From an uncultured archaeon (GTDB taxonomy: Archaea; Aenigmatarchaeota; Aenigmatarchaeia; Aenigmatarchaeales; JAHLMS01), in assembly GCA_964353775.1 (NCBI GenBank), contig CAYGWB010000006.1, positions 4,718-68,717 on the forward strand: 64,000 nt of DNA. The letters run 5' to 3'. The notes under the pieces were generated by a model that saw only the letters and a program-made list of their open reading frames with translations, made no database searches and was not told the DNA's origin. A program made the position numbers and the translations under genes. Below are positions 1 through 64,000 of this stretch, in pieces; position 1 is the first letter of the stretch, and each line of letters opens with the position of its first letter.

Positions 1-453
1 GATTATCCTGAACGTGTATGCGTCCACAGGTAGCACGGGCTTGTTGCCTGCGTACAGAACTATCGAGTCCGCTGTCTCTGGACCGATGCCGTTAAGTTCG
101 AGCAGCTCTTCTCGGATCTGCCAGACCGAACGATTGAAGAACTTGTCCAGATCTCCGGACCATTTGCCAGAAAGGTGGCGCGCGACGCCACGAAGTCGGT
201 CGGCCTTCTGCCTGTAGAATCCGGCCGGTCGTATCAGCTTCTGGAGCTGTCGCAGCTCCATGTTAGCGATAGAATCTATAGTCAGGCTGTCACTGTCCCT
301 TAGGTTCTTTATGGCCAGTTCGACGTTTCGCCAGGCCGTGTTCTGTGTGAGGATAGCACCGATTATCACTTCGAAGCGCGAGCGCGCCGGCCACCAGCTA
401 TGGACGGGGCCGTATTGCTTGCGTAAAGCCGTATACAAAGAGGCCGGTTGCAT
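1..453 (-). CDS. Endonuclease III-like HhH-GPD DNA glycosylase (runs off left edge; not in ORF track)
   Basis: Manual translation from ATG 453: MQPASLYTALRKQYGPVHSWWPARSRFEVIIGAILTQNTAWRNVE...IRPAGFYRQKA...LNGIGPETADSIVLYAGNKPVLPVDAY. Confidence 0.9.
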   Translation of the reverse strand, partial: MQPASLYTALRKQYGPVHSWWPARSRFEVIIGAILTQNTAWRNVELAIKNLRDSDSLTIDSIANMELRQLQKLIRPAGFYRQKADRLRGVARHLSGKWSGDLDKFFNRSVWQIREELLELNGIGPETADSIVLYAGNKPVLPVDAYTFRII

Positions 454-532
454 GCAAATCTATCGCAGACAGGGGATTAAAACTTTTCCGTTCTGGAGAT
501 AACTATTAATAAATGCCCGGGAGATTCTTGTC

Positions 533-1342
533 ATGCGATGGCTGATAGTCCCGATAATATTTCTACTGATTATCGGTACGGCTTTCGCGCAGACGTTTCC
601 CAACTGGGTCGACAAGTACGTGAACGACTTCGCTGGCATGCTCAGCACAGGTCAGACTGCTGAGCTGCGCAGTCTGCTTTCCGTGGTGGAACAGCAGACG
701 ACCGCAGAGATAACCGTCGTAACAATGAATACTACCACACCTGACACGCCGTCACAGTACAGGACCGAGCTGTTCAACGAATGGGGCGTAGGTAAGGCTG
801 ACAACGACAACGGACTACTAATACTCTATGCCAAGGAGGAACATAGGATAGAGGTAGAGGTCGGCTACGGACTGGAAGGAATCCTTCCGGACAGCAAGGT
901 CGGACGCATATTGGATGAGACATATGTTCCGCTCAGGGACGCCGGGAATGTCAGTGACGGTATCGTCGAAGCGACAAAGGCGCTGGCACAGGTCGTTTTA
1001 GATAACGCGGACGAGGTGCGTTCTGGTCAAGCATCGTCGACAGGCGGCGGAGCAGATTCATTCGTTTGGATAGTGTTTCTTATTGTATTCATAACCGTCC
1101 CTCTCTTAAAAATTTCAATGCGCTATTTGCTCACTCCAAAATGCCAATACGGACACCGAACAAAGTTCGACCGCATGGAAGGCGACATTGCGGTATACAA
1201 GTGCAAATACGGACATGAGGTGAGGAAAAAAGTACGGAAATCGACGTCCGTCTTCATAGTTGGCGGTGTAGGTGGTGGAGGCTTTGGCGGTGGTGGCGGT
1301 TTCGGCGGGGGAGGTTCCGGCGGTGGCGGAGCTGGAAGATAA
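533..1342 (+). CDS. TPM-domain (YgcG-like) membrane protein
   Basis: Signal peptide, YVNDFAGML, WGVGK..DNGLLIL, IEVGYGLEG-type motif, TM, Gly-rich tail GGGSGGGGAGR. Confidence 0.9.
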   Translation: MRWLIVPIIFLLIIGTAFAQTFPNWVDKYVNDFAGMLSTGQTAELRSLLSVVEQQTTAEITVVTMNTTTPDTPSQYRTELFNEWGVGKADNDNGLLILYAKEEHRIEVEVGYGLEGILPDSKVGRILDETYVPLRDAGNVSDGIVEATKALAQVVLDNADEVRSGQASSTGGGADSFVWIVFLIVFITVPLLKISMRYLLTPKCQYGHRTKFDRMEGDIAVYKCKYGHEVRKKVRKSTSVFIVGGVGGGGFGGGGGFGGGGSGGGGAGR

Positions 1343-1373
1343 CTATAAATATTGATTTATAGGATTGAATGAT

Positions 1374-1970
1374 ATGGCAGTGCCGACCAAATGGATGATA
1401 ATAGGCGCCATCGTTCTAGTGGCTCTGATAATAGTCGGCATGTTCATCGGATACTACAACAGCTTCGTGACGCTGAACCAGAACGTGCTCAGCAAGTGGA
1501 GCGAAGTCGAGAACCAGTATCAGAGACAGGCGGACCTCATACCGAACTTGGTCTCAACGGTGAGCAGCGCAGTCAAGGTGGAAGTCAACCTGATAAACAA
1601 CGTTACCGAGGCACGCAGCAGATGGCAGAACGCACCGCAGAGCGATCTGTTGGCAAGGGATACTGCCGGTGTGAATCTCCAGAACTCTGTCAACGCCTTC
1701 ATAAGTGCTGTCGCAACGGCCGAGAACTATCCAGTGCTGCAGGCCAACAAGAACTATGTCGCACTGCAGGACGAACTGGTCGGAACGCAGAACCGCATCA
1801 CGGTCGCACGCGGCAGATATATAGAATCAATACAGGGCTACAACACGGCGATACAGCGCTTCCCGGGCGTGATGTTTGCGGGCTTGTACGGCTTCGCTGC
1901 GAAAGAATACTACCAGGCGACTCCGAGCTCATTGCAGACGCCGATACTTGGCACAGGCCAGCTGCCTTAG
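1374..1970 (+). CDS. lemA: LemA family protein
   Basis: N-terminal TM, YN, QYQRQADLIPNLV, ENYPVLQA, NRITVARGRY; adjacent to TPM gene as commonly seen. Confidence 0.92.
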   Translation: MAVPTKWMIIGAIVLVALIIVGMFIGYYNSFVTLNQNVLSKWSEVENQYQRQADLIPNLVSTVSSAVKVEVNLINNVTEARSRWQNAPQSDLLARDTAGVNLQNSVNAFISAVATAENYPVLQANKNYVALQDELVGTQNRITVARGRYIESIQGYNTAIQRFPGVMFAGLYGFAAKEYYQATPSSLQTPILGTGQLP

Positions 1971-1972
1971 AA

Positions 1973-2899
1973 CTATTTTCTAATCAGAACTCTGTCCGTC
2001 TTGACAGCTATGCCCTTGTTAGTATTAGCCATGGACTCGCCAGACATCGCGGCCTTTCCGAAAGCCAGCATCTCTCCGCTCGGACCTAACATGGCCACCC
2101 AGTCGCCTATCTCGATTCCCTTCTGTATCTTTGCCAGACCGCCTACGGCCAGTGGCGCGCCGTTCAGGATGTTCGGGATGGCGGTCGACTTGACTATGAC
2201 GGATTTCATGGCGTCCGCGACCACCTCGAGCGGATGAACGATATCGCGCATCTTTCCCTCGTCGCCTTCCTTTAGCGCGGCCACGGCATCCATGAGCTTC
2301 TGCAGGGTCACGACCCTGTCCTCAGTGAACGGGCCGGAGCGTACACGGCGCAGCTCCTGCATGTGCGCACCGACCCCGAGGCGCTTTCCGATATCGTCTA
2401 TCAGCTTTCGAATATAGGTACCGGCCTCGCAGCCGACATTGAAAAGAACGTCGCGACCGGAAATCTCTAGTACCTTCAAGAAGTATATCTCTCTCAGACG
2501 CTCGCGTCTGGCAACAGCCGCCCTCTGCGGCGGTATCTGCTTTATCTTGCCGATGAACTCGTCCAGCACTTTTCTCAGTTGCTGCTCGGGCACTTCCTTG
2601 TGTATGTGCATCAGCGCCACGTACTCCTTAGGGCTCGAAAGAAGTATGGGCATCAGCTTTGTCGCGTTCTTCAGCGCGATGACAAGAACACCACTCACGC
2701 GTGGGTCGAGCGTACCGCCGTGCGAACACTTGTCTATGCCCATGATCTGCTTTATCCAAGCGTCGACCTGATGTGAAGTCGGGCCGGAAGGCTTGTCGAG
2801 AATTATTATGCCGTTAGAAATCAGCTTGTCAATCGGCCGTGCGCCAGGATAGTTGTCTGTCAGAAATGTCTCTTCGCTACGAATGAACCATTCCAACAT
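1973..2899 (-). CDS. truB: Cbf5/TruB tRNA/rRNA pseudouridine synthase
   Basis: LDKPSGPTSHQV, HGGTLDPRVSGVL, GTYIRKL, C-terminal PUA domain. Confidence 0.95.
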   Translation of the reverse strand: MLEWFIRSEETFLTDNYPGARPIDKLISNGIIILDKPSGPTSHQVDAWIKQIMGIDKCSHGGTLDPRVSGVLVIALKNATKLMPILLSSPKEYVALMHIHKEVPEQQLRKVLDEFIGKIKQIPPQRAAVARRERLREIYFLKVLEISGRDVLFNVGCEAGTYIRKLIDDIGKRLGVGAHMQELRRVRSGPFTEDRVVTLQKLMDAVAALKEGDEGKMRDIVHPLEVVADAMKSVIVKSTAIPNILNGAPLAVGGLAKIQKGIEIGDWVAMLGPSGEMLAFGKAAMSGESMANTNKGIAVKTDRVLIRK

Positions 2900-2902
2900 C
2901 GA

Positions 2903-3208
2903 TCAGCTCTTCTTTTTAGCCTGATGCAGATTCTTTTTTGTAGGAACTTCGATGTTCAGCTTCTTTATCAGGCCGGACTCCTTCCAAGCGGCCTCGACGC
3001 TGTTGTCATCCGAACCGGAAGACACGTCGAGCTTGTGCGAGGTCGGCTCCAAGTGATACATGTTGCACTTCCTGCGCTTGACACCCGTGACGGCCTTCGG
3101 ACCGGTTATCGTGACGAACGGCGCTTTCTCCTCGACCACGACGCAATATTTTCCGCCGTCCCTGCCCGCGATCTTAAAGCATATTCTGCCTGGTTGGAAT
3201 GCCGTCAT
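2903..3208 (-). CDS. rpl14e: 50S ribosomal protein L14e
   Basis: GRICFKIAGRDGGKYCVVV, TGVKRRKCNMYHLEPT. Confidence 0.93.
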   Translation of the reverse strand: MTAFQPGRICFKIAGRDGGKYCVVVEEKAPFVTITGPKAVTGVKRRKCNMYHLEPTSHKLDVSSGSDDNSVEAAWKESGLIKKLNIEVPTKKNLHQAKKKS

Positions 3209-3466
3209 TTATTTCACCATCCTCTTTAAAGCAAGTCGGCTGCACGACGGACAAAGTTCAGGGAAGCGCCTTTCCGGTCTTCTTTCAGTCTTCCTCAATT
3301 TCCTTATCTCCGTTCTCGACAGCCTCGGCCTGTTCAGCTTCGCGCCGCATGAACCGCAGGTACAGTGGGACGGTATGGATTTTCTGAACTGCACCATCGT
3401 CCTTCCGCCCGGCGTGATGATATTTTTCCTCTTCCATGCGGTCCTTGAACGTAATTGTCTTCGCAT
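3209..3466 (-). CDS. rpl34e: 50S ribosomal protein L34e
   Basis: TPGGRT, CGSCGAKL, ERRPERRFPELCPSC. Confidence 0.92.
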   Translation of the reverse strand: MRRQLRSRTAWKRKNIITPGGRTMVQFRKSIPSHCTCGSCGAKLNRPRLSRTEIRKLRKTERRPERRFPELCPSCSRLALKRMVK

Positions 3467-3467
3467 C

Positions 3468-3944
3468 TCACTCGACCCCCAAAAACTTTCTGAAAACCTG
3501 CGACATAGGTACGGACAGTAATATGTACCACATCAACCAACCGAAATCGGTTCCGAAGTATGGCAGGTTGAAAGGCAGCAGAGCTACCGGCCCTGTCCAG
3601 ACCGTTGCCATCCACGGCAAAAGCAATATGACAAACAGCATTGTAGGAAGCATAGGCTTGAAGTTCATCATCATCTGTTTGTTCGAGAGCTTCAAGACAT
3701 CGGACACGGTCTTGTTCGCCTCTTCCGGGTTTGTCTTCTGCAGTTCCTTGGCCTTGGCCTGCAGCTCGCGCATCTGAGCCTTGAGCTCGCGCAGCGTGGC
3801 CTGATTGACCATGTACTTGTAGAAAAATGTTATCACGAGCGTTATCATCAGTGCTAGTATCGTCTCGCCAATCACCGGCGGCAGTGCTATCAACGGTCCG
3901 AAGACTACGCTGAGCGCCGCATAATAGCTTTCAACAATACCCAT
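3468..3944 (-). CDS. DUF106 / EMC3-TMCO1 (Oxa1 superfamily) membrane protein
   Basis: TM-coiled coil-TM topology, FKPM, GWLMWYILLS; conserved position after adk. Confidence 0.85.
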   Translation of the reverse strand: MGIVESYYAALSVVFGPLIALPPVIGETILALMITLVITFFYKYMVNQATLRELKAQMRELQAKAKELQKTNPEEANKTVSDVLKLSNKQMMMNFKPMLPTMLFVILLLPWMATVWTGPVALLPFNLPYFGTDFGWLMWYILLSVPMSQVFRKFLGVE

Positions 3945-3948
3945 ATCA

Positions 3949-4620
3949 TCACTTTTTCTTACCTTGTCTGTCAACCTTTTTAAACGTATTCAGCTTGTCC
4001 ATTATCTTGCCGACCATTATCTCCGGCGGTATGTCCGGGCTGTCGCACTCGACATCGACCACAATGCCCTGATCGCGATAGTGCTTTATCAACGGCGCGG
4101 ACATCGTGTGGTAGAGCCCGAGCCTCTTCTTTATGGCCTCTGGCTTATCATCATCGCGCTGATACAGATGGCCGCCGCATTTGTCGCAGATGCCCTCTTT
4201 CTTTGGTTTTAGTGTCAATGTGTTAAATATGGTGCTGCAGTTCTTGCACTGTACGCGTGTCGAGAGCCTTTGAAGTAGCACCCATTCCGGCACGACAAGG
4301 TTTATCACAACATTGATTTTAGTGATACTGTCCAATGTCTGGGCCTGATCGCGGTTGCGTGGGAAGCCGTCAAGTATGAAACCTTTCGCAGCATCGGGTT
4401 GGTCGAGCCTCTTCTTCAATATCTTAAAGACAATCTCGTCAGGCACGAGCCCGCCCGTGTCCTGGTGGTGCCTTATCGTTTTGCCGTACTCCTTGTCATC
4501 CCTGGCAGCCCTCAGCAGGTCGCCTGTTGCTATGTGCGGTATCTTGCCCAACAACGGGCTGAGTCTGCTGGCATACGTGCCCTTTCCCGAACCCTGCGGA
4601 CCGAATATTATCATCTTCAT
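3949..4620 (-). CDS. adk: Adenylate kinase, bacterial type with Zn lid
   Basis: GPQGSGKGT, HIATGDLLR, GFILDGFPR, CxxC...CxxC lid, QRDDD. Confidence 0.95.
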   Translation of the reverse strand: MKMIIFGPQGSGKGTYASRLSPLLGKIPHIATGDLLRAARDDKEYGKTIRHHQDTGGLVPDEIVFKILKKRLDQPDAAKGFILDGFPRNRDQAQTLDSITKINVVINLVVPEWVLLQRLSTRVQCKNCSTIFNTLTLKPKKEGICDKCGGHLYQRDDDKPEAIKKRLGLYHTMSAPLIKHYRDQGIVVDVECDSPDIPPEIMVGKIMDKLNTFKKVDRQGKKK

Positions 4621-6150
4621 TCATTCACCCATTATTTTTTTAACAATCGGCGGCATGTCGTCGGCGTGCTGCGATGCTATCTGCTCGTAGAACTGGTGTA
4701 CTATCATTACTGTAAGCAAAATTCCTGTTCCCGTTCCGAGCGCGAGCGTCAGGTCGGCGAAGGAAGCCAGGAAACCTATGAATGCCCCGCCCAGAACTGC
4801 CAACGCGGGTATGTAGCGTTCGAGCACGCGCTCGATGATACGCGGATCATGTCTGAAACCGGGTATGGATATCGCGGCCGACTTGAACTGTTCGGAAACG
4901 CTGTGGGCGTCCATGCCGGCAGTGTTCACCCAGAACATTGAAAATATTACCGAGCCTGCGATCATTATCAGCATGTAGACGATCGCGCGGGCGACGAGCA
5001 GGCTCCATGCATCGAACGCCGGCATCATGCCTATGGAGCTTACGAGCGCCCAGCCGGCTACAACGCCTATCACACCGCCGAGCACTGACATGCGCAACGG
5101 CCACTTCTTAATCACGCGCAGTCCTATGAAGGCGAAGACTAGTGCAAACACGCCTACCAAGACGGATATTATCAGCAACGGTTGCGCTTCAAGCCCGTGG
5201 GGTGGAGACAAGAACATGGCAATGCCAGACTGAGGTGTGCTGGTCTTTACGTCATACGTTCCAAAAAATGTTATGCCTTTTTGATAAAGCAGCCGGCCCA
5301 TTATCTGCAGGTTTGCCAGGACAGCGGCCGTCAGGATGACCGGTATGTTGGATGTGTAAAGGAACTTCAGCGGCCATCGCCTTGCAGCGAACTTGCCGAA
5401 CGGGAACGTGAACGCCATGGGTATCTCGACGCGCATGCCCTGTGCGAAAAGGACGATGACGAATACGACTGCGGTCGATATCAATGGCAAGAGCGTCATG
5501 AACGCCGTGCCTGGCATTCCGGAAGCCATCAACGAACCGAACTGAGGCAGGATGCCGACGAACGCGTCGCCCTGCACGACCGGCGAGAACATTCGCGTTA
5601 TTATGGTCTTCGAGACTCCGGCTGCGATGAAAAGGCTGACCCCCGATCCGAAGCCCCACTTGCTGCAGACCTCGTCCATGAACATTATCAGTATTCCGCC
5701 TGCCGCTAGTTGGAGTATGACAAATGCCGCAAGCTCAGGTGCTGCGGGCGGTATTGCACCCGCCATCACGTAAGCGACGGCCTCTACGAAGCAGAAAAGA
5801 ATCGTCATTATCTTCTGTACTGCCATGAACTTCGCTTTACCCTCTTTCGATTGCAAATCCCAGGGTATCAGTTTCGATCCGACGAGCAGCTGCAATATTA
5901 TGGATGCCGTCACTATCGGCCCGATACCGAGCGTTATCAGTGATCCGAACTTCGAACCGAACACTATCTCAAGGAACTCGAACTGTCCGACAGCCGAAGA
6001 ATTGATGCCCCAGACAGTGATGATACCGAGAGCAAAATAGAGTATCAGGATTATGCCGGTCCATTTCAGCTTGTCATTGAAGGTCAGCTTCTGCAGCGGT
6101 TTCACTACTGCTGGCAGCTTTGTAGAAAGACTGGCGAGATCGAACGGCAT
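4621..6150 (-). CDS. secY: Protein translocase subunit SecY/Sec61alpha
   Basis: LGIGPIVTASIILQLL, KWGFGSGVSLFI, YTSNIPVIL, IPGFR, GTGILL. Confidence 0.97.
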   Translation of the reverse strand: MPFDLASLSTKLPAVVKPLQKLTFNDKLKWTGIILILYFALGIITVWGINSSAVGQFEFLEIVFGSKFGSLITLGIGPIVTASIILQLLVGSKLIPWDLQSKEGKAKFMAVQKIMTILFCFVEAVAYVMAGAIPPAAPELAAFVILQLAAGGILIMFMDEVCSKWGFGSGVSLFIAAGVSKTIITRMFSPVVQGDAFVGILPQFGSLMASGMPGTAFMTLLPLISTAVVFVIVLFAQGMRVEIPMAFTFPFGKFAARRWPLKFLYTSNIPVILTAAVLANLQIMGRLLYQKGITFFGTYDVKTSTPQSGIAMFLSPPHGLEAQPLLIISVLVGVFALVFAFIGLRVIKKWPLRMSVLGGVIGVVAGWALVSSIGMMPAFDAWSLLVARAIVYMLIMIAGSVIFSMFWVNTAGMDAHSVSEQFKSAAISIPGFRHDPRIIERVLERYIPALAVLGGAFIGFLASFADLTLALGTGTGILLTVMIVHQFYEQIASQHADDMPPIVKKIMGE

Positions 6151-6153
6151 AAC

Positions 6154-6576
6154 TTACGCCTTCTCTTTTTGGATTGCCTGCCCTCCGGCAGCTTCTATCT
6201 TGGATTTTGCGCGCTCGACTATGCAATCGGCCTTTACAACGAGCGGCTGTGTGAGGTTTCCAGAACCCAGCACCTTGTCAAATCCGTGTTCGGCCAGATT
6301 TATTTCCTTCTTTCCGAGCCTTCTTGCGAGCGTATCCAAATCGCGAAGGGTTATGGCGTGCACGACTGTTTTGGCCCCTGTGGGGACCTTGAAGCCGTAC
6401 CTGCCGAAATGTCGCGGCTCGTTATTGATCATCCACGACTTGTTGTGCTTCATCATTCCCGAGCGGCCCTTTCCCGACCGGCTGCCGCCGCCACGATGTT
6501 TCTTCTTCGCACCCCAACCGTGTGTGTGCGTGCCTCGCATGCGTCGTACCTTTTTATGGAATCTTGCCGGCATCAA
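6154..6576 (-). CDS. rpl15: 50S ribosomal protein uL15
   Basis: RGTHTHGWG..KKHRGGGSRSGKG, KVLGSG, KIEAAGG. Confidence 0.95.
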   Translation of the reverse strand: MMPARFHKKVRRMRGTHTHGWGAKKKHRGGGSRSGKGRSGMMKHNKSWMINNEPRHFGRYGFKVPTGAKTVVHAITLRDLDTLARRLGKKEINLAEHGFDKVLGSGNLTQPLVVKADCIVERAKSKIEAAGGQAIQKEKA

Positions 6577-7010
6577 ATCATCCTCTTGAGCAGTTCATTT
6601 ATTTTTTCTCCGCGATCGCCCAGCTCGCCTTTCGGCCAGTGCTGCTTGATCGAGTGCTTGAACCCGCCAGACGGCGGCGTGAGCCTGAAAACCGGTTTGA
6701 AGCCGAGGTCGGAAAGTTTTTTATCCGCCTTTAGACCACTGATGGCGGTCCGCACTTCCTCTGCGGTCAATTTTTTGTTGCCGGGTTTTCGCCCGCGCTT
6801 GCTCACAAGCGACTCCAGCATCTTGTCGGATATCTGTCCCCATGTAATCATATCACGTGAGACCTGCAGCATGCCATTTATGCTCGGGTTCTCAGGCAGC
6901 AGTACCGCATGCATCTTTCTGCGCAGCCGCAGCAGCATGAGATCGTCTGAGATGTTCTTGCGAACACCTGTAATGCCGCGGATGCGTATTGCTACTATCA
7001 TTTCATTCAA
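6573..7010 (-). CDS. rpl30: 50S ribosomal protein uL30
   Basis: AIRIRG, ITWG, FRLTPPSGGFK, GDRGEKINELLKRM. Confidence 0.94.
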   Translation of the reverse strand: MNEMIVAIRIRGITGVRKNISDDLMLLRLRRKMHAVLLPENPSINGMLQVSRDMITWGQISDKMLESLVSKRGRKPGNKKLTAEEVRTAISGLKADKKLSDLGFKPVFRLTPPSGGFKHSIKQHWPKGELGDRGEKINELLKRMI

Positions 7011-7872
7011 CCCTGCCCGTCTTCAGCCCGATTGCTGATTCTGTCTTTTCCGACACGCGATATGCGTTCAGCTTACCCAACGCGTCGAATACCGCCTTTA
7101 TGAGATTGACACGTGTCTGCGTCTGACCGCGCGACTTGCACCAGACATCGCGGATGCCGGCAAGTGCGAGCACCTTCTTGACCTCGTCGCTGACAGCCAG
7201 ACCGAGGCCGCGCGGCGCCGGCATGAGGTTGACACGCACTGATCCGGACTTTCCGGTCACTGCGAACGGTATGCTGTGACTACCGCCGCATTTGCACTCC
7301 CAACTACCACAGCCCCTGCGTATAGGAATCAGGTTGAGCTTGGCCTTATTGAGGGCCTTCTCTATAACTTCGCGGTGCGCACCTGGCAGACCGCCGACCA
7401 ATCCGAGGCCGACATAACCGTTTCGATTACCGGCCACGACCATGACCGATATGTGGTAGCGCCTGCCGCTCTTGTGCATTCTGGATGTACGCTTGGACGG
7501 CGTTCGGCGTATTCCTCCGCCTTTTCCGGTGCTTCCACCTATGAGTATGATCTCGCTCTCAAGACCCGGCACGAGCGCGTCTACGATTGCAGACTCCGTA
7601 ATCCGACGTCCTGATTCAAAGAGCTGAGCAATGTCAGTTATCTTTCCTTCTGCCACGTCCTTTCCTGTCTGGGTACGTGCCGACCAAGAGGCCGTCGGCT
7701 GTCTAGGTTCGACCGGAACATTCTCCTTGGGCACGATCGCGGCTGCTTCCAGCTCCTTCGGTATTATTTCTTCCGCGGTCGTGATGTTGCTCTGCTGAGT
7801 AACTTCCTGCTTCGTTTCACTTCGTGGCAATCGCCTTGTCTTCCGTGATTCGCGTTTTTCTGTCATCATCAT
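7003..7872 (-). CDS. rps5: 30S ribosomal protein uS5 (with charged N-terminal extension)
   Basis: WSARTQTG, RMHKSGRR, RRGCGSWEC, PAPRGLGL; start trimmed to ATG overlapping rpl18 stop. Confidence 0.95.
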   Translation of the reverse strand: MMMTEKRESRKTRRLPRSETKQEVTQQSNITTAEEIIPKELEAAAIVPKENVPVEPRQPTASWSARTQTGKDVAEGKITDIAQLFESGRRITESAIVDALVPGLESEIILIGGSTGKGGGIRRTPSKRTSRMHKSGRRYHISVMVVAGNRNGYVGLGLVGGLPGAHREVIEKALNKAKLNLIPIRRGCGSWECKCGGSHSIPFAVTGKSGSVRVNLMPAPRGLGLAVSDEVKKVLALAGIRDVWCKSRGQTQTRVNLIKAVFDALGKLNAYRVSEKTESAIGLKTGRVE

Positions 7873-8408
7873 CCCTTCTGAGTTATCTTTGTTTTTACAT
7901 CGGCTATATGTTTTGATAATTCTGTCGCCGGTACTCCGTATTTGGAGAACGCGGGCTTCTGCACCTTCGGCGCCCACGCAGCGATGTGCTTACCGTTTAT
8001 CCTGTCGTCGGAAGGCAACATGTCGGCGCTATGCGCCACTGAAATTCCCGAGTCGACTACGCCTTTGACCGCAGCATACAGCCTGCCTCCCTTCGTGCTT
8101 GATGCAAGTCCCAAATCAAGTACGGCATCTGTTATGCCGGCTGCTTTGGCCCGTTTTCCAGCAAGCAACCCTGTGAGATAGGCCGCCGGTATATTGCCCG
8201 TGGCGGCGTTCCAACCATATTTTTTCAGTTCCGATGTCGTGGCCGTAGCCACTGTCGCATCGCCTGTCACCGACCATTTGATGAACTGTATGATTATATG
8301 TGTCAGGCTCCTTCGCACCACCATTCGCACTTTTCCTGATTTTATCAGCGCGAGCCTGGCGCGATAGTCAGTCTTTCCTTCTATGCGTCTTCGGAATTGC
8401 ATCCTCAT
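7869..8408 (-). CDS. rpl18: 50S ribosomal protein uL18
   Basis: RRRIEGKTDYRARL, NIPAAYLTGLLAG, LDLGL. Confidence 0.95.
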   Translation of the reverse strand: MRMQFRRRIEGKTDYRARLALIKSGKVRMVVRRSLTHIIIQFIKWSVTGDATVATATTSELKKYGWNAATGNIPAAYLTGLLAGKRAKAAGITDAVLDLGLASSTKGGRLYAAVKGVVDSGISVAHSADMLPSDDRINGKHIAAWAPKVQKPAFSKYGVPATELSKHIADVKTKITQKG

Positions 8409-8848
8409 TTGCTCACCTTGGCCTTCTTCAGGTAACCCACCGTCTCGAGGTGGCTTGTCATATGCGCCTTGCTCCTGAATGCGCCGCCTTTGATCATGCG
8501 ATATATCTTTCTGTATGTGTTCGGTGCCAGCTTCGGTTTCAGTTCGTTCAGCAGTTCGCGCTGTGGTCGCACTATCTTGAGCCAGACATCTTTGCGGCCG
8601 CCTGACCTGGATCTCGTGCTGCCCTTCCTGCTGCCGGCGCGCTGATAACGTCGCTTTCCTGCAGGGCCCGTGCCTTGAACGGGCAGCTTATGTATCGCCC
8701 CCGAAGCTATGAGACGTCTCACATCGGCCCTTGTTATCGCGGCCGCGACCTTCGTCGTTGCAGCCGGATCTACCCAGACCCGAGTGGCGCCGCATTTCAT
8801 CAGCGATGCGGCAACCCTAACCTGTGTTATCTTGTGTCTTGCTGACAT
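8405..8848 (-). CDS. rpl19e: 50S ribosomal protein L19e
   Basis: AASLMKCGATRVWVDP, AITRADVRRLI, GSRKG, YRMIKGGAFRS. Confidence 0.93.
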   Translation of the reverse strand: MSARHKITQVRVAASLMKCGATRVWVDPAATTKVAAAITRADVRRLIASGAIHKLPVQGTGPAGKRRYQRAGSRKGSTRSRSGGRKDVWLKIVRPQRELLNELKPKLAPNTYRKIYRMIKGGAFRSKAHMTSHLETVGYLKKAKVSK

Positions 8849-8852
8849 AGCA

Positions 8853-9020
8853 TCACGCCATCTGTTGCTCCGCAATAGTCTCCTGCGGACTTACCACCAT
8901 GCCGAAATCGCCGAACACTGCCCTGCATGTCGGACAAACGAATATCTTTGCAATCGACTGCATGCGTCTGCCTGACGTGCAGCATGCCGGACATTTTCCC
9001 GATTCGACATTCATGAACAT
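8853..9020 (-). CDS. 55-aa CxxC..CxxC zinc-ribbon protein inserted between rpl32e and rpl19e (below ORF-track cutoff)
   Basis: MFMNVESGKCPACCTSGRRMQSIAKIFVCPTCRAVFGDFGMVVSPQETIAEQQMA*; fills the gap, 4 nt from each neighbour. Confidence 0.7.
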   Translation of the reverse strand: MFMNVESGKCPACCTSGRRMQSIAKIFVCPTCRAVFGDFGMVVSPQETIAEQQMA

Positions 9021-9024
9021 GATA

Positions 9025-9447
9025 TCACTTCTCTTCCTGCTTCGGCTCTGGCTTCGCCTTCCTTCTTATCTCTATCTTTTTCGGATTCAGCACCTTCAGA
9101 CCAGCAACCTTGGCGGCGTCCTGTATGACTATCCTTTTTGCATTGCCTACGCCTCCGGCGATCCGCACCGCGTGCACGTCCGGTTTTAGATTCACAAGTT
9201 CGGGCTGATTATTGACCAGTACTTCAGTCAGGCCTGTCGGATGGAGACCCTTGGCAGCCAGCGGCGAACCGTAACCGGCCTGCGCTAACCAGCCATGCGA
9301 TCGGATGTGCTGCCTCAGCTTGCTGTGCATCCCCTTTGGTTTGCGCCACATCTGCCCGACCCTCTTCAAGTGCCAATTGGCCCGCTTGAAGGCCGGCTTG
9401 ACCTGCTTCATCCTTCGTCTGATTTTTATTGGATTCATATCAACCAC
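9025..9447 (-). CDS. rpl32e: 50S ribosomal protein L32e
   Basis: KPAFKR, WRKPKGMHSKLR, GYGSP, GLHPTG. Confidence 0.95.
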   Translation of the reverse strand: MVDMNPIKIRRRMKQVKPAFKRANWHLKRVGQMWRKPKGMHSKLRQHIRSHGWLAQAGYGSPLAAKGLHPTGLTEVLVNNQPELVNLKPDVHAVRIAGGVGNAKRIVIQDAAKVAGLKVLNPKKIEIRRKAKPEPKQEEK

Positions 9448-9970
9448 GTGACGTTAGGAATATTCCGTCCTGGAACACGCGTCTGTCCCGGTTCCGGATG
9501 AACGATGCGCGCTCTATGTTTGCCGCCGTGTGTCCGACCGCTTCGACGTCAGTACCTGTCACGGTTATCTCGTCTCCCTTCACTTCCACTTTGGTGTCGC
9601 CGACTATCACGGCCTTGCGTACTGCGCGCTCGCCGAGGAAGTTGCTTATCACGATATCCTTGCCGGAGACCTTGACCGTGAACGGGAAGTGCATGTAGAC
9701 CGACTTCAGCGTGTATTTGTAGCCGCCCGTAACTCCGGACATCATGTTGCGGACGTGGCTTGCTATGGTCCCAACCTCCGACTTTGTCTTTCGTCTCCAA
9801 GAGTCTGTCGATACCTTGACGCTGCTGTCGGTCTTCTGTATCGTTATCTCGCCTGCGAAAAGCGGCGAGCTGAAGTCACGCTCTAGCTTGCCCTTCTGCC
9901 CGCTGACAGAGACCTTGTTGCCGCTGACATCGACGGTCACACCCTTTGTTATCGCGACAGTTTTTTCCAT
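9440..9970 (-). CDS. rpl6: 50S ribosomal protein uL6
   Basis: HFP, NFLGER, AANIE, DRRVFQDGIF. Confidence 0.96.
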   Translation of the reverse strand: MEKTVAITKGVTVDVSGNKVSVSGQKGKLERDFSSPLFAGEITIQKTDSSVKVSTDSWRRKTKSEVGTIASHVRNMMSGVTGGYKYTLKSVYMHFPFTVKVSGKDIVISNFLGERAVRKAVIVGDTKVEVKGDEITVTGTDVEAVGHTAANIERASFIRNRDRRVFQDGIFLTSRG

Positions 9971-9978
9971 ACAGACAC

Positions 9979-10365
9979 CTAATACATGTACGCCAGCAGC
10001 TTGCCCCCCAATTTCTTCGATTTAGCATCCGTGTGCGTCATGATTCCGTTGCTTGTGCTGACTATCAACAGACCGAAACCTGCGGCCGGCAAGTAACGTT
10101 GCTCCCACTTCTCATAGCCGTCCGCCTTCACCGAGAAGCGCGGCCTGATCGCACCGCCGTTGTTTATGTTACCGAGCAACGCTATGCGCATCTTTCCGCC
10201 CCTGCGGTCGTCTATGAGTTCGAACTCACCGATGTAGCCTGCGGCCTGCAAAACGCGCAGCACGTCCCTTGCCATCTTTGACACGGGCACCATGGCTTCA
10301 CGCGAGCCGACCACATCTCCGTTCTTTATTGCGGACAAAACGTCCGAAAGTATATCATGTCTCAT
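9979..10365 (-). CDS. rps8: 30S ribosomal protein uS8
   Basis: GYIGEFELIDDRRGG, GAIRPRF, YLPAAGFG, GGKLLAY. Confidence 0.95.
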   Translation of the reverse strand: MRHDILSDVLSAIKNGDVVGSREAMVPVSKMARDVLRVLQAAGYIGEFELIDDRRGGKMRIALLGNINNGGAIRPRFSVKADGYEKWEQRYLPAAGFGLLIVSTSNGIMTHTDAKSKKLGGKLLAYMY

Positions 10366-10370
10366 ACTCA

Positions 10371-10529
10371 TCACGAATATTTTTTGAACCCTAGCGAAGC
10401 CGCGACCTCGCGGAAACATTGCCTGCAATAGTCCAGGCCGTACTTGCGTATCACGCCACCAGTACGACCGCAACGTCTGCAGACGTACTTGCCCTTTCCG
10501 AACTTTCTCTCCTTACGAACTGATTTCAT
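10371..10529 (-). CDS. rps14: 30S ribosomal protein uS14, Zn-binding (not in ORF track)
   Basis: [52 protein letters not shown]. Confidence 0.95.
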
Positions 10530-10884
10530 TCTTTTCGACCTCGAATCTTTTGAAGCGCTCTGCGTTGAACGTCATCTTTTTGAAATAGCTGTCGGACAGA
10601 TCCATGTCCAACAGCTGCACCAGCTTTACCAAATAAATGAACATGTCCACGAGCTCCTCGCGCATTTTGTCCACGATTCCGTCCGGCAATTCGTTGCCTG
10701 CGTTGTGCTCGCGCGTTACTTTCTTGACCAGGTTGGCGAATTCGCCGATCTCGCCGGTCATTGCAACCACGCCCTTCTGCAGGTTCTCCACGTTCTGGCC
10801 GACATCCATTGACCAGTCCCAGGCCCAGCCGTGCGAACAGTCGAACTCTTTTTGGAACATCATTATCTCCTTGAGCTCTGTCAT
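10513..10884 (-). CDS. MazG-like / all-alpha NTP pyrophosphohydrolase inserted between rpl5 and rps14
   Basis: [12 protein letters not shown] and [10 protein letters not shown] acidic motifs; ATGA overlap with rpl5 stop. Confidence 0.85.
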
Positions 10885-11390
10885 TTTTCTTCCACCTTCA
10901 CTCCGAGATTTTTTACCGCCCAGTCCTGCGCCTCGTCCGATGTTATGCGGTGATTGTGACCTATTGTATGAGCGATGCGGACGCGACTGATCCTGTATCC
11001 GGGTCTTTCGAGCGTCACGCACACGTCCATGCCGAATATGCCTATGTCAGGATCATAACGCACGCCCGGCATGTCTATGTGTTCGCGCACGCCGAACGCA
11101 AAGTTGCCCTGCTTGTCGAAGCATGTACCAGGCAGCTTCGAATCTCGGGCGGCCAGCGCCTTGTTCAGGAATTCCAGTGCGGACTTGCCGCGCAGTGTGA
11201 CCTTGATGCCTATCGGCCGTCCCTTGGCCATGCCGAAGGTCGTGCGGCCATGCGTGGTCGTGACTACTACTTTCTTTCCGGAGAGCTTTTCTATGAGCTT
11301 CTTCGCGCGTTCGAGCTTCTCTCCGCTCTCTCCGCAACCTATGTTTAGCGTGACCTTTGCCACTCGGATTGTGCGATTGGGATTTGTCAT
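10881..11390 (-). CDS. rpl5: 50S ribosomal protein uL5
   Basis: KVTLNIGCGESG, IGIKVTLRG, YDPDIGIFGMDV. Confidence 0.96.
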   Translation of the reverse strand: MTNPNRTIRVAKVTLNIGCGESGEKLERAKKLIEKLSGKKVVVTTTHGRTTFGMAKGRPIGIKVTLRGKSALEFLNKALAARDSKLPGTCFDKQGNFAFGVREHIDMPGVRYDPDIGIFGMDVCVTLERPGYRISRVRIAHTIGHNHRITSDEAQDWAVKNLGVKVEEK

Positions 11391-11391
11391 A

Positions 11392-12075
11392 TCACTCACT
11401 CAATTTTACGGCCGGTTGTTCCTTTCCGACAACGAATGCCGCATCTATCGGCGCCTCGAATTTTTTATCGCCTATAGTCAGCCAGACACGGTCGAGCTGT
11501 CTTTCTATTTTATCGAGACGGGCGATGGAACCTGCTCGCCCGCCTTTTGTGACGAGCACCGGAACGCCAGGTTCGAACTTGAAATGTTCCACCACCTTCT
11601 GTTCAGGCAGTTCAATCATAAGGGTGTCATTGACCGCGCACTTCATGTCAGACAGCATGTTGCGACCGTCGTGCAACGAGAGCTGGAGCTTCCCACCGCG
11701 AACATTGCGCTTGCCGATTATGCGGCAGAGCTTGAGCTTGCTGTCAGCCCCGCCGATCTTCACGAGCCAGAGGCGACGACCAGGGACAGCCCGCCACGTA
11801 CCGACACCTGAGATGTCGATTATGTCCATCGGCCCGACGCCGTACTTGACATCGCGCATCGGCCTACCGTCGACCGAGACCTTCGAAGCCTTTATGATGT
11901 GTCGCGCCTCTTTCGCAGTTGACGCGAGCTCGAGTATGTTGCGGATTATGACAGTGAGCGGGAGGCTTGCTGTCTGCGCGTGCGGACCGCGCGGGACCAC
12001 TACGAACTTCTTTGCCTTCCTGTCTATCGGCCACCAGGCCGGTGATGCTAGTCTTTCAAGCCATCTTCGTGTCAT
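11392..12075 (-). CDS. rps4e: 30S ribosomal protein S4e
   Basis: RLASPAWWPI, PRGPH, VDGR, LHDGRN. Confidence 0.95.
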   Translation of the reverse strand: MTRRWLERLASPAWWPIDRKAKKFVVVPRGPHAQTASLPLTVIIRNILELASTAKEARHIIKASKVSVDGRPMRDVKYGVGPMDIIDISGVGTWRAVPGRRLWLVKIGGADSKLKLCRIIGKRNVRGGKLQLSLHDGRNMLSDMKCAVNDTLMIELPEQKVVEHFKFEPGVPVLVTKGGRAGSIARLDKIERQLDRVWLTIGDKKFEAPIDAAFVVGKEQPAVKLSE

Positions 12076-12077
12076 GT

Positions 12078-12449
12078 TTACACCTTTTTATTGATCGCTC
12101 GCTCGATTACGGCCTTTCGATGCTTGTCATCGAGCACCGGATTGATTATCAACAGTTTTGAGGGTTTGAGAGGCACTGGCACTTCTTGACCGGACACCTT
12201 CTTCCTCTTTATGCCTTCTATGAACACTGTGAGCTTCTTCATGTCCACGTCCGACACCTTGCCAGTTACGCCGCTGTATTTTCCGCGCATGACCTTCACC
12301 TCGTCGCCTTTCCTGACCGGTAGGCTACGCTTGCCGAACTGCTTTATCAGCTGGCGGGACAGGTGTGCAGCAACGAACTTGTGCCTAGTGTGCATGTTCG
12401 CCTGATACAGCGCCTTTCTTTGCTTGCCAGGATTCTTTGATATCATCAT
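12078..12449 (-). CDS. rpl24: 50S ribosomal protein uL24
   Basis: PGKQRK, RSLPVRKGDEVKVMRG. Confidence 0.95.
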   Translation of the reverse strand: MMISKNPGKQRKALYQANMHTRHKFVAAHLSRQLIKQFGKRSLPVRKGDEVKVMRGKYSGVTGKVSDVDMKKLTVFIEGIKRKKVSGQEVPVPLKPSKLLIINPVLDDKHRKAVIERAINKKV

Positions 12450-12844
12450 ACCACCATGGACGCTATCTTTCCGATAGCGGACCAGCGTTCGACGACCTCT
12501 TTGGCTATCGGTCCCTTGATGCGCGTGCCGCGCGGCTCTCCCTTCTCGTTCACGAGCACCACAGCATTGTCCTCGAAAGCGATATGCATGCCGTTCGGCC
12601 GCCTGTACTGCATGGCCGTACGGACGATGACCGCCATAACTACCTCATGCCTCATCTTCGGGTCGCCCTTCTTGACAGCGCATATCACCATGTCCGCTAT
12701 GCCTGCTGCAGGACGTCTTCGTGCGACACCGTGCATTCCCTTGACAGATATTATCTGCACTACAGAAGCGCCGCTGTTGTCCGCGCACTTCAGGTTGCTA
12801 CCCATCTGCAGGCCGCGCGACAGTGTTGCTGTTATTGACTTCAT
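12446..12844 (-). CDS. rpl14: 50S ribosomal protein uL14
   Basis: CADNSGA, VKKG, FEDNAVV, IKGPIAKE. Confidence 0.96.
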   Translation of the reverse strand: MKSITATLSRGLQMGSNLKCADNSGASVVQIISVKGMHGVARRRPAAGIADMVICAVKKGDPKMRHEVVMAVIVRTAMQYRRPNGMHIAFEDNAVVLVNEKGEPRGTRIKGPIAKEVVERWSAIGKIASMVV

Positions 12845-12846
12845 GA

Positions 12847-13197
12847 TCATAACCTCTCTATTACGACGAACGATTTCGTCTTGCTTACAGGTCGGCACTC
12901 CGCTATTCGGACCTTGTCGCCGACCTTCGTGCCTATGCACAACGGATTATGAACTGCGATGTGGCTGTGACGCCTCTCGTACCTCTCGTATTTCTGTATG
13001 TAGAAAGGATATTCCCATTCCACTATCGCTGTGCGTGGTGCTTTTACCTTCACAACCTTTCCGACGAACTGCCTGCCGCGGAGGCTGAGCGTGCCGTGCC
13101 AAGGGCACATCTTTTCGGTGCAGCTGCCAGTAGGCGCCTTCGCATCCAGCCCGATGTTCCTATGCCCGTTCGCTTTGACTTGTTTTGTCGATCTCAT
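12847..13197 (-). CDS. rps17: 30S ribosomal protein uS17
   Basis: CPWHG, KYERYERR, ECRPVSKTKSFVV. Confidence 0.96.
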   Translation of the reverse strand: MRSTKQVKANGHRNIGLDAKAPTGSCTEKMCPWHGTLSLRGRQFVGKVVKVKAPRTAIVEWEYPFYIQKYERYERRHSHIAVHNPLCIGTKVGDKVRIAECRPVSKTKSFVVIERL

Positions 13198-13198
13198 G

Positions 13199-13477
13199 TC
13201 ACCACTTTTTCCTTTTCGTTTTCATACGTTTTTCCGGGCGGCCGGCGAGCATTTTTCCGTCGACCGCGACCCTCTTTCCGTCAGGTAGTGTGAATATGAA
13301 CCGTGTTCCGTTCTTCGGAATTTTTTTCTTTCCGTTCTCGGTCTCCAGTTCCAGTATGCCTTTGCTCTCCTCGACCACTGTGCCTCGGATGCCGATGAGC
13401 GCGGTGTTGTTGCTCGCATCCACCTCGGCCACGAGCCCCTTCAGCTCATGCTTCAGCATCGTGCTCGGTGTCAGCAT
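13199..13477 (-). CDS. rnp1: Ribonuclease P protein subunit Rpp29
   Basis: HELKGL, GIRGTVVEES, IPK, GRPEKR; canonical position before rps17. Confidence 0.9.
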   Translation of the reverse strand: MLTPSTMLKHELKGLVAEVDASNNTALIGIRGTVVEESKGILELETENGKKKIPKNGTRFIFTLPDGKRVAVDGKMLAGRPEKRMKTKRKKW

Positions 13478-13478
13478 G

Positions 13479-13784
13479 CTACTCCGTCTCTATCTGCGAT
13501 TCGGCGAAGCCTGATGCGATGAGCAGTCTCTTCACCTTGTCGGTGTGCTCACCCTGCAGCTCTATCTTGTTGTCTTTGAAGGTTCCGCCGCAGGCCAGCT
13601 TTGATTTCAGTTTGCTTGCGAGCTCCTTCGGGTTCGCTTCCTTTTCCACGCCTTCCACCACGGTCACCCATTTCCCGAACGATCGCTTGACCGTGTATAT
13701 CTTTATCTTCGCTGCTTCCTTCGCCATTGCACCGCAGACGCACAGATCCTTTGGAAGACCGCACGTCTTGCATATTTCTACCAG
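13479..13784 (-). CDS. sui1: Translation initiation factor aIF1/SUI1, CUG start
   Basis: (CTG)VEICKTCGLPKDLCVC Zn-knuckle, LKSKLACGGTFK, IELQGEH; GGAGGT SD 7 nt upstream of CTG. Confidence 0.92.
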   Translation of the reverse strand: MVEICKTCGLPKDLCVCGAMAKEAAKIKIYTVKRSFGKWVTVVEGVEKEANPKELASKLKSKLACGGTFKDNKIELQGEHTDKVKRLLIASGFAESQIETE

Positions 13785-14003
13785 CTATACGACCTCCTTT
13801 GTTTTTTTCTCTCTCTGTGATAGTTCAGTGAGTATCCTTGCTACCGCCCGCTTGCTCTCGCTGAGCCTGCCGGGGTTGGTTGGCGCTGCGCCGACAGCCG
13901 AGTGACCGCGCTCTTTCGCGATTTCGAGCCGTAGCTCGGCGAGACGCTTTGCAAGCTCGTCCGTCGCGAGCTCATGGACGGTCCTGCGCTTAATCACTGC
14001 CAC
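13785..14003 (-). CDS. rpl29: 50S ribosomal protein uL29
   Basis: LAELRLE, NPGR, KRAVARILT. Confidence 0.92.
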   Translation of the reverse strand: MAVIKRRTVHELATDELAKRLAELRLEIAKERGHSAVGAAPTNPGRLSESKRAVARILTELSQREKKTKEVV

Positions 14004-14607
14004 GCTCGTCCCCCTCCGTTGTCATCAGCTTTTCCACCGCGATCTCGGTCGGCGGTTTGATAAGTATTCGGACCTGGATGCCTATGGTTCCCATCTTTAC
14101 TTGGGCTGAAGCATAGGATATCAGGACATCACGCGCCGCCGGCTCGCCTGAATATTTCAGGTAGCCTGTGCTGAACTTCTCGACACGCGATATCTCTCCG
14201 CCCATCTTGCCAGCGATGCGTATCGCTACACCGGCTGCACCGGCGTCGATGACGCGCTGCATCGAAAGGTGCGCGATGCGCTTGTAGTTGATTCCGCGTT
14301 CAAGTGCGGAAGCGATCGACTTCGCCACTATCGCCGGGTCCAAGTCCGGCTCAGCGACCTCCTGTATCTCCAGTTGCGGGTTCTCTATTCCGAATTTCTC
14401 CTTGAGCGTTGTGGTCAGCAGGTCGATGTTCCTTCCGCCACGACCGATGATCATGCCGGGCTTGTGCGCCCAGATGGTTATTCTCATGGCCATCGGTGTC
14501 CTTGCGATCTCGCTGTGACTGTAACCGGCGCGGGCGAACTCCTTCTCCAGGAATTCCTCTATCTGCGCGCGCCTCTGTGCCTCGACTATGAACTGTCTTT
14601 CCTTCAT
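13990..14607 (-). CDS. rps3: 30S ribosomal protein uS3
   Basis: RAGYS, PGMIIGRGG KH motif, ALERG, GYLKYSG. Confidence 0.96.
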   Translation of the reverse strand: MKERQFIVEAQRRAQIEEFLEKEFARAGYSHSEIARTPMAMRITIWAHKPGMIIGRGGRNIDLLTTTLKEKFGIENPQLEIQEVAEPDLDPAIVAKSIASALERGINYKRIAHLSMQRVIDAGAAGVAIRIAGKMGGEISRVEKFSTGYLKYSGEPAARDVLISYASAQVKMGTIGIQVRILIKPPTEIAVEKLMTTEGDERGSD

Positions 14608-14611
14608 CCAA

Positions 14612-15019
14612 TCACTTCTTCTCTTCCTTCTTCTTCACCGGCTTGAGCACGGTTTGAACATGAACTATCTTGATTCGCATGCCGAACTTTCTCTTCCGCC
14701 TTCCGCGGTACAGTCTCGGTCCCTGGTGCGCGGAAGCGAACAGCTGCATCGTCTCCGGATCGAGGGACTTCTGTCGAGCATTTGCCGCTAGCGTGTCGAG
14801 CAGTTTTGAAATCTGCGACGCGGCCTTTGAGTAGTATTTGCCTTTCCATCTTCCGCTGAGCGGTCGCTCCTGTTCGGCCAGGGCATCTACCAGGACCTTC
14901 GCGTCCTTCCAGCTCTTCCTGTTGACCGTCTTGCATATCACCAATGCGTGTTTCGGCGATACGCTGAGTGTGCCTTTCGCCTTGGCCATTTCCTTTGTTA
15001 CTTGCATGGTGTATGACAT
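14612..15019 (-). CDS. rpl22: 50S ribosomal protein uL22
   Basis: VSPKHALVIC, GKYYSKAA, ANA; position between rps19 and rps3. Confidence 0.9.
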   Translation of the reverse strand: MSYTMQVTKEMAKAKGTLSVSPKHALVICKTVNRKSWKDAKVLVDALAEQERPLSGRWKGKYYSKAASQISKLLDTLAANARQKSLDPETMQLFASAHQGPRLYRGRRKRKFGMRIKIVHVQTVLKPVKKKEEKK

Positions 15020-15024
15020 AATCA

Positions 15025-15405
15025 TCACTTCAACGGCAGGAACTTGCTGCTCTTTGTTGCACCGACACCTGGTGCGCTGTGCATGACGCGCCTGCGCGTC
15101 TGCGCGAACTCACCTAGGCGATGACCGAGCATCTCAGGTCGGATGTCGATCGCGATCCACTCCTTTCCTGCATATAGCAGTATTCGTTTTCCTATCATCT
15201 CCGGAATTATGACTATCTCGCGGATGTGCGTACGCACGGGCTTCTTGGCCTCCCTGAGCTTCTCCAGCAATTTCTTCTGAATCGGGTTGAACCCTCGCAA
15301 CAGGGTGCGTCGCTGTCTTGAGGGCAGCATCTTCGCGAAATCCTCCAGACTGACAGTAGCCAATTCTTCTACAGTCTTTCCTTTTAGTGTGAATATCTTC
15401 GCCAT
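15025..15405 (-). CDS. rps19: 30S ribosomal protein uS19
   Basis: LPSRQRRTLLRG, RTHIR, MLGHRLGEF, PGVGATKSS. Confidence 0.96.
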   Translation of the reverse strand: MAKIFTLKGKTVEELATVSLEDFAKMLPSRQRRTLLRGFNPIQKKLLEKLREAKKPVRTHIREIVIIPEMIGKRILLYAGKEWIAIDIRPEMLGHRLGEFAQTRRRVMHSAPGVGATKSSKFLPLK

Positions 15406-15413
15406 TATGACAC

Positions 15414-16109
15414 CTACTTCTTTCTCCTTCCAGTTCGCCTGCTCGCTACCGAACCGACCTTGGCGCCTGGCGGTGCCCACCTGCTGATGCTCTTAGGTGT
15501 TCCTGGCTTGGTCTTACCGCCGAACGGATGGTCCACCGGGTTCATCTTGCAGGCCGAACTGCGCGGCCACAATCGGTTTCGTGCCTGCGCGGCATAGAAA
15601 CCCTGACCGGCCTTGACGAAAGGCTTGTCCTCGCGTCCGCCGCCTGCGGCTATGCCCACGGTCGCAAGACAGCTCGGATTCAGCGTCTTGAATGCACGAG
15701 AAGGCAGTTGTATTATGACCTTGTCAGGATCCTGGGAAATAAGAACAGCATGGCTGCCGGCTCCGTTGCAGAGCTGAGGCCCGTAGCCTGGGATGTTCTC
15801 GATTGCAAAAAGATAAGCACCCTTCGGTATTGATGCCACCGGCAGCACGTTACCTGCGTTCGCATTTCCTTTTCCGACTTCGATGGCATCCCCAACCTTT
15901 GTTCCTTCAGCTGCAATAACGAGCTTATGCAATCCGTTCGATAGCTTCAGAACAGCAATCGGCGCGTCCCTGCCTGCATCATGTATTATGTCAACGACGG
16001 TTACAGTGCCGGCACTCGGATAGCTGATTTTTCCTGCGTAGCGATGGCTAGGCGCACGATAACGCGGCCCGCCGGCCCCTCTCGCTCGTTGGATTATTCG
16101 CTTACCCAT
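15414..16109 (-). CDS. rpl2: 50S ribosomal protein uL2
   Basis: MGKRIIQRARG, KPFVKAG, MNPVDHPFGG, RRTGRR. Confidence 0.96.
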   Translation of the reverse strand: MGKRIIQRARGAGGPRYRAPSHRYAGKISYPSAGTVTVVDIIHDAGRDAPIAVLKLSNGLHKLVIAAEGTKVGDAIEVGKGNANAGNVLPVASIPKGAYLFAIENIPGYGPQLCNGAGSHAVLISQDPDKVIIQLPSRAFKTLNPSCLATVGIAAGGGREDKPFVKAGQGFYAAQARNRLWPRSSACKMNPVDHPFGGKTKPGTPKSISRWAPPGAKVGSVASRRTGRRKK

Positions 16110-16110
16110 C

Positions 16111-16347
16111 TCATCCGCCTCTTCCTATGCCGATTTCGTTCTTGATCTCGGTATAAATCTTATATGCGATACTGTCCAGTTTTGATGTGCTGAGCAGACA
16201 GTAGCCTTTGCCGCACACATTGTTCTCACTGAGCTTTCTGCCTATGATGGCGTTCGTCTCTTCTGTCGCAGGTATGTTGTCGCCTTCCAACATATCTTGC
16301 ACACTCTCACCCACATACTGCGAGCTGCACTTTCCATCGCACATCAT
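16111..16347 (-). CDS. 78-aa Cys-containing hypothetical protein inserted between rpl23 and rpl2
   Basis: MMCDGKCSSQ...NVCGKGYCLL...GRGG*; ATGA overlap with rpl23 stop, stop 1 nt before rpl2 ATG. Confidence 0.7.
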   Translation of the reverse strand: MMCDGKCSSQYVGESVQDMLEGDNIPATEETNAIIGRKLSENNVCGKGYCLLSTSKLDSIAYKIYTEIKNEIGIGRGG

Positions 16348-16649
16348 AACATACCGAACCTCGTTGCCACGTCCATGGCCGGGAAATCCTTTGTGAACTT
16401 GATGACGGCCTTCTTTCGGCCCTTCTGGTCGATGGTCGTCTGGACGGATGCGACCTTCACGCCTAGCGCATGTTCGGCCGCCCATCTTATCTGCTTCTTG
16501 TTCGCACTGCGCCTGACTATGAACACCAACCTGTTTTCTGTCTCGACGCGGCTCAGCGATTTCTCTGTCAGCAACGGATACTGCAGTATCTGCCACGGTT
16601 CGCCCGTCAGCGTCTTCTCCTTTGCCTTTACTTTCTTTTTCTCTGCCAT
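16344..16649 (-). CDS. rpl23: 50S ribosomal protein uL23
   Basis: YPLLTEKS, NRLVFIV, ANKKQI, KKAVI. Confidence 0.95.
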   Translation of the reverse strand: MAEKKKVKAKEKTLTGEPWQILQYPLLTEKSLSRVETENRLVFIVRRSANKKQIRWAAEHALGVKVASVQTTIDQKGRKKAVIKFTKDFPAMDVATRFGML

Positions 16650-16654
16650 GATCA

Positions 16655-17446
16655 TCACTTGTACGTCTTGTTCAGCTGCTCAAGCGCGGCCTTTGACCAT
16701 ATCGTCAGCCGGCCGGCATGTCCGCCAGGAGCCAACAGCTCGACGTTCAGACCGCTGATTGTGCAGACGTCGACTCCAGGCAAGTTTCCGGCTTTGCAGA
16801 CGCCCTCGTCCTTACCGACGACGATGAGCACGGACTTCTTCTGCTTGTACTTCCTGCCGCGCATCTTGCCCTTTCCCGGCCTGACCCTCTTGTCTGCAGC
16901 TCTCGACATTTCTTTTTCGAGTTTGAGCGAGAGCAATGCTTTCGCCAGCTGCTTAGTCTTTGAAACCTTTTGAATATCATCTTCAACAACGATCGGAAGT
17001 TCCATATCGGTCGTCTTATGTGCGCGGCCTGCGACAATGTTTTGGTGCGCGGTCGCCGCTATTGCGGATGCGAGCGCGAGCTTTCTTTCCTTGTCGTTTA
17101 TTTTCTGTGCCCATATCTTCTCGACCTTCGGCGGGTGGGCCTCCCTTCCGCCCCTTGCCTGCGGGGCGAACCTTTCCCTAAAGTCCTGACCAGGGCTGCT
17201 GCCGTAAACACGGGGGCCTCGGGCCATCTCGCGGTTCTGCATGCAACCGAAGCCTCGACGGGCTCCGCGGAAGTGAGCGGACGTTCGCTTGCCTGCCAGA
17301 GGGTCGACGCCGTACGGTTGTCTCCTGTTCGCCTGAGAAGCGAGAACGGCCCGCTGAATCAAGTCAGGTCGGTAAGTCGTGGAGAATACCTTCGGTAGCT
17401 TGACGTCGCCTTTTGCGCTGCCGTTGATATCATATACCTTTACCAT
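16655..17446 (-). CDS. rpl4: 50S ribosomal protein uL4
   Basis: RPDLIQRAV, GGREAHPPK, GKGKMRGR, LAPGGHAGRLTIW. Confidence 0.96.
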   Translation of the reverse strand: MVKVYDINGSAKGDVKLPKVFSTTYRPDLIQRAVLASQANRRQPYGVDPLAGKRTSAHFRGARRGFGCMQNREMARGPRVYGSSPGQDFRERFAPQARGGREAHPPKVEKIWAQKINDKERKLALASAIAATAHQNIVAGRAHKTTDMELPIVVEDDIQKVSKTKQLAKALLSLKLEKEMSRAADKRVRPGKGKMRGRKYKQKKSVLIVVGKDEGVCKAGNLPGVDVCTISGLNVELLAPGGHAGRLTIWSKAALEQLNKTYK

Positions 17447-18421
17447 TTAGACACCTTGCATGCTAGCTACTGATATTGATTTTAAGTCAACAGGATGTTT
17501 TGCTTTCGGTGGTCGCATAGCTGCGCGCAACCTGATCAGACGCTTGGTCGGACCTGGTACGCTGCCTGTGAGCACAAGATAATCGGCCTGAACTTTTCCA
17601 TACCTCAACCAGTCACCGGACGGATTGATGTCCGTACCGGAGCCTATCTTCAACACGCGCTTGTTCAGGTCCGTGCGAGTGAAGAAGCCGAGCTGTCCGG
17701 ACTGAGGGACAGTGTGCCTGACCTTGCCAGGCTCGGTCGTTCCTAGAGAACCGACGTGACGCTGCATCTGCTGCGCCTTTCGCCTGAATATCTTAACACC
17801 GAACCTCTTCACCGGTCCTTGGAAGCCCTTGCCTTTCGTTACGGCGATTGCGTCCACGAAGTCGCCTGGCTTGAAAATATCCGCCAATTTTATTTCCTTT
17901 CCTGCAACAGACTTCGCGTATTCTAGCTGCTTGTCTATCGAACCGCCGATCGCTATCTCGAAAATCTCCGGCCTCTTCTTGAAAGTCGGCTTGGTATGCG
18001 AAAGCAGCCTGATGCATGAGATGTTCTTCAGTTGGTCGCCTTTCTTTGCCTGATCCATCGTCTTCGATATCTTTGGCAAAGGTATCTTGCGACCAAGATT
18101 CTTAGATAATTTGTCTGCAATGACATCGACGGAAGAAACAGAATGTGCGCCATCGCGCGTATATACGCGGTAACCGAAAATCATGAGCGGCGGACATTCA
18201 AGCACGGTGACGGGCGTTGCCCTCGGCTGGCCCTTGATCCGCGAGTTCGGGTTCGTCTCGATGAGCATGGCATGTGACATGCCGGCCTTCCATCCGGCGA
18301 ACCCTAAAGGCTTGACGTCTGCGACGGCGGGCCAGCTCGTTATGGCAGGATAGATACGACTAGCTCTTGTTCGTGGCCAGTAACCGTGACTGCCGCGTAG
18401 CGGCCGTCTCATATTTGGCAT
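17447..18421 (-). CDS. rpl3: 50S ribosomal protein uL3
   Basis: GWKAGMSH, TKGKGFQGPVKRFG, GSVPGPTKR. Confidence 0.96.
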   Translation of the reverse strand: MPNMRRPLRGSHGYWPRTRASRIYPAITSWPAVADVKPLGFAGWKAGMSHAMLIETNPNSRIKGQPRATPVTVLECPPLMIFGYRVYTRDGAHSVSSVDVIADKLSKNLGRKIPLPKISKTMDQAKKGDQLKNISCIRLLSHTKPTFKKRPEIFEIAIGGSIDKQLEYAKSVAGKEIKLADIFKPGDFVDAIAVTKGKGFQGPVKRFGVKIFRRKAQQMQRHVGSLGTTEPGKVRHTVPQSGQLGFFTRTDLNKRVLKIGSGTDINPSGDWLRYGKVQADYLVLTGSVPGPTKRLIRLRAAMRPPKAKHPVDLKSISVASMQGV

Positions 18422-18534
18422 TTTCTACCTTTCTCCCTGAGTTATTTAAAGGACATACGTCCGTCTGTTGCTTCCCTTCCAAGAACACGTAGTGAATCGC
18501 ACGAAAACTTTCCAAGCAAAGTAGCGTACGAGAG

Positions 18535-18545
18535 TATTTAAAGCT
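18535..18545 (-). promoter_or_regulatory. Archaeal TATA box upstream of the rpl3 (S10/spc) operon leader
   Basis: Minus-strand GCTTTAAATAC just downstream of tRNA-Ser, about 115 nt upstream of rpl3 ATG. Confidence 0.5.
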
Positions 18546-18554
18546 TATTTTGAA

Positions 18555-18641
18555 TGGCGCCGGGGGTGCGATTCGAACGCACGGGCCCCTTGCGGGGCAC
18601 CAGCTTTCCAGGCTGGCGCACTACCGCTATGCGACCCCGGC
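18555..18641 (-). tRNA. tRNA-Ser(GGA)
   Basis: GCCGGGG...CCAGC-CT-GGA-AA-GCTGG, long variable arm, GTTCGAATC, encoded CCA. Confidence 0.96.
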
Positions 18642-18674
18642 AAAGGAGAATTGTAGTCGATAATTTAAAAACAA

Positions 18675-18998
18675 CTAGTCCTTGAGTTCTATAGAAATCT
18701 GCACGCCGTCCGGAACTGTGATTCGCATTATCTGTCTGAGCGTGCGCTCGTCCGCAGAAACATCGATGACGCGCTTGTGGATGCGCATCTGCCATCTGTC
18801 CCAGGTCGCGTTACCGTGTCCGGTACCGTCGCCGCAGGGCGTCTTCATCGTCGTCACTTTCAGCTTCTTCGTCGGCAAAGGAATCGGCCCTCGCATGGCT
18901 ACGCCGAACTTCTCCGTGATCCCTTTCAGTTCGGTGACAACGCTGTCCAACTTCGTCGGGTCGGTCGATGTCAGCTTTATGCGAGCTTTCTGGACCAT
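18675..18998 (-). CDS. rps10: 30S ribosomal protein uS10
   Basis: [30 protein letters not shown]. Confidence 0.96.
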
Positions 18999-19094
18999 AT
19001 CTATCAGACTTCTATTGAAGTCCAAAGGTATTTAAATAATTGCTTATTGCCAGAGCTGACGCTGGAACATGAAAAAAGAAGAAATAGAAAAATT

Positions 19095-20366
19095 CTATTT
19101 CGCTTTCACGACTTCCAGGCAAATGCCTGCCGCTACTGTCATGCCCATGTCTCGGATCGCGAATCGGCCGAGTTCAGGGATAACCTTTGCGGACTCGATA
19201 ACCAGCGGCCTTGTCGGCACGCACTTGATTATCGCTGCATCGCCTGCCTTGATGAAGTCAGGCTTTTCCTGCAGAACAGCTCCGGACTTCGGGTCAATTT
19301 TCTTCTGGATCTCGGTTATCTTGCATGCTGTCTGCGAAGTGTGCACGTGGAAGACGGGCGTGTAGCCGACCGTTATCACGTTCGGGTGCTGCAACACGAT
19401 TATCTGCGCCGTGAATTCCTTCGCGACCGTCGGCGGGTTGCTTACTGGACCTGCGACGTCACCGCGCTTTATGTCCGTCTTTGTCACACCGCGCACGGAG
19501 AATCCGATGTTGTCACCAGGCCTGGCCTCATTGATCTGCTCGTGGTGCATTTCTATTGTCTTGACCTCGCCTTTCGAACCGGACGGCTCGAAGACTATGG
19601 TATCACCTGTCTTGAGAATGCCTGTCTCAACACGTCCGACTGGGACTGTTCCGATACCTGTAATTGTGTACACGTCCTGAATCGGCAAGCGCAGAGGCTT
19701 GTCAACCGGCTGTGTCGGCACGACCAGGTTGTCGAGCTGCTCGAACAGCGTCGGTCCTGTGTACCAAGACATGTTCGACGATTTCTTGTATACGTTGTCA
19801 CCCACGTATCCGCTGAGCGGAATGAACTGTATCTTGCTCACGTCATATCCGACTGTCTGCAGAAGCTTTGACAGATCGGCCTTCGTGGCCTCGAACTTTG
19901 CCTTATCGTAGTTGACTGCGTCCATCTTGTTGATGGCTGCAATCACTTGCTTAACACCCAGCACCTTGATCAAGAAGACGTGCTCCTTTGTCTGCTCCTG
20001 TATTCCTTCCTTTGCAGAGCAAACCAGGATCGCGGCGTCCGCCTGCGAGGCACCGGTTATCATGTTCTTCACGAAGTCCCTGTGGCCTGGCGCGTCTATC
20101 ACGGTAAAATAATACTTCGGCGTGTCGAAGCGCGTGTGCATGATGTCTATGGTGACACCACGTTCCTGCTCTTCCTTCAACTTGTCCATGACGAAGGCGA
20201 ACTCGAACGTCTCCTTCTTCAGTTCCTTTGCGAGCTCTTTCAGCTTGCGCATGTCCTCTTCCTTGACGTTGCCGCTGTCATAGAGAAGTCGGCCGACTAG
20301 CGTAGACTTTCCGTGGTCGACGTGACCTATGGTTACAAGGTTCATGTGTGGTTTGTTTGCTGCCAT
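19095..20366 (-). CDS. tuf: Elongation factor 1-alpha
   Basis: [43 protein letters not shown]. Confidence 0.98.
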
Positions 20367-20465
20367 TACATATCCCTCCGAATTTTGATTGCGATAATAT
20401 CGCATTATTTTTAAGTTAGTTTAATCTTTGAACGAACCTATTTAAAGGTTGCGGTATTTTCGGCC

Positions 20466-22679
20466 CTAAGCCTCTGGTCTTGGCATCTCTTTGGACATAC
20501 CCTTTCGTTCGCGGATCTTGAGCACGGTCGGTTCGAGCAGATCCTTTGGCAAACGCTCGAACACGACGTCCATCATGGACTGGAAGCCCTTGCCTGCTGT
20601 CGCTGACTTGAGCGATGCCTCGAATCCGAACATCTCTCCAACGGGCAGCTTGACCGTTATCACGGACGAATACTCTTCCTGCTCTATGTTCATTATTTCT
20701 CCGCGACGGTTGCTAACTTCGCCTGTCACGTTGCCGATGTATTCCGTCGGGGTATCGATACGCAATATCTGTTTTGGCTCAAGCAGGGTCGCACCAGCCT
20801 TCAGTATTGCCTGGTGGACCGCCCAACGCACGGCCGGTATGACCTGAGCTGGACCGCGGTGGACAGCATCTTCGTGCAGGTCGGCGTCCGACAAGCGTAC
20901 TAATATAGCCGCCACAGGCTCCTTGGCGAGCGGGCCGCCGCCAGCCACTCCTGTGGTGGGGTCGATGGCCTCCCTGAATCCGTCCTTTATGTTCTCCATT
21001 GCCTCGTTGAGATACTGTATTCCTTTCGTTACGTCCGATAGTATCGAGTGATTGTGAATCAGCATTGCACCCTTTGCCGTGTCTTTGTCCAGTCCGAGAT
21101 CCTGCAGCTGTTTGATTATGCTGACATTCTTGCCTTTTATCTCGGCGTCACGTATGATGCCCTCGGACATCGCTCGGAATATTTCTGCGGGCATGGGCTC
21201 CACGCTTAAGTAGAACTTGTTGTGCTTGTTCGGGCTCTTGCCTTCGATGACCGGGCTCGTGCCTGCTATAGTCTCGCGGTAGACTACGATGGGCGGCGAA
21301 GCGATTATTTCTATACCCTTCTCCTTTATCTTTCGCTCGACCTTCGCATCCAAGTGCAGTTCGCCCAGACCTGAGACCAGCGTCTCGCCCGTCTCCTGGT
21401 TTATCTGAATCTTGAGCGTCGGGTCCTCACGACCGAGCGTCTTCAACACTTCTATGAGCTTTGGCAGGTCCTGCGGGTTCTTAGGTTCGATGGACTTTGT
21501 TACGACCGGTTCGAATATGTGCTTTATTGCCTCGAAGGGTTCGATGGGGTTTCCGGATTCTGATAGCGTCTCTCCTACCGTGACGTCCGTTAGGCCGACG
21601 AGTCCGACGACGTTACCGGACGGTGCATATTCGATAGGTATGCGTTTATCGGCGATGAACGTGGTGATCTGCTGTATCTTGATTGTGCGCCTCAGATCGT
21701 TCATATAGGCGTCCTGACCGCGGACCATGGTTCCAGAAAATATCCTTGCGGTCGCGATCATTCCGGCGTGCGGGTCGTAAACCACCTTCGTGATGCATGC
21801 TGCAAGCTTGCCCTTTGGGTCGCATGCGACCAGCTGCTTGCCCAGTTCGCTGGTCGGTTCGCCTTTCCATATTCTCGCTATCCTGTAGGACTGCGCCTCT
21901 GTCGGCGCGGGCAAATGCTTCACGACCATGTCCATGACCACGACATGCATGGGTGCGCGCTTCGCAAGCTCCTCGTCCCTGTTCTGGGAGCACAGATCGA
22001 TGATGTCCTTGAACGTGACGCCAAATTTCTTCATGGACGGAACAGAAATGGCCCATTTACGCAATGCGGAACCGAACGCAACCGACCCGTCCTCGACCTT
22101 GCAGACCCACTTGTCGCGGAACTGTGGCTCGACGCTCCTGGCGATGAACTTGTTGACCTCGACGACTATCGAGGCCAGACGCTTCTGAAGGGCTTCCGGA
22201 GTCAGTTTCAGCTCTTTTATTGCACGGTCGACCTTATTGATGAAAAGGATTGGCTTGACACGTTCGGCCAGCGCTTGCTTGAGCACGGTCTCGGTCTGGG
22301 GCATTATTCCTTCGACGGCGCATACCATGACGACACCGCCGTCCACTGCTCGCATGGCCTGCGTGACGTCTGCGCCGAAGTCCACGTGACCAGGCGTGTC
22401 CATGAGGTTTATAAGATACTTCTGGCCCTCGTAGTCGTGGGCCATGGTTACAGTAGCACCATAGATAGTCATCAGACGCTCGTGTTCCTGCTCGTCTATC
22501 CAAGTTAGCATACGCTCGCCGACCAGTTCTTTGGCAATCATTCCGGCAGCTGCTGCCAGATTGTCCGTCAGACAGGTCTTTCCGTGGTGGATGTGTGAGA
22601 CTATGCCTATGTTCCGGATGTTGACTGGATTGGCCATCAGGGATTGTATCTTTTCAGAATGCTCCTCTTTTCCTGCCAT
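20466..22679 (-). CDS. fusA: Elongation factor 2
   Basis: DTPGHVDF, NKVD, GLGELHL, SPNKHNKF, diphthamide loop HEDAVHRG; atypical G1 SHIHHGKT. Confidence 0.97.
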   Translation of the reverse strand: MAGKEEHSEKIQSLMANPVNIRNIGIVSHIHHGKTCLTDNLAAAAGMIAKELVGERMLTWIDEQEHERLMTIYGATVTMAHDYEGQKYLINLMDTPGHVDFGADVTQAMRAVDGGVVMVCAVEGIMPQTETVLKQALAERVKPILFINKVDRAIKELKLTPEALQKRLASIVVEVNKFIARSVEPQFRDKWVCKVEDGSVAFGSALRKWAISVPSMKKFGVTFKDIIDLCSQNRDEELAKRAPMHVVVMDMVVKHLPAPTEAQSYRIARIWKGEPTSELGKQLVACDPKGKLAACITKVVYDPHAGMIATARIFSGTMVRGQDAYMNDLRRTIKIQQITTFIADKRIPIEYAPSGNVVGLVGLTDVTVGETLSESGNPIEPFEAIKHIFEPVVTKSIEPKNPQDLPKLIEVLKTLGREDPTLKIQINQETGETLVSGLGELHLDAKVERKIKEKGIEIIASPPIVVYRETIAGTSPVIEGKSPNKHNKFYLSVEPMPAEIFRAMSEGIIRDAEIKGKNVSIIKQLQDLGLDKDTAKGAMLIHNHSILSDVTKGIQYLNEAMENIKDGFREAIDPTTGVAGGGPLAKEPVAAILVRLSDADLHEDAVHRGPAQVIPAVRWAVHQAILKAGATLLEPKQILRIDTPTEYIGNVTGEVSNRRGEIMNIEQEEYSSVITVKLPVGEMFGFEASLKSATAGKGFQSMMDVVFERLPKDLLEPTVLKIRERKGMSKEMPRPEA

Positions 22680-22710
22680 GTTCTCACTCCAGCTGATCGC
22701 ATAAGAATTA

Positions 22711-23313
22711 TTATCTTGCGCCTGCCGCCTCTCTTTCTATCCTTTCCTTCTCTCTAATCGCAACGGAGTTCTGAGAATCATAATTGTATGCAGCTACTAT
22801 CTCGTCCGCCAGTGCTTCAGCGGTCGTCTTCGGTTTTCCTACGGACTTCTGGTAGGAGCCCTGCGCTATCAATCGCAATGCCAAGTCAACACGCCGCTGC
22901 GGTCCTGCAATAACTGCGCGACGGACCATTATTCCACCCATCTGGAAGCTCGTTATCTCCTCCCGCAACGCCGCGTTCTCGACTGCTTTGACGAACACTT
23001 CAAGAGGATTGACCTTGGTTTTTGCCTGAACTATTTCGAATGCCTGAATAATGACTCTCCATAATACCTGCGTTTTTCCTACGCATCTGCCGCTTGATAT
23101 CAGATGCTTCTTGCCGCGGTGTCCCGGAACGAACATGTGCGTTACTAAACGTTCGACAATGTTCATGTTCGATTTGTGGAACTGCTGCGCGGCCGATCTT
23201 CCGCATGAACGCGGAATGATGACAGGTCTCAAATTGATATAGTTCTTCAGGCCCTGGTCATTGACAGTGATTCCATCGATGGACCATTTGTTGAAAAGTT
23301 TTATTTCTACCAT
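22711..23313 (-). CDS. rps7: 30S ribosomal protein uS7
   Basis: KLFNKWS, NIVERL, PQRRVDLAL, LADEI, KERIER. Confidence 0.96.
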   Translation of the reverse strand: MVEIKLFNKWSIDGITVNDQGLKNYINLRPVIIPRSCGRSAAQQFHKSNMNIVERLVTHMFVPGHRGKKHLISSGRCVGKTQVLWRVIIQAFEIVQAKTKVNPLEVFVKAVENAALREEITSFQMGGIMVRRAVIAGPQRRVDLALRLIAQGSYQKSVGKPKTTAEALADEIVAAYNYDSQNSVAIREKERIEREAAGAR

Positions 23314-23736
23314 TTACTTCGCCTGTTTCTTTGCCTTGCCCCTGCGCAACATCTCTAGTGGCTGATTGTTGACCTTGATGACCTTCCAGCGTACGCCCCA
23401 CATGCTTCCGACGGCGCCGCCCTGCGAGCCGCCGAGCCCTTCAACGAGAACCTCATCGTGCTCGTTTATCAGGTCGATCGCGCCTGTGCGCGGAACGAAG
23501 GCCGTGATCTCCTTACCGTTCTTCAAGAGCTGGACGCGCACGGCCTTGATTATGCCGGAATGCGGTTGCTTCTGCTCGATGCCCTTCTTGGCGAGAACGA
23601 TGCCCTTGGCCTGGCTAGAGCCTTCCAAAGGATCCTTCTTCTCCTTGAGCTTTAGCGTCTTGACCTTGTACTTGGTCTTGTGCCAGCGCCAGTCCTTGCG
23701 CTGCGCGACCATCTTTCTACCGCCGAATTCTCCCAT
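23314..23736 (-). CDS. rps12: 30S ribosomal protein uS12
   Basis: AKGIV, KQPHSGIIKAVRVQLLKNGK, EHDEVLVEG. Confidence 0.96.
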   Translation of the reverse strand: MGEFGGRKMVAQRKDWRWHKTKYKVKTLKLKEKKDPLEGSSQAKGIVLAKKGIEQKQPHSGIIKAVRVQLLKNGKEITAFVPRTGAIDLINEHDEVLVEGLGGSQGGAVGSMWGVRWKVIKVNNQPLEMLRRGKAKKQAK

Positions 23737-23804
23737 TATATCACGTAGAACTTATGTCAGCATGAGTCTTTAAAAGCTTTTGCCCAAGCAGGTCTGGGAA
23801 AAAC

Positions 23805-23921
23805 TGGTAGCCCCGGGAAGATTCGAACTTCCGTCTCGAGGTCACTTCGTCATCTCCGAAGATCTGTGCTTTGGAGATTGACTCCAAAGCCTCGCATCCT
23901 TGGCCGCTAGACGACGGGGCT
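23805..23921 (-). tRNA. tRNA-Gln(TTG) with 41-nt intron at 37/38 (intron 23843-23883)
   Basis: AGCCCCG acceptor stem, CGAGG-CT-TTG-G|intron|A-CCTCG, bulge-helix-bulge (CTTT/GAAG helix, GGA and TGA bulges, GTCA/TGAC), CCA end. Confidence 0.93.
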
Positions 23922-23975
23922 GAGACGAATTTCGGTTCAGGAATATTTAAATTGCCGTTGTCCGATAGTTTAGGC

Positions 23976-25850
23976 ATGCGAATCATAACCCTTCACAGCG
24001 ATTCGCTCGTTGTGGAGCCGAAGACAAAGGCCATCAAGGACGCGGAAGAGATAACCAAAAAGAAGCTCAGCTTCGGCGAATCTCTGGTCGTGCTGACAGC
24101 CGTCGAGGAGCGAGACGAGGCCGCTGTAGACACCGTGGCAACGAACACGATTGACGCGATAAAGAAGGTCGCCGACCAGGTCAAGGTAAAGAGCGTCGTG
24201 CTCTACCCGTATGTTCATCTGACCTCCACGCCGTCTTCACCGTCGACCGCACGCAAGGTGCTGAAAGCGATCGAGGACGGACTGACAAAGGAAGGATATT
24301 CTGTCGATCATGCGCCGTTCGGCTGGTACAAGGCGTTCACTATCTCTGTTAAAGGGCATCCGCTCTCAGAACTGAGCAGGGAAATAATGGCGATACCCGG
24401 AGTTGCAAAAAACGAGGACGTTATTTCCGGTGCTCTTAAGGATGAGGAAAAGGTCAAGAGCGAATGGCTTGTCATGAACCTAGAAGGCAAATTGGTCCCG
24501 GCTGACAAATTTGATTTCAAGAAATGGCCGAACCTGCAGAAATTCTGGAAGCACGAGTCTGCCAAGATAAGGACTGTCACAGGAGAACCGCCGCACGTAA
24601 AGCTGATGCGGTCGCTCGAGCTTGTGGATTACGAACCTGGAAGCGACCCTGGAAACCTGAGATGGATGCCCAAGGGTTCGTTGATCAAGAGACTTCTGGA
24701 AGAATGGGTCTGGAACAAGGTGATTGATTACGGAGCGTTGGAGGTGGAAACACCGGTCATGTACGATTATGAGCATCCTGCGCTCAAGGCCTATCTCAAT
24801 CGTTTCCCTTCAAGGCAATACGTCGTCAAGAGCGCAAAGAAAGACTTCTTCTTAAGGTTCAGCGCCTGCTTCGGACAGTTCCTTACTGCTGCAGCAGCAA
24901 CAATCAGCTACAGAAACCTTCCGATGAAAATATACGAGCTGACCCGTTACAGCTTCCGCCTGGAAAAGGCGGGTGAGATTACCGGTCTGAGGCGTTTACG
25001 AGCTTTCACGATGCCTGATATGCACACATTATGTGCTGACATTGAACAGGCAAAAGACGAGTTCAAATCACAGTTCAAGCTCTGCATGGAATGCATGAAA
25101 GATATCGGTTATGAACCTGCAGATTATGAAACCGCAATAAGGTTCACTGAAGAGTTCGGCAAAGAAAATGCCGAATGGTTATCAAAGTTTCCGAAACTGA
25201 TCGGAAAGCCCGTATTAATCGAACGCTGGAGCTTCCGCTATGCTTACTTCGATCCCAAGTTCGAGTTCAACGTATTGGACAGCGGTGACAGGGCCGCTGC
25301 CCTTAGCACGGTCCAAGTTGACCACGAAAACGGTAAGACGTTCGGTATATTCTATACTGATGCGGATAACAAACGAAAGAACCCGCTGATACTTCATTGC
25401 TCGCCGTCAGGCGCTATAGAACGCGTTCTATGGGCACTGCTGGAACGAGCGCATATGGAATCGCAGAAAGGCAAGAATGCAATGCTGCCGCTGTGGCTTG
25501 CGCCGATACAAATCAGGGTATGCCCGATGAATGACGAGCTCGTTGACGACTGCAACAAGATAGCGGACGAATTTGGCGCATGCAACATACGCGTGGATGT
25601 GGACGACCGCGTAGAGTCCGTTCAGAAGAAGATCCGGGACGCTGAGATGGAATGGATACCGTTCATAATAGTCTACGGTGAAAGGGAAAAGAAGACCGGC
25701 AACCTGGCCGTCCGCCTACGTGAGACCGGCAAAGTGGAGCAGATGTCGTCAAAGCAGCTGACCGAGCTAATACAAAAACAGACGGAAAAATTCCCGTTCA
25801 AACCGTTGCCGTTGCCGCGCCTTTTGTCGAAGAGGCCGACGTTCCTTTGA
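23976..25850 (+). CDS. thrS: Threonine--tRNA ligase (archaeal type)
   Basis: N-terminal editing domain YPYVHL...PFGWYKAF..KGHPLSELSR; RLRAFTMPDMH; HCSPSGAIER. Confidence 0.97.
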   Translation: MRIITLHSDSLVVEPKTKAIKDAEEITKKKLSFGESLVVLTAVEERDEAAVDTVATNTIDAIKKVADQVKVKSVVLYPYVHLTSTPSSPSTARKVLKAIEDGLTKEGYSVDHAPFGWYKAFTISVKGHPLSELSREIMAIPGVAKNEDVISGALKDEEKVKSEWLVMNLEGKLVPADKFDFKKWPNLQKFWKHESAKIRTVTGEPPHVKLMRSLELVDYEPGSDPGNLRWMPKGSLIKRLLEEWVWNKVIDYGALEVETPVMYDYEHPALKAYLNRFPSRQYVVKSAKKDFFLRFSACFGQFLTAAAATISYRNLPMKIYELTRYSFRLEKAGEITGLRRLRAFTMPDMHTLCADIEQAKDEFKSQFKLCMECMKDIGYEPADYETAIRFTEEFGKENAEWLSKFPKLIGKPVLIERWSFRYAYFDPKFEFNVLDSGDRAAALSTVQVDHENGKTFGIFYTDADNKRKNPLILHCSPSGAIERVLWALLERAHMESQKGKNAMLPLWLAPIQIRVCPMNDELVDDCNKIADEFGACNIRVDVDDRVESVQKKIRDAEMEWIPFIIVYGEREKKTGNLAVRLRETGKVEQMSSKQLTELIQKQTEKFPFKPLPLPRLLSKRPTFL

Positions 25851-26445
25851 AAATCCGCCTTCTGAACTTCCATACGATAACGATGATTATGCCTATCGCG
25901 AACAGCAGGACTTCAAACTGCCTGAATATTCCCATAAGCGTGGTCCATTTCTCTCCGAGCCAGAAGCCGAAGGCCGCTAAAACGGTCGACCATATCAGCG
26001 AGCCGGCGAGAGTATAGAAGGTGAATTTTTTCAGATCCATCTTCCCTATACCTGCTGGCAAGGAAACGAAAGTTCGAACGGCCGGCAAGAGACGCGAAAA
26101 GAAGACGGCTGAGTTGCCCCATCTTGCGAACCAGCGCTCGGCCATGTCAAGATGGCGGTCGTGGACGAAAAAATATTTCCCGTACTTTTTCACGATAGGA
26201 CGGCCGCCTTTCAGTCCTATATAATAGGATATGAGTGAGCCGAACAGGTTTCCGAAGCCGGCAGCTGCAACGACTGCCCAGAAACTGAATCTGGTCGTGT
26301 ATGCAAGATAGCCGGAAAAGGGCACGATGACCTCGCTCGGTATTGGAATGTTCGCGGACTCAAGGGCTGACAACAAAAATATGCCCGGATATCCCAAGGC
26401 CGAAATTATATTTATGACCCATTCGATTATTAACTCGAGCACCAT
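25798..26445 (-). CDS. DedA family membrane protein
   Basis: LESANIPIPSEV, YYIG, FFSRLLPAVRTFVSLPAG. Confidence 0.93.
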   Translation of the reverse strand: MVLELIIEWVINIISALGYPGIFLLSALESANIPIPSEVIVPFSGYLAYTTRFSFWAVVAAAGFGNLFGSLISYYIGLKGGRPIVKKYGKYFFVHDRHLDMAERWFARWGNSAVFFSRLLPAVRTFVSLPAGIGKMDLKKFTFYTLAGSLIWSTVLAAFGFWLGEKWTTLMGIFRQFEVLLFAIGIIIVIVWKFRRRIFKGTSASSTKGAATATV

Positions 26446-26482
26446 GGCTAACTGATGCTAAAATTAAGATAAAAAGCTGCGC

Positions 26483-27292
26483 TTATGCCGAAGGCAGCTT
26501 CGCCCACATGGCCTCGAACATCGGTCCGATGGTCGAACCAGCCACATGATCGGACTGCGTCCACAGCGCAAGGTCCTGCGTCGGATGCACATCCTTGTCG
26601 CTTGTAAGAGCGATTATCAGATGCGTTCCATCGACCAGCGCGAACCTTCCGGTCGCCTTGCCCTCAGGCATTTTCTTGACTTCTGCGAACGCCTTCAGGG
26701 CCGCAGCGGCCTCGCCACTGATCTTACTGATCGGCGCAACGATGCGAACCTTCACACCCTTGCCAGACGCCTTCTTCAGGACGTCCGCATGCCTGGTGTG
26801 CAGTTCCGCCAAACCGTCAGCTGTAGTTACGATAGATATGTGGGATTTCGCTCCCTTGAAAATAGTCTCGAGCTGGTTGTGCAGCGCGCTTCTTCCGCGC
26901 AGGCTGCCTGTCAGCTCGCCCGGCTCAACCATCGTGACGCCGTGCTTGAATATCTTGTCCAGTTCCTTCAAAACAGGCGACGTCTGCATGTTTGCCAGAC
27001 GATCAACAGAAACATCAGCATCCTCTTTGATCTTTTTCTTCGCGCGTTCAAGTGATTCAGCAGGTGCTATTGCAACATACTTTATCGGCTTGGTCGTTTG
27101 AATCATTACAAAGCCTTTTTCAGCAAGGCTCTCAAGAACATCATAAGTTCGGCTATGAGGCACTTTTGCAAGCGAGCTAAGCTCACCGGCAGTCGCTGTT
27201 CCGCGGCCGAGCAGCGCTACCCATAGTTTTCTCTCATAAAGGTTTAATCCTATACTCTTCAGAGCATCTAGCACGGCTTGAGGCGCGACCAT
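26483..27292 (-). CDS. TrmB family transcriptional regulator
   Basis: LKSIGLNLYE, KVPHSRTYDVLESLAEKGFV, PIKY; C-terminal PLD-like domain. Confidence 0.92.
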   Translation of the reverse strand: MVAPQAVLDALKSIGLNLYERKLWVALLGRGTATAGELSSLAKVPHSRTYDVLESLAEKGFVMIQTTKPIKYVAIAPAESLERAKKKIKEDADVSVDRLANMQTSPVLKELDKIFKHGVTMVEPGELTGSLRGRSALHNQLETIFKGAKSHISIVTTADGLAELHTRHADVLKKASGKGVKVRIVAPISKISGEAAAALKAFAEVKKMPEGKATGRFALVDGTHLIIALTSDKDVHPTQDLALWTQSDHVAGSTIGPMFEAMWAKLPSA

Positions 27293-27498
27293 TGCAAAAT
27301 CACCTTTTGTCATTTTTATCATTTAGGGTTTGCTATTACAACGGTTTGCTGATATTTAAGCTTTATTACCGTCGTGTGAGAGGTTTTCCTCTCTTTTATT
27401 CCCTATAGATAATGGTATACAAAGGTATTTAAACACATCACTACATGGCAGTAATAAAGATTTAGACATTAATTACCCTGTAGTGAGGGTTAATATCA

Positions 27499-28383
27499 TT
27501 ATTTATGACCGACTTTTGCCGAACTCTTGGCGATCTCCGTTTCTGTCCAGCCGATTGTTGGCTGCAAGAGGCAGAAGCCGGCTGTTGAAATCGTCTTTTG
27601 CAGGTCCTTTGCCACTTTTGCCGGACCGATTATTACTCGTATCCTGCTCTTCTGCGCTATATCGGACAGCCGTTCTATCTTATCCAAACTATAAAAATAC
27701 GGTTTCCGGCCTATGTGCCAGCTTTTCAACACGCTTGCTGATTTTTTTGCAGTTGATTTTGTGAAAAATATCATCTCGACGCCGCGCTTCATAATCAGCC
27801 ATGCCGCGACAACGGCCTCTAGGCCGTCTATGATTGCAGCGGCCCTGCCAGAACTGCCAAGAGGCATCCCGCCTGCGCATGGGATCTTCTCCGCGAAGAT
27901 GTAGGCCTTGGTCGAACGAACCTCGATGAACATCTCTATATCCGGTCTTGAGAGGTTGACCTTACCGTTAGTCACCCTCTTTACTGCGGCCCCTGCTTCC
28001 TCTGCTATTGAGCGCGTCGTAAAGGGATGCACTCCGACCCTATGCGGTCTTATCGCAAAGGACTTCTTCGGATTCAATTTCAGCGCTTTCTTCGCGATAT
28101 CAGAAGCCAGGACCTTTATCTCGTCAAGGTCGCTGCGGCATATCCAGGCCGGAGATACGGAGACTATGCCAAAAACTTTCTGGAGCCTTTTTGTCGCCTT
28201 TTTGATGTCCGGCGTGTATACGAATATCCTGTTACGCATTATTTCCATCTTGAACTTTACACCCTTTAGCGCTGCGCGCATGTTGTCCAGAAGCATCGAG
28301 AACATGCGCTTCTGTACAGGATCGCTCTTCAGCGCTAGTTCGCCTACGCGAACTAGCAGGCAGTCTGGCTTTTTGAACGGCAT
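27499..28383 (-). CDS. ThiI-like NFLD+THUMP protein with degenerate PP-loop
   Basis: VRVGELALKS, KVFGIVSVSP, VNLSRPD, GGMPLGSSG, AAWLIMKRG; SGGIDS replaced by IDGLEA. Confidence 0.8.
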   Translation of the reverse strand: MPFKKPDCLLVRVGELALKSDPVQKRMFSMLLDNMRAALKGVKFKMEIMRNRIFVYTPDIKKATKRLQKVFGIVSVSPAWICRSDLDEIKVLASDIAKKALKLNPKKSFAIRPHRVGVHPFTTRSIAEEAGAAVKRVTNGKVNLSRPDIEMFIEVRSTKAYIFAEKIPCAGGMPLGSSGRAAAIIDGLEAVVAAWLIMKRGVEMIFFTKSTAKKSASVLKSWHIGRKPYFYSLDKIERLSDIAQKSRIRVIIGPAKVAKDLQKTISTAGFCLLQPTIGWTETEIAKSSAKVGHK

Positions 28384-28404
28384 AATAGAACTTCGGTTTG
28401 CTTA

Positions 28405-28911
28405 TTAATTAGCTTCAGTTTTAGGTTCGATATTCTTTCGCAATTCTTTTTCCATATTTGTTCGCACTTCGTTGACATACCATTCAGAATACTTATGAGG
28501 TGTGTCATCCAAGAAATCCGAACCATTAAGTATCTGCCACATGGCGTATAGGAATTTTTCTTCCTCAGCATGGTCGGTATAGGTTCTGTGACTCTCATAG
28601 AGTTCGCGCTGCTGGTTCTTATCCGGGACGACATCGTCCATCGTCTCTTTAAGCGCTCTCGCAAGAGCCATATTGTATTCATTACGAGGTTCGTATTTCA
28701 CTATTTTTGCGCGAGGTTTTCCATCCGGACCGTCCGCTTCTCGAACCAATTGAACCGGGTTCTTGGCGCTTACAAAATCTTCACCAATATAGGTAAAGGG
28801 TTGGTGTGGGATGCCTTCAATCGCTTTACTGCCCTTCTCATTCCATTTCTGCCAAATCTGTTGTAGCTTCGGATCCCATTTTCCGTACATGCAATCTTTT
28901 GAAGGAGGCAT
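28405..28911 (-). CDS. Hypothetical protein (AT-rich, orphan)
   Basis: 168-aa ORF with own TATA and AGGTAAT SD-like sequence; no recognisable motif. Confidence 0.65.
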   Translation of the reverse strand: MPPSKDCMYGKWDPKLQQIWQKWNEKGSKAIEGIPHQPFTYIGEDFVSAKNPVQLVREADGPDGKPRAKIVKYEPRNEYNMALARALKETMDDVVPDKNQQRELYESHRTYTDHAEEEKFLYAMWQILNGSDFLDDTPHKYSEWYVNEVRTNMEKELRKNIEPKTEAN

Positions 28912-28959
28912 TTGATTACCTGTAAAAATATTACGTTAGAAAACTTTAAATAGGAACCT

Positions 28960-30387
28960 TTATTTCTTCCTTGCGCGCGGGCCGGTAGGCATGTCCTCGA
29001 GTATCCATCCTTTAGAATCGATCTCTTTTCTTATCAAATCCGCTGTCTTGAAGTCCTTCTTCTTCCTAGCGGCTTCTCTCTTGGCAATCAGTTCACTTAT
29101 CTCGGCCGGCACTTCGCTCTTTTCATGGGCAAGAACGCCCAGAACCTTGTCGAAGTCCATCATGATTTCATATATTTCCTTTAGATTTTTCTCGCTCGCC
29201 GTCTTGTCATCTATGGCCTTGTTGGTCGCGCGCACAAGCTCGTGCATCGAGGCCAGCGCCTGCGGAGTATTAAGGTCGTCGTCCATGTGCTCCTCGAACT
29301 TCTCCTTGTCCTCCACCGTTACCGCATGCAGCTTCTCATTCCATGGTGTATCGGTCTTGATGTCATGTATCTTATCGACGAATTCTATCAGTGAGTTCAC
29401 CGTGTTCTCTGCATCGCGAAGGGCGTCCTCAGTGAAGTTTGTCTGTGACATGTAGTGCGATGAAAGGAAGAGGTAGCGTAGCGCTCTTGGGGAAAAGCCG
29501 CGTTTGATGAGGTCGCTTAGCGTATAATAGTTCCCCAACGACTTTGACATCTTCTGTCCATTCACCAGGAAGTGCTTCGGATGCATCCAGTAGCGCGCGA
29601 ACGGCTTGCCCGTCGCTCCTTCCGACTGCGCTATCTCGGCTTCGTGGTGCGGGAAAAGGTTGTCCTCACCGCCTGTATGAACGTCGATGCTTTCTCCGAG
29701 ATATTTTATCACCATGGCCGAGCACTCGATGTGCCAGCCCGGATAGCCCGTGCTCCAGGGCGATTCCCAATGCATTACGTGCTGCGGATCGTTTACCCAT
29801 AGGGCGAAATCAAGCTGGTTGCGCTTGTCAGGGTTCTTCTCGACCCTGCCTCCGGCGCCTGCCATCAGCTGCTCTATGGAGTTGTGGGAAAGCCTGCCAT
29901 AACCTTTGAACTTGGAAATGTCGAAGTATACCGAGCCGTTGACTATGTACGCATAACCCTTGTCTATAAGCTTCTTTATGAGCTCTATCATTTCCTTCAC
30001 GTGCTGCGTGGCGCGCGGCCGTACTTCCGGCTCCAAGAAGTTCATGAGCTTGTAGTCCTTCATGGCGACGCCTATGTAGAACTCGGCGATGTCCCAGACG
30101 GTCTTCTTCTCCCGTTTGGCAGCCAGGGCCATCTTGTCCTCGGCGAGCACGTCCACGTCGCCCACCAGGTGGCCAACGTCGGTGAAGTTCATGACCTGCC
30201 GGACTTTGTAGCCCCTGTACTCGAACCATCGCCTGAGCGTGTCACCAAGCAGGAAGCTACGCAGGTTGCCTATGTGCGGATAGTCGTAAACGGTCAGACC
30301 GCAGTTGTACATCCTAACGACTCCGGGCTCGAGCGGTTTGAACAGCTCCTTCTTCCTCGTCATCGTGTTGAACAGCTTTATTGACAT
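28960..30387 (-). CDS. cysS: Cysteine--tRNA ligase
   Basis: CGLTVYD, HIGN, PGWHIECSAM, FPHHEAE, KMSKS. Confidence 0.97.
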   Translation of the reverse strand: MSIKLFNTMTRKKELFKPLEPGVVRMYNCGLTVYDYPHIGNLRSFLLGDTLRRWFEYRGYKVRQVMNFTDVGHLVGDVDVLAEDKMALAAKREKKTVWDIAEFYIGVAMKDYKLMNFLEPEVRPRATQHVKEMIELIKKLIDKGYAYIVNGSVYFDISKFKGYGRLSHNSIEQLMAGAGGRVEKNPDKRNQLDFALWVNDPQHVMHWESPWSTGYPGWHIECSAMVIKYLGESIDVHTGGEDNLFPHHEAEIAQSEGATGKPFARYWMHPKHFLVNGQKMSKSLGNYYTLSDLIKRGFSPRALRYLFLSSHYMSQTNFTEDALRDAENTVNSLIEFVDKIHDIKTDTPWNEKLHAVTVEDKEKFEEHMDDDLNTPQALASMHELVRATNKAIDDKTASEKNLKEIYEIMMDFDKVLGVLAHEKSEVPAEISELIAKREAARKKKDFKTADLIRKEIDSKGWILEDMPTGPRARKK

Positions 30388-30465
30388 GGCATCACAGACG
30401 GTTCGTTGTTTAAATAACTCTGGCTCGCCACATTTATATTTAATTTCAACTACGTTCCACTCCTT

Positions 30466-30795
30466 CTACGCTCCTTGAACCATTCCGAATATTTCTGTTG
30501 TTTTCCTGGAATTTTCTTTGAGCTTCTCATATACTGCTTCTTCTATTTTGCCTCTTTCCAACAATTTTCTTAAACTCCTGTAATCCAAATCTTTTGTCAA
30601 TTCCCCGTCATACCATGGTAGCCCAAACATTTCTGGTGTAACCGTTCCGTGTCGCGTTTCAATATAGAATGTGCCATATTTGGCATGATGTGGTGGGGTT
30701 AAATGTATTTTTTCTTGAGGATCTGTTTTTATTATCCATTCAAAGACTACGCCACCTGTAGTATCTTTACTAGGTTTTACTTTTTGGTATCCCAT
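30466..30795 (-). CDS. Hypothetical protein (AT-rich)
   Basis: Strong SD AAGGAGGTGA before ATG 30795; overlaps upstream wHTH gene. Confidence 0.7.
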   Translation of the reverse strand: MGYQKVKPSKDTTGGVVFEWIIKTDPQEKIHLTPPHHAKYGTFYIETRHGTVTPEMFGLPWYDGELTKDLDYRSLRKLLERGKIEEAVYEKLKENSRKTTEIFGMVQGA

Positions 30796-31012
30796 TTTTG
30801 TCACCTCCTTTTCTGTAATAGATTTTTACCCTTGCATCAGGAGACATCATGAGCTCCCCTATCAGGCCGACCGCCTTTAGCCTAGAAAGCGCAAACCGCA
30901 ACGTGCGTGGTTGCAAAGCGGTTTTCTTCAGAATCTCTTTTTGGGTTGTGGGTCGAGCCTTAATCGTAGAAAGGACTGTCTGCATGCTCCTTGTCAATGC
31001 AAAGGTATTCAC
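30770..31012 (-). CDS. Small winged-helix DNA-binding protein
   Basis: TQKEILKKTALQPRTLRFALSRLKAVGLI...DARVKIY. Confidence 0.75.
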   Translation of the reverse strand: MNTFALTRSMQTVLSTIKARPTTQKEILKKTALQPRTLRFALSRLKAVGLIGELMMSPDARVKIYYRKGGDKNGIPKSKT

Positions 31013-31027
31013 CCATATTTCTCACTA

Positions 31028-31073
31028 TACTATATCTGTATACCGATATATTTAAAACTTGCAGATAGTGGCA
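31028..31073 (-). repeat. 46-bp exact direct repeat, copy 1 (TATA plus palindromic operator)
   Basis: tactatatctgtataccgatatatttaaaacttgcagatagtggca, identical at 32166-32211. Confidence 0.92.
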
Positions 31074-31074
31074 A

Positions 31075-31968
31075 TCACTCGAACAAGTCCGTACTCAAAT
31101 ATCTCTGCCCGCTGTCCGGCAGAATGGTGACGATTGTCTTGCCTGGCATGCGCTTTGACAGTTCGTTCGCTGCCCAGACGTTCGCGCCGGACGATATGCC
31201 AACCAGCAGACCTTCCTCTCGCATCAGACGATGAGTCATATTGAATGCCTGCTCATCGGTGACTGTGATTATCTCATCGAACAGCTCTGTGTCGATTATC
31301 TTCGGTATGAAGCCCTCGCCTATGCCTTGTATCTTGTGATGGCCTGCTGGTTTACCGGACATAACAGCGCTGCCAGCTGGCTCAACAACTATGATTTTGC
31401 AATCGGGCTTTTTCTTCTTCAGCCACTGTCCGATGCCCATTATCGTTCCGCCTGTTCCGACCGATGCAACGAAAGCTGAGGCGTCTGGCGCCTCCTTTAG
31501 GACTTCTTTCGCTGTCGTCCTTCGATGCGAGCGCACGTTGTCCTTGTTGCCGAACTGGTTCAGGAAGAACCAACCGTTCTGTTTAGCGAGCTGTTTGGCC
31601 TTTTTTACAGTGGCCGAGATGTCGTCTGCAGGCGTCAGAATTATTTCTGCTCCGAACGCCTTAATCAGTTTCCTGCGCTCGATGGACATCGCTTCAGGCA
31701 TGACTATCACAACATTGTAGCCTTTCACCGCAGCTACCATCGCCAGCGCGATACCAGTGTTCCCGGTAGTCGCCTCGACTATAGTGTCGCCCTTCTTCAG
31801 CTTGCCCTTCTTCTCGGCCTGTTCTATCATGAACAGCACCATACGATCCTTTATCGAGCCTGATGGGTTGTCGAACTCGACCTTCGCCAGTATATGCGGA
31901 TTTATCTTGCTAAGCCGCACCATCGGAGTGGCGTGGATGAGTTCAAGCACTGAGTTCGCTATTTTCAT
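31075..31968 (-). CDS. cysK: Cysteine synthase (O-acetylserine sulfhydrylase)
   Basis: NPSGSIKDR PLP lysine, EATTGNTGIALA, VGTGGT, HKIQGIG, GISSGAN. Confidence 0.96.
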   Translation of the reverse strand: MKIANSVLELIHATPMVRLSKINPHILAKVEFDNPSGSIKDRMVLFMIEQAEKKGKLKKGDTIVEATTGNTGIALAMVAAVKGYNVVIVMPEAMSIERRKLIKAFGAEIILTPADDISATVKKAKQLAKQNGWFFLNQFGNKDNVRSHRRTTAKEVLKEAPDASAFVASVGTGGTIMGIGQWLKKKKPDCKIIVVEPAGSAVMSGKPAGHHKIQGIGEGFIPKIIDTELFDEIITVTDEQAFNMTHRLMREEGLLVGISSGANVWAANELSKRMPGKTIVTILPDSGQRYLSTDLFE

Positions 31969-31979
31969 GTTGACCACAA

Positions 31980-32053
31980 TGGAGCCAGGGCCGAGAGTTG
32001 AACTCGGTTAACTCGCTCTGCAGGCGAGTGCATAGCCGTTCTGCCACCCCGGC
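31980..32053 (-). tRNA. tRNA-Cys(GCA)
   Basis: GCCGGGG...CTCGC-CT-GCA-GA-GCGAG...GTTCAACTC...CCA. Confidence 0.95.
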
Positions 32054-32096
32054 ATTTTAAATTCTGGATGGTTGAGACTATTAAAGTTATCAGCGC

Positions 32097-32164
32097 AGAA
32101 AAGAGCTCGGGCTGGACTATTTCCTTATTCCGTGCAAAGACGTCCACCGCTCATCAGAGCCACC
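32097..32164 (-). ncRNA. Candidate C/D-box-like K-turn small RNA
   Basis: Starts at the expected TSS of repeat copy 2; box C CTGATGA, box D variant CCGA, TGGAC/GTCCA stem, followed by T-tract. Confidence 0.4.
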
Positions 32165-32165
32165 G

Positions 32166-32211
32166 TACTATATCTGTATACCGATATATTTAAAACTTGC
32201 AGATAGTGGCA
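32166..32211 (-). repeat. 46-bp exact direct repeat, copy 2
   Basis: Identical to 31028-31073. Confidence 0.92.
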
Positions 32212-32217
32212 GCTTTA

Positions 32218-32784
32218 CTATTTCGTGCCTTCAATCAGCGTCTGCCAGAACTCGAACGGGTAGGCGCCGACCACTTTCTGGCCGTTCACGAAGAACGTAG
32301 GTGTCGCACCGACGCCAGACTGCTTGGCTTCAGCGATGTCGGCCGCCACGTCAGCTGCCGTAGCTCCACTGTCGAGGCAGGTGTTAAACTTCTCCGAATC
32401 GAGACCGAACTCGGTGGCATATCCTTTAAGATCCGAAGTTGTCAGAGCTTCCTGATTGGCAAAAAGTTTGTCGAACATATCCCAGTACTTGTTCTGAAGG
32501 CCGGCGCATTCGGCCGCCTCGGAAGCCTTCTGGGCGAACGAGTGGAAAGGCAGGGGAAAGTCCTTGTAGATGAACTTTACCTTGTCTGGATACTTGGCCA
32601 GCACCTGGTCGATTGTGGGCTTTGCCGATCCGCAGGCCGGGCACTGAAAGTCGCTGTACTCGACTATCGTGACTGCCGCGTTCTCCGGTCCGCGGAAGTG
32701 TGTGTACTGAGTCCCGCCGTTGCTGCCCGTGCAGCCGGCAATGAGAAGTATCGGAAGCAGAACTGCAATTAATGCTATTTTCAT
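32218..32784 (-). CDS. DsbA/BdbD-like thioredoxin-fold lipoprotein
   Basis: Lipobox IAGC, EYSDFQCPAC, KDFPL, GVGATPTFFVNG. Confidence 0.92.
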   Translation of the reverse strand: MKIALIAVLLPILLIAGCTGSNGGTQYTHFRGPENAAVTIVEYSDFQCPACGSAKPTIDQVLAKYPDKVKFIYKDFPLPFHSFAQKASEAAECAGLQNKYWDMFDKLFANQEALTTSDLKGYATEFGLDSEKFNTCLDSGATAADVAADIAEAKQSGVGATPTFFVNGQKVVGAYPFEFWQTLIEGTK

Positions 32785-32788
32785 GTTT

Positions 32789-33997
32789 TCACCGAATGTA
32801 TTTGACTATCTTGCTAAGGGCCTCTATAAATATGTCGCATTCGGCTGGCGTGTTGTACAGGTACATGGATGCGCGTGCGCTGCCCTTTATTCCGTGCGCA
32901 TTGAACCAGCTGTGGACGCAATGCATGCCCGAGCGGACGGCCACATTGGCGGAACGGTCGAGCAGCATCGCGACATCGTGCGGGTCCATTCCGGAAACGT
33001 TGAAACTGAGTATCCCTGAGCGGAACTTTGGGTCGACAGGACCGATTATCGAGACTGCCGGAACGTTCCGGAGCCCTTCCGTTATTCGCTTGTTTAGTTC
33101 GGCCTCATGTGCCTCGATGTTTCGAAGGCCGATGGATGAAAGGTATTTGGTCGCTTCTGCAAGCCCGATTATGCCAGCGTAGTCTTGAAGCCCGGCCTCA
33201 AACAGTTCGGGCGGCTTCTCCATGTGCGCTGTTGTGTAGGTGGTGTTTACGACCGTGTCGCCGCCTACTATGAACGGCGACAGCTGCTCAAGCAGATGAT
33301 ACTTGCCGTACAGTATGCCTGTGCCAGTCGGACCGCACATCTTGTGCCCGGAGCAGGCCAGAAAGTCGACGTCCAGCTTCCTTACATCAACTTCCTTATG
33401 AGGCGCGGACTGGGCAGCGTCCAGAAGAACTAGCGCGCCATGGTCGTGCGCAATCTTGATTATTTCAGCCGCCGGTATCGTGACGCCGTCCAGGTTGCTC
33501 GTGTGGACCATTGAAACGAGCTTGACGCTCTTGTCCATAGCTGCCTTGAATGCGGCAATATCAAAAGTGTTGTCAGGATTGGATGGCACTATATTGTGAT
33601 TGATTCCTTTTTTCGCGAGCATCTGCCATGGTAGCAGGTTCGAGTTGTGCTCCCTGTCGGTTGTCAGGACCGTATCGCCGGCCTTAAGGCCGAGCGAATG
33701 TGCGATAAGGTTTATGCTTTCCGTAGTGTTCCTTGTGAAAATAATCTCCTTCGGGTTCTTCGCTCCGAAGAACTTCTGGACGACCGTTCTGGACTTCTCG
33801 ACCTCTTCCGTGACCATCCGTCCGAGCTTGTGATGCGAACGTCCGCCGCAAGCAGGGAACTCGTTATAGTAACGATTAATAGCGGCTATGACCTGCTTCG
33901 GCTTCATGGTCATGCAGGCGTTGTCGAAATATATCGGCGGCTTCGGGCGAGTCAGTACGGGAAAGTCCTGCCGTATCTTCTCGACATTGAGAGCCAT
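32789..33997 (-). CDS. sufS: SufS-type (group II) cysteine desulfurase
   Basis: IRQDFP, YFDNA, EHNSN, SGHKMCGPTG, VRSGMHC. Confidence 0.9.
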   Translation of the reverse strand: MALNVEKIRQDFPVLTRPKPPIYFDNACMTMKPKQVIAAINRYYNEFPACGGRSHHKLGRMVTEEVEKSRTVVQKFFGAKNPKEIIFTRNTTESINLIAHSLGLKAGDTVLTTDREHNSNLLPWQMLAKKGINHNIVPSNPDNTFDIAAFKAAMDKSVKLVSMVHTSNLDGVTIPAAEIIKIAHDHGALVLLDAAQSAPHKEVDVRKLDVDFLACSGHKMCGPTGTGILYGKYHLLEQLSPFIVGGDTVVNTTYTTAHMEKPPELFEAGLQDYAGIIGLAEATKYLSSIGLRNIEAHEAELNKRITEGLRNVPAVSIIGPVDPKFRSGILSFNVSGMDPHDVAMLLDRSANVAVRSGMHCVHSWFNAHGIKGSARASMYLYNTPAECDIFIEALSKIVKYIR

Positions 33998-34001
33998 TGT
34001 A

Positions 34002-34652
34002 TCACTTGTATCTGTCCAGGAAGGGCCGTAACACGCTTCCTTCGTGGTAGCCGTCCATGCGCTGACCGTCCGGCCCTATGAACGTAGGCGTCACTGCAAT
34101 TTCATATTGCGTGACGTACTCCGGGTTTGTGTCCAGATGCATCGGTTTTACACGATAGCCTTCCATTGCCAGCGCGGTCAATACGACCGACTCCTTGGCG
34201 CACCATGAACAGCCGTCGCGGTAGAAGTACATGACAGAAGCGTTCTGGTCGAAATATATCGGCGCTGCGACCGGCTCGTTGCCGTAGGCGCAGGCCGATG
34301 TGTTTGTCTGGTTCGGCACGAATACGCAGCTGCCTCCCGGTCCTTCGCAGTTCTGCCAGACTATCAGGTTGTAGACCGAATAGCCGGTGTATGCCATGGA
34401 AATGAAGAACACTGCTACGAATACCCATGAGATGACGTTGAACTTGCGGTGTATGAAGCCGGCAAAGTGCGGCCACTTCATCAGCTTGCCGACTATGGCC
34501 GCCTTGACCTTCTTGTCAAAATCAGTGTCGCATGGTCTGAGCGTGCTCATGCGCCATACGCAACGGAACGCCTCCTTCGCGTATCCGCGGTATCGTACGC
34601 TGAACAGCCCAAGAAAGCCGAATATGACGGCAGCTATTATGCAGATTACCAT
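34002..34652 (-). CDS. Membrane protein with C-terminal thioredoxin-like CxxC domain
   Basis: Two TMs, AFRCV..LRPCDT, CSWC, VTPTF. Confidence 0.75.
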   Translation of the reverse strand: MVICIIAAVIFGFLGLFSVRYRGYAKEAFRCVWRMSTLRPCDTDFDKKVKAAIVGKLMKWPHFAGFIHRKFNVISWVFVAVFFISMAYTGYSVYNLIVWQNCEGPGGSCVFVPNQTNTSACAYGNEPVAAPIYFDQNASVMYFYRDGCSWCAKESVVLTALAMEGYRVKPMHLDTNPEYVTQYEIAVTPTFIGPDGQRMDGYHEGSVLRPFLDRYK

Positions 34653-34696
34653 ACCAGAATAACTCGAATGGAGAGCTTTTATTGTTATCGAAATTA

Positions 34697-35758
34697 TTAG
34701 CCGCAGCCGCCACTTGGCGCTGATGCGGTGTCATTTAGAGTCTGGCCGCAGAATGCTGGCGGTGTGTTGAAGGCCGCGCATATGCCTGTCTTGTATCCCT
34801 CGGCTGTTCGGGCGCCGTTGAATGTCGCGCCGTTGATTGTCAGTGTCGGGGAACCGCTCACGCCGAACAATTCGGCCAATTCCTGGTCTTCCCTCATCGC
34901 TGCCACGCCGTCTGTCGCCAGCTTCGACTCGATGGCAGAGACGCTTACGCCTGTCGCGTTCGCGGCAGTCTTCCAGCATGTCTCTATGTCGGTCAGGCTG
35001 CAGTTCGCGTTCACGTAAGAGACGTATTTCCAGAACTTTTCCGGCGATGCCTTGAAAATGAGCGCCTGTCGCATGTCCTCTTTTGCCTCGTTCGGACCGT
35101 GCAGGGACTGCAGATAGCTGTCACCGATGGCAAGGAAGTTCATGTCGGCGATCGTGTAGTTCTTGTTAGACTGCTCGTTCACGTTCGCTACATAGCTCTC
35201 GGCCTCGGTCTTGTTCATTACGCCGACTATGAAGTGCGGCTCTATTGTCGCCTTGTCACCCATTACGCTGACAACTGGCGACATCGCATCCTCGGCCGAC
35301 TTGCCGTACGGACAGAAGGACATCACGAAAAGCCTTACCAATGGCTTGTCCGTCTTAGTCGGTTCGAACGTCTCCGGCTGCGCTGGAGCCTGTTCCTTTA
35401 CCGCTGTCATGTCGTATGCCTGAGGTAAAAGTAGTTTGCCGTCCTTTGTGACGTATGCCGTATAATTGCGGTCCTGAATCCCGAAACCTATCATATACAG
35501 TCCGTTCGCTTCAGTGACATTGATCAGTTTTGCCGTCATGCCTTCGGGCAGCATGTTTGCATCAATATAGGCTATCGCTTTGCTGGCGGCTGTATCTACG
35601 CTTCCGGAATTACCGTTGGCAACAAAATTACCTGTTATGCCGCTGCCTGCGACAAATGCAACTAGCGCGATGGCAAGTATGACCGTAGATGCTATCCAGA
35701 TAGTCGGTGTCAAAGCAGCCTTCGCAGATTCCTTCTTCTCAACGTTCTCTTCTGCCAT
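34697..35758 (-). CDS. Membrane-anchored DsbA/thioredoxin-fold protein (CPYG variant)
   Basis: N-terminal TM, FVMSFCPYG, SLHG..E, GVSGSPTLTING, C-terminal GGCG. Confidence 0.8.
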   Translation of the reverse strand: MAEENVEKKESAKAALTPTIWIASTVILAIALVAFVAGSGITGNFVANGNSGSVDTAASKAIAYIDANMLPEGMTAKLINVTEANGLYMIGFGIQDRNYTAYVTKDGKLLLPQAYDMTAVKEQAPAQPETFEPTKTDKPLVRLFVMSFCPYGKSAEDAMSPVVSVMGDKATIEPHFIVGVMNKTEAESYVANVNEQSNKNYTIADMNFLAIGDSYLQSLHGPNEAKEDMRQALIFKASPEKFWKYVSYVNANCSLTDIETCWKTAANATGVSVSAIESKLATDGVAAMREDQELAELFGVSGSPTLTINGATFNGARTAEGYKTGICAAFNTPPAFCGQTLNDTASAPSGGCG

Positions 35759-35854
35759 ACAAATCTCTAATGGATGTTTGATTAATAAAGTTTATAAAGC
35801 CTATGCCTGACCTAGGACGCTTATATAATATATCAGTGCGGCCATTTCCGGACA

Positions 35855-36160
35855 TCAGGCATCGACGAATATCTGTTTGCCCTCGACCTTGACGTTGAAG
35901 GCGAGCTCGTTCAGCTTTGCCGGACCGGCAATGACCTTCCCTGTGCGTACGTCGAACTTGCTGGAATGACACGGACATGTTACCGCCGCACCTTCGAGCG
36001 TTCCGCGCGACAGCGCGCAGTGGGCATGCGTGCAGCTGTCTGCGATCGCATGCAACTTGCCGGCGACGTTCGCGATCAATACGGTCTTCCCGTTCGCCTT
36101 TACGCCTATCATCTTTCCCGTCGGCACATCGGCCGCGGCTGCAACCCTTTCAAAAGTCAT
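35855..36160 (-). CDS. Rieske [2Fe-2S] ferredoxin
   Basis: CTHAHC...CPCHSSKFDVRTG. Confidence 0.93.
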   Translation of the reverse strand: MTFERVAAAADVPTGKMIGVKANGKTVLIANVAGKLHAIADSCTHAHCALSRGTLEGAAVTCPCHSSKFDVRTGKVIAGPAKLNELAFNVKVEGKQIFVDA

Positions 36161-36168
36161 TATATCAC

Positions 36169-36414
36169 CTACTTTATTTTTAGCGCCTTCTTCAATGCTT
36201 CCTTGTCAAAGCCGACTATTATTTTGCCGTCGACCTCTATTACCGGAACGCCGGTCTGACCCGTCTTCATCATCATTTCGGCCGCGGCATCCTGGTCGTC
36301 CTCGACATTGGCCTCCTCGAAACTGATCTTTTTCTGTACCAGAAAATCCTTTGCCGTATGACAGTACGGACATGAATTGGTCACGTATATTTTTACCTTC
36401 GGTTTGGCCGTCAT
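36169..36414 (-). CDS. Glutaredoxin/NrdH-redoxin
   Basis: CPYC, GQTGVPVI, IVGFD. Confidence 0.93.
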   Translation of the reverse strand: MTAKPKVKIYVTNSCPYCHTAKDFLVQKKISFEEANVEDDQDAAAEMMMKTGQTGVPVIEVDGKIIVGFDKEALKKALKIK

Positions 36415-36480
36415 TTGAATCCCTATTATGTTAGTTCAGCAAGACCATAAATATATATTACGGCTAAAGCGATTCTAAAC

Positions 36481-38199
36481 ATGCGCTTCGTGTGGCAAAT
36501 TGGCGGCGAGGCTGGCTATGGCATACAGACTGCCGGCTATATTCTTGCAAAAGCGCTCGTACATCACGGCCTCAACGTTTTCACGAACTCAGAATATCCT
36601 TCGCTGATACGCGGCGGGCATAACACGTTCCTGATACGCGCCGAGACCGAACCGGTGTTCTCGCACTGGCATGCGACGGACCTGCTGGTCGCGCTGAACA
36701 AGGAGACCATCGACCTGCATAAGAGCGAGGTTGTGGACGGCGGCGCGATAATCTATGACGGCGCAAATGTCCAGCTGCCGGCCGGCTACGTCAGACCAGA
36801 AATAAAGCTACTGTCCGTGCCTTTGGCTGAGATCGCTATGGCTGCGGGCGATAAGATAATGGCCAACAGCGCTGCGCTCGGCGCTTCCGCGGCCGCTATG
36901 GGCGCCGACATCGAAATGCTGATAGAGATAATGGACGAGATATACGGCCTCAAGGGAAAGTTAATCGAAGAGAACTTGCAGGCAGCCAGGGCCGGCTACG
37001 AACATGTGATCAAGAACTACGGCAAGATTTTCAACATGAGTTTCGGCCAAACAAAGAAAGAGAAGATGCTTTTGACCGGGAGCGATGCGATAGCGAGCGG
37101 TGCGATAGCTGCCGGCTGCAAGTTCCTTTCACAATATCCGATGACGCCGGCTTCAGGCATACTGCACTACATGGCCAAGCGGCAACGCGACTATAATATT
37201 GTCGTCATCCAACCCGAGGATGAGATAGCCGCGATAAACATGGCCATAGGCGCGAGCTTTGCCGGCGTTAGGTCGATGACAGCGACTTCAGGCGGAGGCT
37301 ACTCGCTGATGGTTGAGGCGACCGGGCTTGCCGCTGAGACTGAGGTGCCGTTGGTCATAATCGAAGGCCAGAGGCCAGGACCTTCGACCGGCCTTCCGAC
37401 ACGGACGGAGCAGGGCGACCTGAAGTTCCTGCTCAACGCCTCGCAGGGCGAGTTCCCGCGCATCATCATTGCGCCTGGCGACGTGAAGGAATGCTTTTAT
37501 CAGACGACCGCAGCTTTCAATCTTGCCGAGCGCTGGCAGGTGCCTGTGATAGTTATGGTCGACAAGTTCCTCTGCGAGTCTTATACTTCTACTGACCGCT
37601 TCGTCAATAATATCAAAATAGACAGAGGACTGCTGCTGTCAGACGAAGAGCTGGCGGCGACGAAGGACTTCAAGCGCTATGCGATAACGCCCTACGGAGT
37701 GTCGCCTCGTTCGATACCCGGACAGCTGGGTGGCGTGCACAGGGCGGATTCGGACGAGCACGATGAGGCTGGCAATATGAACGAAGAGCCTGCCGTCCGT
37801 TCGGCGATGCAGGACAAGCGCTGGCGGAAGCTGCCGTACATACTGCGCGAGCTTCCTCCGCCAAAATTGATCGGCTCGGATGCCGGAACCATAACATTCG
37901 TCGGCTGGGGTAGCACAAAAGGACCGATACTCGATGCCATGCGACTGCTGGCTGCTGACGGAATAAAGACAAACTTTTTACAGATTTCATATCTTTCTCC
38001 GTTCCATGCAGATGCTATAACGAGCGTCCTGCAGGAATCCAAGTTCATTGTCTCCGTCGAGAACAACAAGACCGGACAGTTGGCCGACCTAATACGCGAG
38101 AAGACCGGCATAGTCATAAGGACCAGACTGAACAAATATGACGGCCGACAATTCTTCCCGGCAGAAATAGCACAGAGCATAAAGAGGGTGTTGAGATGA
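36481..38199 (+). CDS. korA: 2-oxoacid:ferredoxin oxidoreductase, alpha (gamma-alpha fused) subunit
   Basis: GGEAGYG, YPSLIRGG, YPMTPAS, EDEIAA, QRPGPSTGLPT. Confidence 0.93.
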   Translation: MRFVWQIGGEAGYGIQTAGYILAKALVHHGLNVFTNSEYPSLIRGGHNTFLIRAETEPVFSHWHATDLLVALNKETIDLHKSEVVDGGAIIYDGANVQLPAGYVRPEIKLLSVPLAEIAMAAGDKIMANSAALGASAAAMGADIEMLIEIMDEIYGLKGKLIEENLQAARAGYEHVIKNYGKIFNMSFGQTKKEKMLLTGSDAIASGAIAAGCKFLSQYPMTPASGILHYMAKRQRDYNIVVIQPEDEIAAINMAIGASFAGVRSMTATSGGGYSLMVEATGLAAETEVPLVIIEGQRPGPSTGLPTRTEQGDLKFLLNASQGEFPRIIIAPGDVKECFYQTTAAFNLAERWQVPVIVMVDKFLCESYTSTDRFVNNIKIDRGLLLSDEELAATKDFKRYAITPYGVSPRSIPGQLGGVHRADSDEHDEAGNMNEEPAVRSAMQDKRWRKLPYILRELPPPKLIGSDAGTITFVGWGSTKGPILDAMRLLAADGIKTNFLQISYLSPFHADAITSVLQESKFIVSVENNKTGQLADLIREKTGIVIRTRLNKYDGRQFFPAEIAQSIKRVLR

Positions 38200-39047
38200 C
38201 AACGCTAGAAGAGCTGAACACTAAACAGAATCCGACATGGTGCCCAGGCTGCGGGAACTATCCGATACTGCTGACGCTCAAGAACGCTATAATAGAACTA
38301 GGGCTTGAACCGCACAAGGTGCTTGTGGTCGCGGGTGTCGGCTGCCACGGACACGGGCCGCAGTGGATAAACACCTACGGCTTCCAGGGAATTCACGGAC
38401 GAGCGCTGCCGGTCGCGAGTGCTGCGAAGCTGGCCAACACCGAGCTCGAGGTGTTCGTCGAGATGGGTGACGGCGACTGCTTCGCAATCGGCACCGGTCA
38501 CTTCGTGCACGCATGCCGCCGCAACATCGACATGACAGCGATCATACACGACAATCATATTTACGGACTAACGACCGGACAGACGAGCCCGACATGCGAA
38601 AAAGGTTTTGTCAGCAAGTCAACGCCTTTCGGCTCGGTCGACTCGCCAGTAAATCCTGTCGCGCTCGCGCTTGCCGCCGGTGCGACGTTCGTTGCAAGAG
38701 GATTCGCCGGTAATGTAAAGCATCTGCAAAAACTAATCGTCGCTGCCTCGAAGCACAAGGGCTTTGCCGTGATAGATGTGATGCAGCCTTGCGTTGTCTG
38801 GAACAAGGTCAACACATACGATTTCTGGCAGACCCGACTATACGACCTCGGAGAGGCCGGGCACAATCCAGCAGACAAAGACGCGGCATGGGACGCCGCT
38901 TGGGAATGGGGCGACAAGATACCGATGGGCATATTCTACGTGGAGAACAGACAGACATTGGAAGAACAACTGCCTCAACTGGCGACACCGCTCGTCAAAC
39001 AAACGATACCGCCAGATATCAGCAAGCTTCTTGAAGAGTTCCAGTAG
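38196..39047 (+). CDS. korB: 2-oxoacid:ferredoxin oxidoreductase, beta subunit
   Basis: WCPGCG, HGRALP, GDGD, YGLTTGQTSPT, QPC. Confidence 0.93.
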   Translation: MTTLEELNTKQNPTWCPGCGNYPILLTLKNAIIELGLEPHKVLVVAGVGCHGHGPQWINTYGFQGIHGRALPVASAAKLANTELEVFVEMGDGDCFAIGTGHFVHACRRNIDMTAIIHDNHIYGLTTGQTSPTCEKGFVSKSTPFGSVDSPVNPVALALAAGATFVARGFAGNVKHLQKLIVAASKHKGFAVIDVMQPCVVWNKVNTYDFWQTRLYDLGEAGHNPADKDAAWDAAWEWGDKIPMGIFYVENRQTLEEQLPQLATPLVKQTIPPDISKLLEEFQ

Positions 39048-39049
39048 AT

Positions 39050-39946
39050 TCACTCGATCTTCTTGATATATTTGTAAGCGTTGAATGCAGCTGTCGCGCC
39101 CTCGGCCGACGCCATCAGAGCCTGTTTGTATTTCCTGTCCGTCACATCGCCGGCAGCAAAGACGCCCGCGATGTTTGTGCGGCTTTCCTTGTCGATAATT
39201 ATTTCGCCCTGATCGTTAATCTTGATTCCAAGACCTTTCGCCATCGCGGTTGTCGGTACGCCGCCTATCTCGATGAACACGCCGTCCAGTTTCAGCTCCT
39301 TGTCCGTGTCGAGCTTGATTGATTCGACCAGTTTCTTGCCCTTAATCTCGACGACGTTCGCATTTGCGATTATCTCAATCTTCTTGTTCTTCTCCACCAA
39401 TTCGGTCGTCGCTGGTTCCGCTCGGATTTTTCCCTTGCGGTAAATTATGTAGACCTTCTTCGCCCACTGCGTCAGCAGCATGGCCTCCTTTGCAGCCGCG
39501 TCCGAGCCGCCGATGACCGCAACGGTCTTTTCCCTGAAGAACGGGCCGTCGCAGGCCGCGCAGTAGCTGACGCCCTTGCCCAAGAACTCTTCTTCGCCAG
39601 GCACGCCTAGCTTGCGCCTCTCGGTCCCGGTCGCAAAAAGGACGGTCTTGCCTTTGTATACCTTCTCGCTCGTGCGGACATCGAAACCGGCATTGGTCTT
39701 CTCGACCCCGATCACGTCCTGCTCCACTATCGGAACTTTGAACTTGCTGGCATGCTCCTTCATTTTTTCGGCCAGCTCGAGTCCGCTGATGCTTGCGATA
39801 CCCGGCCAGTTCTCGATAAGGTGCGCGGTCATTATCAGCCCGCCGGGCTGTTTTGCAAGAACTATAGTATCGAGCTTGAAGCGTGCGGCGTATATCGCCG
39901 CGGAAAGACCTGCAGGCCCGCCTCCGATGATTATCAAGTCATGCAT
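39050..39946 (-). CDS. trxB: Thioredoxin-disulfide reductase
   Basis: GGGPAGLSAA, GVSYCAACDG, GGSDAA, GVFAAGD. Confidence 0.95.
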   Translation of the reverse strand: MHDLIIIGGGPAGLSAAIYAARFKLDTIVLAKQPGGLIMTAHLIENWPGIASISGLELAEKMKEHASKFKVPIVEQDVIGVEKTNAGFDVRTSEKVYKGKTVLFATGTERRKLGVPGEEEFLGKGVSYCAACDGPFFREKTVAVIGGSDAAAKEAMLLTQWAKKVYIIYRKGKIRAEPATTELVEKNKKIEIIANANVVEIKGKKLVESIKLDTDKELKLDGVFIEIGGVPTTAMAKGLGIKINDQGEIIIDKESRTNIAGVFAAGDVTDRKYKQALMASAEGATAAFNAYKYIKKIE

Positions 39947-39976
39947 AACCCATTTAACGCGCAACGGAATTTAAAC

Positions 39977-40645
39977 CTATTTGTCCAATCGCTCCAGAAT
40001 ATCAGAAACGCAGACGTTGTCAAAATCGGACAGCCTCATGGCCTTCGACGCATAATGGCTTATGATATTGTCGATGTCCAACCTTACCATTTGTTCGGCC
40101 AATATCTCAGCCTTCGCCTTTGTCTTCGGCTTCTTCGGCGTGGCCGAGCAGCAGCTGACGTGCTCTTCCGACCAAAGGCCCAAAGATTTGGATATCTCCT
40201 CGATCTCCGGCTTGTCCAGGCCGAGCAGCGGCCTGATTATCGGGATTCTGACAAAACTCGTCGTGACAGCAAGGTTGTCAAGCGTCTGGCTCGCCTTCTG
40301 CGCCAGTGCCTCGCCGGTCGCTATCGCGAACGCACCCTCTGCCTTGGCTATGCGCTCGGCCGTCTTGAACATCGCCGAACGGCATATCACGCACATGTAG
40401 TCCCTGTAGCCTTTCTCAAGAGCGGCCTTCAATACAGGCGCCCATGGAACAAGCAGCATCTCCTTGAAACCGGTCCGCTCCTTAAGGGTGCCCATAACTT
40501 TCAGCATGCGTTCGAACGAACCTTTGCAATAGAAAGGGTAGTGGCAGAAATGCAACGGCACTATTTCATATTTTCTTGCCAGCAGGGCTGCAGCGACCGG
40601 ACTGTCTATGCCGCCGCTGACCAGCACGATCACTTTTTGCTTCAT
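39977..40645 (-). CDS. thiI: Stand-alone ThiI catalytic (PP-loop) domain, Fe-S type
   Basis: SGGIDSPVA, CVIC, TGEALAQKASQTLDNL, RPLLGLDK, CC; no THUMP domain. Confidence 0.85.
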   Translation of the reverse strand: MKQKVIVLVSGGIDSPVAAALLARKYEIVPLHFCHYPFYCKGSFERMLKVMGTLKERTGFKEMLLVPWAPVLKAALEKGYRDYMCVICRSAMFKTAERIAKAEGAFAIATGEALAQKASQTLDNLAVTTSFVRIPIIRPLLGLDKPEIEEISKSLGLWSEEHVSCCSATPKKPKTKAKAEILAEQMVRLDIDNIISHYASKAMRLSDFDNVCVSDILERLDK

Positions 40646-40678
40646 ACCGCGGTTTAAGTCGGCGAAGTATATAAACGC

Positions 40679-40918
40679 TTAGCGCTTGGCTACGACGGCG
40701 TTTATCTCTGCAATCATTTTCTTTATTTGTTCCTTGCTGAGGCCGTGGGCTATCGCGCCCTGTTCTATGGTCTCGAGCGCCGCACCGCAACAACCGACGC
40801 AGTGCATGCCAGAACGCATCATTATCTCTGCGGCCTCCGGATACCTATTGACGACTTCGCCTATCAGCATCTTGGCCGTGACGGCTGTTTTTTTTTCAAC
40901 TTTCTTTTTTGTAGGCAT
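40679..40918 (-). CDS. DUF1858 domain protein
   Basis: IGEVVNRYPEAAEI..GMHCVGC...ETIEQGAIAHG. Confidence 0.88.
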   Translation of the reverse strand: MPTKKKVEKKTAVTAKMLIGEVVNRYPEAAEIMMRSGMHCVGCCGAALETIEQGAIAHGLSKEQIKKMIAEINAVVAKR

Positions 40919-40928
40919 AATTTCACCA

Positions 40929-41399
40929 TCAATGAACGTGTTCGGCAATGTCCGTCTGTTTGGTTATCTTATCATGCTCAGCCTCGAGCACATTTGGGAT
41001 AGGAAGTTTGTGTTTCATATAGTAGTTGTATATCGCTTCGTGCAACGCATCGACTGCAAGGAGCGAGCAGTGCATCTTTATCGGCGGGAGGCCGCCCAGA
41101 CCTTTGACAATATCATCCTTTGTGATCGAGAGCACTTTCTTGAGCTCCTTGCCTTTGACCAGGTCCGTTATCATGCTGGACGTGGCTATCGCGGCCACGC
41201 ATCCGTATGTCTCGAACTTGACATCGTCTATGACGGTCTTGCCGGCCCTGTTCTTCACCTTGATGTACAGCCACATCACGTCGCCGCATTTCGGGTTGCC
41301 GACACGGCCTATGCCGTCCGGCTTGGTTATTTTGCCCATGTTGTGTGGCTTCTTGAAGTGGGCCAACACCTTCTTCGTGTAGAACGACTGCGATTTCAT
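40929..41399 (-). CDS. iscU: IscU/NifU Fe-S scaffold
   Basis: GNPKCGD, FETYGC, LPPIKMHCS. Confidence 0.95.
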   Translation of the reverse strand: MKSQSFYTKKVLAHFKKPHNMGKITKPDGIGRVGNPKCGDVMWLYIKVKNRAGKTVIDDVKFETYGCVAAIATSSMITDLVKGKELKKVLSITKDDIVKGLGGLPPIKMHCSLLAVDALHEAIYNYYMKHKLPIPNVLEAEHDKITKQTDIAEHVH

Positions 41400-42550
41400 T
41401 TTCTTCCCCTCTTGAACGGCGATATCTCGCGCAGCTTCTCGACGGTCTTAGGCAGGACCTTGATGAGAGCTTCCACATCGGACTTCTTGTTGAACTTGCC
41501 GAGCGAAACGCGCAGTGAGCCGTGCGCCTTCTCATGCTTCTGGCCTAACGCCAGCAGTACATGCGAGGGCTCGAGCGACTGGCTGGAACAGGCAGAGCCG
41601 GTGCTGACAGCGAATCCGTGCATGTCCAGCTGAAGGATCAGTGACTCGCCTTCGATATAACTGAAACCGAAGTTGGCATTACCGGGCAGACGCTGCTTCG
41701 GGTGTCCGTTGAGCCAGCTGTTCGGAATCTTCAGAACTTCCCTTATCAGTCTGTCCCGCAAGGCTTTGAGATGTTTCGTGTCCGCGTTCATCTCGCGTTT
41801 GGCAATCTTGGCCGCCTCGCCGAAACCGACGATGCCCGAGATGTTCTCCGTGCCGGACCGCAGACCGTGTTCGTGGCCGCCGCCATGGGCGAGAGGCGTG
41901 AGCTTCACCCCTTTGCGGACATACAGGCAGCCGACGCCCTTCGGCCCGTGTATCTTGTGGCTAGATATTGAAAGCAAATCCATGCGCATCGTGCCGACGT
42001 CTATCGGGATCTTGCCGAACGTCTGGACCGCGTCCGTGTGGAAATATACGCGGTTCTTGCGGCACACCTCTCCTATCTTTGCGATCGGCTCGATGGTACC
42101 TATCTCATTGTTGGCGTGCATTATCGAAACGAGCAGTGTGTCCTTCCTTATTGCAAAATCGACTGCCGCCGGGTCGACCAGACCGTACTTGTCGACCGGC
42201 AGAATCGTTACATCGTAGCCTTGCTGCTTCAACCATTTGCAGGTTTCGAGCACGGAATGATGTTCGATCGCGGAAGTTATGATGTGTTTTTTGCTCGGGT
42301 TAGCGAAGGCTAGCCCCTTGATCGCAAGGTTGTTACTCTCTGTTCCGCCAGACGTGAAAATAATCTCTTCCGGCTTCGCACCAATCACAGCCGCCACATT
42401 CTCACGCGCGTTCTCCAGAGCTGTTCTCGCCTTCTGTCCGAAGACGTGCAGGCTGGATGCGTTGCCGAAGTTCTTTGAGAAATAGGGCTGCATCGACCTC
42501 AGTACCCTGGGGTCGACGGCCGTTGTCGCTGCGTTGTCCATGTACGGCAT
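41396..42550 (-). CDS. iscS: IscS/NifS cysteine desulfurase
   Basis: YMDNAATT, FTSGGTESNN, SSHKIHGPKG, STGSAC. Confidence 0.96.
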   Translation of the reverse strand: MPYMDNAATTAVDPRVLRSMQPYFSKNFGNASSLHVFGQKARTALENARENVAAVIGAKPEEIIFTSGGTESNNLAIKGLAFANPSKKHIITSAIEHHSVLETCKWLKQQGYDVTILPVDKYGLVDPAAVDFAIRKDTLLVSIMHANNEIGTIEPIAKIGEVCRKNRVYFHTDAVQTFGKIPIDVGTMRMDLLSISSHKIHGPKGVGCLYVRKGVKLTPLAHGGGHEHGLRSGTENISGIVGFGEAAKIAKREMNADTKHLKALRDRLIREVLKIPNSWLNGHPKQRLPGNANFGFSYIEGESLILQLDMHGFAVSTGSACSSQSLEPSHVLLALGQKHEKAHGSLRVSLGKFNKKSDVEALIKVLPKTVEKLREISPFKRGRK

Positions 42551-42873
42551 CAGCGACACCTCTCGCATACGTACTGCTTGAAGATGCCTTCGAAGGTGCG
42601 ACAGAACTCCGTGCAGGAACGGGCCATGGTGCGACGACCTGAGGGCGTCAGATGATATACCTTCTTTCTTCCGACCGTACGGGCGCTAACCAGTTTCATC
42701 TCCTCAAGTCTCGCCAGCACCGGATAAAGAACGCCGGCGGTTATCTTCGTTGTTTTTATGTCGTTCAGCTGCTTTATCAGCTCATAACCGTGCACGGGCT
42801 TGCGACCGAGAAGCCAAAGGACCTGCATCTGCAGCATCCCGAGGTCGATGTCACTATATCTGTGTACAGACAT
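42550..42873 (-). CDS. PadR family regulator with C-terminal Cx3Cx11Cx2C
   Basis: PVHGYELI, GVLYPVLARLE, RKKVYHLT..G; tail CTEFC...CERCR; probably leaderless. Confidence 0.88.
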   Translation of the reverse strand: MSVHRYSDIDLGMLQMQVLWLLGRKPVHGYELIKQLNDIKTTKITAGVLYPVLARLEEMKLVSARTVGRKKVYHLTPSGRRTMARSCTEFCRTFEGIFKQYVCERCR

Positions 42874-42905
42874 ATATGTATACATATATATCGGCAGTAT
42901 TTAAA
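42855..42905 (-). promoter_or_regulatory. PadR promoter: TATA plus two tandem palindromic operator-like sites
   Basis: TATATCTGTGTACAGACATA (42855-42874) and CATATATGTATACATATATA (42871-42890) downstream of TTTAAATA. Confidence 0.65.
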
Positions 42906-42972
42906 GTTAAGTTTAAATATAAAACAGTTCAATATAGCATTCCTTGTATAACACTATTAAGTTGGTCTTTGT

Positions 42973-43347
42973 ATGCCAAAATGTAGAGCTTGTAATATTA
43001 AATTAAACGATAATAATTGGTATCCTTGCAGTAAAAAGTGGTATCATCATATATGTAAAAAATGTTCAGATACAAAGTGTAAGAAATATAACAAAAAAAC
43101 AATTAAAGAAGTAAAAGCGAAGATTCTATATATACTCGGTAAGAAATGTGTGAAATGTGGATTTACAGATATCCGTGCTTTACAAATAGATCATAAGAAC
43201 GGTGGTGGAAACAAAGAAAGAAAACTTTATGATGGTTATCGCCATTATAAAAAACTTAGGGGTATGTCAGATACTGATATAAAAGCCAAATTTCAGTTAT
43301 TATGTGCTAATTGCAATTGGATAAAGAGGTCTGAAAATGACGAATAA
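42973..43347 (+). CDS. AT-rich HNH endonuclease with N-terminal Zn finger, probably mobile
   Basis: CVKCG...LQIDHKNGGG...QLLCANCN; flanked by ataacactatta / ataacgctatta. Confidence 0.82.
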   Translation: MPKCRACNIKLNDNNWYPCSKKWYHHICKKCSDTKCKKYNKKTIKEVKAKILYILGKKCVKCGFTDIRALQIDHKNGGGNKERKLYDGYRHYKKLRGMSDTDIKAKFQLLCANCNWIKRSENDE

Positions 43348-43374
43348 CGCTATTATATCTCTTTGGGTGGGTCC

Positions 43375-43752
43375 ATGGTAAAACCCTATTGTGAAATAGT
43401 CGTCCGCGAGATTCTGCCCGGCGTCAGGGCCCTTCTGGCCAACGAACTTCTAAAGAACGGCCTTACGCAGGCAAAAACAGCTGCGAAACTCGGCGTGACA
43501 CAGTCCGCTGTTTCACAGTACAGGCGGGAGCTGCGCGGCTGGAAGGTCCAGCGGATATCGAAGGACGCCGCGATAACGGATGAGATACAGAAATTCTCCA
43601 AAAAAATAATGGACAGTGACCCGGACGCGATAACCATCCACGGTCTTCTGTGCGACGTATGCAGGCTTGCCCGGATGCGCGGGCTATTGTGCGAAGACCA
43701 CAGACAATCGCTCGCGGGCCTGGACAACTGCCAGCTCTGCATGAAGAAATAA
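43375..43752 (+). CDS. Archaeal HTH regulator with Cys-rich C-terminus (COG2522-like)
   Basis: PYCE..LPGVR, GLTQAKTAAKLGVTQSAVSQY, CDVC..CEDH..CQLC. Confidence 0.85.
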   Translation: MVKPYCEIVVREILPGVRALLANELLKNGLTQAKTAAKLGVTQSAVSQYRRELRGWKVQRISKDAAITDEIQKFSKKIMDSDPDAITIHGLLCDVCRLARMRGLLCEDHRQSLAGLDNCQLCMKK

Positions 43753-43753
43753 A

Positions 43754-46700
43754 TCATTGGCTAGTCTGATACGTCTGCACGGTCTGCTTTCTCTTGAACA
43801 TTTCTTTGAGACGGTCAATCAGCTTCTTTCCGCCTGACGTCTGCTGCATGCGGTAGCCAATCTCCGGATAATAGCCGGCCTTTTGCGACGGCAGCGACGG
43901 GAGTTTGACTCCTGTCCGCAAAGCATATACGACCAGTCCGATCACTCCGACAACGGCAGCACCGCCACCGACCCATGTCCACGGTATGTTTATTGGGGTT
44001 GATTCGACCTTGGATGTCGTTAGCGCAGCCTCTGCCGCAGTCAGCGCAGCCTCGATCTGGCTGAGCAAATCGTTCGCCGTCGACCAGTCGCCACTGTCGG
44101 CAGCCTCCTGTGCTGAGTCGAGAAGTCCCTTGGCCTCCGCGAGCTTTGCGGCAGCCTCGGTTACGTTCGCGCCTGTCGCGTTCGTCTGGTTGATAAGTGA
44201 TGATATGTTCTCGTAGCGGTCGGTATAACTGACAAGGCTGCTGTTGATATCGCTCTGCGTTGCGGTGTTAGGTCTGACTACGAGCTTCGAGCTCTTCGAG
44301 CTCGAGATGCCGGTCGCCCAGCCGACAAAGCTCAAGCTGTAATTCCCTATCGTAGAGTTAGCCGGAACTGAGAACGTGACCGTCCATGAGCCCGATTGGT
44401 TCTTTGGCAGGCTTACGGCCGCTGTAGGACTAATCGATACCCAGCTCGAGTCAACGCCAGTTACGTTGAGTCGCACGTCGCTGAGCGTGCTTGATCCAGT
44501 GTTCTTTATGGTGATGCTTGCGGTCGCGGAGCCTCCCTGCAGGACTGTCGTCTCCAGAGGAGCTGTAACCAGGAGGGACTTGTTTGTGGTCGTAGTAGTG
44601 TTGCCTGAAAACTTCTTGTCGGAACTGCTTTGCTGTGTGTCGGCCGTGGTTATGTTGAAAGCGAAAGACAGGCTCTGCGTGTCCCACTTGGCCGCAGTTG
44701 AACCGGAATAGTTGCTGGCAACTGCGGTTATGTTAAGGCTGCATGTGCCGGTCGTTGTGTTGAACTTCCAACTTGTTGAGTTGATACCGCCAAGAGCCGT
44801 GAGAGTTCCCAACTGAACAGTTGTTGTGTTTGAATAACCTATTTCGTTCGTAAGAGTTAAACATGAACCGACAATCGATTCGGTGACGTTTACGTTGAAT
44901 GCATTAACAGAACCGTAGTTCGCCACAGTGACATAGCAGTATGTCGGTGTTCCGGCAGTGGTGCTCAGAGGCACACAGCTTGCCGCAAGCCTCAGTGCGG
45001 TCTGGCTGACGTTAAGCGTTCGGTTGGCCGTGGCGTTGTTCTTGTCGGTCGTGTTCTTGTCCTGGGCATAGATGTAATAGTCGTATAAACCGCCAAGCAT
45101 CGTGCTCGGTATGGTCGCGTTTACGATGTTGTAGGCGTCCGTCACGTTGAAATTCGTTATGCTCGCGTTAGCGAGCGTGGTATTCCCAAAGTATGTCATG
45201 TTTTTGTGTGTGATCCAGACCGTGAAATTGGATGCGTTCAGTCCTGTCACGTTTGTGCCGTTCTGATATTTTACGCTGACGCTCGCATTGGTGTTGTTTC
45301 CAGGAACAGTCCATGTTGTTCCTGTCTGGTCGGTGATATTCGTTATGTTTACGTCCAGTTGGTTTGTCAGATTGACAAGCATGTCGAGCCTGAAATGCCT
45401 GTACGGGAAGCCGTTCGCGGTCGTGATGAGGGCCGAACCAGTGTACGAGCCTTGCGTGTTGTTCGTGTTGACTGTGTTGATTGTGATGTTGATTTGCGAA
45501 CTGTTCGCGGTGCCGTTGAAAACAGTCGGATTGGTCGGACCTATTGTGTAGTTGATCAATCTGTTACCGTTCGTAAGATTCGAACTTCCGATTACGGGTG
45601 CTCCAAGGTAGACCGCGACCGCGCCGACACCTACAGTAGGTATGTGGACATAGCTCACGCCGAACGTGGTGCCGTCCCAAAGAACGGCGGTCTGGCTCTC
45701 GTTCAGTGTAGTAGTGTTGCTCTGTGAAGAATTGCTAGAGTTGCTTATCGTCATGTTGGCCGTCCGCACGTCACCGACAGTGCCCACACTGTTCAGATTT
45801 ACGACATAGCTGGCGTTTGACGTGGTGTTGACGAGCGTATAGCTCGAGCCGACGTTAACGACCTGTGAGCTTGGTGAGTTGAGCGTTATGTTGCTTACGG
45901 TCAGATTGTATCCGGCCGTGTTGTTGATAGTGAAACCGATTGTCCGGGTGGTGTTGAAACCGATGTTTTCCTTTACGGTTATGTTGGTTGTCCAGTCGTA
46001 CGGCATCTGATCGAATGTTCCGTTCGGGTAGGCCGTGGTGTTGACCATCAGAGAGGCCTGCAGCAGTTCGACCGTTCCGTTGAAGGTTATGTTGCCTGTC
46101 GTAGTTGTGTTGCTGACGCGGAGACAGGAAAAGTTGGCAAGCGGGAAATACGACTGTATGAAAGTGGTCGTGTTGCTGGTCGCGTTCAATGTTGCAGTGC
46201 CTTCGTATGAAGTGCACGCGGTATCGCCAGCCCATCCGAACGTCAGACCTTCACTGCTTATGTTGATGATATTGAACCTGAGCCCAGCGACATTACTTGC
46301 TAGCGACCTGTTGAAGAAGAATAATTCGTTGGTCGCGTTTGTCACGATGCCTGTTATGTTGCCAACAGCACCGGTCGGTGTTGCCGCGAATGTTATTGGC
46401 ACGTCGACGTAAACGCTAAAGGTTGTTATGTTCTCGGAAGAATTGGTCGAGTTTGCTATCGTCAGATTTCCAGAGTATTTGCCTGCCACAACGCCCGTGG
46501 TATTGGCAAGCAGCGTGATGTTCAGGTAACTTTTGTTAGCGACAAGAATGAAGTTGTTGTCATTGTCCGTGCCATTGTTTACGGAGAAATTGATTGTATA
46601 GGAAAGCAAATTTTTCAGAGTGCCTGTCGTGTTTGTTATACTGACGGTGGTATTGTACGTCTGATTGTTGTATAACGTGATGTTCCCGGAAAATGCGTTG

Positions 46701-46840
46701 GTCCAGTTTAAGTAGAGCGGGCTGCTTGATGCGGTGAACTCGCCGCTCGTGCTTATGATGGTTGCTGCGGAAACAAGGATTGCCATGGCTGCGAGTATCA
46801 TCAAAGTGGATGCAAACAGGGCGGACGACCTTAATCTCAT
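43754..46840 (-). CDS. Large Asn/Thr-rich cell-surface glycoprotein (Ig-like domains, helical stalk, C-terminal TM)
   Basis: Signal peptide, dense N-x-S/T sequons, ITIKNTG-type Ig domain, TM WVGGGAAVVGVIGLVVY. Confidence 0.85.
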   Translation of the reverse strand: MRLRSSALFASTLMILAAMAILVSAATIISTSGEFTASSSPLYLNWTNAFSGNITLYNNQTYNTTVSITNTTGTLKNLLSYTINFSVNNGTDNDNNFILVANKSYLNITLLANTTGVVAGKYSGNLTIANSTNSSENITTFSVYVDVPITFAATPTGAVGNITGIVTNATNELFFFNRSLASNVAGLRFNIINISSEGLTFGWAGDTACTSYEGTATLNATSNTTTFIQSYFPLANFSCLRVSNTTTTGNITFNGTVELLQASLMVNTTAYPNGTFDQMPYDWTTNITVKENIGFNTTRTIGFTINNTAGYNLTVSNITLNSPSSQVVNVGSSYTLVNTTSNASYVVNLNSVGTVGDVRTANMTISNSSNSSQSNTTTLNESQTAVLWDGTTFGVSYVHIPTVGVGAVAVYLGAPVIGSSNLTNGNRLINYTIGPTNPTVFNGTANSSQINITINTVNTNNTQGSYTGSALITTANGFPYRHFRLDMLVNLTNQLDVNITNITDQTGTTWTVPGNNTNASVSVKYQNGTNVTGLNASNFTVWITHKNMTYFGNTTLANASITNFNVTDAYNIVNATIPSTMLGGLYDYYIYAQDKNTTDKNNATANRTLNVSQTALRLAASCVPLSTTAGTPTYCYVTVANYGSVNAFNVNVTESIVGSCLTLTNEIGYSNTTTVQLGTLTALGGINSTSWKFNTTTGTCSLNITAVASNYSGSTAAKWDTQSLSFAFNITTADTQQSSSDKKFSGNTTTTTNKSLLVTAPLETTVLQGGSATASITIKNTGSSTLSDVRLNVTGVDSSWVSISPTAAVSLPKNQSGSWTVTFSVPANSTIGNYSLSFVGWATGISSSKSSKLVVRPNTATQSDINSSLVSYTDRYENISSLINQTNATGANVTEAAAKLAEAKGLLDSAQEAADSGDWSTANDLLSQIEAALTAAEAALTTSKVESTPINIPWTWVGGGAAVVGVIGLVVYALRTGVKLPSLPSQKAGYYPEIGYRMQQTSGGKKLIDRLKEMFKRKQTVQTYQTSQ

Positions 46841-46883
46841 CAAATCACAAGTCTGTTATTGGCAGTGGTATATAAAAACTTTA

Positions 46884-49800
46884 TCATTTGCGCAGCTTCC
46901 AGAAGGCAAAGACAACTACGGCTGCAGCAAGGAATATGAGTATCGCATTTATCATGGACCATTTGGATTCCTCTGCGACGGCCGTACCGCAGGCCTGGCT
47001 CTCCTGAGAACCCTGGCAGGCGTAGTTGGTCGTGGCAGAACAGCTGTATGCCGTCCTGGTCTGCGTTCCGTTAACGCAGTCCGACCATTCCGTGGCCGGG
47101 TCGCATGTCGGGCAGCCTATGACAGGCGGCGTCACGCCGACGACCTGTGCAGTTATCGCGAAGTAGCTAAGACCGGGGCTCTCGGCGCTGAACAGCACCT
47201 CGTCGTCCGTCTCGTTCACTTCCGTTGTCGGCAGCTCGGTCCATTCGCCCGTCCATCTCAGCAAGCGCGTGCTCGCCCTGTCGACGTTGTTCGCCTCGAA
47301 CCAGTTCTTGCTGATACCGAACTTTATTATTGTGTTGTTTATGTCAGCGTCAGTGATGTTCTCGTGAGCTATGTCCAGATAGTGAGAGACGACTCGATCA
47401 TTGACATTGGTCACACCGGTTGGTTGCTGGTCCAGCCTTGTTATCGTGATATAGATGTTGTTGACGGAGTTCTTGACGCTTATCGATATCTGGCGCACAC
47501 CGGTTGTTTCATCTGCGGTCTTTGTGATTGTGACATTTGCCATCTTTCCGGCGGCTATGGACGGCACGCTGATGGTTGCATTGCCACGATGGACAGTGAC
47601 TCTAGTGGTAGATACGTTGCCGCCACCTCCGCCACCTCCGCCGGTGCTGCCGTACTGGCACGTGGCTGCGCACGAGCCGTAGCAACACAGGTTGCTACTG
47701 CAGTTATTGTCAGCGCTGCAAGACTGTCCGTTTAGCAAAGTGCCTCCTATACCGAAGTTGCTCAGTAAGCTCGAATTGCCCCAGACGTAGTTCGCGTTCG
47801 TATCTACGCCGCCCGGCAGCTGCATCCACGTCGAGTTAGTCTCGTTGTATCTGTACAGCCGCAGGCTCGATTCGTCGATTCCGGCCGGCAGGTCGGAATC
47901 GCTGTAGAACGCCTTGATTATGACCCAGCTCAGTACGGTTCCGTTGAGTGTGTCGTTGGTTTCAACAATAAAGTAGCGCGGGATAACGAGCGGCGTGCTG
48001 ATATTGCTTGTTGTCGGGTTGTTCGGCATCACTGTCACGGATATCGTGGCGTTGACTGTCGTGTTAGTCGTGATCGTGAGGTTGACAACTGTCTGCGTTG
48101 TGCCGTTGATGGTCTCGTTGAAAGTGAAGTTCGTCGTGTTGGTTGCGTTGATCTGTGTCTGCACGTTGCTGGACGTGGCGAACCAGCGTATGATATCGAT
48201 TACTGTGTTTCCGGCAGCGTCCGTGCTGTTGGCCCTGAACATGTAGCCAGTCGCAGGCATCAGGCCTGTAAGGTTGACAATATGATAAGTATCGTTGGTG
48301 GTTACATTCAACGTGCTGTTCGTGAAGTTTGATGAGTTTGTACCGTATAGCAGACCTGTGCTAGAATTCTCGTTCGTCCACCAGCGGATGATCGCGGACG
48401 TGTTTGTGATGTTGGCTACGGTCAAGTTCAGTATGGTCGGCGGGGTGTTGTCTATCCAGACGACGTAGGAACTGTTCGAACCAATGTTATCTATTGCATC
48501 GTATATGCTTACGGATATCGTTCGGTTGCCTTCTGGAACGTTGAGGGCTACTGTATCGTTGCACCAACCACTTGTCTGAGTGATGGTGTTCATTGCCCAT
48601 GATCCGCCACCGGCGTCTATGGCGACAGTGCAGTTCTTATTGCCCAGACCCGATCCGGTATCGTTGACAGAAATGTTAAGCGCTATGCTTGCGTTGCTGT
48701 TCTTCTTTGTAGCGTTGGTGTATCCGAATATCAAAACTTTCGGCGGCGTGTTGTCGACCGCGACATTCGCAACTGTCATGCTGGTGTTCGAGTTGCCGAC
48801 AGCGTCCGTGGCGTTTATTCGTATGGTGTAGTTGCCGTCGGCGACCAAATACGAATTGAAAGTGCCTGTCCAGAAGTTTCCAGATTGGCTAAGTGATGAC
48901 CAGGTACCGTTCAGGCTGGCGTTCTCATATCGCCAGGAAGCACTAGCGACGTAGGTCAGCGCGTCAATTGCGCTGGCGTTGATCGCTATTCCGTCCAAGT
49001 AGAATCGTGAAGTTGGTGCGACTATTGTGACTGCTGGAGCTGTCTGATCCACACGAAAGATGCCCATGTTAATTCCTATGACTCCGCCAGTGTTGTTGCA
49101 GAAGAACGTTACATTGTGCAGACCTTGGACAACTGTACTGTTGTTGTACCAGTGCATCGAGGTATCATTGCTCATCGTGTTGTTCGGTGCAGCGTCAATG
49201 CTGTATTTGCACCATGTCATGTTCTGCGCGGTTGCATTGAACCAGAGGTTGGTTATGCTGTAGTTTCCAATCGGGGACATAATTGTAATCGATACTGTCG
49301 TGTTGACGCTGAAGTTTCGCGCTGTGCTGTTGGTGTTTCCGAGAGTATCATTCGCCCAGACACGGATAGTGTGATTGCCGTTGTTCGCGACGTTGAAGGT
49401 CGTGTTGGCGCAGGCTGGCATTGTAACATTCGCTGCGCCGTCCAAACTGTACGAACAATTGGCCACTCCAGCTGTTCCGACATCAGTGACAACGTACTGC
49501 AGAGGCAGGCTGACGTTATAGTTGTATTCTATGTTCTGCGGCAGAACTATTACGATGTTCGGCGCGACTGTGTCGACAGAGAAATATCTGATGCCTGTGG
49601 AGTTCATAAGGCCTGCGCTGTCGTTGGCGTAGACCTCTATATTGTGATCTCCATGGGCTGCTGTAAATGTAGTATTCAAACAGCCAGTTATTGTGTGCCT
49701 TTCAGACTCCAAGTCAAGCGAGTAGCCGCACCAGCTTAAGGCCGTGCCGGTGCCGTTGGCTGTGAAGTTGAGTGCGATATTGGTTGAGCCGTAGGTCGTG

Positions 49801-52800
49801 TTGGCTGGCAGAATTAGTGTGATAGTTGGATTGATGGTATCCATTGTGAAGAACGTGGGTGTGAGTGTGGCCATGTGACCGACACTGTCATTACAGAAGA
49901 ACTGTACGTAGTTGGATCCTTCGGACGGCACTGTCAAGTTGTAATACCAGGTGGTCGCATTTGTGTAGTTCATCGTCTTGTTGGCAGTGCCGTTCAGGCT
50001 TACGCCGCACCAGTTGCCTGTCTTACTTAGAGTAACGTTCGCCCAGACCCACTTGGGGGTGTATTTCCCGTATGTCGTGTTAGTGGGTGATGTAACATTG
50101 ATTGTTGGTGCGACGGTATCGACGGAGAAGTATCTGATATCGGAGGAGTTCATGTTGCCTGCGCTGTCGTTGGCGTAGAGTATTATGCTGTGAGTGCCAT
50201 CAGAGCTGACATTGAATGTAGTGTTCGCGCAGGCTGGCAGCGTCACGTTCGCTGTGCTATCCAGGCTATAGCCGCACCAAGAAATGTTGGTAGTGGTACC
50301 GTTGGCTGTGAAGTTGAGAGGCAATCCTGTTCTTGTCAGGTAGGTCGCTGTGAAATTGTCTACAGGCGTGATGATTATAATACTCGGCAGCGTTTTGTCG
50401 AATGTGTAGAACATTGGTAGCGAGGCGCCGGTGTAGTTGAATGTGTCATTGGCTGTGGCATTGACTACATGCACACCATCGCTGTAGGCTGTCGTGTTGA
50501 GCAGGAAACTGCATCCGGTATTGGGTGGTGTGCCACCGCATGTCGGAGAGCCAACCGGTACTGCTGGAACAGCATCAACCAGGAGTGTGCTGGTATTGAA
50601 GTTGAAATCAATCACATCAAAGTTTATGGTGCGCGTACCGCTGAGTACGCTGTTATTGAGCGGAGAAGTTATGTTGACAGTTGGCGGCTGAGTATCAACA
50701 CTGAAGTAGCGTATGCTGCTGTTGCCCATGTTGCCGACTGTGTCGTTACAGAAGAACTGTACGTGGTTGGAACCATCGGACGGCACGCTTAGGTTTACGT
50801 ACCAAGCTGTCATGGCAGTTGAACTGTTTGCCATGGTCTGGTTAATGGTGTCATTAAATACGCCGCACCATGCACCTGCTTCGCTCAGGGTGACGTTCGC
50901 CCAGACCGATTTTGTTCCATAGGTCGTGTTGGAAGGCGAAACTATAGTGATTGTTGGGGCCGTTACATCAACAGAGAAGTATCTGATATCGGAGGAGTTC
51001 ATGTTGCCTGCGCTGTCGTTGGCGTAGACTGTTATGTTGTGAGTGCCATGCGCCGCGCTAATTGTGTTGTTCGCGCAGGCTGGCAGCGTCACGTTCGCTG
51101 TGCTATCCAGGCTGTAGCCGCACCAGCTAAGGTTTGTTCCCGTGCCGTTTGCAACGAAGCTAAGGGTAACGTTGGTCGAGTTGTAGGTGATGTTAGCTGG
51201 AGCGATTATCGTGATCGAGGGCAGGATCTTGTCTAGTGTAAAGAATGTGGGTGGTGATGCTGCCATGTTGCCGACTGTGTCGTTACAGAAAATACCAACC
51301 CCGTTCTGACCGTCAGTTATCGATGAAACATTCTTGTACAATGATGTTGCTGACGTGTTGTCCATGGTCAGGTTCCCTGCGCCATTGAGGCTGTAGCCGC
51401 ACCAGTTGGCATCCTCGTTGAGCGTCACATTGACCCATATCCAGTTGAGATTTGTATAGCTCTTGTTCTGAGGTGATGTCACATTTATCTGTGGCGCTAT
51501 GAGATCGTTGTTGTTTATTCTTAGTACGTAGCTTGCCGTCGTTGCGAGTTTGTCTATCGTTATGTTTGTAGAAGGTCCGTTGTTGTAGCTGCTGTTCGGG
51601 TTTGTTAACGGGGTGAAGTTCTGTCCGGCCGTATAAGCGGCATCGTCAAAATTGCCACCAGGTGTCTGATCTTCTGGTACAACACCGGGATAATATGCGT
51701 TTATTGTATTGTTGCCAGCAAAATTGTTTATGACGGTGTTATCGATGTGCCATATAACAACTCCGGCTTCTGGAACTTGAGAATCAAAACCAGTCTTGTT
51801 TCTGAATTCGACTAAAAAGTATTGACATCCCGGATTTGCGGACCAGTTTGTGAAACTCTGCGTACATCCTGGTGCGGGTGCTGCGGCAAACGTGTTGTTT
51901 ATGCTGGTCTCTTTTAGAGTTATTACATCGCTTGTTCCAGGCCCTATCGGTTTCGTGAACGACCAGTTGAACAACAGTTTATGCCAAGGGTCAATGTGCG
52001 AAGGCGGATTCAACCAACCTCCATAATCCATGAGACTCCATTTACCAAAAACGGAAGAACCACCAACGGTATCGTACAGATCAAAGGCACCTATGTCATG
52101 AGCAAGTTCGTGTGCAGCTGTTCCATAGCTCATTGTTGGTGTTGAATAGCTCTGTATTTCCGAGACCGTAAACATCTTGTGGATGGTTACGTTTTCACCT
52201 GTCGCGTATAAAGGAGGATAGCCAGGTCCTCTGTCAGACCAGCTGACGGACCAAATGCAATTTGTACAGCTCGTGTTGCCTGCCTCGTCCTGATCGGCAT
52301 GTACAATCATCAACCTGTCATATTGTGAAAAATCGATTGTGCTATCGCTCACATTTACAGCATCAATCATCATTACCAAAGAACCGAAACCATACGCCGA
52401 AGGTTCCAAACCACAATCTTGATGTATGCCGTTAGGATTAGCACAACCATTATTATGATATCCATAGTAACTCATATTTTGAGGCAGATAGAACCAGTCA
52501 GAACCGTTCGTCTTAAGATCGATAGTAAGGTTAAGACGATCATGTGATAATTCCTTATAGTATGCGACCAGATTCTGGAGGCTGGCATTCACAACGGTAA
52601 GATTTGTTTTGTTTTTAAAATCTGTAAAAACGACTGGTATGACGACGACCTTCTGCGTTCCCATTGTTCCTAAAGTATTATTTGGCAAATCCGTCGATGG
52701 AGCTTTTAATCCGCCATCAATTAATTGCGGCTTCACCATCGATGGCAAATCGCTCACCATGTCTGGGTCCTTTGGGCAGCTGTTGGTCTGCCAGCATGGG

Positions 52801-52889
52801 CTGTCCGGGTGTGCAGGCATGGCGTATGCTACAGTACCGAATACCAGAATCGCAAAAATGATAGCTATTAAGAGTAGTATGTTTCTCAT
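46884..52889 (-). CDS. 2001-aa surface M6 (immune inhibitor A-like) metalloprotease with Ig repeats, FN3-like, PGF-pre-PGF domain and TM anchor
   Basis: AMPA propeptide, HELAHDIGAFDLY, WSLMDYG Met-turn, EYF-like YFLVEFR, repeated VYANDSAGN units, SPGLSYFAI, C-terminal TM. Confidence 0.88.
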   Translation of the reverse strand: MRNILLLIAIIFAILVFGTVAYAMPAHPDSPCWQTNSCPKDPDMVSDLPSMVKPQLIDGGLKAPSTDLPNNTLGTMGTQKVVVIPVVFTDFKNKTNLTVVNASLQNLVAYYKELSHDRLNLTIDLKTNGSDWFYLPQNMSYYGYHNNGCANPNGIHQDCGLEPSAYGFGSLVMMIDAVNVSDSTIDFSQYDRLMIVHADQDEAGNTSCTNCIWSVSWSDRGPGYPPLYATGENVTIHKMFTVSEIQSYSTPTMSYGTAAHELAHDIGAFDLYDTVGGSSVFGKWSLMDYGGWLNPPSHIDPWHKLLFNWSFTKPIGPGTSDVITLKETSINNTFAAAPAPGCTQSFTNWSANPGCQYFLVEFRNKTGFDSQVPEAGVVIWHIDNTVINNFAGNNTINAYYPGVVPEDQTPGGNFDDAAYTAGQNFTPLTNPNSSYNNGPSTNITIDKLATTASYVLRINNNDLIAPQINVTSPQNKSYTNLNWIWVNVTLNEDANWCGYSLNGAGNLTMDNTSATSLYKNVSSITDGQNGVGIFCNDTVGNMAASPPTFFTLDKILPSITIIAPANITYNSTNVTLSFVANGTGTNLSWCGYSLDSTANVTLPACANNTISAAHGTHNITVYANDSAGNMNSSDIRYFSVDVTAPTITIVSPSNTTYGTKSVWANVTLSEAGAWCGVFNDTINQTMANSSTAMTAWYVNLSVPSDGSNHVQFFCNDTVGNMGNSSIRYFSVDTQPPTVNITSPLNNSVLSGTRTINFDVIDFNFNTSTLLVDAVPAVPVGSPTCGGTPPNTGCSFLLNTTAYSDGVHVVNATANDTFNYTGASLPMFYTFDKTLPSIIIITPVDNFTATYLTRTGLPLNFTANGTTTNISWCGYSLDSTANVTLPACANTTFNVSSDGTHSIILYANDSAGNMNSSDIRYFSVDTVAPTINVTSPTNTTYGKYTPKWVWANVTLSKTGNWCGVSLNGTANKTMNYTNATTWYYNLTVPSEGSNYVQFFCNDSVGHMATLTPTFFTMDTINPTITLILPANTTYGSTNIALNFTANGTGTALSWCGYSLDLESERHTITGCLNTTFTAAHGDHNIEVYANDSAGLMNSTGIRYFSVDTVAPNIVIVLPQNIEYNYNVSLPLQYVVTDVGTAGVANCSYSLDGAANVTMPACANTTFNVANNGNHTIRVWANDTLGNTNSTARNFSVNTTVSITIMSPIGNYSITNLWFNATAQNMTWCKYSIDAAPNNTMSNDTSMHWYNNSTVVQGLHNVTFFCNNTGGVIGINMGIFRVDQTAPAVTIVAPTSRFYLDGIAINASAIDALTYVASASWRYENASLNGTWSSLSQSGNFWTGTFNSYLVADGNYTIRINATDAVGNSNTSMTVANVAVDNTPPKVLIFGYTNATKKNSNASIALNISVNDTGSGLGNKNCTVAIDAGGGSWAMNTITQTSGWCNDTVALNVPEGNRTISVSIYDAIDNIGSNSSYVVWIDNTPPTILNLTVANITNTSAIIRWWTNENSSTGLLYGTNSSNFTNSTLNVTTNDTYHIVNLTGLMPATGYMFRANSTDAAGNTVIDIIRWFATSSNVQTQINATNTTNFTFNETINGTTQTVVNLTITTNTTVNATISVTVMPNNPTTSNISTPLVIPRYFIVETNDTLNGTVLSWVIIKAFYSDSDLPAGIDESSLRLYRYNETNSTWMQLPGGVDTNANYVWGNSSLLSNFGIGGTLLNGQSCSADNNCSSNLCCYGSCAATCQYGSTGGGGGGGGNVSTTRVTVHRGNATISVPSIAAGKMANVTITKTADETTGVRQISISVKNSVNNIYITITRLDQQPTGVTNVNDRVVSHYLDIAHENITDADINNTIIKFGISKNWFEANNVDRASTRLLRWTGEWTELPTTEVNETDDEVLFSAESPGLSYFAITAQVVGVTPPVIGCPTCDPATEWSDCVNGTQTRTAYSCSATTNYACQGSQESQACGTAVAEESKWSMINAILIFLAAAVVVFAFWKLRK
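50125..51113. repeat. Near-identical intragenic duplication of Ig repeats (offset about 846-849 bp)
   Basis: 55 bp identical at 50125-50179/50974-51028; 46 bp identical at 50222-50267/51068-51113. Confidence 0.8.
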
Positions 52890-53287
52890 ATTTTTCCCAT
52901 TCTATATGCGATAAACAGCAATATAAGGATAATTATTATTACTGCTGGGAACATAAAAGATGAAAAAATGCATCCTTTCTCCGCATCGAATGTCCTACCG
53001 ATTGGGCATTCACAATACTGTATAAGACCTTCCGTCACTTGAGAGGAAGATTTCCAAGTACCACCGGTGTTTTGACATAAATCCATAGGCGTTTCGCTCT
53101 GACAACCCCATCTGGGAGTGAAGCTCATGTTTTCAGGGCATGTGCATTGGTCATCAATCCAAGTACCGTTCGTCGACGTGCATATCATTTGCACGCTCTC
53201 AGGTGACGGCGGCATCTGCTGTGCAAATACTGGCACTAAAAGAAATATCAGAACGCTTATCAGAAAAATTTCTTTTCTCACGTTCAT
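52886..53287 (-). CDS. Small Cys-rich secreted/membrane protein with two repeats
   Basis: Signal peptide, 2x C..T(N/G)GTW...CxCP...F....GC, C-terminal TM. Confidence 0.75.
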   Translation of the reverse strand: MNVRKEIFLISVLIFLLVPVFAQQMPPSPESVQMICTSTNGTWIDDQCTCPENMSFTPRWGCQSETPMDLCQNTGGTWKSSSQVTEGLIQYCECPIGRTFDAEKGCIFSSFMFPAVIIIILILLFIAYRMGKI

Positions 53288-53811
53288 CCGACCGGCTGGG
53301 TCTCGCCGCCGCATATGTTCTTTCCGACCTCGTTCAGAAGCGTGGTGTTAATATAGATGGGTGCGCCCGAACGGATGGCGAGAGCCATGGCGTCGCTCGG
53401 ACGAAGGTCGAGCCTCAGCAGCTTATCCTGGTCGGTATAGCCGCGCAGGAGAACGTCCGCATAGTACAGCTTGCCGTCAAAACGCTGGATCTGGACGGCC
53501 TCGACAGTAATATTGAAGCTCTTCAGGCTATCAGACCAACTGGTCCATGTGTCCGGCCTGGTTATTGTCCGGTTGGCAAGCGCGTCTGTAATCCCTTGCG
53601 CACGTTCCGCGGTGGTGTCAGCAACCATGGCCGTGCAGTTGGCGCCAGTTATTATTGTAATGCCGTCGACTTCCAGAACGCCGCCCGGCCACACCTTTGT
53701 GTAACCTTCTGTGCTGAAGTATTGCATCACGGCCAGACCTGCGAATATCAGCACGATGGCTGTGGCGACGATGCCGAAAGCCATAGAAATTTCAGGTTCG
53801 TGTTTTCGCAT
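53284..53811 (-). CDS. DUF151 bifunctional nuclease domain protein with N-terminal TM
   Basis: RPDT, YYADVLL, LDLRPSDAMALAIRSGAPIY. Confidence 0.85.
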   Translation of the reverse strand: MRKHEPEISMAFGIVATAIVLIFAGLAVMQYFSTEGYTKVWPGGVLEVDGITIITGANCTAMVADTTAERAQGITDALANRTITRPDTWTSWSDSLKSFNITVEAVQIQRFDGKLYYADVLLRGYTDQDKLLRLDLRPSDAMALAIRSGAPIYINTTLLNEVGKNICGGETQPVG

Positions 53812-53846
53812 AAAGACCCTTGTTACTGTCTGAATAAAAAGATAAC

Positions 53847-53924
53847 TGGCGCCCCGGACGCGATTCGAACGCGCGACCCCCTGCTTAGGAGGCAGGTGCT
53901 CTATCCAAACTGAGCTACCGGGGC
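53847..53924 (-). tRNA. tRNA-Arg(CCT)
   Basis: GCCCCGG TAGCTCAG...CCTGC-CT-CCT-AA-GCAGG...GTTCGAATC...CCA. Confidence 0.96.
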
Positions 53925-53978
53925 ATTTGATTTGTTGGATTCTGATTATTTTAAAGCAAGCTGTGACAATTATTTTTC

Positions 53979-54476
53979 ATGAAATGCGCGTTATGCGGCA
54001 AGAGCAAGTACAGGCATGTGCCAGGCGTCGGGAACCCTAAGGCGAAGATTATGTTCGTGGGCGAGGCGCCCGGCAAGAATGAGGACGTGCTCGGCAAGCC
54101 GTTTGTCGGCCTTGCCGGCCAATTCGTGAGCAGGCAGCTGGCCGAAATAGGAATCAACCGCAAGGACGTGTGGATAACGAACGTGGTCAAACACAGGTTC
54201 GTCGGTCCGCCCGACCAAGAAAGCATTGAGAAGAGCCTGCCCGACCTTATGAAGGAGATACGGACGGTAAGGCCTAAGCTGGTCGTACTGTTCGGCAGCA
54301 CGGCGATCAAGGCCGTACTAGGCAAGGACTATTTCGTCGTAAAACATCACGGCAGGATCGTCATTAAAAATAATATCAAGTTCTTTCCGACGGTCCATCC
54401 GTCTGCTGCCCGGCAGTATAAGAAAATGAGGAAGTTGTCACTAGAAGATTTCCAGAAGCTAGAGCGGCTCATCTGA
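53979..54476 (+). CDS. Uracil-DNA glycosylase family 4
   Basis: GEAPG, PFVG.AG, TNVVK, HPSA. Confidence 0.92.
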   Translation: MKCALCGKSKYRHVPGVGNPKAKIMFVGEAPGKNEDVLGKPFVGLAGQFVSRQLAEIGINRKDVWITNVVKHRFVGPPDQESIEKSLPDLMKEIRTVRPKLVVLFGSTAIKAVLGKDYFVVKHHGRIVIKNNIKFFPTVHPSAARQYKKMRKLSLEDFQKLERLI

Positions 54477-55368
54477 GCGTTATTCTAAGCCCGTCCTTCG
54501 CCAGGACAGTCGACTTGAAGATCGGCTTAACGACGCGAACTATCTCGGCTTCCGTCTTGTAGCGCCTGCTGAGGTGCGTGAGCACGAGCTTTTTCACCCC
54601 GTACTGCTTCGCGAACCGAGCTACCTGCTGGACCGAAGGGTGCGCATATGCAGGCGCAGGCTCGATGAACGTCCCGTCATGCAGCAACAGGTCCGCGCCT
54701 TTCGCGAACTTGAACAGCGGGCGGTGGACGAGAGTGTCACCGGAATAAATCACCTTTCTGCCAGCGGTCTGTCTGGCTATGTCCGAAAGCTTGACGGTCC
54801 GCTTACCGACCTTCAGCCTGCCGCGCAGCTTGATCTTACCGAGCGACGGACCGGGACCGAGCCCGAACTTTTTCAACAGCCTCTTGTCTATGTGCCAGTG
54901 CGTCTTCTCGACGAGCGCAAACCCGCAGGACGGCACGCTGTGCTTAGTTTTTACCGCCCACATCTCGTACTCCGAAGTCTCAAAGAGCTTCTCGTACTGC
55001 TCTCGTCCGCAGTCCTTTACAATGACCTTGAAGCCGATGGACCAGTAACTTAGATCGAGGATGTCATCCACGAAGCGGGCCGCATCCGGGCCGTATATGT
55101 ACAAAGGAGCTGTCCGATTGTTTAGGTGCATGGTTTCCAGAAGAGGCAAAAGGCCGGCGAAGTGGTCGGCATGCCAGTGCGTGATGAATATCTTGTTTAT
55201 ACGGACCGGGCTGACGCCTGCCCGCTCGAGTTCGACCTGGGCGTTCTCGCCGCAGTCGAGCATGAAGCAGTCAGCTTCGCGCTGAAGAAGTATCGCAGGA
55301 TGGCCGCGCTTCGGCGTCGGTATGGCGCTGCCTGAACCCAGAACGGTGACAATTATTGGCACGGGCAT
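54469..55368 (-). CDS. rnz: Ribonuclease Z
   Basis: LGSGSAIPT, DCGE, THWHADH, GP-rich exosite, YSGDT, LTHLSRRY. Confidence 0.95.
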   Translation of the reverse strand: MPVPIIVTVLGSGSAIPTPKRGHPAILLQREADCFMLDCGENAQVELERAGVSPVRINKIFITHWHADHFAGLLPLLETMHLNNRTAPLYIYGPDAARFVDDILDLSYWSIGFKVIVKDCGREQYEKLFETSEYEMWAVKTKHSVPSCGFALVEKTHWHIDKRLLKKFGLGPGPSLGKIKLRGRLKVGKRTVKLSDIARQTAGRKVIYSGDTLVHRPLFKFAKGADLLLHDGTFIEPAPAYAHPSVQQVARFAKQYGVKKLVLTHLSRRYKTEAEIVRVVKPIFKSTVLAKDGLRITLR

Positions 55369-55425
55369 AGCAAGAATAGGCAAAGGTTTATATATCTCCG
55401 TTTGTTACTATATATTAGTGATGAC

Positions 55426-55557
55426 ATGGGAAAATGCGATTGGGTAAAAAGCGGTGAAGGACACGAGGGCTGGCAGGACGTATACGCCGCAATGGGCGTC
55501 GCCCCTCCGTATGAAGATAAGAAATATTCGGATCGCAAACCTAAGTCATATTCTTAG
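55426..55557 (+). CDS. Putative 43-aa small protein
   Basis: MGKCDWVKSGEGHEGWQDVYAAMGVAPPYEDKKYSDRKPKSYS*; TATA and GTGAT SD-like upstream; fills rnz-cca gap. Confidence 0.45.
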   Translation: MGKCDWVKSGEGHEGWQDVYAAMGVAPPYEDKKYSDRKPKSYS

Positions 55558-55558
55558 A

Positions 55559-56983
55559 CTAATTGGCGACGTTCAGGTCGGTCTCGAACCAGCCGCGGAT
55601 CCAACTGCGGAAAGACTCGGGCAACTGTCCCATAAGTTTTAGCGTATCTGCACCCGACACGACCGTTGCTTTCGTAATCGCAGGCGCCAGCTTTGTCGGT
55701 ATTCCCGATTTCAAGAGCTCCTTCTCGTTCCTGCCCAGGAAATCTTTCAGGAAGAACAGGGCGGAAACGTGTTTGTGCGGGGTCTCCACTATCCATTTCC
55801 CGTTCTCGATGAAGACCTTATGTTCCTTGTAGTGCTTCAGGAAGTCGTTCGCGTGCCTGGCAAAGATGTCCGGCCCGACGTTCTTGTCTATCCTCGGCAG
55901 CAGCCACTCCTTCATCTCGATTACGAGCGCGCACTGCTCCTCGTCGGCCCAGGCCGCTTTCCTGAGGACCTCGAAATCGGCCTCATGGAGCTTTGTCTGC
56001 AGAATGTCCAGACAACGTCTCATCTGCGGCCAGAGTATGTCGTCGACTACGGCCGGTCTTTTGAATGATATCGCATACCAGCGCGTACCGCGGTTGCGGA
56101 TGCGCTTGACTATGTCAGCGACTGAATAAGGATTGGATAAAGGCGGAAGGAAGAACTCCTTTGACGGCCTCCGTATGAAATCTCGGCAGGCGCGCACGAA
56201 CCTGAAGAAGGCCTCGGGTGAGACGGCTGCTGCAACGTTCCTGTTCGGGTCGACCGGATCGATGATTATCAACGGTGAGTTGAACTTCTCGAAGGTCTTG
56301 GGCGCAGGCTTTCCTTTCAGGTCTATGATGTGTCCGGCCTTCCATTCGGCTGCCGCAGAAACGACGTCTGCGAACATTCCGTAGTTGAGTACGAGCAGCT
56401 CGCAGAGATAGCCTGAGAACCCCTGCGTCTTCGTGTCCGCTCCGTAGACGCCGGCCGACATCGCGAAGGCCTTCAGCAGCCTGACATCGTCCGGAACCTT
56501 CAGATTGTCCTTCACGTAACGGACGTGATGCGGCGTACGGTCCACGGCCGACTGTATCTTTGCCGGATTGAGAATCTCGTAGCAGGGGACCAGATCCACC
56601 TTGAACGTGACATTGCCGGCATTGACAGTGCCTGTCAGGTACGGGTGCTCAGCATAGGCGGTCCTGCCTTTGCCGCCGATATCTTCCATGATGCTCTTGG
56701 CGAGCGCCATTCCGTGCTCCTCGAGCTTCTTTCTCGGCAGCATCTGATTGAAAAGAAGGAATACGTCGAGCTCGTTCTTGCTGGCCAGCCACGTGTTCTT
56801 GGCAACCGAACCACAAACCATGGGCTTTGCGCTATATGGCTTGCCTGCTGTCGCGCCTACCTTCATCAGCCTGTCCGCAATCTTTTCCATGGCCTTCCTT
56901 TCCTCCTCCGAAGGCCTGAGCTTTGTGAGCATATTGCGTGTTATCTTAGAAATGGCCGATGCGGCTGCTGACGATATTTGCAT
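55559..56983 (-). CDS. cca: Archaeal CCA-adding enzyme (class I)
   Basis: GSVAKNTWL..ELDVF, YAEHPY, DLVPCY, SAVDRTPHH, GFSGYLCELL, DPVDPNRNVAAA. Confidence 0.96.
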   Translation of the reverse strand: MQISSAAASAISKITRNMLTKLRPSEEERKAMEKIADRLMKVGATAGKPYSAKPMVCGSVAKNTWLASKNELDVFLLFNQMLPRKKLEEHGMALAKSIMEDIGGKGRTAYAEHPYLTGTVNAGNVTFKVDLVPCYEILNPAKIQSAVDRTPHHVRYVKDNLKVPDDVRLLKAFAMSAGVYGADTKTQGFSGYLCELLVLNYGMFADVVSAAAEWKAGHIIDLKGKPAPKTFEKFNSPLIIIDPVDPNRNVAAAVSPEAFFRFVRACRDFIRRPSKEFFLPPLSNPYSVADIVKRIRNRGTRWYAISFKRPAVVDDILWPQMRRCLDILQTKLHEADFEVLRKAAWADEEQCALVIEMKEWLLPRIDKNVGPDIFARHANDFLKHYKEHKVFIENGKWIVETPHKHVSALFFLKDFLGRNEKELLKSGIPTKLAPAITKATVVSGADTLKLMGQLPESFRSWIRGWFETDLNVAN

Positions 56984-57013
56984 GTTTGTATAGCGCGAAC
57001 GCGACTAATAAAA

Positions 57014-57289
57014 TTAACCATACATCAGCTTGTGCGCGGCTTCGTAGTCCAGCAAGGGTAACATCTTCTTCAGCTCATTGGCCGTAATCTTGCCCTTATA
57101 CTCCTCCAGATTTTCGTAATTCTCGTTTCCGTAATGCTCGTATCCGGGATTATCGATAAAGTGCATATTCCCGGTTTTCTTGTGGCGATAGAAAGTGACG
57201 TAAGCATCCGTGTCCCTGTGGTCGCCACTGACATGCTCTTTCTTTATCGTTCCGATGGTTTCCAGCTCGGAAATTTTCGGTTTTCCCAT
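57014..57289 (-). CDS. Hypothetical protein
   Basis: 91-aa ORF divergent from CBS gene, upstream TATA; no motif recognised. Confidence 0.55.
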   Translation of the reverse strand: MGKPKISELETIGTIKKEHVSGDHRDTDAYVTFYRHKKTGNMHFIDNPGYEHYGNENYENLEEYKGKITANELKKMLPLLDYEAAHKLMYG

Positions 57290-57351
57290 GATGAAAACCT
57301 AGAAGCGAAAGGATTAAAAGGTTTATATTTCAGCTCATCTAATTCTTGTAC

Positions 57352-57783
57352 ATGATTGTAGCCGAAGCGATGAACAAGGACGTTAAGACGATAAGGCCGG
57401 ACGCAACTGTAAAGGAGGCCGTACAGATAATGACCCAGAACCGCATCGGCTCGGTGGTGGTTATCAGCGGCGGCGGAGAGGTGATGGGGATAGTCACGGA
57501 GCATGACGTCCTGAAGGATGTCGTCGGTGAGGGCAAGGATTCCGCTTCCATCCGCGTCGACGAGGTCATGACGTCGAAGATCGTCGCGATCGACCCGAAC
57601 CAGACCATCGAGGAGGCGGCCGATGTTATGGTCAAGCACAAGATAAAGAAGCTGCCGGTCATCGATGATGGCAAACTGATCGGCATCATCACCGCCAGTG
57701 ACCTTATAAGATACGAGCGTACTCTGATAGAGCGTGTGGCCACTCTGATTTCAGCTTCTCCGATGAGACAGATAGGCGGATAA
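57352..57783 (+). CDS. CBS-pair domain protein
   Basis: IGSVVV, GIVTEHD, IKKLPV, GIITASD. Confidence 0.93.
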   Translation: MIVAEAMNKDVKTIRPDATVKEAVQIMTQNRIGSVVVISGGGEVMGIVTEHDVLKDVVGEGKDSASIRVDEVMTSKIVAIDPNQTIEEAADVMVKHKIKKLPVIDDGKLIGIITASDLIRYERTLIERVATLISASPMRQIGG

Positions 57784-57786
57784 GAA

Positions 57787-58176
57787 CTAGCCTTTTACCT
57801 GCACGAGCATCTTTCTGCCCATCAGGATCCAGTACTGCACTTCCGCACCGTTCACGACCCTCTCCTTGAGGTCCTCCGGGATTGGCATGTCTATCGTCTC
57901 GTAGCTTTCGAGGTCCATAACGCTGACGTTCGGCGGCGCGATTGCCACTATCTGACCAGTACGCTTCTCAACAATCGGGACCTCGATCTCGGTATCGGCC
58001 GGCTTCACTATGGAGCGCTTCTTGTTGTCGAAGACTCCGACCGCTTCCAGCCTCACCTTGGCGCCGCCATGCTTGCCGGGAACAGAAACGGTCATATCGA
58101 GAACTTTGCATGGCTCGCCGTCTATAACGCAGAACCTGCCCGCTTTTAGGTCCTTCATCGACATACGGTCGCTCAT
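57787..58176 (-). CDS. eif5a: Translation factor aIF5A
   Basis: IDGEPC, PGKHGGAK hypusine site, MDLESYET. Confidence 0.95.
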   Translation of the reverse strand: MSDRMSMKDLKAGRFCVIDGEPCKVLDMTVSVPGKHGGAKVRLEAVGVFDNKKRSIVKPADTEIEVPIVEKRTGQIVAIAPPNVSVMDLESYETIDMPIPEDLKERVVNGAEVQYWILMGRKMLVQVKG

Positions 58177-58217
58177 GAAACTTAGAGCGAGAAACTGCCA
58201 TATAAATTTAAGCCCGA

Positions 58218-60338
58218 CTATCTGCGATGCGCTTTTTTGACCGCGTGTCCGCGCGACGTTTTTCTGTGATGCGGACGCGCAGGCAGCTTCTTGGCTGGCT
58301 TTACGTGAACGACCTCTGTTTTCGGCACCGCTTTGACTTTAATCAACTGAACAGGTTCGACAGACGGCTTTACCCTTGGTTTCAGCCTGCCGAACAGCGT
58401 GTAGCCAACTGACGCAACAAGGAAGATGATGGCCAGTATTATGATCGCTATTATTGTCGATTCGGACAGGCCGACAGCCTGATACGAAGCCTGGTCGGCA
58501 AGTTGCTTTGCCTTTGAGAAATCGCCGCTATCGAACGCTTCTATGGCCCGATTGAACAGATCCTGCGCCACGACTATGCCCCTGCCGGCCGCCTGCGCTC
58601 TGGCGATGTTCGCACTCGCTGACTGTATCGCGAGCAGCGCGAGCTCCGGCATGACGCCGATTACTGGCGAGAAGCCGGCTATCATGTACGGGGTCGAAGC
58701 GCTGGGTATGATGCCGCAGATTATATTGGTATCACGTAACACCTGTTCGGGCGGCAACATCTGCCATTTGCCGTCTGTAAACTTCCATACGCTGATTGAC
58801 CTCTCTCTGACGTTACCGAGCTTCCCCTCATAGTTCATACAGTAGCTGATGTTATCGGCCTGTATGTTTATCTCGTGGCTCGCAAGCGGCACTTGGCCTG
58901 ACAACAAATCAGCCGGAACTATTTCCGTCAGATTTTTGATGTTCGCGACCTTGTTAGCCTTAGGATATATCAGCACTGCTACAGTATTTTTTTCAGGTTT
59001 GCCATTGACTATGCTTCCGCTCAGAACTATCGAGAGGCCGTTGCTTGGTACCGACATTATGGCGCTGGTCGCTGGTGCCTGTACGGGTTCGGGCCATATC
59101 TCGGGTGCTTTCGGCGGTGCGGCCGGCGCTACTGTTGGCGGCTGCTCTTCTGGCGGCTTTGGCGGTTTCGTCCCTCCGGCCGCCGGCTGCGTACAGGTTT
59201 TACAGTCTATTACACAGCCAACGCAGTCTTCACCGCTGTCACAGAAAGTGTCGCCGCAATAGGTCGGACCTGAACGGCAGAAGCCGTGCACGCAGTGGCC
59301 GCCATGGCAGTCATTGTTCTCAGAGCATGTCTCACCCTCGGGCTTCCCGCCGCGCGCGAAGTGCGTCGCATAGCTCGGACTGTAATCCGCATCTCCTGGG
59401 AAGTAGCCAGTAATGTTGTACCTGCCTACATGCTTGATTAACGTGAGATTTGTCAGAGGCGTGACGCCGGACTGCAATGTCCAGCCCGGTATGTCCGTAG
59501 CCAGATAGACTGTCTTGCCTGGAATATTCAGAATAACTGTTAGATTGGCGACCTTGCCGGTCGGCAAGGTCTTGTCGCCGTCAACGCCGTTCAAAAGGAC
59601 GATTATACTGGTAGGCTGCAGCTCATAGTAAGATATCCCGTTTATTTTCAGATCTGTCAGGCCCGTGTACCCTGCCTTGGATAGCGTGATGCTCTGACCT
59701 GGCGTTATTATTCCGGAGTCAAGGAGCTGGTTGTTGTCCCTTCTGAACAAAGCGACAATCGTCGGCTGCACTGCTGTTATGTTGCTCCCATGGTTGTTGA
59801 TCGCTCCGGTGAGCGATACAAACAGCGATGATGTTGTCTCGTTCTTTGTGAACATGAACCCGCCGCTCAGGAACGCTAGCGTCCTGTCCATCTGATAGAA
59901 GGTGTCTCCGCTGTCAATCATGTTGTCTGACGAGACAATGACAGCAGGCACACCGGGATAGTATGCCTTCGTGGAAGAGAAATCCAGATCGATTCTCGTG
60001 CAGTTGGAGGCGTTCACTGAGAGAACTGGCAACAGATTTCCGAGCGGCCCGCCGATATACGAATTCAGCTGTATATAGTGGCTGCCGGCAAAGTAGACGT
60101 AGCCGATGTACTTGTTCAAAAGGTCTGCTGAATCGTTTACGCACAAAGAAAGATAGGTGTTCGGATTCGCCCCAGCATCGGCATAGGAAGTGGACGGGTC
60201 GTCATACACCAGCTGCGTCAGAGAGCCCGACTGGTTGACAATGGCCGCATAGGTCGGCCCTATTGCAAAGACGTTCGTGCTGAGTAGCGGCAATGCCAGA
60301 AAAAGGCAGACTGCGACAACTATCGGAATTTCTTTCAT
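58218..60338 (-). CDS. Surface protein: unrecognised N-terminal domain, Cys-rich module, Pro-rich linker, TM
   Basis: Signal peptide, CSENNDCHGGHCVHGFC, CGDTFCDSGEDC, TM, basic tail. Confidence 0.8.
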   Translation of the reverse strand: MKEIPIVVAVCLFLALPLLSTNVFAIGPTYAAIVNQSGSLTQLVYDDPSTSYADAGANPNTYLSLCVNDSADLLNKYIGYVYFAGSHYIQLNSYIGGPLGNLLPVLSVNASNCTRIDLDFSSTKAYYPGVPAVIVSSDNMIDSGDTFYQMDRTLAFLSGGFMFTKNETTSSLFVSLTGAINNHGSNITAVQPTIVALFRRDNNQLLDSGIITPGQSITLSKAGYTGLTDLKINGISYYELQPTSIIVLLNGVDGDKTLPTGKVANLTVILNIPGKTVYLATDIPGWTLQSGVTPLTNLTLIKHVGRYNITGYFPGDADYSPSYATHFARGGKPEGETCSENNDCHGGHCVHGFCRSGPTYCGDTFCDSGEDCVGCVIDCKTCTQPAAGGTKPPKPPEEQPPTVAPAAPPKAPEIWPEPVQAPATSAIMSVPSNGLSIVLSGSIVNGKPEKNTVAVLIYPKANKVANIKNLTEIVPADLLSGQVPLASHEINIQADNISYCMNYEGKLGNVRERSISVWKFTDGKWQMLPPEQVLRDTNIICGIIPSASTPYMIAGFSPVIGVMPELALLAIQSASANIARAQAAGRGIVVAQDLFNRAIEAFDSGDFSKAKQLADQASYQAVGLSESTIIAIIILAIIFLVASVGYTLFGRLKPRVKPSVEPVQLIKVKAVPKTEVVHVKPAKKLPARPHHRKTSRGHAVKKAHRR

Positions 60339-60347
60339 TGACTCACT

Positions 60348-62099
60348 CTAGTACGTGAACCATTTCTTTATGTTGGAAAATACCTGGTAAATCACATCGT
60401 ATATGTAGTCGGTATTGTCCTGGTTTGTGGAAACTATGCGTGCTGTCGGGCCGCTGGAGGTAAGGCTGCTGACGGTGAAGTTCATCGTCCTCTGCAGCGT
60501 ACCTGTGATGTAGAGCTGCGCATACATGCTGTAGTCGCCCGTGTACAATCGAATGTCCGGATTGACGTCCATCATCTTGTTTCCTGTCGGTATGATGGTG
60601 AACGAGACCAGGCCGCTGCTGTTCGTCAGTACCTCAGCCGTTGAGTACGAAACGACGCTCTTGTTAAGGCTACCTTCCTGCCAAATCTGCGTCGGTGCGA
60701 GCAGGCTGATGCCGTTCTTTTCCGTTATCTTTATGTTGGCATTGTTCACCGCATTGCCGAGCGAATCGGTTACACTAACGGTTATGTTGTACGGCTTGCC
60801 GACATCGCTGATCAATGTGGTCTCGACTCCGTCGATGAAAATCCTCATGTAGTAGACCATCTGGACGTTGACGGTCGTCTGACCGGTGTTGTCGGATTCG
60901 TAGCATTCCTTTATCATGTCCGATTCGTCCACCTTCGCGTAGAGAGTGTGCGAGCCTGTCTTGAATGTAGTGTCCCAGACGTATGTCTTCTGCGTGTTCG
61001 AGCCCTTGTTTAGAGAAGTGACTGTCTGCGTGTCGAGAAGGTTTGCGCCGTCATAAAAGCTGACTTGGAACGGGACGTCCGCGTTGACGTTGCCGCTGTT
61101 TGAGATAGTGGCCGTCAACAGGACCGGGCTACCGTCGCTCGGATTTGAGTTGTTCGAAGATATGGATACGGCCAGGTTCGGGCCGATGCAGAACGATGTC
61201 CCGAAGCCGTTTATCACGTAGTATTTGGTGTTGACAGGGCTGGTCACAGGAGGGTTGACAACCCCTGTGCTCAACGTTATCGACTGGCTCGGGAAGAAGA
61301 GACCAGTGTCTGAGCAGCTGCTGCCGTTGACATAGTTGCAGATGCCGACTGCAAGGAAGGTCGCGTTCCTGTCCGTGTAGGTCGGCCAGATGGACTGCGA
61401 ACCCGTGGTGGTCGTTCCTGTTATGCCGTTGACACTGAAGGCGACGTTTCCGGTGGCCTGGTCATACGAGCCGCCGACTGAAGTGCTGAGGCTGTAGCTG
61501 CCCCTTAGCCAGCCTGCGGACTGCGGAAGGAAAACGAATTTGTCGTCAGCCGTGACCGCATCGTCACTGGAAAGAACAGCGTATATCTGGGCCGGATACC
61601 AGGAGGCTCCTGGATTACCGCTTCCGCCCACAACCTTCGTGGCCGAGAACGTCAGCGAAGCTGCTGGCGCGTCCGCATACCAGCAACTTGAGCCCGGCGC
61701 GAACGCTCTGCCTGCTTGCGACGGTGCAGGTTCACCACCCCCGCCGCAGCTTATCGCGTCCATGGTTATCTGCGTCAGCGGATTGTCCGTGTTGTCAGTC
61801 GTTATGATGACGTATGTCGTGTCGCCAGAACCGACATAGTAGAGAGCGCCAACGTATTTGTTCTTCAGGTCGGCGTTCGCACCTGCTAGGTTGGCCGCAT
61901 TTGACCAGAACCTCAGCGTAGCGTCCGGATTCACGCCAGAGTACGGATCGAGATAGGCCTTGACCGGTGCGGCAATATAATACATGGACGTGTTAGTTCC
62001 GGAAGAAACGATAGCCGCGCCCGTAACAGAAGCGTAGGATGGAACTGAAAGTAGGACCAACATGAACAATATTCCGACAACATATTTTGCTGCTTTCAT
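60348..62099 (-). CDS. Secreted protein with CARDB domain
   Basis: Signal peptide, PNLAV..ATISNSG..KVDESDMIKECYESDN. Confidence 0.82.
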   Translation of the reverse strand: MKAAKYVVGILFMLVLLSVPSYASVTGAAIVSSGTNTSMYYIAAPVKAYLDPYSGVNPDATLRFWSNAANLAGANADLKNKYVGALYYVGSGDTTYVIITTDNTDNPLTQITMDAISCGGGGEPAPSQAGRAFAPGSSCWYADAPAASLTFSATKVVGGSGNPGASWYPAQIYAVLSSDDAVTADDKFVFLPQSAGWLRGSYSLSTSVGGSYDQATGNVAFSVNGITGTTTTGSQSIWPTYTDRNATFLAVGICNYVNGSSCSDTGLFFPSQSITLSTGVVNPPVTSPVNTKYYVINGFGTSFCIGPNLAVSISSNNSNPSDGSPVLLTATISNSGNVNADVPFQVSFYDGANLLDTQTVTSLNKGSNTQKTYVWDTTFKTGSHTLYAKVDESDMIKECYESDNTGQTTVNVQMVYYMRIFIDGVETTLISDVGKPYNITVSVTDSLGNAVNNANIKITEKNGISLLAPTQIWQEGSLNKSVVSYSTAEVLTNSSGLVSFTIIPTGNKMMDVNPDIRLYTGDYSMYAQLYITGTLQRTMNFTVSSLTSSGPTARIVSTNQDNTDYIYDVIYQVFSNIKKWFTY

Positions 62100-62108
62100 T
62101 CAATCACC

Positions 62109-64000
62109 TCAATAGTTGAACCATCCTACTGCGTAGCTCCAGACCGATAGTATTGAGTTCAGGTATCCGCCTATGTTGCCGGAGTTCGGCAAGCTCGGAG
62201 GCGTACCGCTCGGTGTAATCCAGTTTTGATTAACAGTTACTATTTTATTATAAATAAGCGTTCCGTTCTGGGCATAGACGTACATATCCAACGAATACGG
62301 GCCTATCTGGCTCTCCTGTCCGGACGGTCCACCTGTCGGAATTACTGTCAGCTTGGCGATGCCGTTCGCACCGGTTGTCGCCTGTCCGCCGCCGATGTTC
62401 GAGACGTTTGTGTTGCCGTACTGCGGCAGCGAGAACAGCTGGTAGCCGTTCGTCTCGTTTATGATTACGGTCGCACCTTCGATGCTGTCGGTGTCGTTCC
62501 TGACGCTTATCGTGAATCCTGCAGGCTTAGCCTTTGTAAGCGTGAAGCTGTCGCCGACCGCTGTGCCGTTTTCGAACACGGTCATCGATATCGCGTCACC
62601 GCCTCCCCTGTTGTACCATTCGACCGCATAGCTCCAGACCGAGAGGATGGCGTTCAGGTTTCCGCCGATGTTGCCCGCGTTCGGTATGCTTATGTGATAG
62701 GACGGGTTGACGAAGGTGTCGTTGGTCAGGTCGAGCGTGACGTTAGCGGAGGTCGTGCCGTTTACAACAGATATTATCAGCTCGTATGGTCCTATTTCAG
62801 CTGAATGGCCGACCGAACCTGTCGGGATTACTGACAGTGTCGCCACACCGTCGGCGTCTGTTGTAAGGATTCCTGTTCCAGTGCCGGTCACGTTCGAGTC
62901 CGAGTACTGCGGCAGCGAGAACAGCAGAAGGCCGTTCCTCTCGAACACGTTGACCGTTGCACCCTGTATCGGATCGCCTGTCTCATTGTTCTTCACGATG
63001 ATGGTCAAGTTCTGCGGCTCGCCCTTGTTGGTCAGGTTGTTCGTCTGGACAGTGTTCACAAAGACGCTGACGTTCAACGGTATGACGCTTGGCGGCATGC
63101 ATGCTGAACATGTCAGTCCGATGTTGTAGTCATCGTCCTGCTTGTTATCACAGTAATTGTTACCGATGTTTCCTGAAGTGGCAGCATCAAGATAGGTATC
63201 ATTGGCTGTATTGTTACAAAAGTAATTGTTGTTCAAGTTGTTAATCTGGCTGTTTTGGAGATAGATGCCGTAACCGCCGCTATAGCCGTAGCTTTTGTTT
63301 GCGGTGTTGTCAGATATGTTGTTGCTGCTGCTGGATGTCAGATAGATGCCGTAACCGCTGTAGAAACTGCCTCCGTTGTGGGTGGCGTCGTTTCCTGTCA
63401 GTATATTATTGTTGCTGGAATCCAGGTAGATACCGTAGCCGTTCATATCGCCGTAGTTGTTGCTGACATTGTTTACTGTCAATATATTATTGTTGCTGGA
63501 TGTCAGATAGATGCCGTAGATGTTCCAGTAATGCCAGTTGTAGATGCTGACGGTGTTGTTGGTTAGTATGTTGTTGTAGCTGGCGCCGAGGTAGATGCCG
63601 TAGTTGTTGCCAGAACCAGCTAGGTCATTAGAAATGGTGTTGTTGGTTAGGGTATTGTTGTAGCTGGCGCCGAGGTAGATGCCACTGTCTGTGTTGTTGA
63701 TGGCGGTGTTGTTGGTTAGGGTATTGTTGTAGCTGGAATCCAGGTAGATACCGTAGTTGAAATACGTCACGTTGCAGTTCTTGACGGTTACATTGTTGTG
63801 GTTCTGTATGTTTATTCCGTTATAACTACCCAAACCGATAATCGAATGGCCGTCGCAGTCGAGCGTTATGTTGTCCGCACCGATCGTGATGCCGGTATTT
63901 GGGCAGTTCAGCAAATCATCCGTCAGTGTAGTGTTTTGGGCTATCGCCTGGCTGCACACACCCTGGTAGAACGGGCATGGCGTACACGTAAGCGGGTTCG
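62109..64000 (-). CDS. NosD/parallel beta-helix surface protein (5' end beyond window)
   Basis: ITLDCDGH, repeated GIYL.SS.NN.LT.N; frame stays open to the right edge. Confidence 0.85.
   Translation of the reverse strand, partial: NPLTCTPCPFYQGVCSQAIAQNTTLTDDLLNCPNTGITIGADNITLDCDGHSIIGLGSYNGINIQNHNNVTVKNCNVTYFNYGIYLDSSYNNTLTNNTAINNTDSGIYLGASYNNTLTNNTISNDLAGSGNNYGIYLGASYNNILTNNTVSIYNWHYWNIYGIYLTSSNNNILTVNNVSNNYGDMNGYGIYLDSSNNNILTGNDATHNGGSFYSGYGIYLTSSSSNNISDNTANKSYGYSGGYGIYLQNSQINNLNNNYFCNNTANDTYLDAATSGNIGNNYCDNKQDDDYNIGLTCSACMPPSVIPLNVSVFVNTVQTNNLTNKGEPQNLTIIVKNNETGDPIQGATVNVFERNGLLLFSLPQYSDSNVTGTGTGILTTDADGVATLSVIPTGSVGHSAEIGPYELIISVVNGTTSANVTLDLTNDTFVNPSYHISIPNAGNIGGNLNAILSVWSYAVEWYNRGGGDAISMTVFENGTAVGDSFTLTKAKPAGFTISVRNDTDSIEGATVIINETNGYQLFSLPQYGNTNVSNIGGGQATTGANGIAKLTVIPTGGPSGQESQIGPYSLDMYVYAQNGTLIYNKIVTVNQNWITPSGTPPSLPNSGNIGGYLNSILSVWSYAVGWFNY

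Follow-up and report, generated by a model that had tools for sequence, protein, structure and literature searches.

A cysteine-tailed PadR protein heads Fe-S assembly operons in archaea and is a candidate cluster-sensing autoregulator

The window, a stretch of 64,000 nucleotides from an uncultured archaeon of the Aenigmatarchaeota, carries on its minus strand a gene cluster for Fe-S assembly that begins with a small PadR-type regulator (42550..42873). Directly downstream lies a cysteine desulfurase of the IscS/NifS type (41396..42550; Pfam Aminotran_5, 3.8e-93; NCBIfam NifS TIGR03402, 560.8 bits, cut-off 530.75), followed by an IscU/NifU-type scaffold (40929..41399; Pfam NifU_N, 9e-43; NCBIfam NifU_clost, 168.1 bits, under its cut-off of 187.9). 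The same operon continues with a DUF1858 protein (40679..40948; Pfam DUF1858, 4.6e-16), a ThiI-like PP-loop ATPase (39977..40645; Pfam ThiI, 1.4e-44) and, as the cluster's final gene, a thioredoxin-reductase-like flavoprotein (39050..39964; Pfam Pyr_redox_2, 5.7e-48), all three in the order found at the sister locus L017. A preliminary description of this DNA had placed the PadR-fold gene at the head of iscS-iscU with a 1-nt overlap, and both features are present: in the sequence TGATG, the regulator's TGA and the desulfurase's ATG have the A at 42550 in common. The regulator's own genome, at 90.9% completeness, contains no sufB.

The regulator's open reading frame (minus strand, 42550-42885) matches Pfam PadR PF03551 over residues 22-88 with an E value of 5.2e-17 and 62.1 bits, passing the curated cut-off of 27 and placing the protein in the PadR family by sequence. 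The family alignment supports the second ATG at 42873 as the start (MSVHRY..., 107 aa), rather than the upstream ATG at 42885. NCBIfam PadR models also match, all below their own cut-offs, and searches of the ESM Atlas lead to generic archaeal PadR clusters only. A Pfam scan at E 0.01 returns PadR, F-93_WHD and Penicillinase_R only, with no match to the Rrf2 domain that marks IscR. The AlphaFold2 (AF2) model has a mean pLDDT of 87.7 and shows a winged helix-turn-helix (wHTH), a C-terminal helix and a short tail, with helices at residues 13-24, 29-39 and 46-58, a wing at 62-75, helices at 77-93 and 95-101, and then the tail. Foldseek searches with this model give PadR-s2 structures as the best matches, for example 4esf, RosR and LmrR (TMq 0.62-0.76), and a protein of about 110 aa with a wHTH and a short C-terminal dimerisation helix is what defines this type. 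LmrR and bcPadR1/2 are described with the same plan, about 110 aa and one C-terminal dimerisation helix after the wHTH (PMC3506622). The solved chains match up to profile position 103 of 118 at most, and the regulator reaches about 111.

Modelling supports a dimeric regulator. The predicted homodimer scores 0.57, with its interface on residues 87-102, compared with 0.02 for the best of three controls; among solved structures, 20 of 30 same-chain pairs attain this score mark, as does 1 of 23 single chains. The homodimer runs share at least 79% of their contacts and place the partner with a pLDDT of 80 or more. Residues 97-102 of one chain, adjoining its C103, are contacted by C87 and C91 of the other, while C103 and C106 themselves lie outside the confidently placed contacts and a co-modelled cluster carries no score. 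Solved PadR dimers exist, and the regulator's dimer score may reflect likeness to them.

Sequence comparison across archaea shows that this operon position is a constant feature of the family. The sample comprises 50 loci (the window plus 21 plus 28), reduced by 13 duplicates to 37 non-redundant loci from Aenigmatarchaeota, MAGs labelled Woese- or Micrarchaeota, and Hydrothermarchaeum. In the phylum, 44 genomes have a match at E 4.8e-40 or better. All 37 loci place the orthologue at the head of an operon for Fe-S assembly, of the iscS/iscU type in 15 and the sufCB(DS) type in 22, and the next same-strand gene, at most 424 nt away, matches IscS in 14, IscU in 1 and SufC in 22. Linkage of cysteine-tailed PadR orthologues to desulfurase genes, raised in the preliminary description as a check, is thus borne out and extends to iscU and sufC. 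Two suf loci illustrate the gene assignments: sufC, sufB and sufD exceed the NCBIfam cut-offs at L021, where the cut-off sufS gene gives 417.7 against 475.1, and sufC and sufB do so at L030, where sufD gives 206.7 against 222. Control loci of other PadR paralogues carry IscS, IscU or SufB in 0 of 20 cases, one having a 30%-identical generic ABC ATPase, and second PadR paralogues in the same genomes (E about 1e-25) belong to another subfamily without Fe-S gene linkage. The linkage counts do not represent separate events: the tree unites the 21 suf-linked rows in one group (support 87/82), and one change of operon type is enough to explain them. The ISC and SUF machineries are not related to each other; they have their product in common.

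The C-terminus of the regulator, ...SCTEFCRTFEGIFKQYVCERCR, contains the Cx3Cx11Cx2C motif exactly as first described (C87-x3-C91-x11-C103-x2-C106). Of the 37 non-redundant loci, 36 retain C87, C103 and C106, down to 45-50% identity, the sole exception being L032, in which the tail is lost. Of the four cysteines first described, these three alone are family-wide: C91 occurs in only 9 of 37 loci, all isc-linked (9/15 isc-linked and 0/22 suf-linked members), and its place is otherwise taken by S, T, V or I. In a broader alignment (36 proteins), G79, C103 and C106 are the only invariant residues, and more distant relatives of the regulator retain CxxC alone. Other PadR proteins of the same order, at loci L004-L006 and L008 (30-37% identity to the regulator), end in a different tail, CxHCGC...CCxxC, which we take to be TRASH-like. 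At L004 this tail lies beside a heavy-metal ATPase gene, which indicates that metal-binding tails on PadR proteins exist in the order; the regulator differs from these proteins in both motif and neighbourhood. A sister PadR subfamily carries another cysteine pair, one N-terminal (within GCDMRG) and the other within YFCRAF, and sits beside flavin-reductase-like genes.

The regulator's promoter has a compact architecture. A TATA box, TTTAAATA (42898..42905, minus strand), lies 25-32 nt 5' of the ATG, so the mRNA would be leaderless or nearly so. The two tandem palindromes that had been reported over the start are found there: operator O1 (42855..42874; TATGTCTGTACACAGATATA on the minus strand, TATATCTGTGTACAGACATA as plus) runs from -1 to +19 and contains the ATG (42871-42873), and operator O2 (42871..42890; TATATATGTATACATATATG on the minus strand, CATATATGTATACATATATA as plus) lies between the TATA box and the ATG. 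Both are 20 bp long, they share 4 nt, and together they stretch from just past the TATA box to the sixth codon. This layout is conserved family-wide as TTTAAATA followed by ATGT-N10-ACAT operators, one of which holds the start codon, and the consensus of 20 promoters reads TTTAAATAt.T.acTATGTATat.tACcgATATGTCTGT..AcaGACATA. In 27 of the 35 family loci, a sequence matching TTTAAATA at 7/8 positions or more begins between -33 and -30. The start-codon palindrome itself is equally widespread: its consensus TATGTCNGTNNACNGACATA is found at -1 to +19 with at most 3 mismatches over 16 specified positions in 27/35 loci, against a background rate of 1.9e-4 of 180,988 positions with the true sites counted in. 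The family O2 consensus, from -17 to +3, is TATGTATatnTACcgATATG. Published PadR operators are ATGT/ACAT inverted repeats with a spacer of about 8-10 nt, and LmrR and bcPadR1/2 combine this repeat with autoregulation (PMC3506622); judged by sequence, the family O1 has the same canonical geometry. In several suf-linked promoters (L024, L097-L099, L102, L104) an operator overlaps the TATA box, as it does in the R sites described below.

Codon usage indicates why the first codons are conserved. Codon 2 is TCN in 35/35 loci, compared with 107 of 192 Ser codons in gene bodies, and codon 5 ends in A in all 35, with Arg at this position encoded by NGA in 29/29 cases compared with 81/245 in gene bodies. 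Since residues 1-7 are also modelled with a pLDDT below 50, the constraint acts on the DNA, and a merely conserved N-terminal peptide is ruled out as the source of O1 conservation.

Similar sites are few in the regulator's genome. Across its 755,503 bases, exact sites of the operator pattern of the preliminary description number 3; allowing up to 2 mismatches gives 4 sites, and up to 3 gives 5. A shuffling test of the pattern at up to 3 mismatches counts 9 strand-wise matches in 5 places, where 0.05 (sd 0.22) are expected and 0 of 100 shuffles reach 9, a test that is circular because the pattern was derived from the very sites tested. A matrix built from O1 and O2 at 33 loci outside the genus, with the reversed genome as control, scores the regulator's own O1 at 24.4, two further sites, R2 and R1, at 23.0 each and its own O2 at 20.7, above a control maximum of 19.7. 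Among five other genomes of the family, 0-mismatch operator matches occur only at the regulator's own promoter.

The R sites lie about the window's cysteine genes. The palindrome TATATCTGTATACCGATATA occurs exactly at 31031-31050 and 32169-32188, the positions given in the preliminary description, each time abutting a TATA box. The two copies belong to one 51-nt direct repeat (31023-31073 and 32161-32211, 96% identical), so they are not independent sites and represent two copies of one duplicated promoter. Copy R1 (31023..31073, minus strand) is the promoter of a wHTH/orphan gene pair and a candidate second target; the pair includes an 80-aa winged-helix protein (30770..31012, minus strand; HTH_24, E 0.094) that has no Pfam family at E 0.001. 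Copy R2 (32161..32211, minus strand) lies upstream of a 112-nt leader, a tRNA-Cys with anticodon GCA (31980..32053, minus strand; ARAGORN; Rfam tRNA, 53.3 bits) and the cysteine synthase gene cysK (31075..31977, minus strand; NCBIfam cysK TIGR01139, 392.5 bits, cut-off 350.95). The start of cysK lies 3 nt past the tRNA-Cys gene, too close to leave space for a separate promoter. An Rfam search of positions 28000-44000 at E up to 1 returns the tRNA-Cys only, so the leader matches no known RNA family.

These relations suggest that the PadR protein probably also binds the duplicated promoter in its own genome, judging from the 23.0 that both R sites reach with the outside-genus matrix against a control maximum of 19.7. 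The proposed cysteine and tRNA-Cys regulon gains from this score and is weakened by three points: it rests on one duplication, the sister genome G001 has SufS-DsbA-tRNA-Cys-CysRS without cysK, the wHTH gene or the repeat, and the 80-aa wHTH protein is itself a rival candidate binder. If that protein autoregulates through the R palindrome as its own operator, the PadR protein controls its own operon alone, a reading that concerns the regulon only and is a serious contender, though held to be on the doubtful side. In its favour, the palindrome travels with the wHTH gene: the related contigs L111 and L112 have only the copy upstream of this gene, with an identical palindrome, and show another palindrome after the TATA box in place of R2. 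Of 41 other genomes of the order, 10 have homologues of the wHTH protein with a different palindrome, TATAACGGCGTTATA, at the same promoter position; in G030 and G034, where no Cys-tailed PadR was found, they are 47-52% identical and TATAACGGCGTTATA abuts the TATA box of a homologous promoter. Matrices built from O1 only leave the R sites at 14.0-15.8 (R1 14.0), below the 16.4-17.8 of the reversed-genome control, and the restriction of PadR operators to their own promoter in the five other family genomes points the same way. Against it stands the form of the R palindrome, which is 10+10 like the PadR operators and not 7+1+7 like the palindrome of the wHTH homologues. The sister genome's O1 has a right arm identical to one R arm, TATATCTGTA, and within the other R arm eight bases (ATATCGGT) are the reverse complement of the family-conserved O2 right half (ACCGATAT). 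The 23.0 of the O1+O2 matrix also speaks for PadR binding. Attachment sites of an integrated element fit the R repeats less well than promoter duplication, as there is no integrase and the related contigs carry R1 alone.

Taken with the operon linkage, the conserved palindrome and the PadR geometry, which together support an IscR/SufR-like feedback regulator on a PadR scaffold well, the protein is judged fairly probable to be an autoregulated, dimeric PadR-s2-type repressor dedicated to Fe-S biogenesis, probably cluster-sensing and not kin to IscR or SufR. In the proposed mechanism, two dimers would occupy the overlapping ATGT-N10-ACAT-type operators O2 and O1, filling the stretch that begins just 3' of the TATA box and ends at codon 6 of the leaderless regulator gene, and blocking RNA polymerase at the padR-iscS-iscU-DUF1858-thiI-like-trxR promoter. 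C87, and C91 where present, on the dimerisation helix of one subunit would pair with C103-x2-C106 of the other, and these cysteines would most likely hold an Fe-S cluster supplied by the machinery under the regulator's control. The cluster-loaded dimer would repress, turning the operon off while clusters abound; once they become scarce or damaged, the emptied site would loosen the dimer and switch the operon on. The duplicated promoter would drive the tRNA-Cys-cysK co-transcript and the wHTH/orphan pair, tying cysteine supply to Fe-S demand. The tail cysteines would thus probably act as a sensor of cluster status through an inter-subunit site, like those of IscR and SufR, and three conserved cysteines with a variable fourth position would suit a mixed-ligand cluster site.

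The same repressor and operators could also work with metal-free chemistry, in which the CxxC and C87 form a disulfide or persulfide in response to oxidants or to the desulfurase's sulfane sulfur. The invariant CxxC is a classic redox motif, a cysteine desulfurase is present in both operon types (IscS, or the SufS that ends suf operons), the operon closes with a thioredoxin-reductase-like gene, and the cysteine pair of the sister PadR subfamily beside flavin-reductase-like genes hints at thiol chemistry. Nevertheless, this switch is considered unlikely, given that a pure oxidant sensor needs no such strict tie to Fe-S operons (37/37), that the three-plus-variable cysteine pattern would fit a mixed-ligand cluster, and that IscR and SufR, as dedicated Fe-S biogenesis regulators, are described as holding clusters (PMC8593673).

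Sequence reveals no metal or cluster chemistry, and zinc binding or disulfide formation would suit the four cysteines just as well. Cysteine-rich tails of small DNA-binding proteins are often zinc sites, and the other PadR tails of the order, including the CxHCGC...CCxxC protein by the heavy-metal ATPase gene, would agree with a structural zinc that staples the dimer of a plain autoregulator or of one responding to another signal (iron, cysteine or a small ligand). Such a role is quite unlikely, since zinc sites of this kind usually keep four ligands while the fourth here varies (C in 9/37), and since it leaves the exclusive Fe-S operon association (37/37 versus 0/20 other PadR loci) unexplained.

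A cluster-sensing repressor of this kind can be set beside several known systems. IscR is a cluster regulator whose ligands include conserved C-terminal cysteines. IscR and SufR are the Fe-S-holding regulators dedicated to bacterial Fe-S biogenesis, and holo-SufR represses both the suf locus and its own expression (PMC8593673). Like IscR, an Rrf2 protein of bacteria, the regulator is a small winged-helix protein, predicted to be dimeric, and the first gene of an iscSU operon with putative autoregulation; it also has conserved C-terminal cysteines. In IscR, cluster occupancy feeds back on Fe-S assembly (PMC8593673); in the regulator such a cluster is postulated. The initial idea of an IscR analogue therefore holds for operon linkage and the start-codon operator, and remains a prediction for cluster binding. 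The regulator differs from IscR in fold family, in cysteine spacing and in its archaeal promoter logic, with the operator between TATA box and start codon, and IscR has a broad regulon whereas the regulator's seems local in the five genomes searched.

SufR, in its cyanobacterial DeoR-type and its actinobacterial form, is likewise a dedicated, autoregulated repressor of the suf operon, with a [4Fe-4S] cluster at a C-terminal cysteine site and a conserved palindrome in suf promoters (PMC8593673), and 22 of 37 regulator-family members head sufCB(DS) operons. Its DNA-binding domain is unrelated (DeoR-type in cyanobacteria, PadR in the regulator), and its C-X12-C-X13-C-X14-C spacing (PMC8593673) differs from C-x15-C-x2-C, or C-x3-C-x11-C-x2-C with C91, so that neither mark of cyanobacterial SufR is seen in the regulator. 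Heading isc or suf operons under its own operators, the regulator has the arrangement of an Fe-S-biogenesis feedback regulator, and by sequence would repress them. LmrR and bcPadR1/2 differ in sensing drugs or other ligands at or near the dimer centre, in having no cysteine tail and in their lack of any link to Fe-S assembly. To our knowledge, RosR is not a cysteine- or cluster-based sensor and is not linked to Fe-S assembly genes. This protein of Halobacterium salinarum (6qfd), the third match in the Foldseek ranking, is likewise an archaeal regulator and is described as an oxidative-stress regulator (PMC4287449).

A full-text literature search returned no description of a PadR protein tied to Fe-S assembly, nor of a dedicated Fe-S assembly regulator of archaea. 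The protein may accordingly be the first such archaeal regulator and a new cluster-sensing class: a PadR dimer with two inter-subunit Fe-S sites (Cx3C and the other chain's CxxC), an operator embedded in its own start codon and first six codons, one ISC/SUF switch, and tRNA-Cys-cysK recruited by a 51-nt promoter duplication. This full claim is held tentatively, somewhat short of even confidence. If it is true, cysteine supply follows Fe-S demand in the regulator's lineage, the family would be a third, independent invention of Fe-S feedback on another scaffold, and in very small genomes it may be the only such Fe-S control. With a 107-aa protein and a defined 36-bp operator region, the prediction is directly testable in vitro. 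The regulator would also be a clean case of a regulatory site dictating the first codons of the gene under its control.

Additional operator-like sequences occur elsewhere. The third site in the regulator's genome, C5:137885 (TGTATCAGTTTACCGATATA, preceded by TATATAAA), is surrounded by small unannotated ORFs alone and scores 17.9, within the control range. Three of the matches with 2-3 mismatches in other family genomes (L042, L044, L053) are judged to be chance, because they lie in coding sequence or have no TATA box. Three matches were inspected in G001 (L056, L058, L062), and one of these, L058, lies between a TATA box and a downstream thermosome gene.

The regulator gene occupies positions 42550-42873 on the minus strand and encodes a 107-residue PadR-family protein (Pfam PadR, 5.2e-17, 62.1 bits against a cut-off of 27). 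Its row continues on the same strand with an IscS/NifS-type cysteine desulfurase (41396-42550), whose ATG overlaps the regulator's TGA by one base, and an IscU/NifU scaffold (40929-41399). Further genes of the row encode a DUF1858 protein, a ThiI-like PP-loop ATPase and a thioredoxin-reductase-like flavoprotein. The window spans positions 4718-68717 of contig C6 in a genome of 755,503 bases and seven contigs (90.9% complete). No sufB was found in this genome, so IscS-IscU is the sole assembly system detected there. The nearest named relative, the sister locus L017, carries the label Candidatus Aenigmatarchaeota. All sequence statements of the preliminary description proved correct, with a single change: the family alignment prefers the regulator's ATG at 42873 to that at 42885.

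Relatives of the regulator numbered only 11 in a word-indexed search of 5.8 billion proteins, and an exhaustive profile search gave 5,367 PadR-like proteins at E <=0.001, only 61 at <=1e-10 and 8 at <=1e-30. GTDB genomes encode a relative at 22 loci, reduced to 21 by dropping L038, a 32-residue fragment at a contig end. A phylum survey found matches at E <=4.8e-40 in 44 of 371 genomes (next best match 7.5e-29), and the best 28 loci beyond the window's genome and its sister genome were examined. The window together with these 21 and 28 loci, minus 13 duplicates, gives a comparison set of 37, whose record titles include Aenigmatarchaeota, Woesearchaeota, Micrarchaeota and Candidatus Hydrothermarchaeum profundi.

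In all 37 loci, the next same-strand match, lying -24 to 424 nt downstream, comes from an operon for Fe-S assembly, being IscS in 14 loci, IscU in one and SufC, then usually SufB, in 22. The expectation that such PadR orthologues accompany iscS/sufS-type operons in related archaea is thereby borne out. At locus L021, sufC, sufB and sufD all exceed their NCBIfam cut-offs, and sufS, incomplete at the locus end, scores 417.7 against 475.1; at L030, sufC and sufB exceed theirs and sufD scores 206.7 against 222. Among 20 control loci of other PadR paralogues in the same genomes, IscS, IscU and SufB were found at none, and one has a generic ABC ATPase (30% identical). In a tree of 35 rows, leaving out the truncated L026 and L032, all 21 suf-linked proteins cluster together (support 87/82). 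A single change of operon type therefore suffices, and the 37 loci do not represent 37 independent events.

The regulator ends in ...SCTEFCRTFEGIFKQYVCERCR, a tail with the spacing C87-x3-C91-x11-C103-x2-C106. C87 and the C103-x2-C106 pair are kept in 36 of the 37 loci, the exception, L032, stopping short of them. Position 91 is cysteine in 9 of 15 isc-linked proteins and in 0 of 22 suf-linked ones, where serine (13), threonine (8) or valine (1) occurs; many suf-linked proteins have histidines directly after the CxxC instead. Conservation of the cysteines among orthologues, as first envisaged, thus holds for three of the four and fails for C91. Across a wider alignment of 36 proteins, down to 25% identity, the sole invariant residues are G79, C103 and C106.

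In the AF2 model of the regulator (mean pLDDT 87.7, pTM 0.78), a winged helix made of helices 13-24, 29-39 and 46-58 and a wing at 62-75 is followed by a long helix (77-93) on which C87 and C91 lie; a short helix (95-101) comes next, and the CxxC falls within the final six residues. Foldseek places PadR-s2 structures at the top (4esf, E 6.2e-6, TMq 0.71), with RosR and LmrR next. No solved chain matches the profile past position 103 of 118, and the window's protein reaches about position 111; the cysteine tail is therefore covered by no solved PadR. A homodimer modelled with one [4Fe-4S] cluster alongside, the cluster itself not being scored, reached 0.57 against 0.02 for the best of three controls, a level attained by 20 of 30 proteins solved as one-chain pairs and by 1 of the 23 whose solved structure is a single chain. 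At least 79% of contacts are shared between runs, with a partner pLDDT of at least 80. The model supports a homodimer, and its pass may reflect likeness to solved PadR dimers. The modelled interface comprises residues 13, 16-17, 20, 39-41, 87-98 and 100-102; C87 contacts the partner's residues 97, 100 and 101, C91 contacts 97, 98, 101 and 102, and C103 and C106 are absent from the confident contacts. This arrangement suggests two symmetric inter-subunit sites, each pairing the cysteines on one chain's helix with the CxxC of its partner, which would link cofactor occupancy to dimer geometry.

We propose that the regulator acts as an autoregulated repressor of the Fe-S assembly operon, sensing Fe-S status through its cysteine site. 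By analogy and from the conservation pattern, this site is probably a cluster sensor. The family's association is exclusive to two unrelated machineries of Fe-S assembly that have their product in common, three ligands are invariant while the fourth is variable, and IscR and SufR, which a review describes as regulators dedicated to Fe-S biogenesis, both hold clusters (PMC8593673). Set against these points, a thiol or persulfide switch in the tail seems unlikely, and a structural zinc site a little more so. The same review describes repression of the suf locus and of SufR itself by holo-SufR through a conserved palindrome (PMC8593673). A feedback regulator heading an Fe-S assembly operon is thus already known; the new elements here are the scaffold, the domain of life in which it occurs and an operator embedded in the start codon. 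That review mentions PadR 0 times, and the full-text literature searched, outside subscription journals and supplements, yielded neither a link between PadR and Fe-S assembly nor an archaeal Fe-S biogenesis regulator; a prior description is possible.

Read on the minus strand, the regulator's promoter contains a TATA box, TTTAAATA (42905-42898), and two overlapping candidate operators, O2, TATATATGTATACATATATG (42890-42871), and O1, TATGTCTGTACACAGATATA (42874-42855), with the start codon inside O1. Twenty aligned promoters give the consensus TTTAAATAt.T.acTATGTATat.tACcgATATGTCTGT..AcaGACATA. Among the 35 loci with a recognisable start, 27 have TATGTCNGTNNACNGACATA at -1 to +19 with at most 3 mismatches of 16 (0 mismatches in 3 loci, 1 in 13, 2 in 5, 3 in 6, 4 in 1, 5 in 4 and 6 in 3), against a background of 1.9e-4 of 180,988 positions in the same loci, a figure made up in essence of these very sites. 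A TATA box matching TTTAAATA at 7 or more of 8 positions starts at -33 to -30, likewise in 27 of 35. The family operator has the canonical PadR form, an inverted repeat of ATGT and ACAT about 8-10 nt apart (PMC3506622).

Codon choice inside O1 is constrained. Serine codon 2 is TCN in 35/35 loci compared with 107/192 serine codons in gene bodies, and codon 5 ends in A in 35/35, including loci where the residue differs. Arginine at codon 5 is NGA in 29/29 (81/245 in gene bodies), and histidine at codon 6 is CAT in 22/30 (45/108). Residues 1-7 are disordered in the AF2 model (pLDDT < 50). Codon choice and modelled disorder together rule out conservation of O1 at the peptide level and indicate that the first codons are dictated by the operator, not the operator by the peptide. 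The TATA box lies 25-32 nt 5' of the ATG, leaving a leader no room, so the mRNA is presumably leaderless; by established archaeal promoter architecture, a protein on O2/O1 would cover the initiation site.

A related 20-mer, TATATCTGTATACCGATATA, at 31031 and 32169 sits within a 51-nt direct repeat, 96% identical and including the TATA box (R1, 31023-31073; R2, 32161-32211). R1 is the promoter of an 80-residue winged-helix (wHTH) gene (30770-31012) and an overlapping 112-residue ORF. R2 precedes a 112-nt leader (32054-32165), tRNA-Cys (31980-32053) and cysK (31075-31977), on the minus strand. Sequence likeness makes binding of the R palindrome by PadR fairly probable: its 10+10 geometry is that of O1, its arm TATATCTGTA is identical to one arm of O1 in the sister genome, eight bases within its other arm, ATATCGGT, correspond in reverse complement to the right half of O2 conserved across the family, and the operator lies over the TATA box in several suf-linked promoters too. 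With an O1+O2 matrix built from 33 loci outside the genus, the window's genome gave 24.4 for its own O1, 23.0 for R2 and R1, 20.7 for its own O2 and 17.9 for a site at C5:137885, against a maximum of 19.7 in the reversed-genome control.

Autoregulation by the wHTH protein through R is nevertheless the default expectation, because in two genomes without the cysteine-tailed PadR (G030 and G034) TATAACGGCGTTATA abuts the TATA box of the homologous promoter of wHTH homologues. O1-only matrices also favour it, giving R 14.0-15.8 with controls up to 16.4-17.8. Five other family genomes have exact operator matches solely at the regulator's own promoter, and in the sister genome the operator pattern is as frequent as in the control (10 vs 9). 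The reading in the preliminary description is partly supported: comparative genomics speaks strongly for an Fe-S assembly regulator and less strongly for the cysteine/tRNA-Cys regulon, evidence on binding of R by PadR pointing both ways. The homologous promoters (L066, L067) share TTGCC..., a TATA box, the palindrome TATAACGGCGTTATA, AGGTGA and a GTG start, and TATAACGGCGTTATA is probably the wHTH-homologue family's own operator. The C5 palindrome, TGTATCAGTTTACCGATATA (137885-137904; L061 1501-1520), whose score falls within the control range, directly follows a TATATAAA box among small unannotated ORFs (34, 58 and 35 aa), near a nitroreductase gene and FtsZ.

cysK begins 3 nt past the tRNA-Cys gene, a gap that implies it must be made as a tRNA-mRNA co-transcript, and the layout (window 31075-32053) is kept in two related metagenome contigs (L111, at 1457-2438, and L112). 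These contigs, with identities to the window of 87% (wHTH), 83% (CysK) and 83% (CysRS), have the order tRNA-Cys-cysK-R1-wHTH-ORF-CysRS, and their R1 palindrome is identical to the window's. R2 is absent from both; its place 5' of the conserved leader (~1245-1300 in L111) holds a TATA box and then a perfect 16-nt palindrome, CAAGAAATATTCTTTG, which may be the site of another regulator. This comparison indicates that R2 is a recent promoter replacement by duplication. The leader is conserved in L111 (1340-1456; blocks such as GGTGGAC.TCTTTGC and TTCTGCG), matched no Rfam family and folds weakly (12 pairs, -8.4 kcal/mol, from two sequences only). In the sister genome the order is SufS-DsbA-tRNA-Cys-CysRS, with cysS rather than cysK 14 nt downstream of tRNA-Cys, and the repeat, cysK and wHTH are all absent. 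The stretch just upstream of the window's tRNA-Cys (32218-34652, minus strand) encodes a SufS-family cysteine desulfurase that scores 428.3 bits, short of the 475.1 cut-off, a thioredoxin-fold protein resembling DsbA, and a membrane protein whose C-terminus is weakly thioredoxin-like. Because sufB is missing from the genome, this second desulfurase operates with no SUF scaffold.

Beyond the PadR gene, a cysteine-rich 124-residue ORF (42973-43347, plus strand) matches phage HNH endonuclease families (phrog_2255, 2.5e-11). It lies before a divergent HTH gene and looks like a recent insertion, being missing at the same place in the sister genome (L002). That divergent gene (43363-43752, plus strand) encodes a 129-residue protein with an HTH_3 domain (1.6e-5) and a cysteine-rich C-terminus (C-x2-C ... 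C ... C-x2-C); it is 77% identical in L017, was not seen adjoining PadR in the other loci compared with it, and may be another metal- or redox-dependent regulator. The following 1029-residue protein (43754-46843, minus strand) starts with a signal-like segment, has a membrane anchor at its C-terminus and is very rich in N-x-S/T sequons, so it is probably exposed at the surface and heavily glycosylated; the sister locus has a homologue at the corresponding place.

Other PadR proteins carry different cysteines. In a sister subfamily (L105-L110, L003) one cysteine sits in an N-terminal GCDMRG motif and another, within YFCRAF, occupies the C91 position of the dimerisation helix, and the CxxC tail is absent; flavin-reductase-like genes (MDLPWG...) lie nearby in four of six loci, and these proteins may sense through thiols or a metal in another way. 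PadR proteins of about 140 residues from the same order (L004-L006, L008) end in CxHCGC...CCxxC, adjoin a heavy-metal P-type ATPase gene in L004 and look like metal-sensing PadR fusions.
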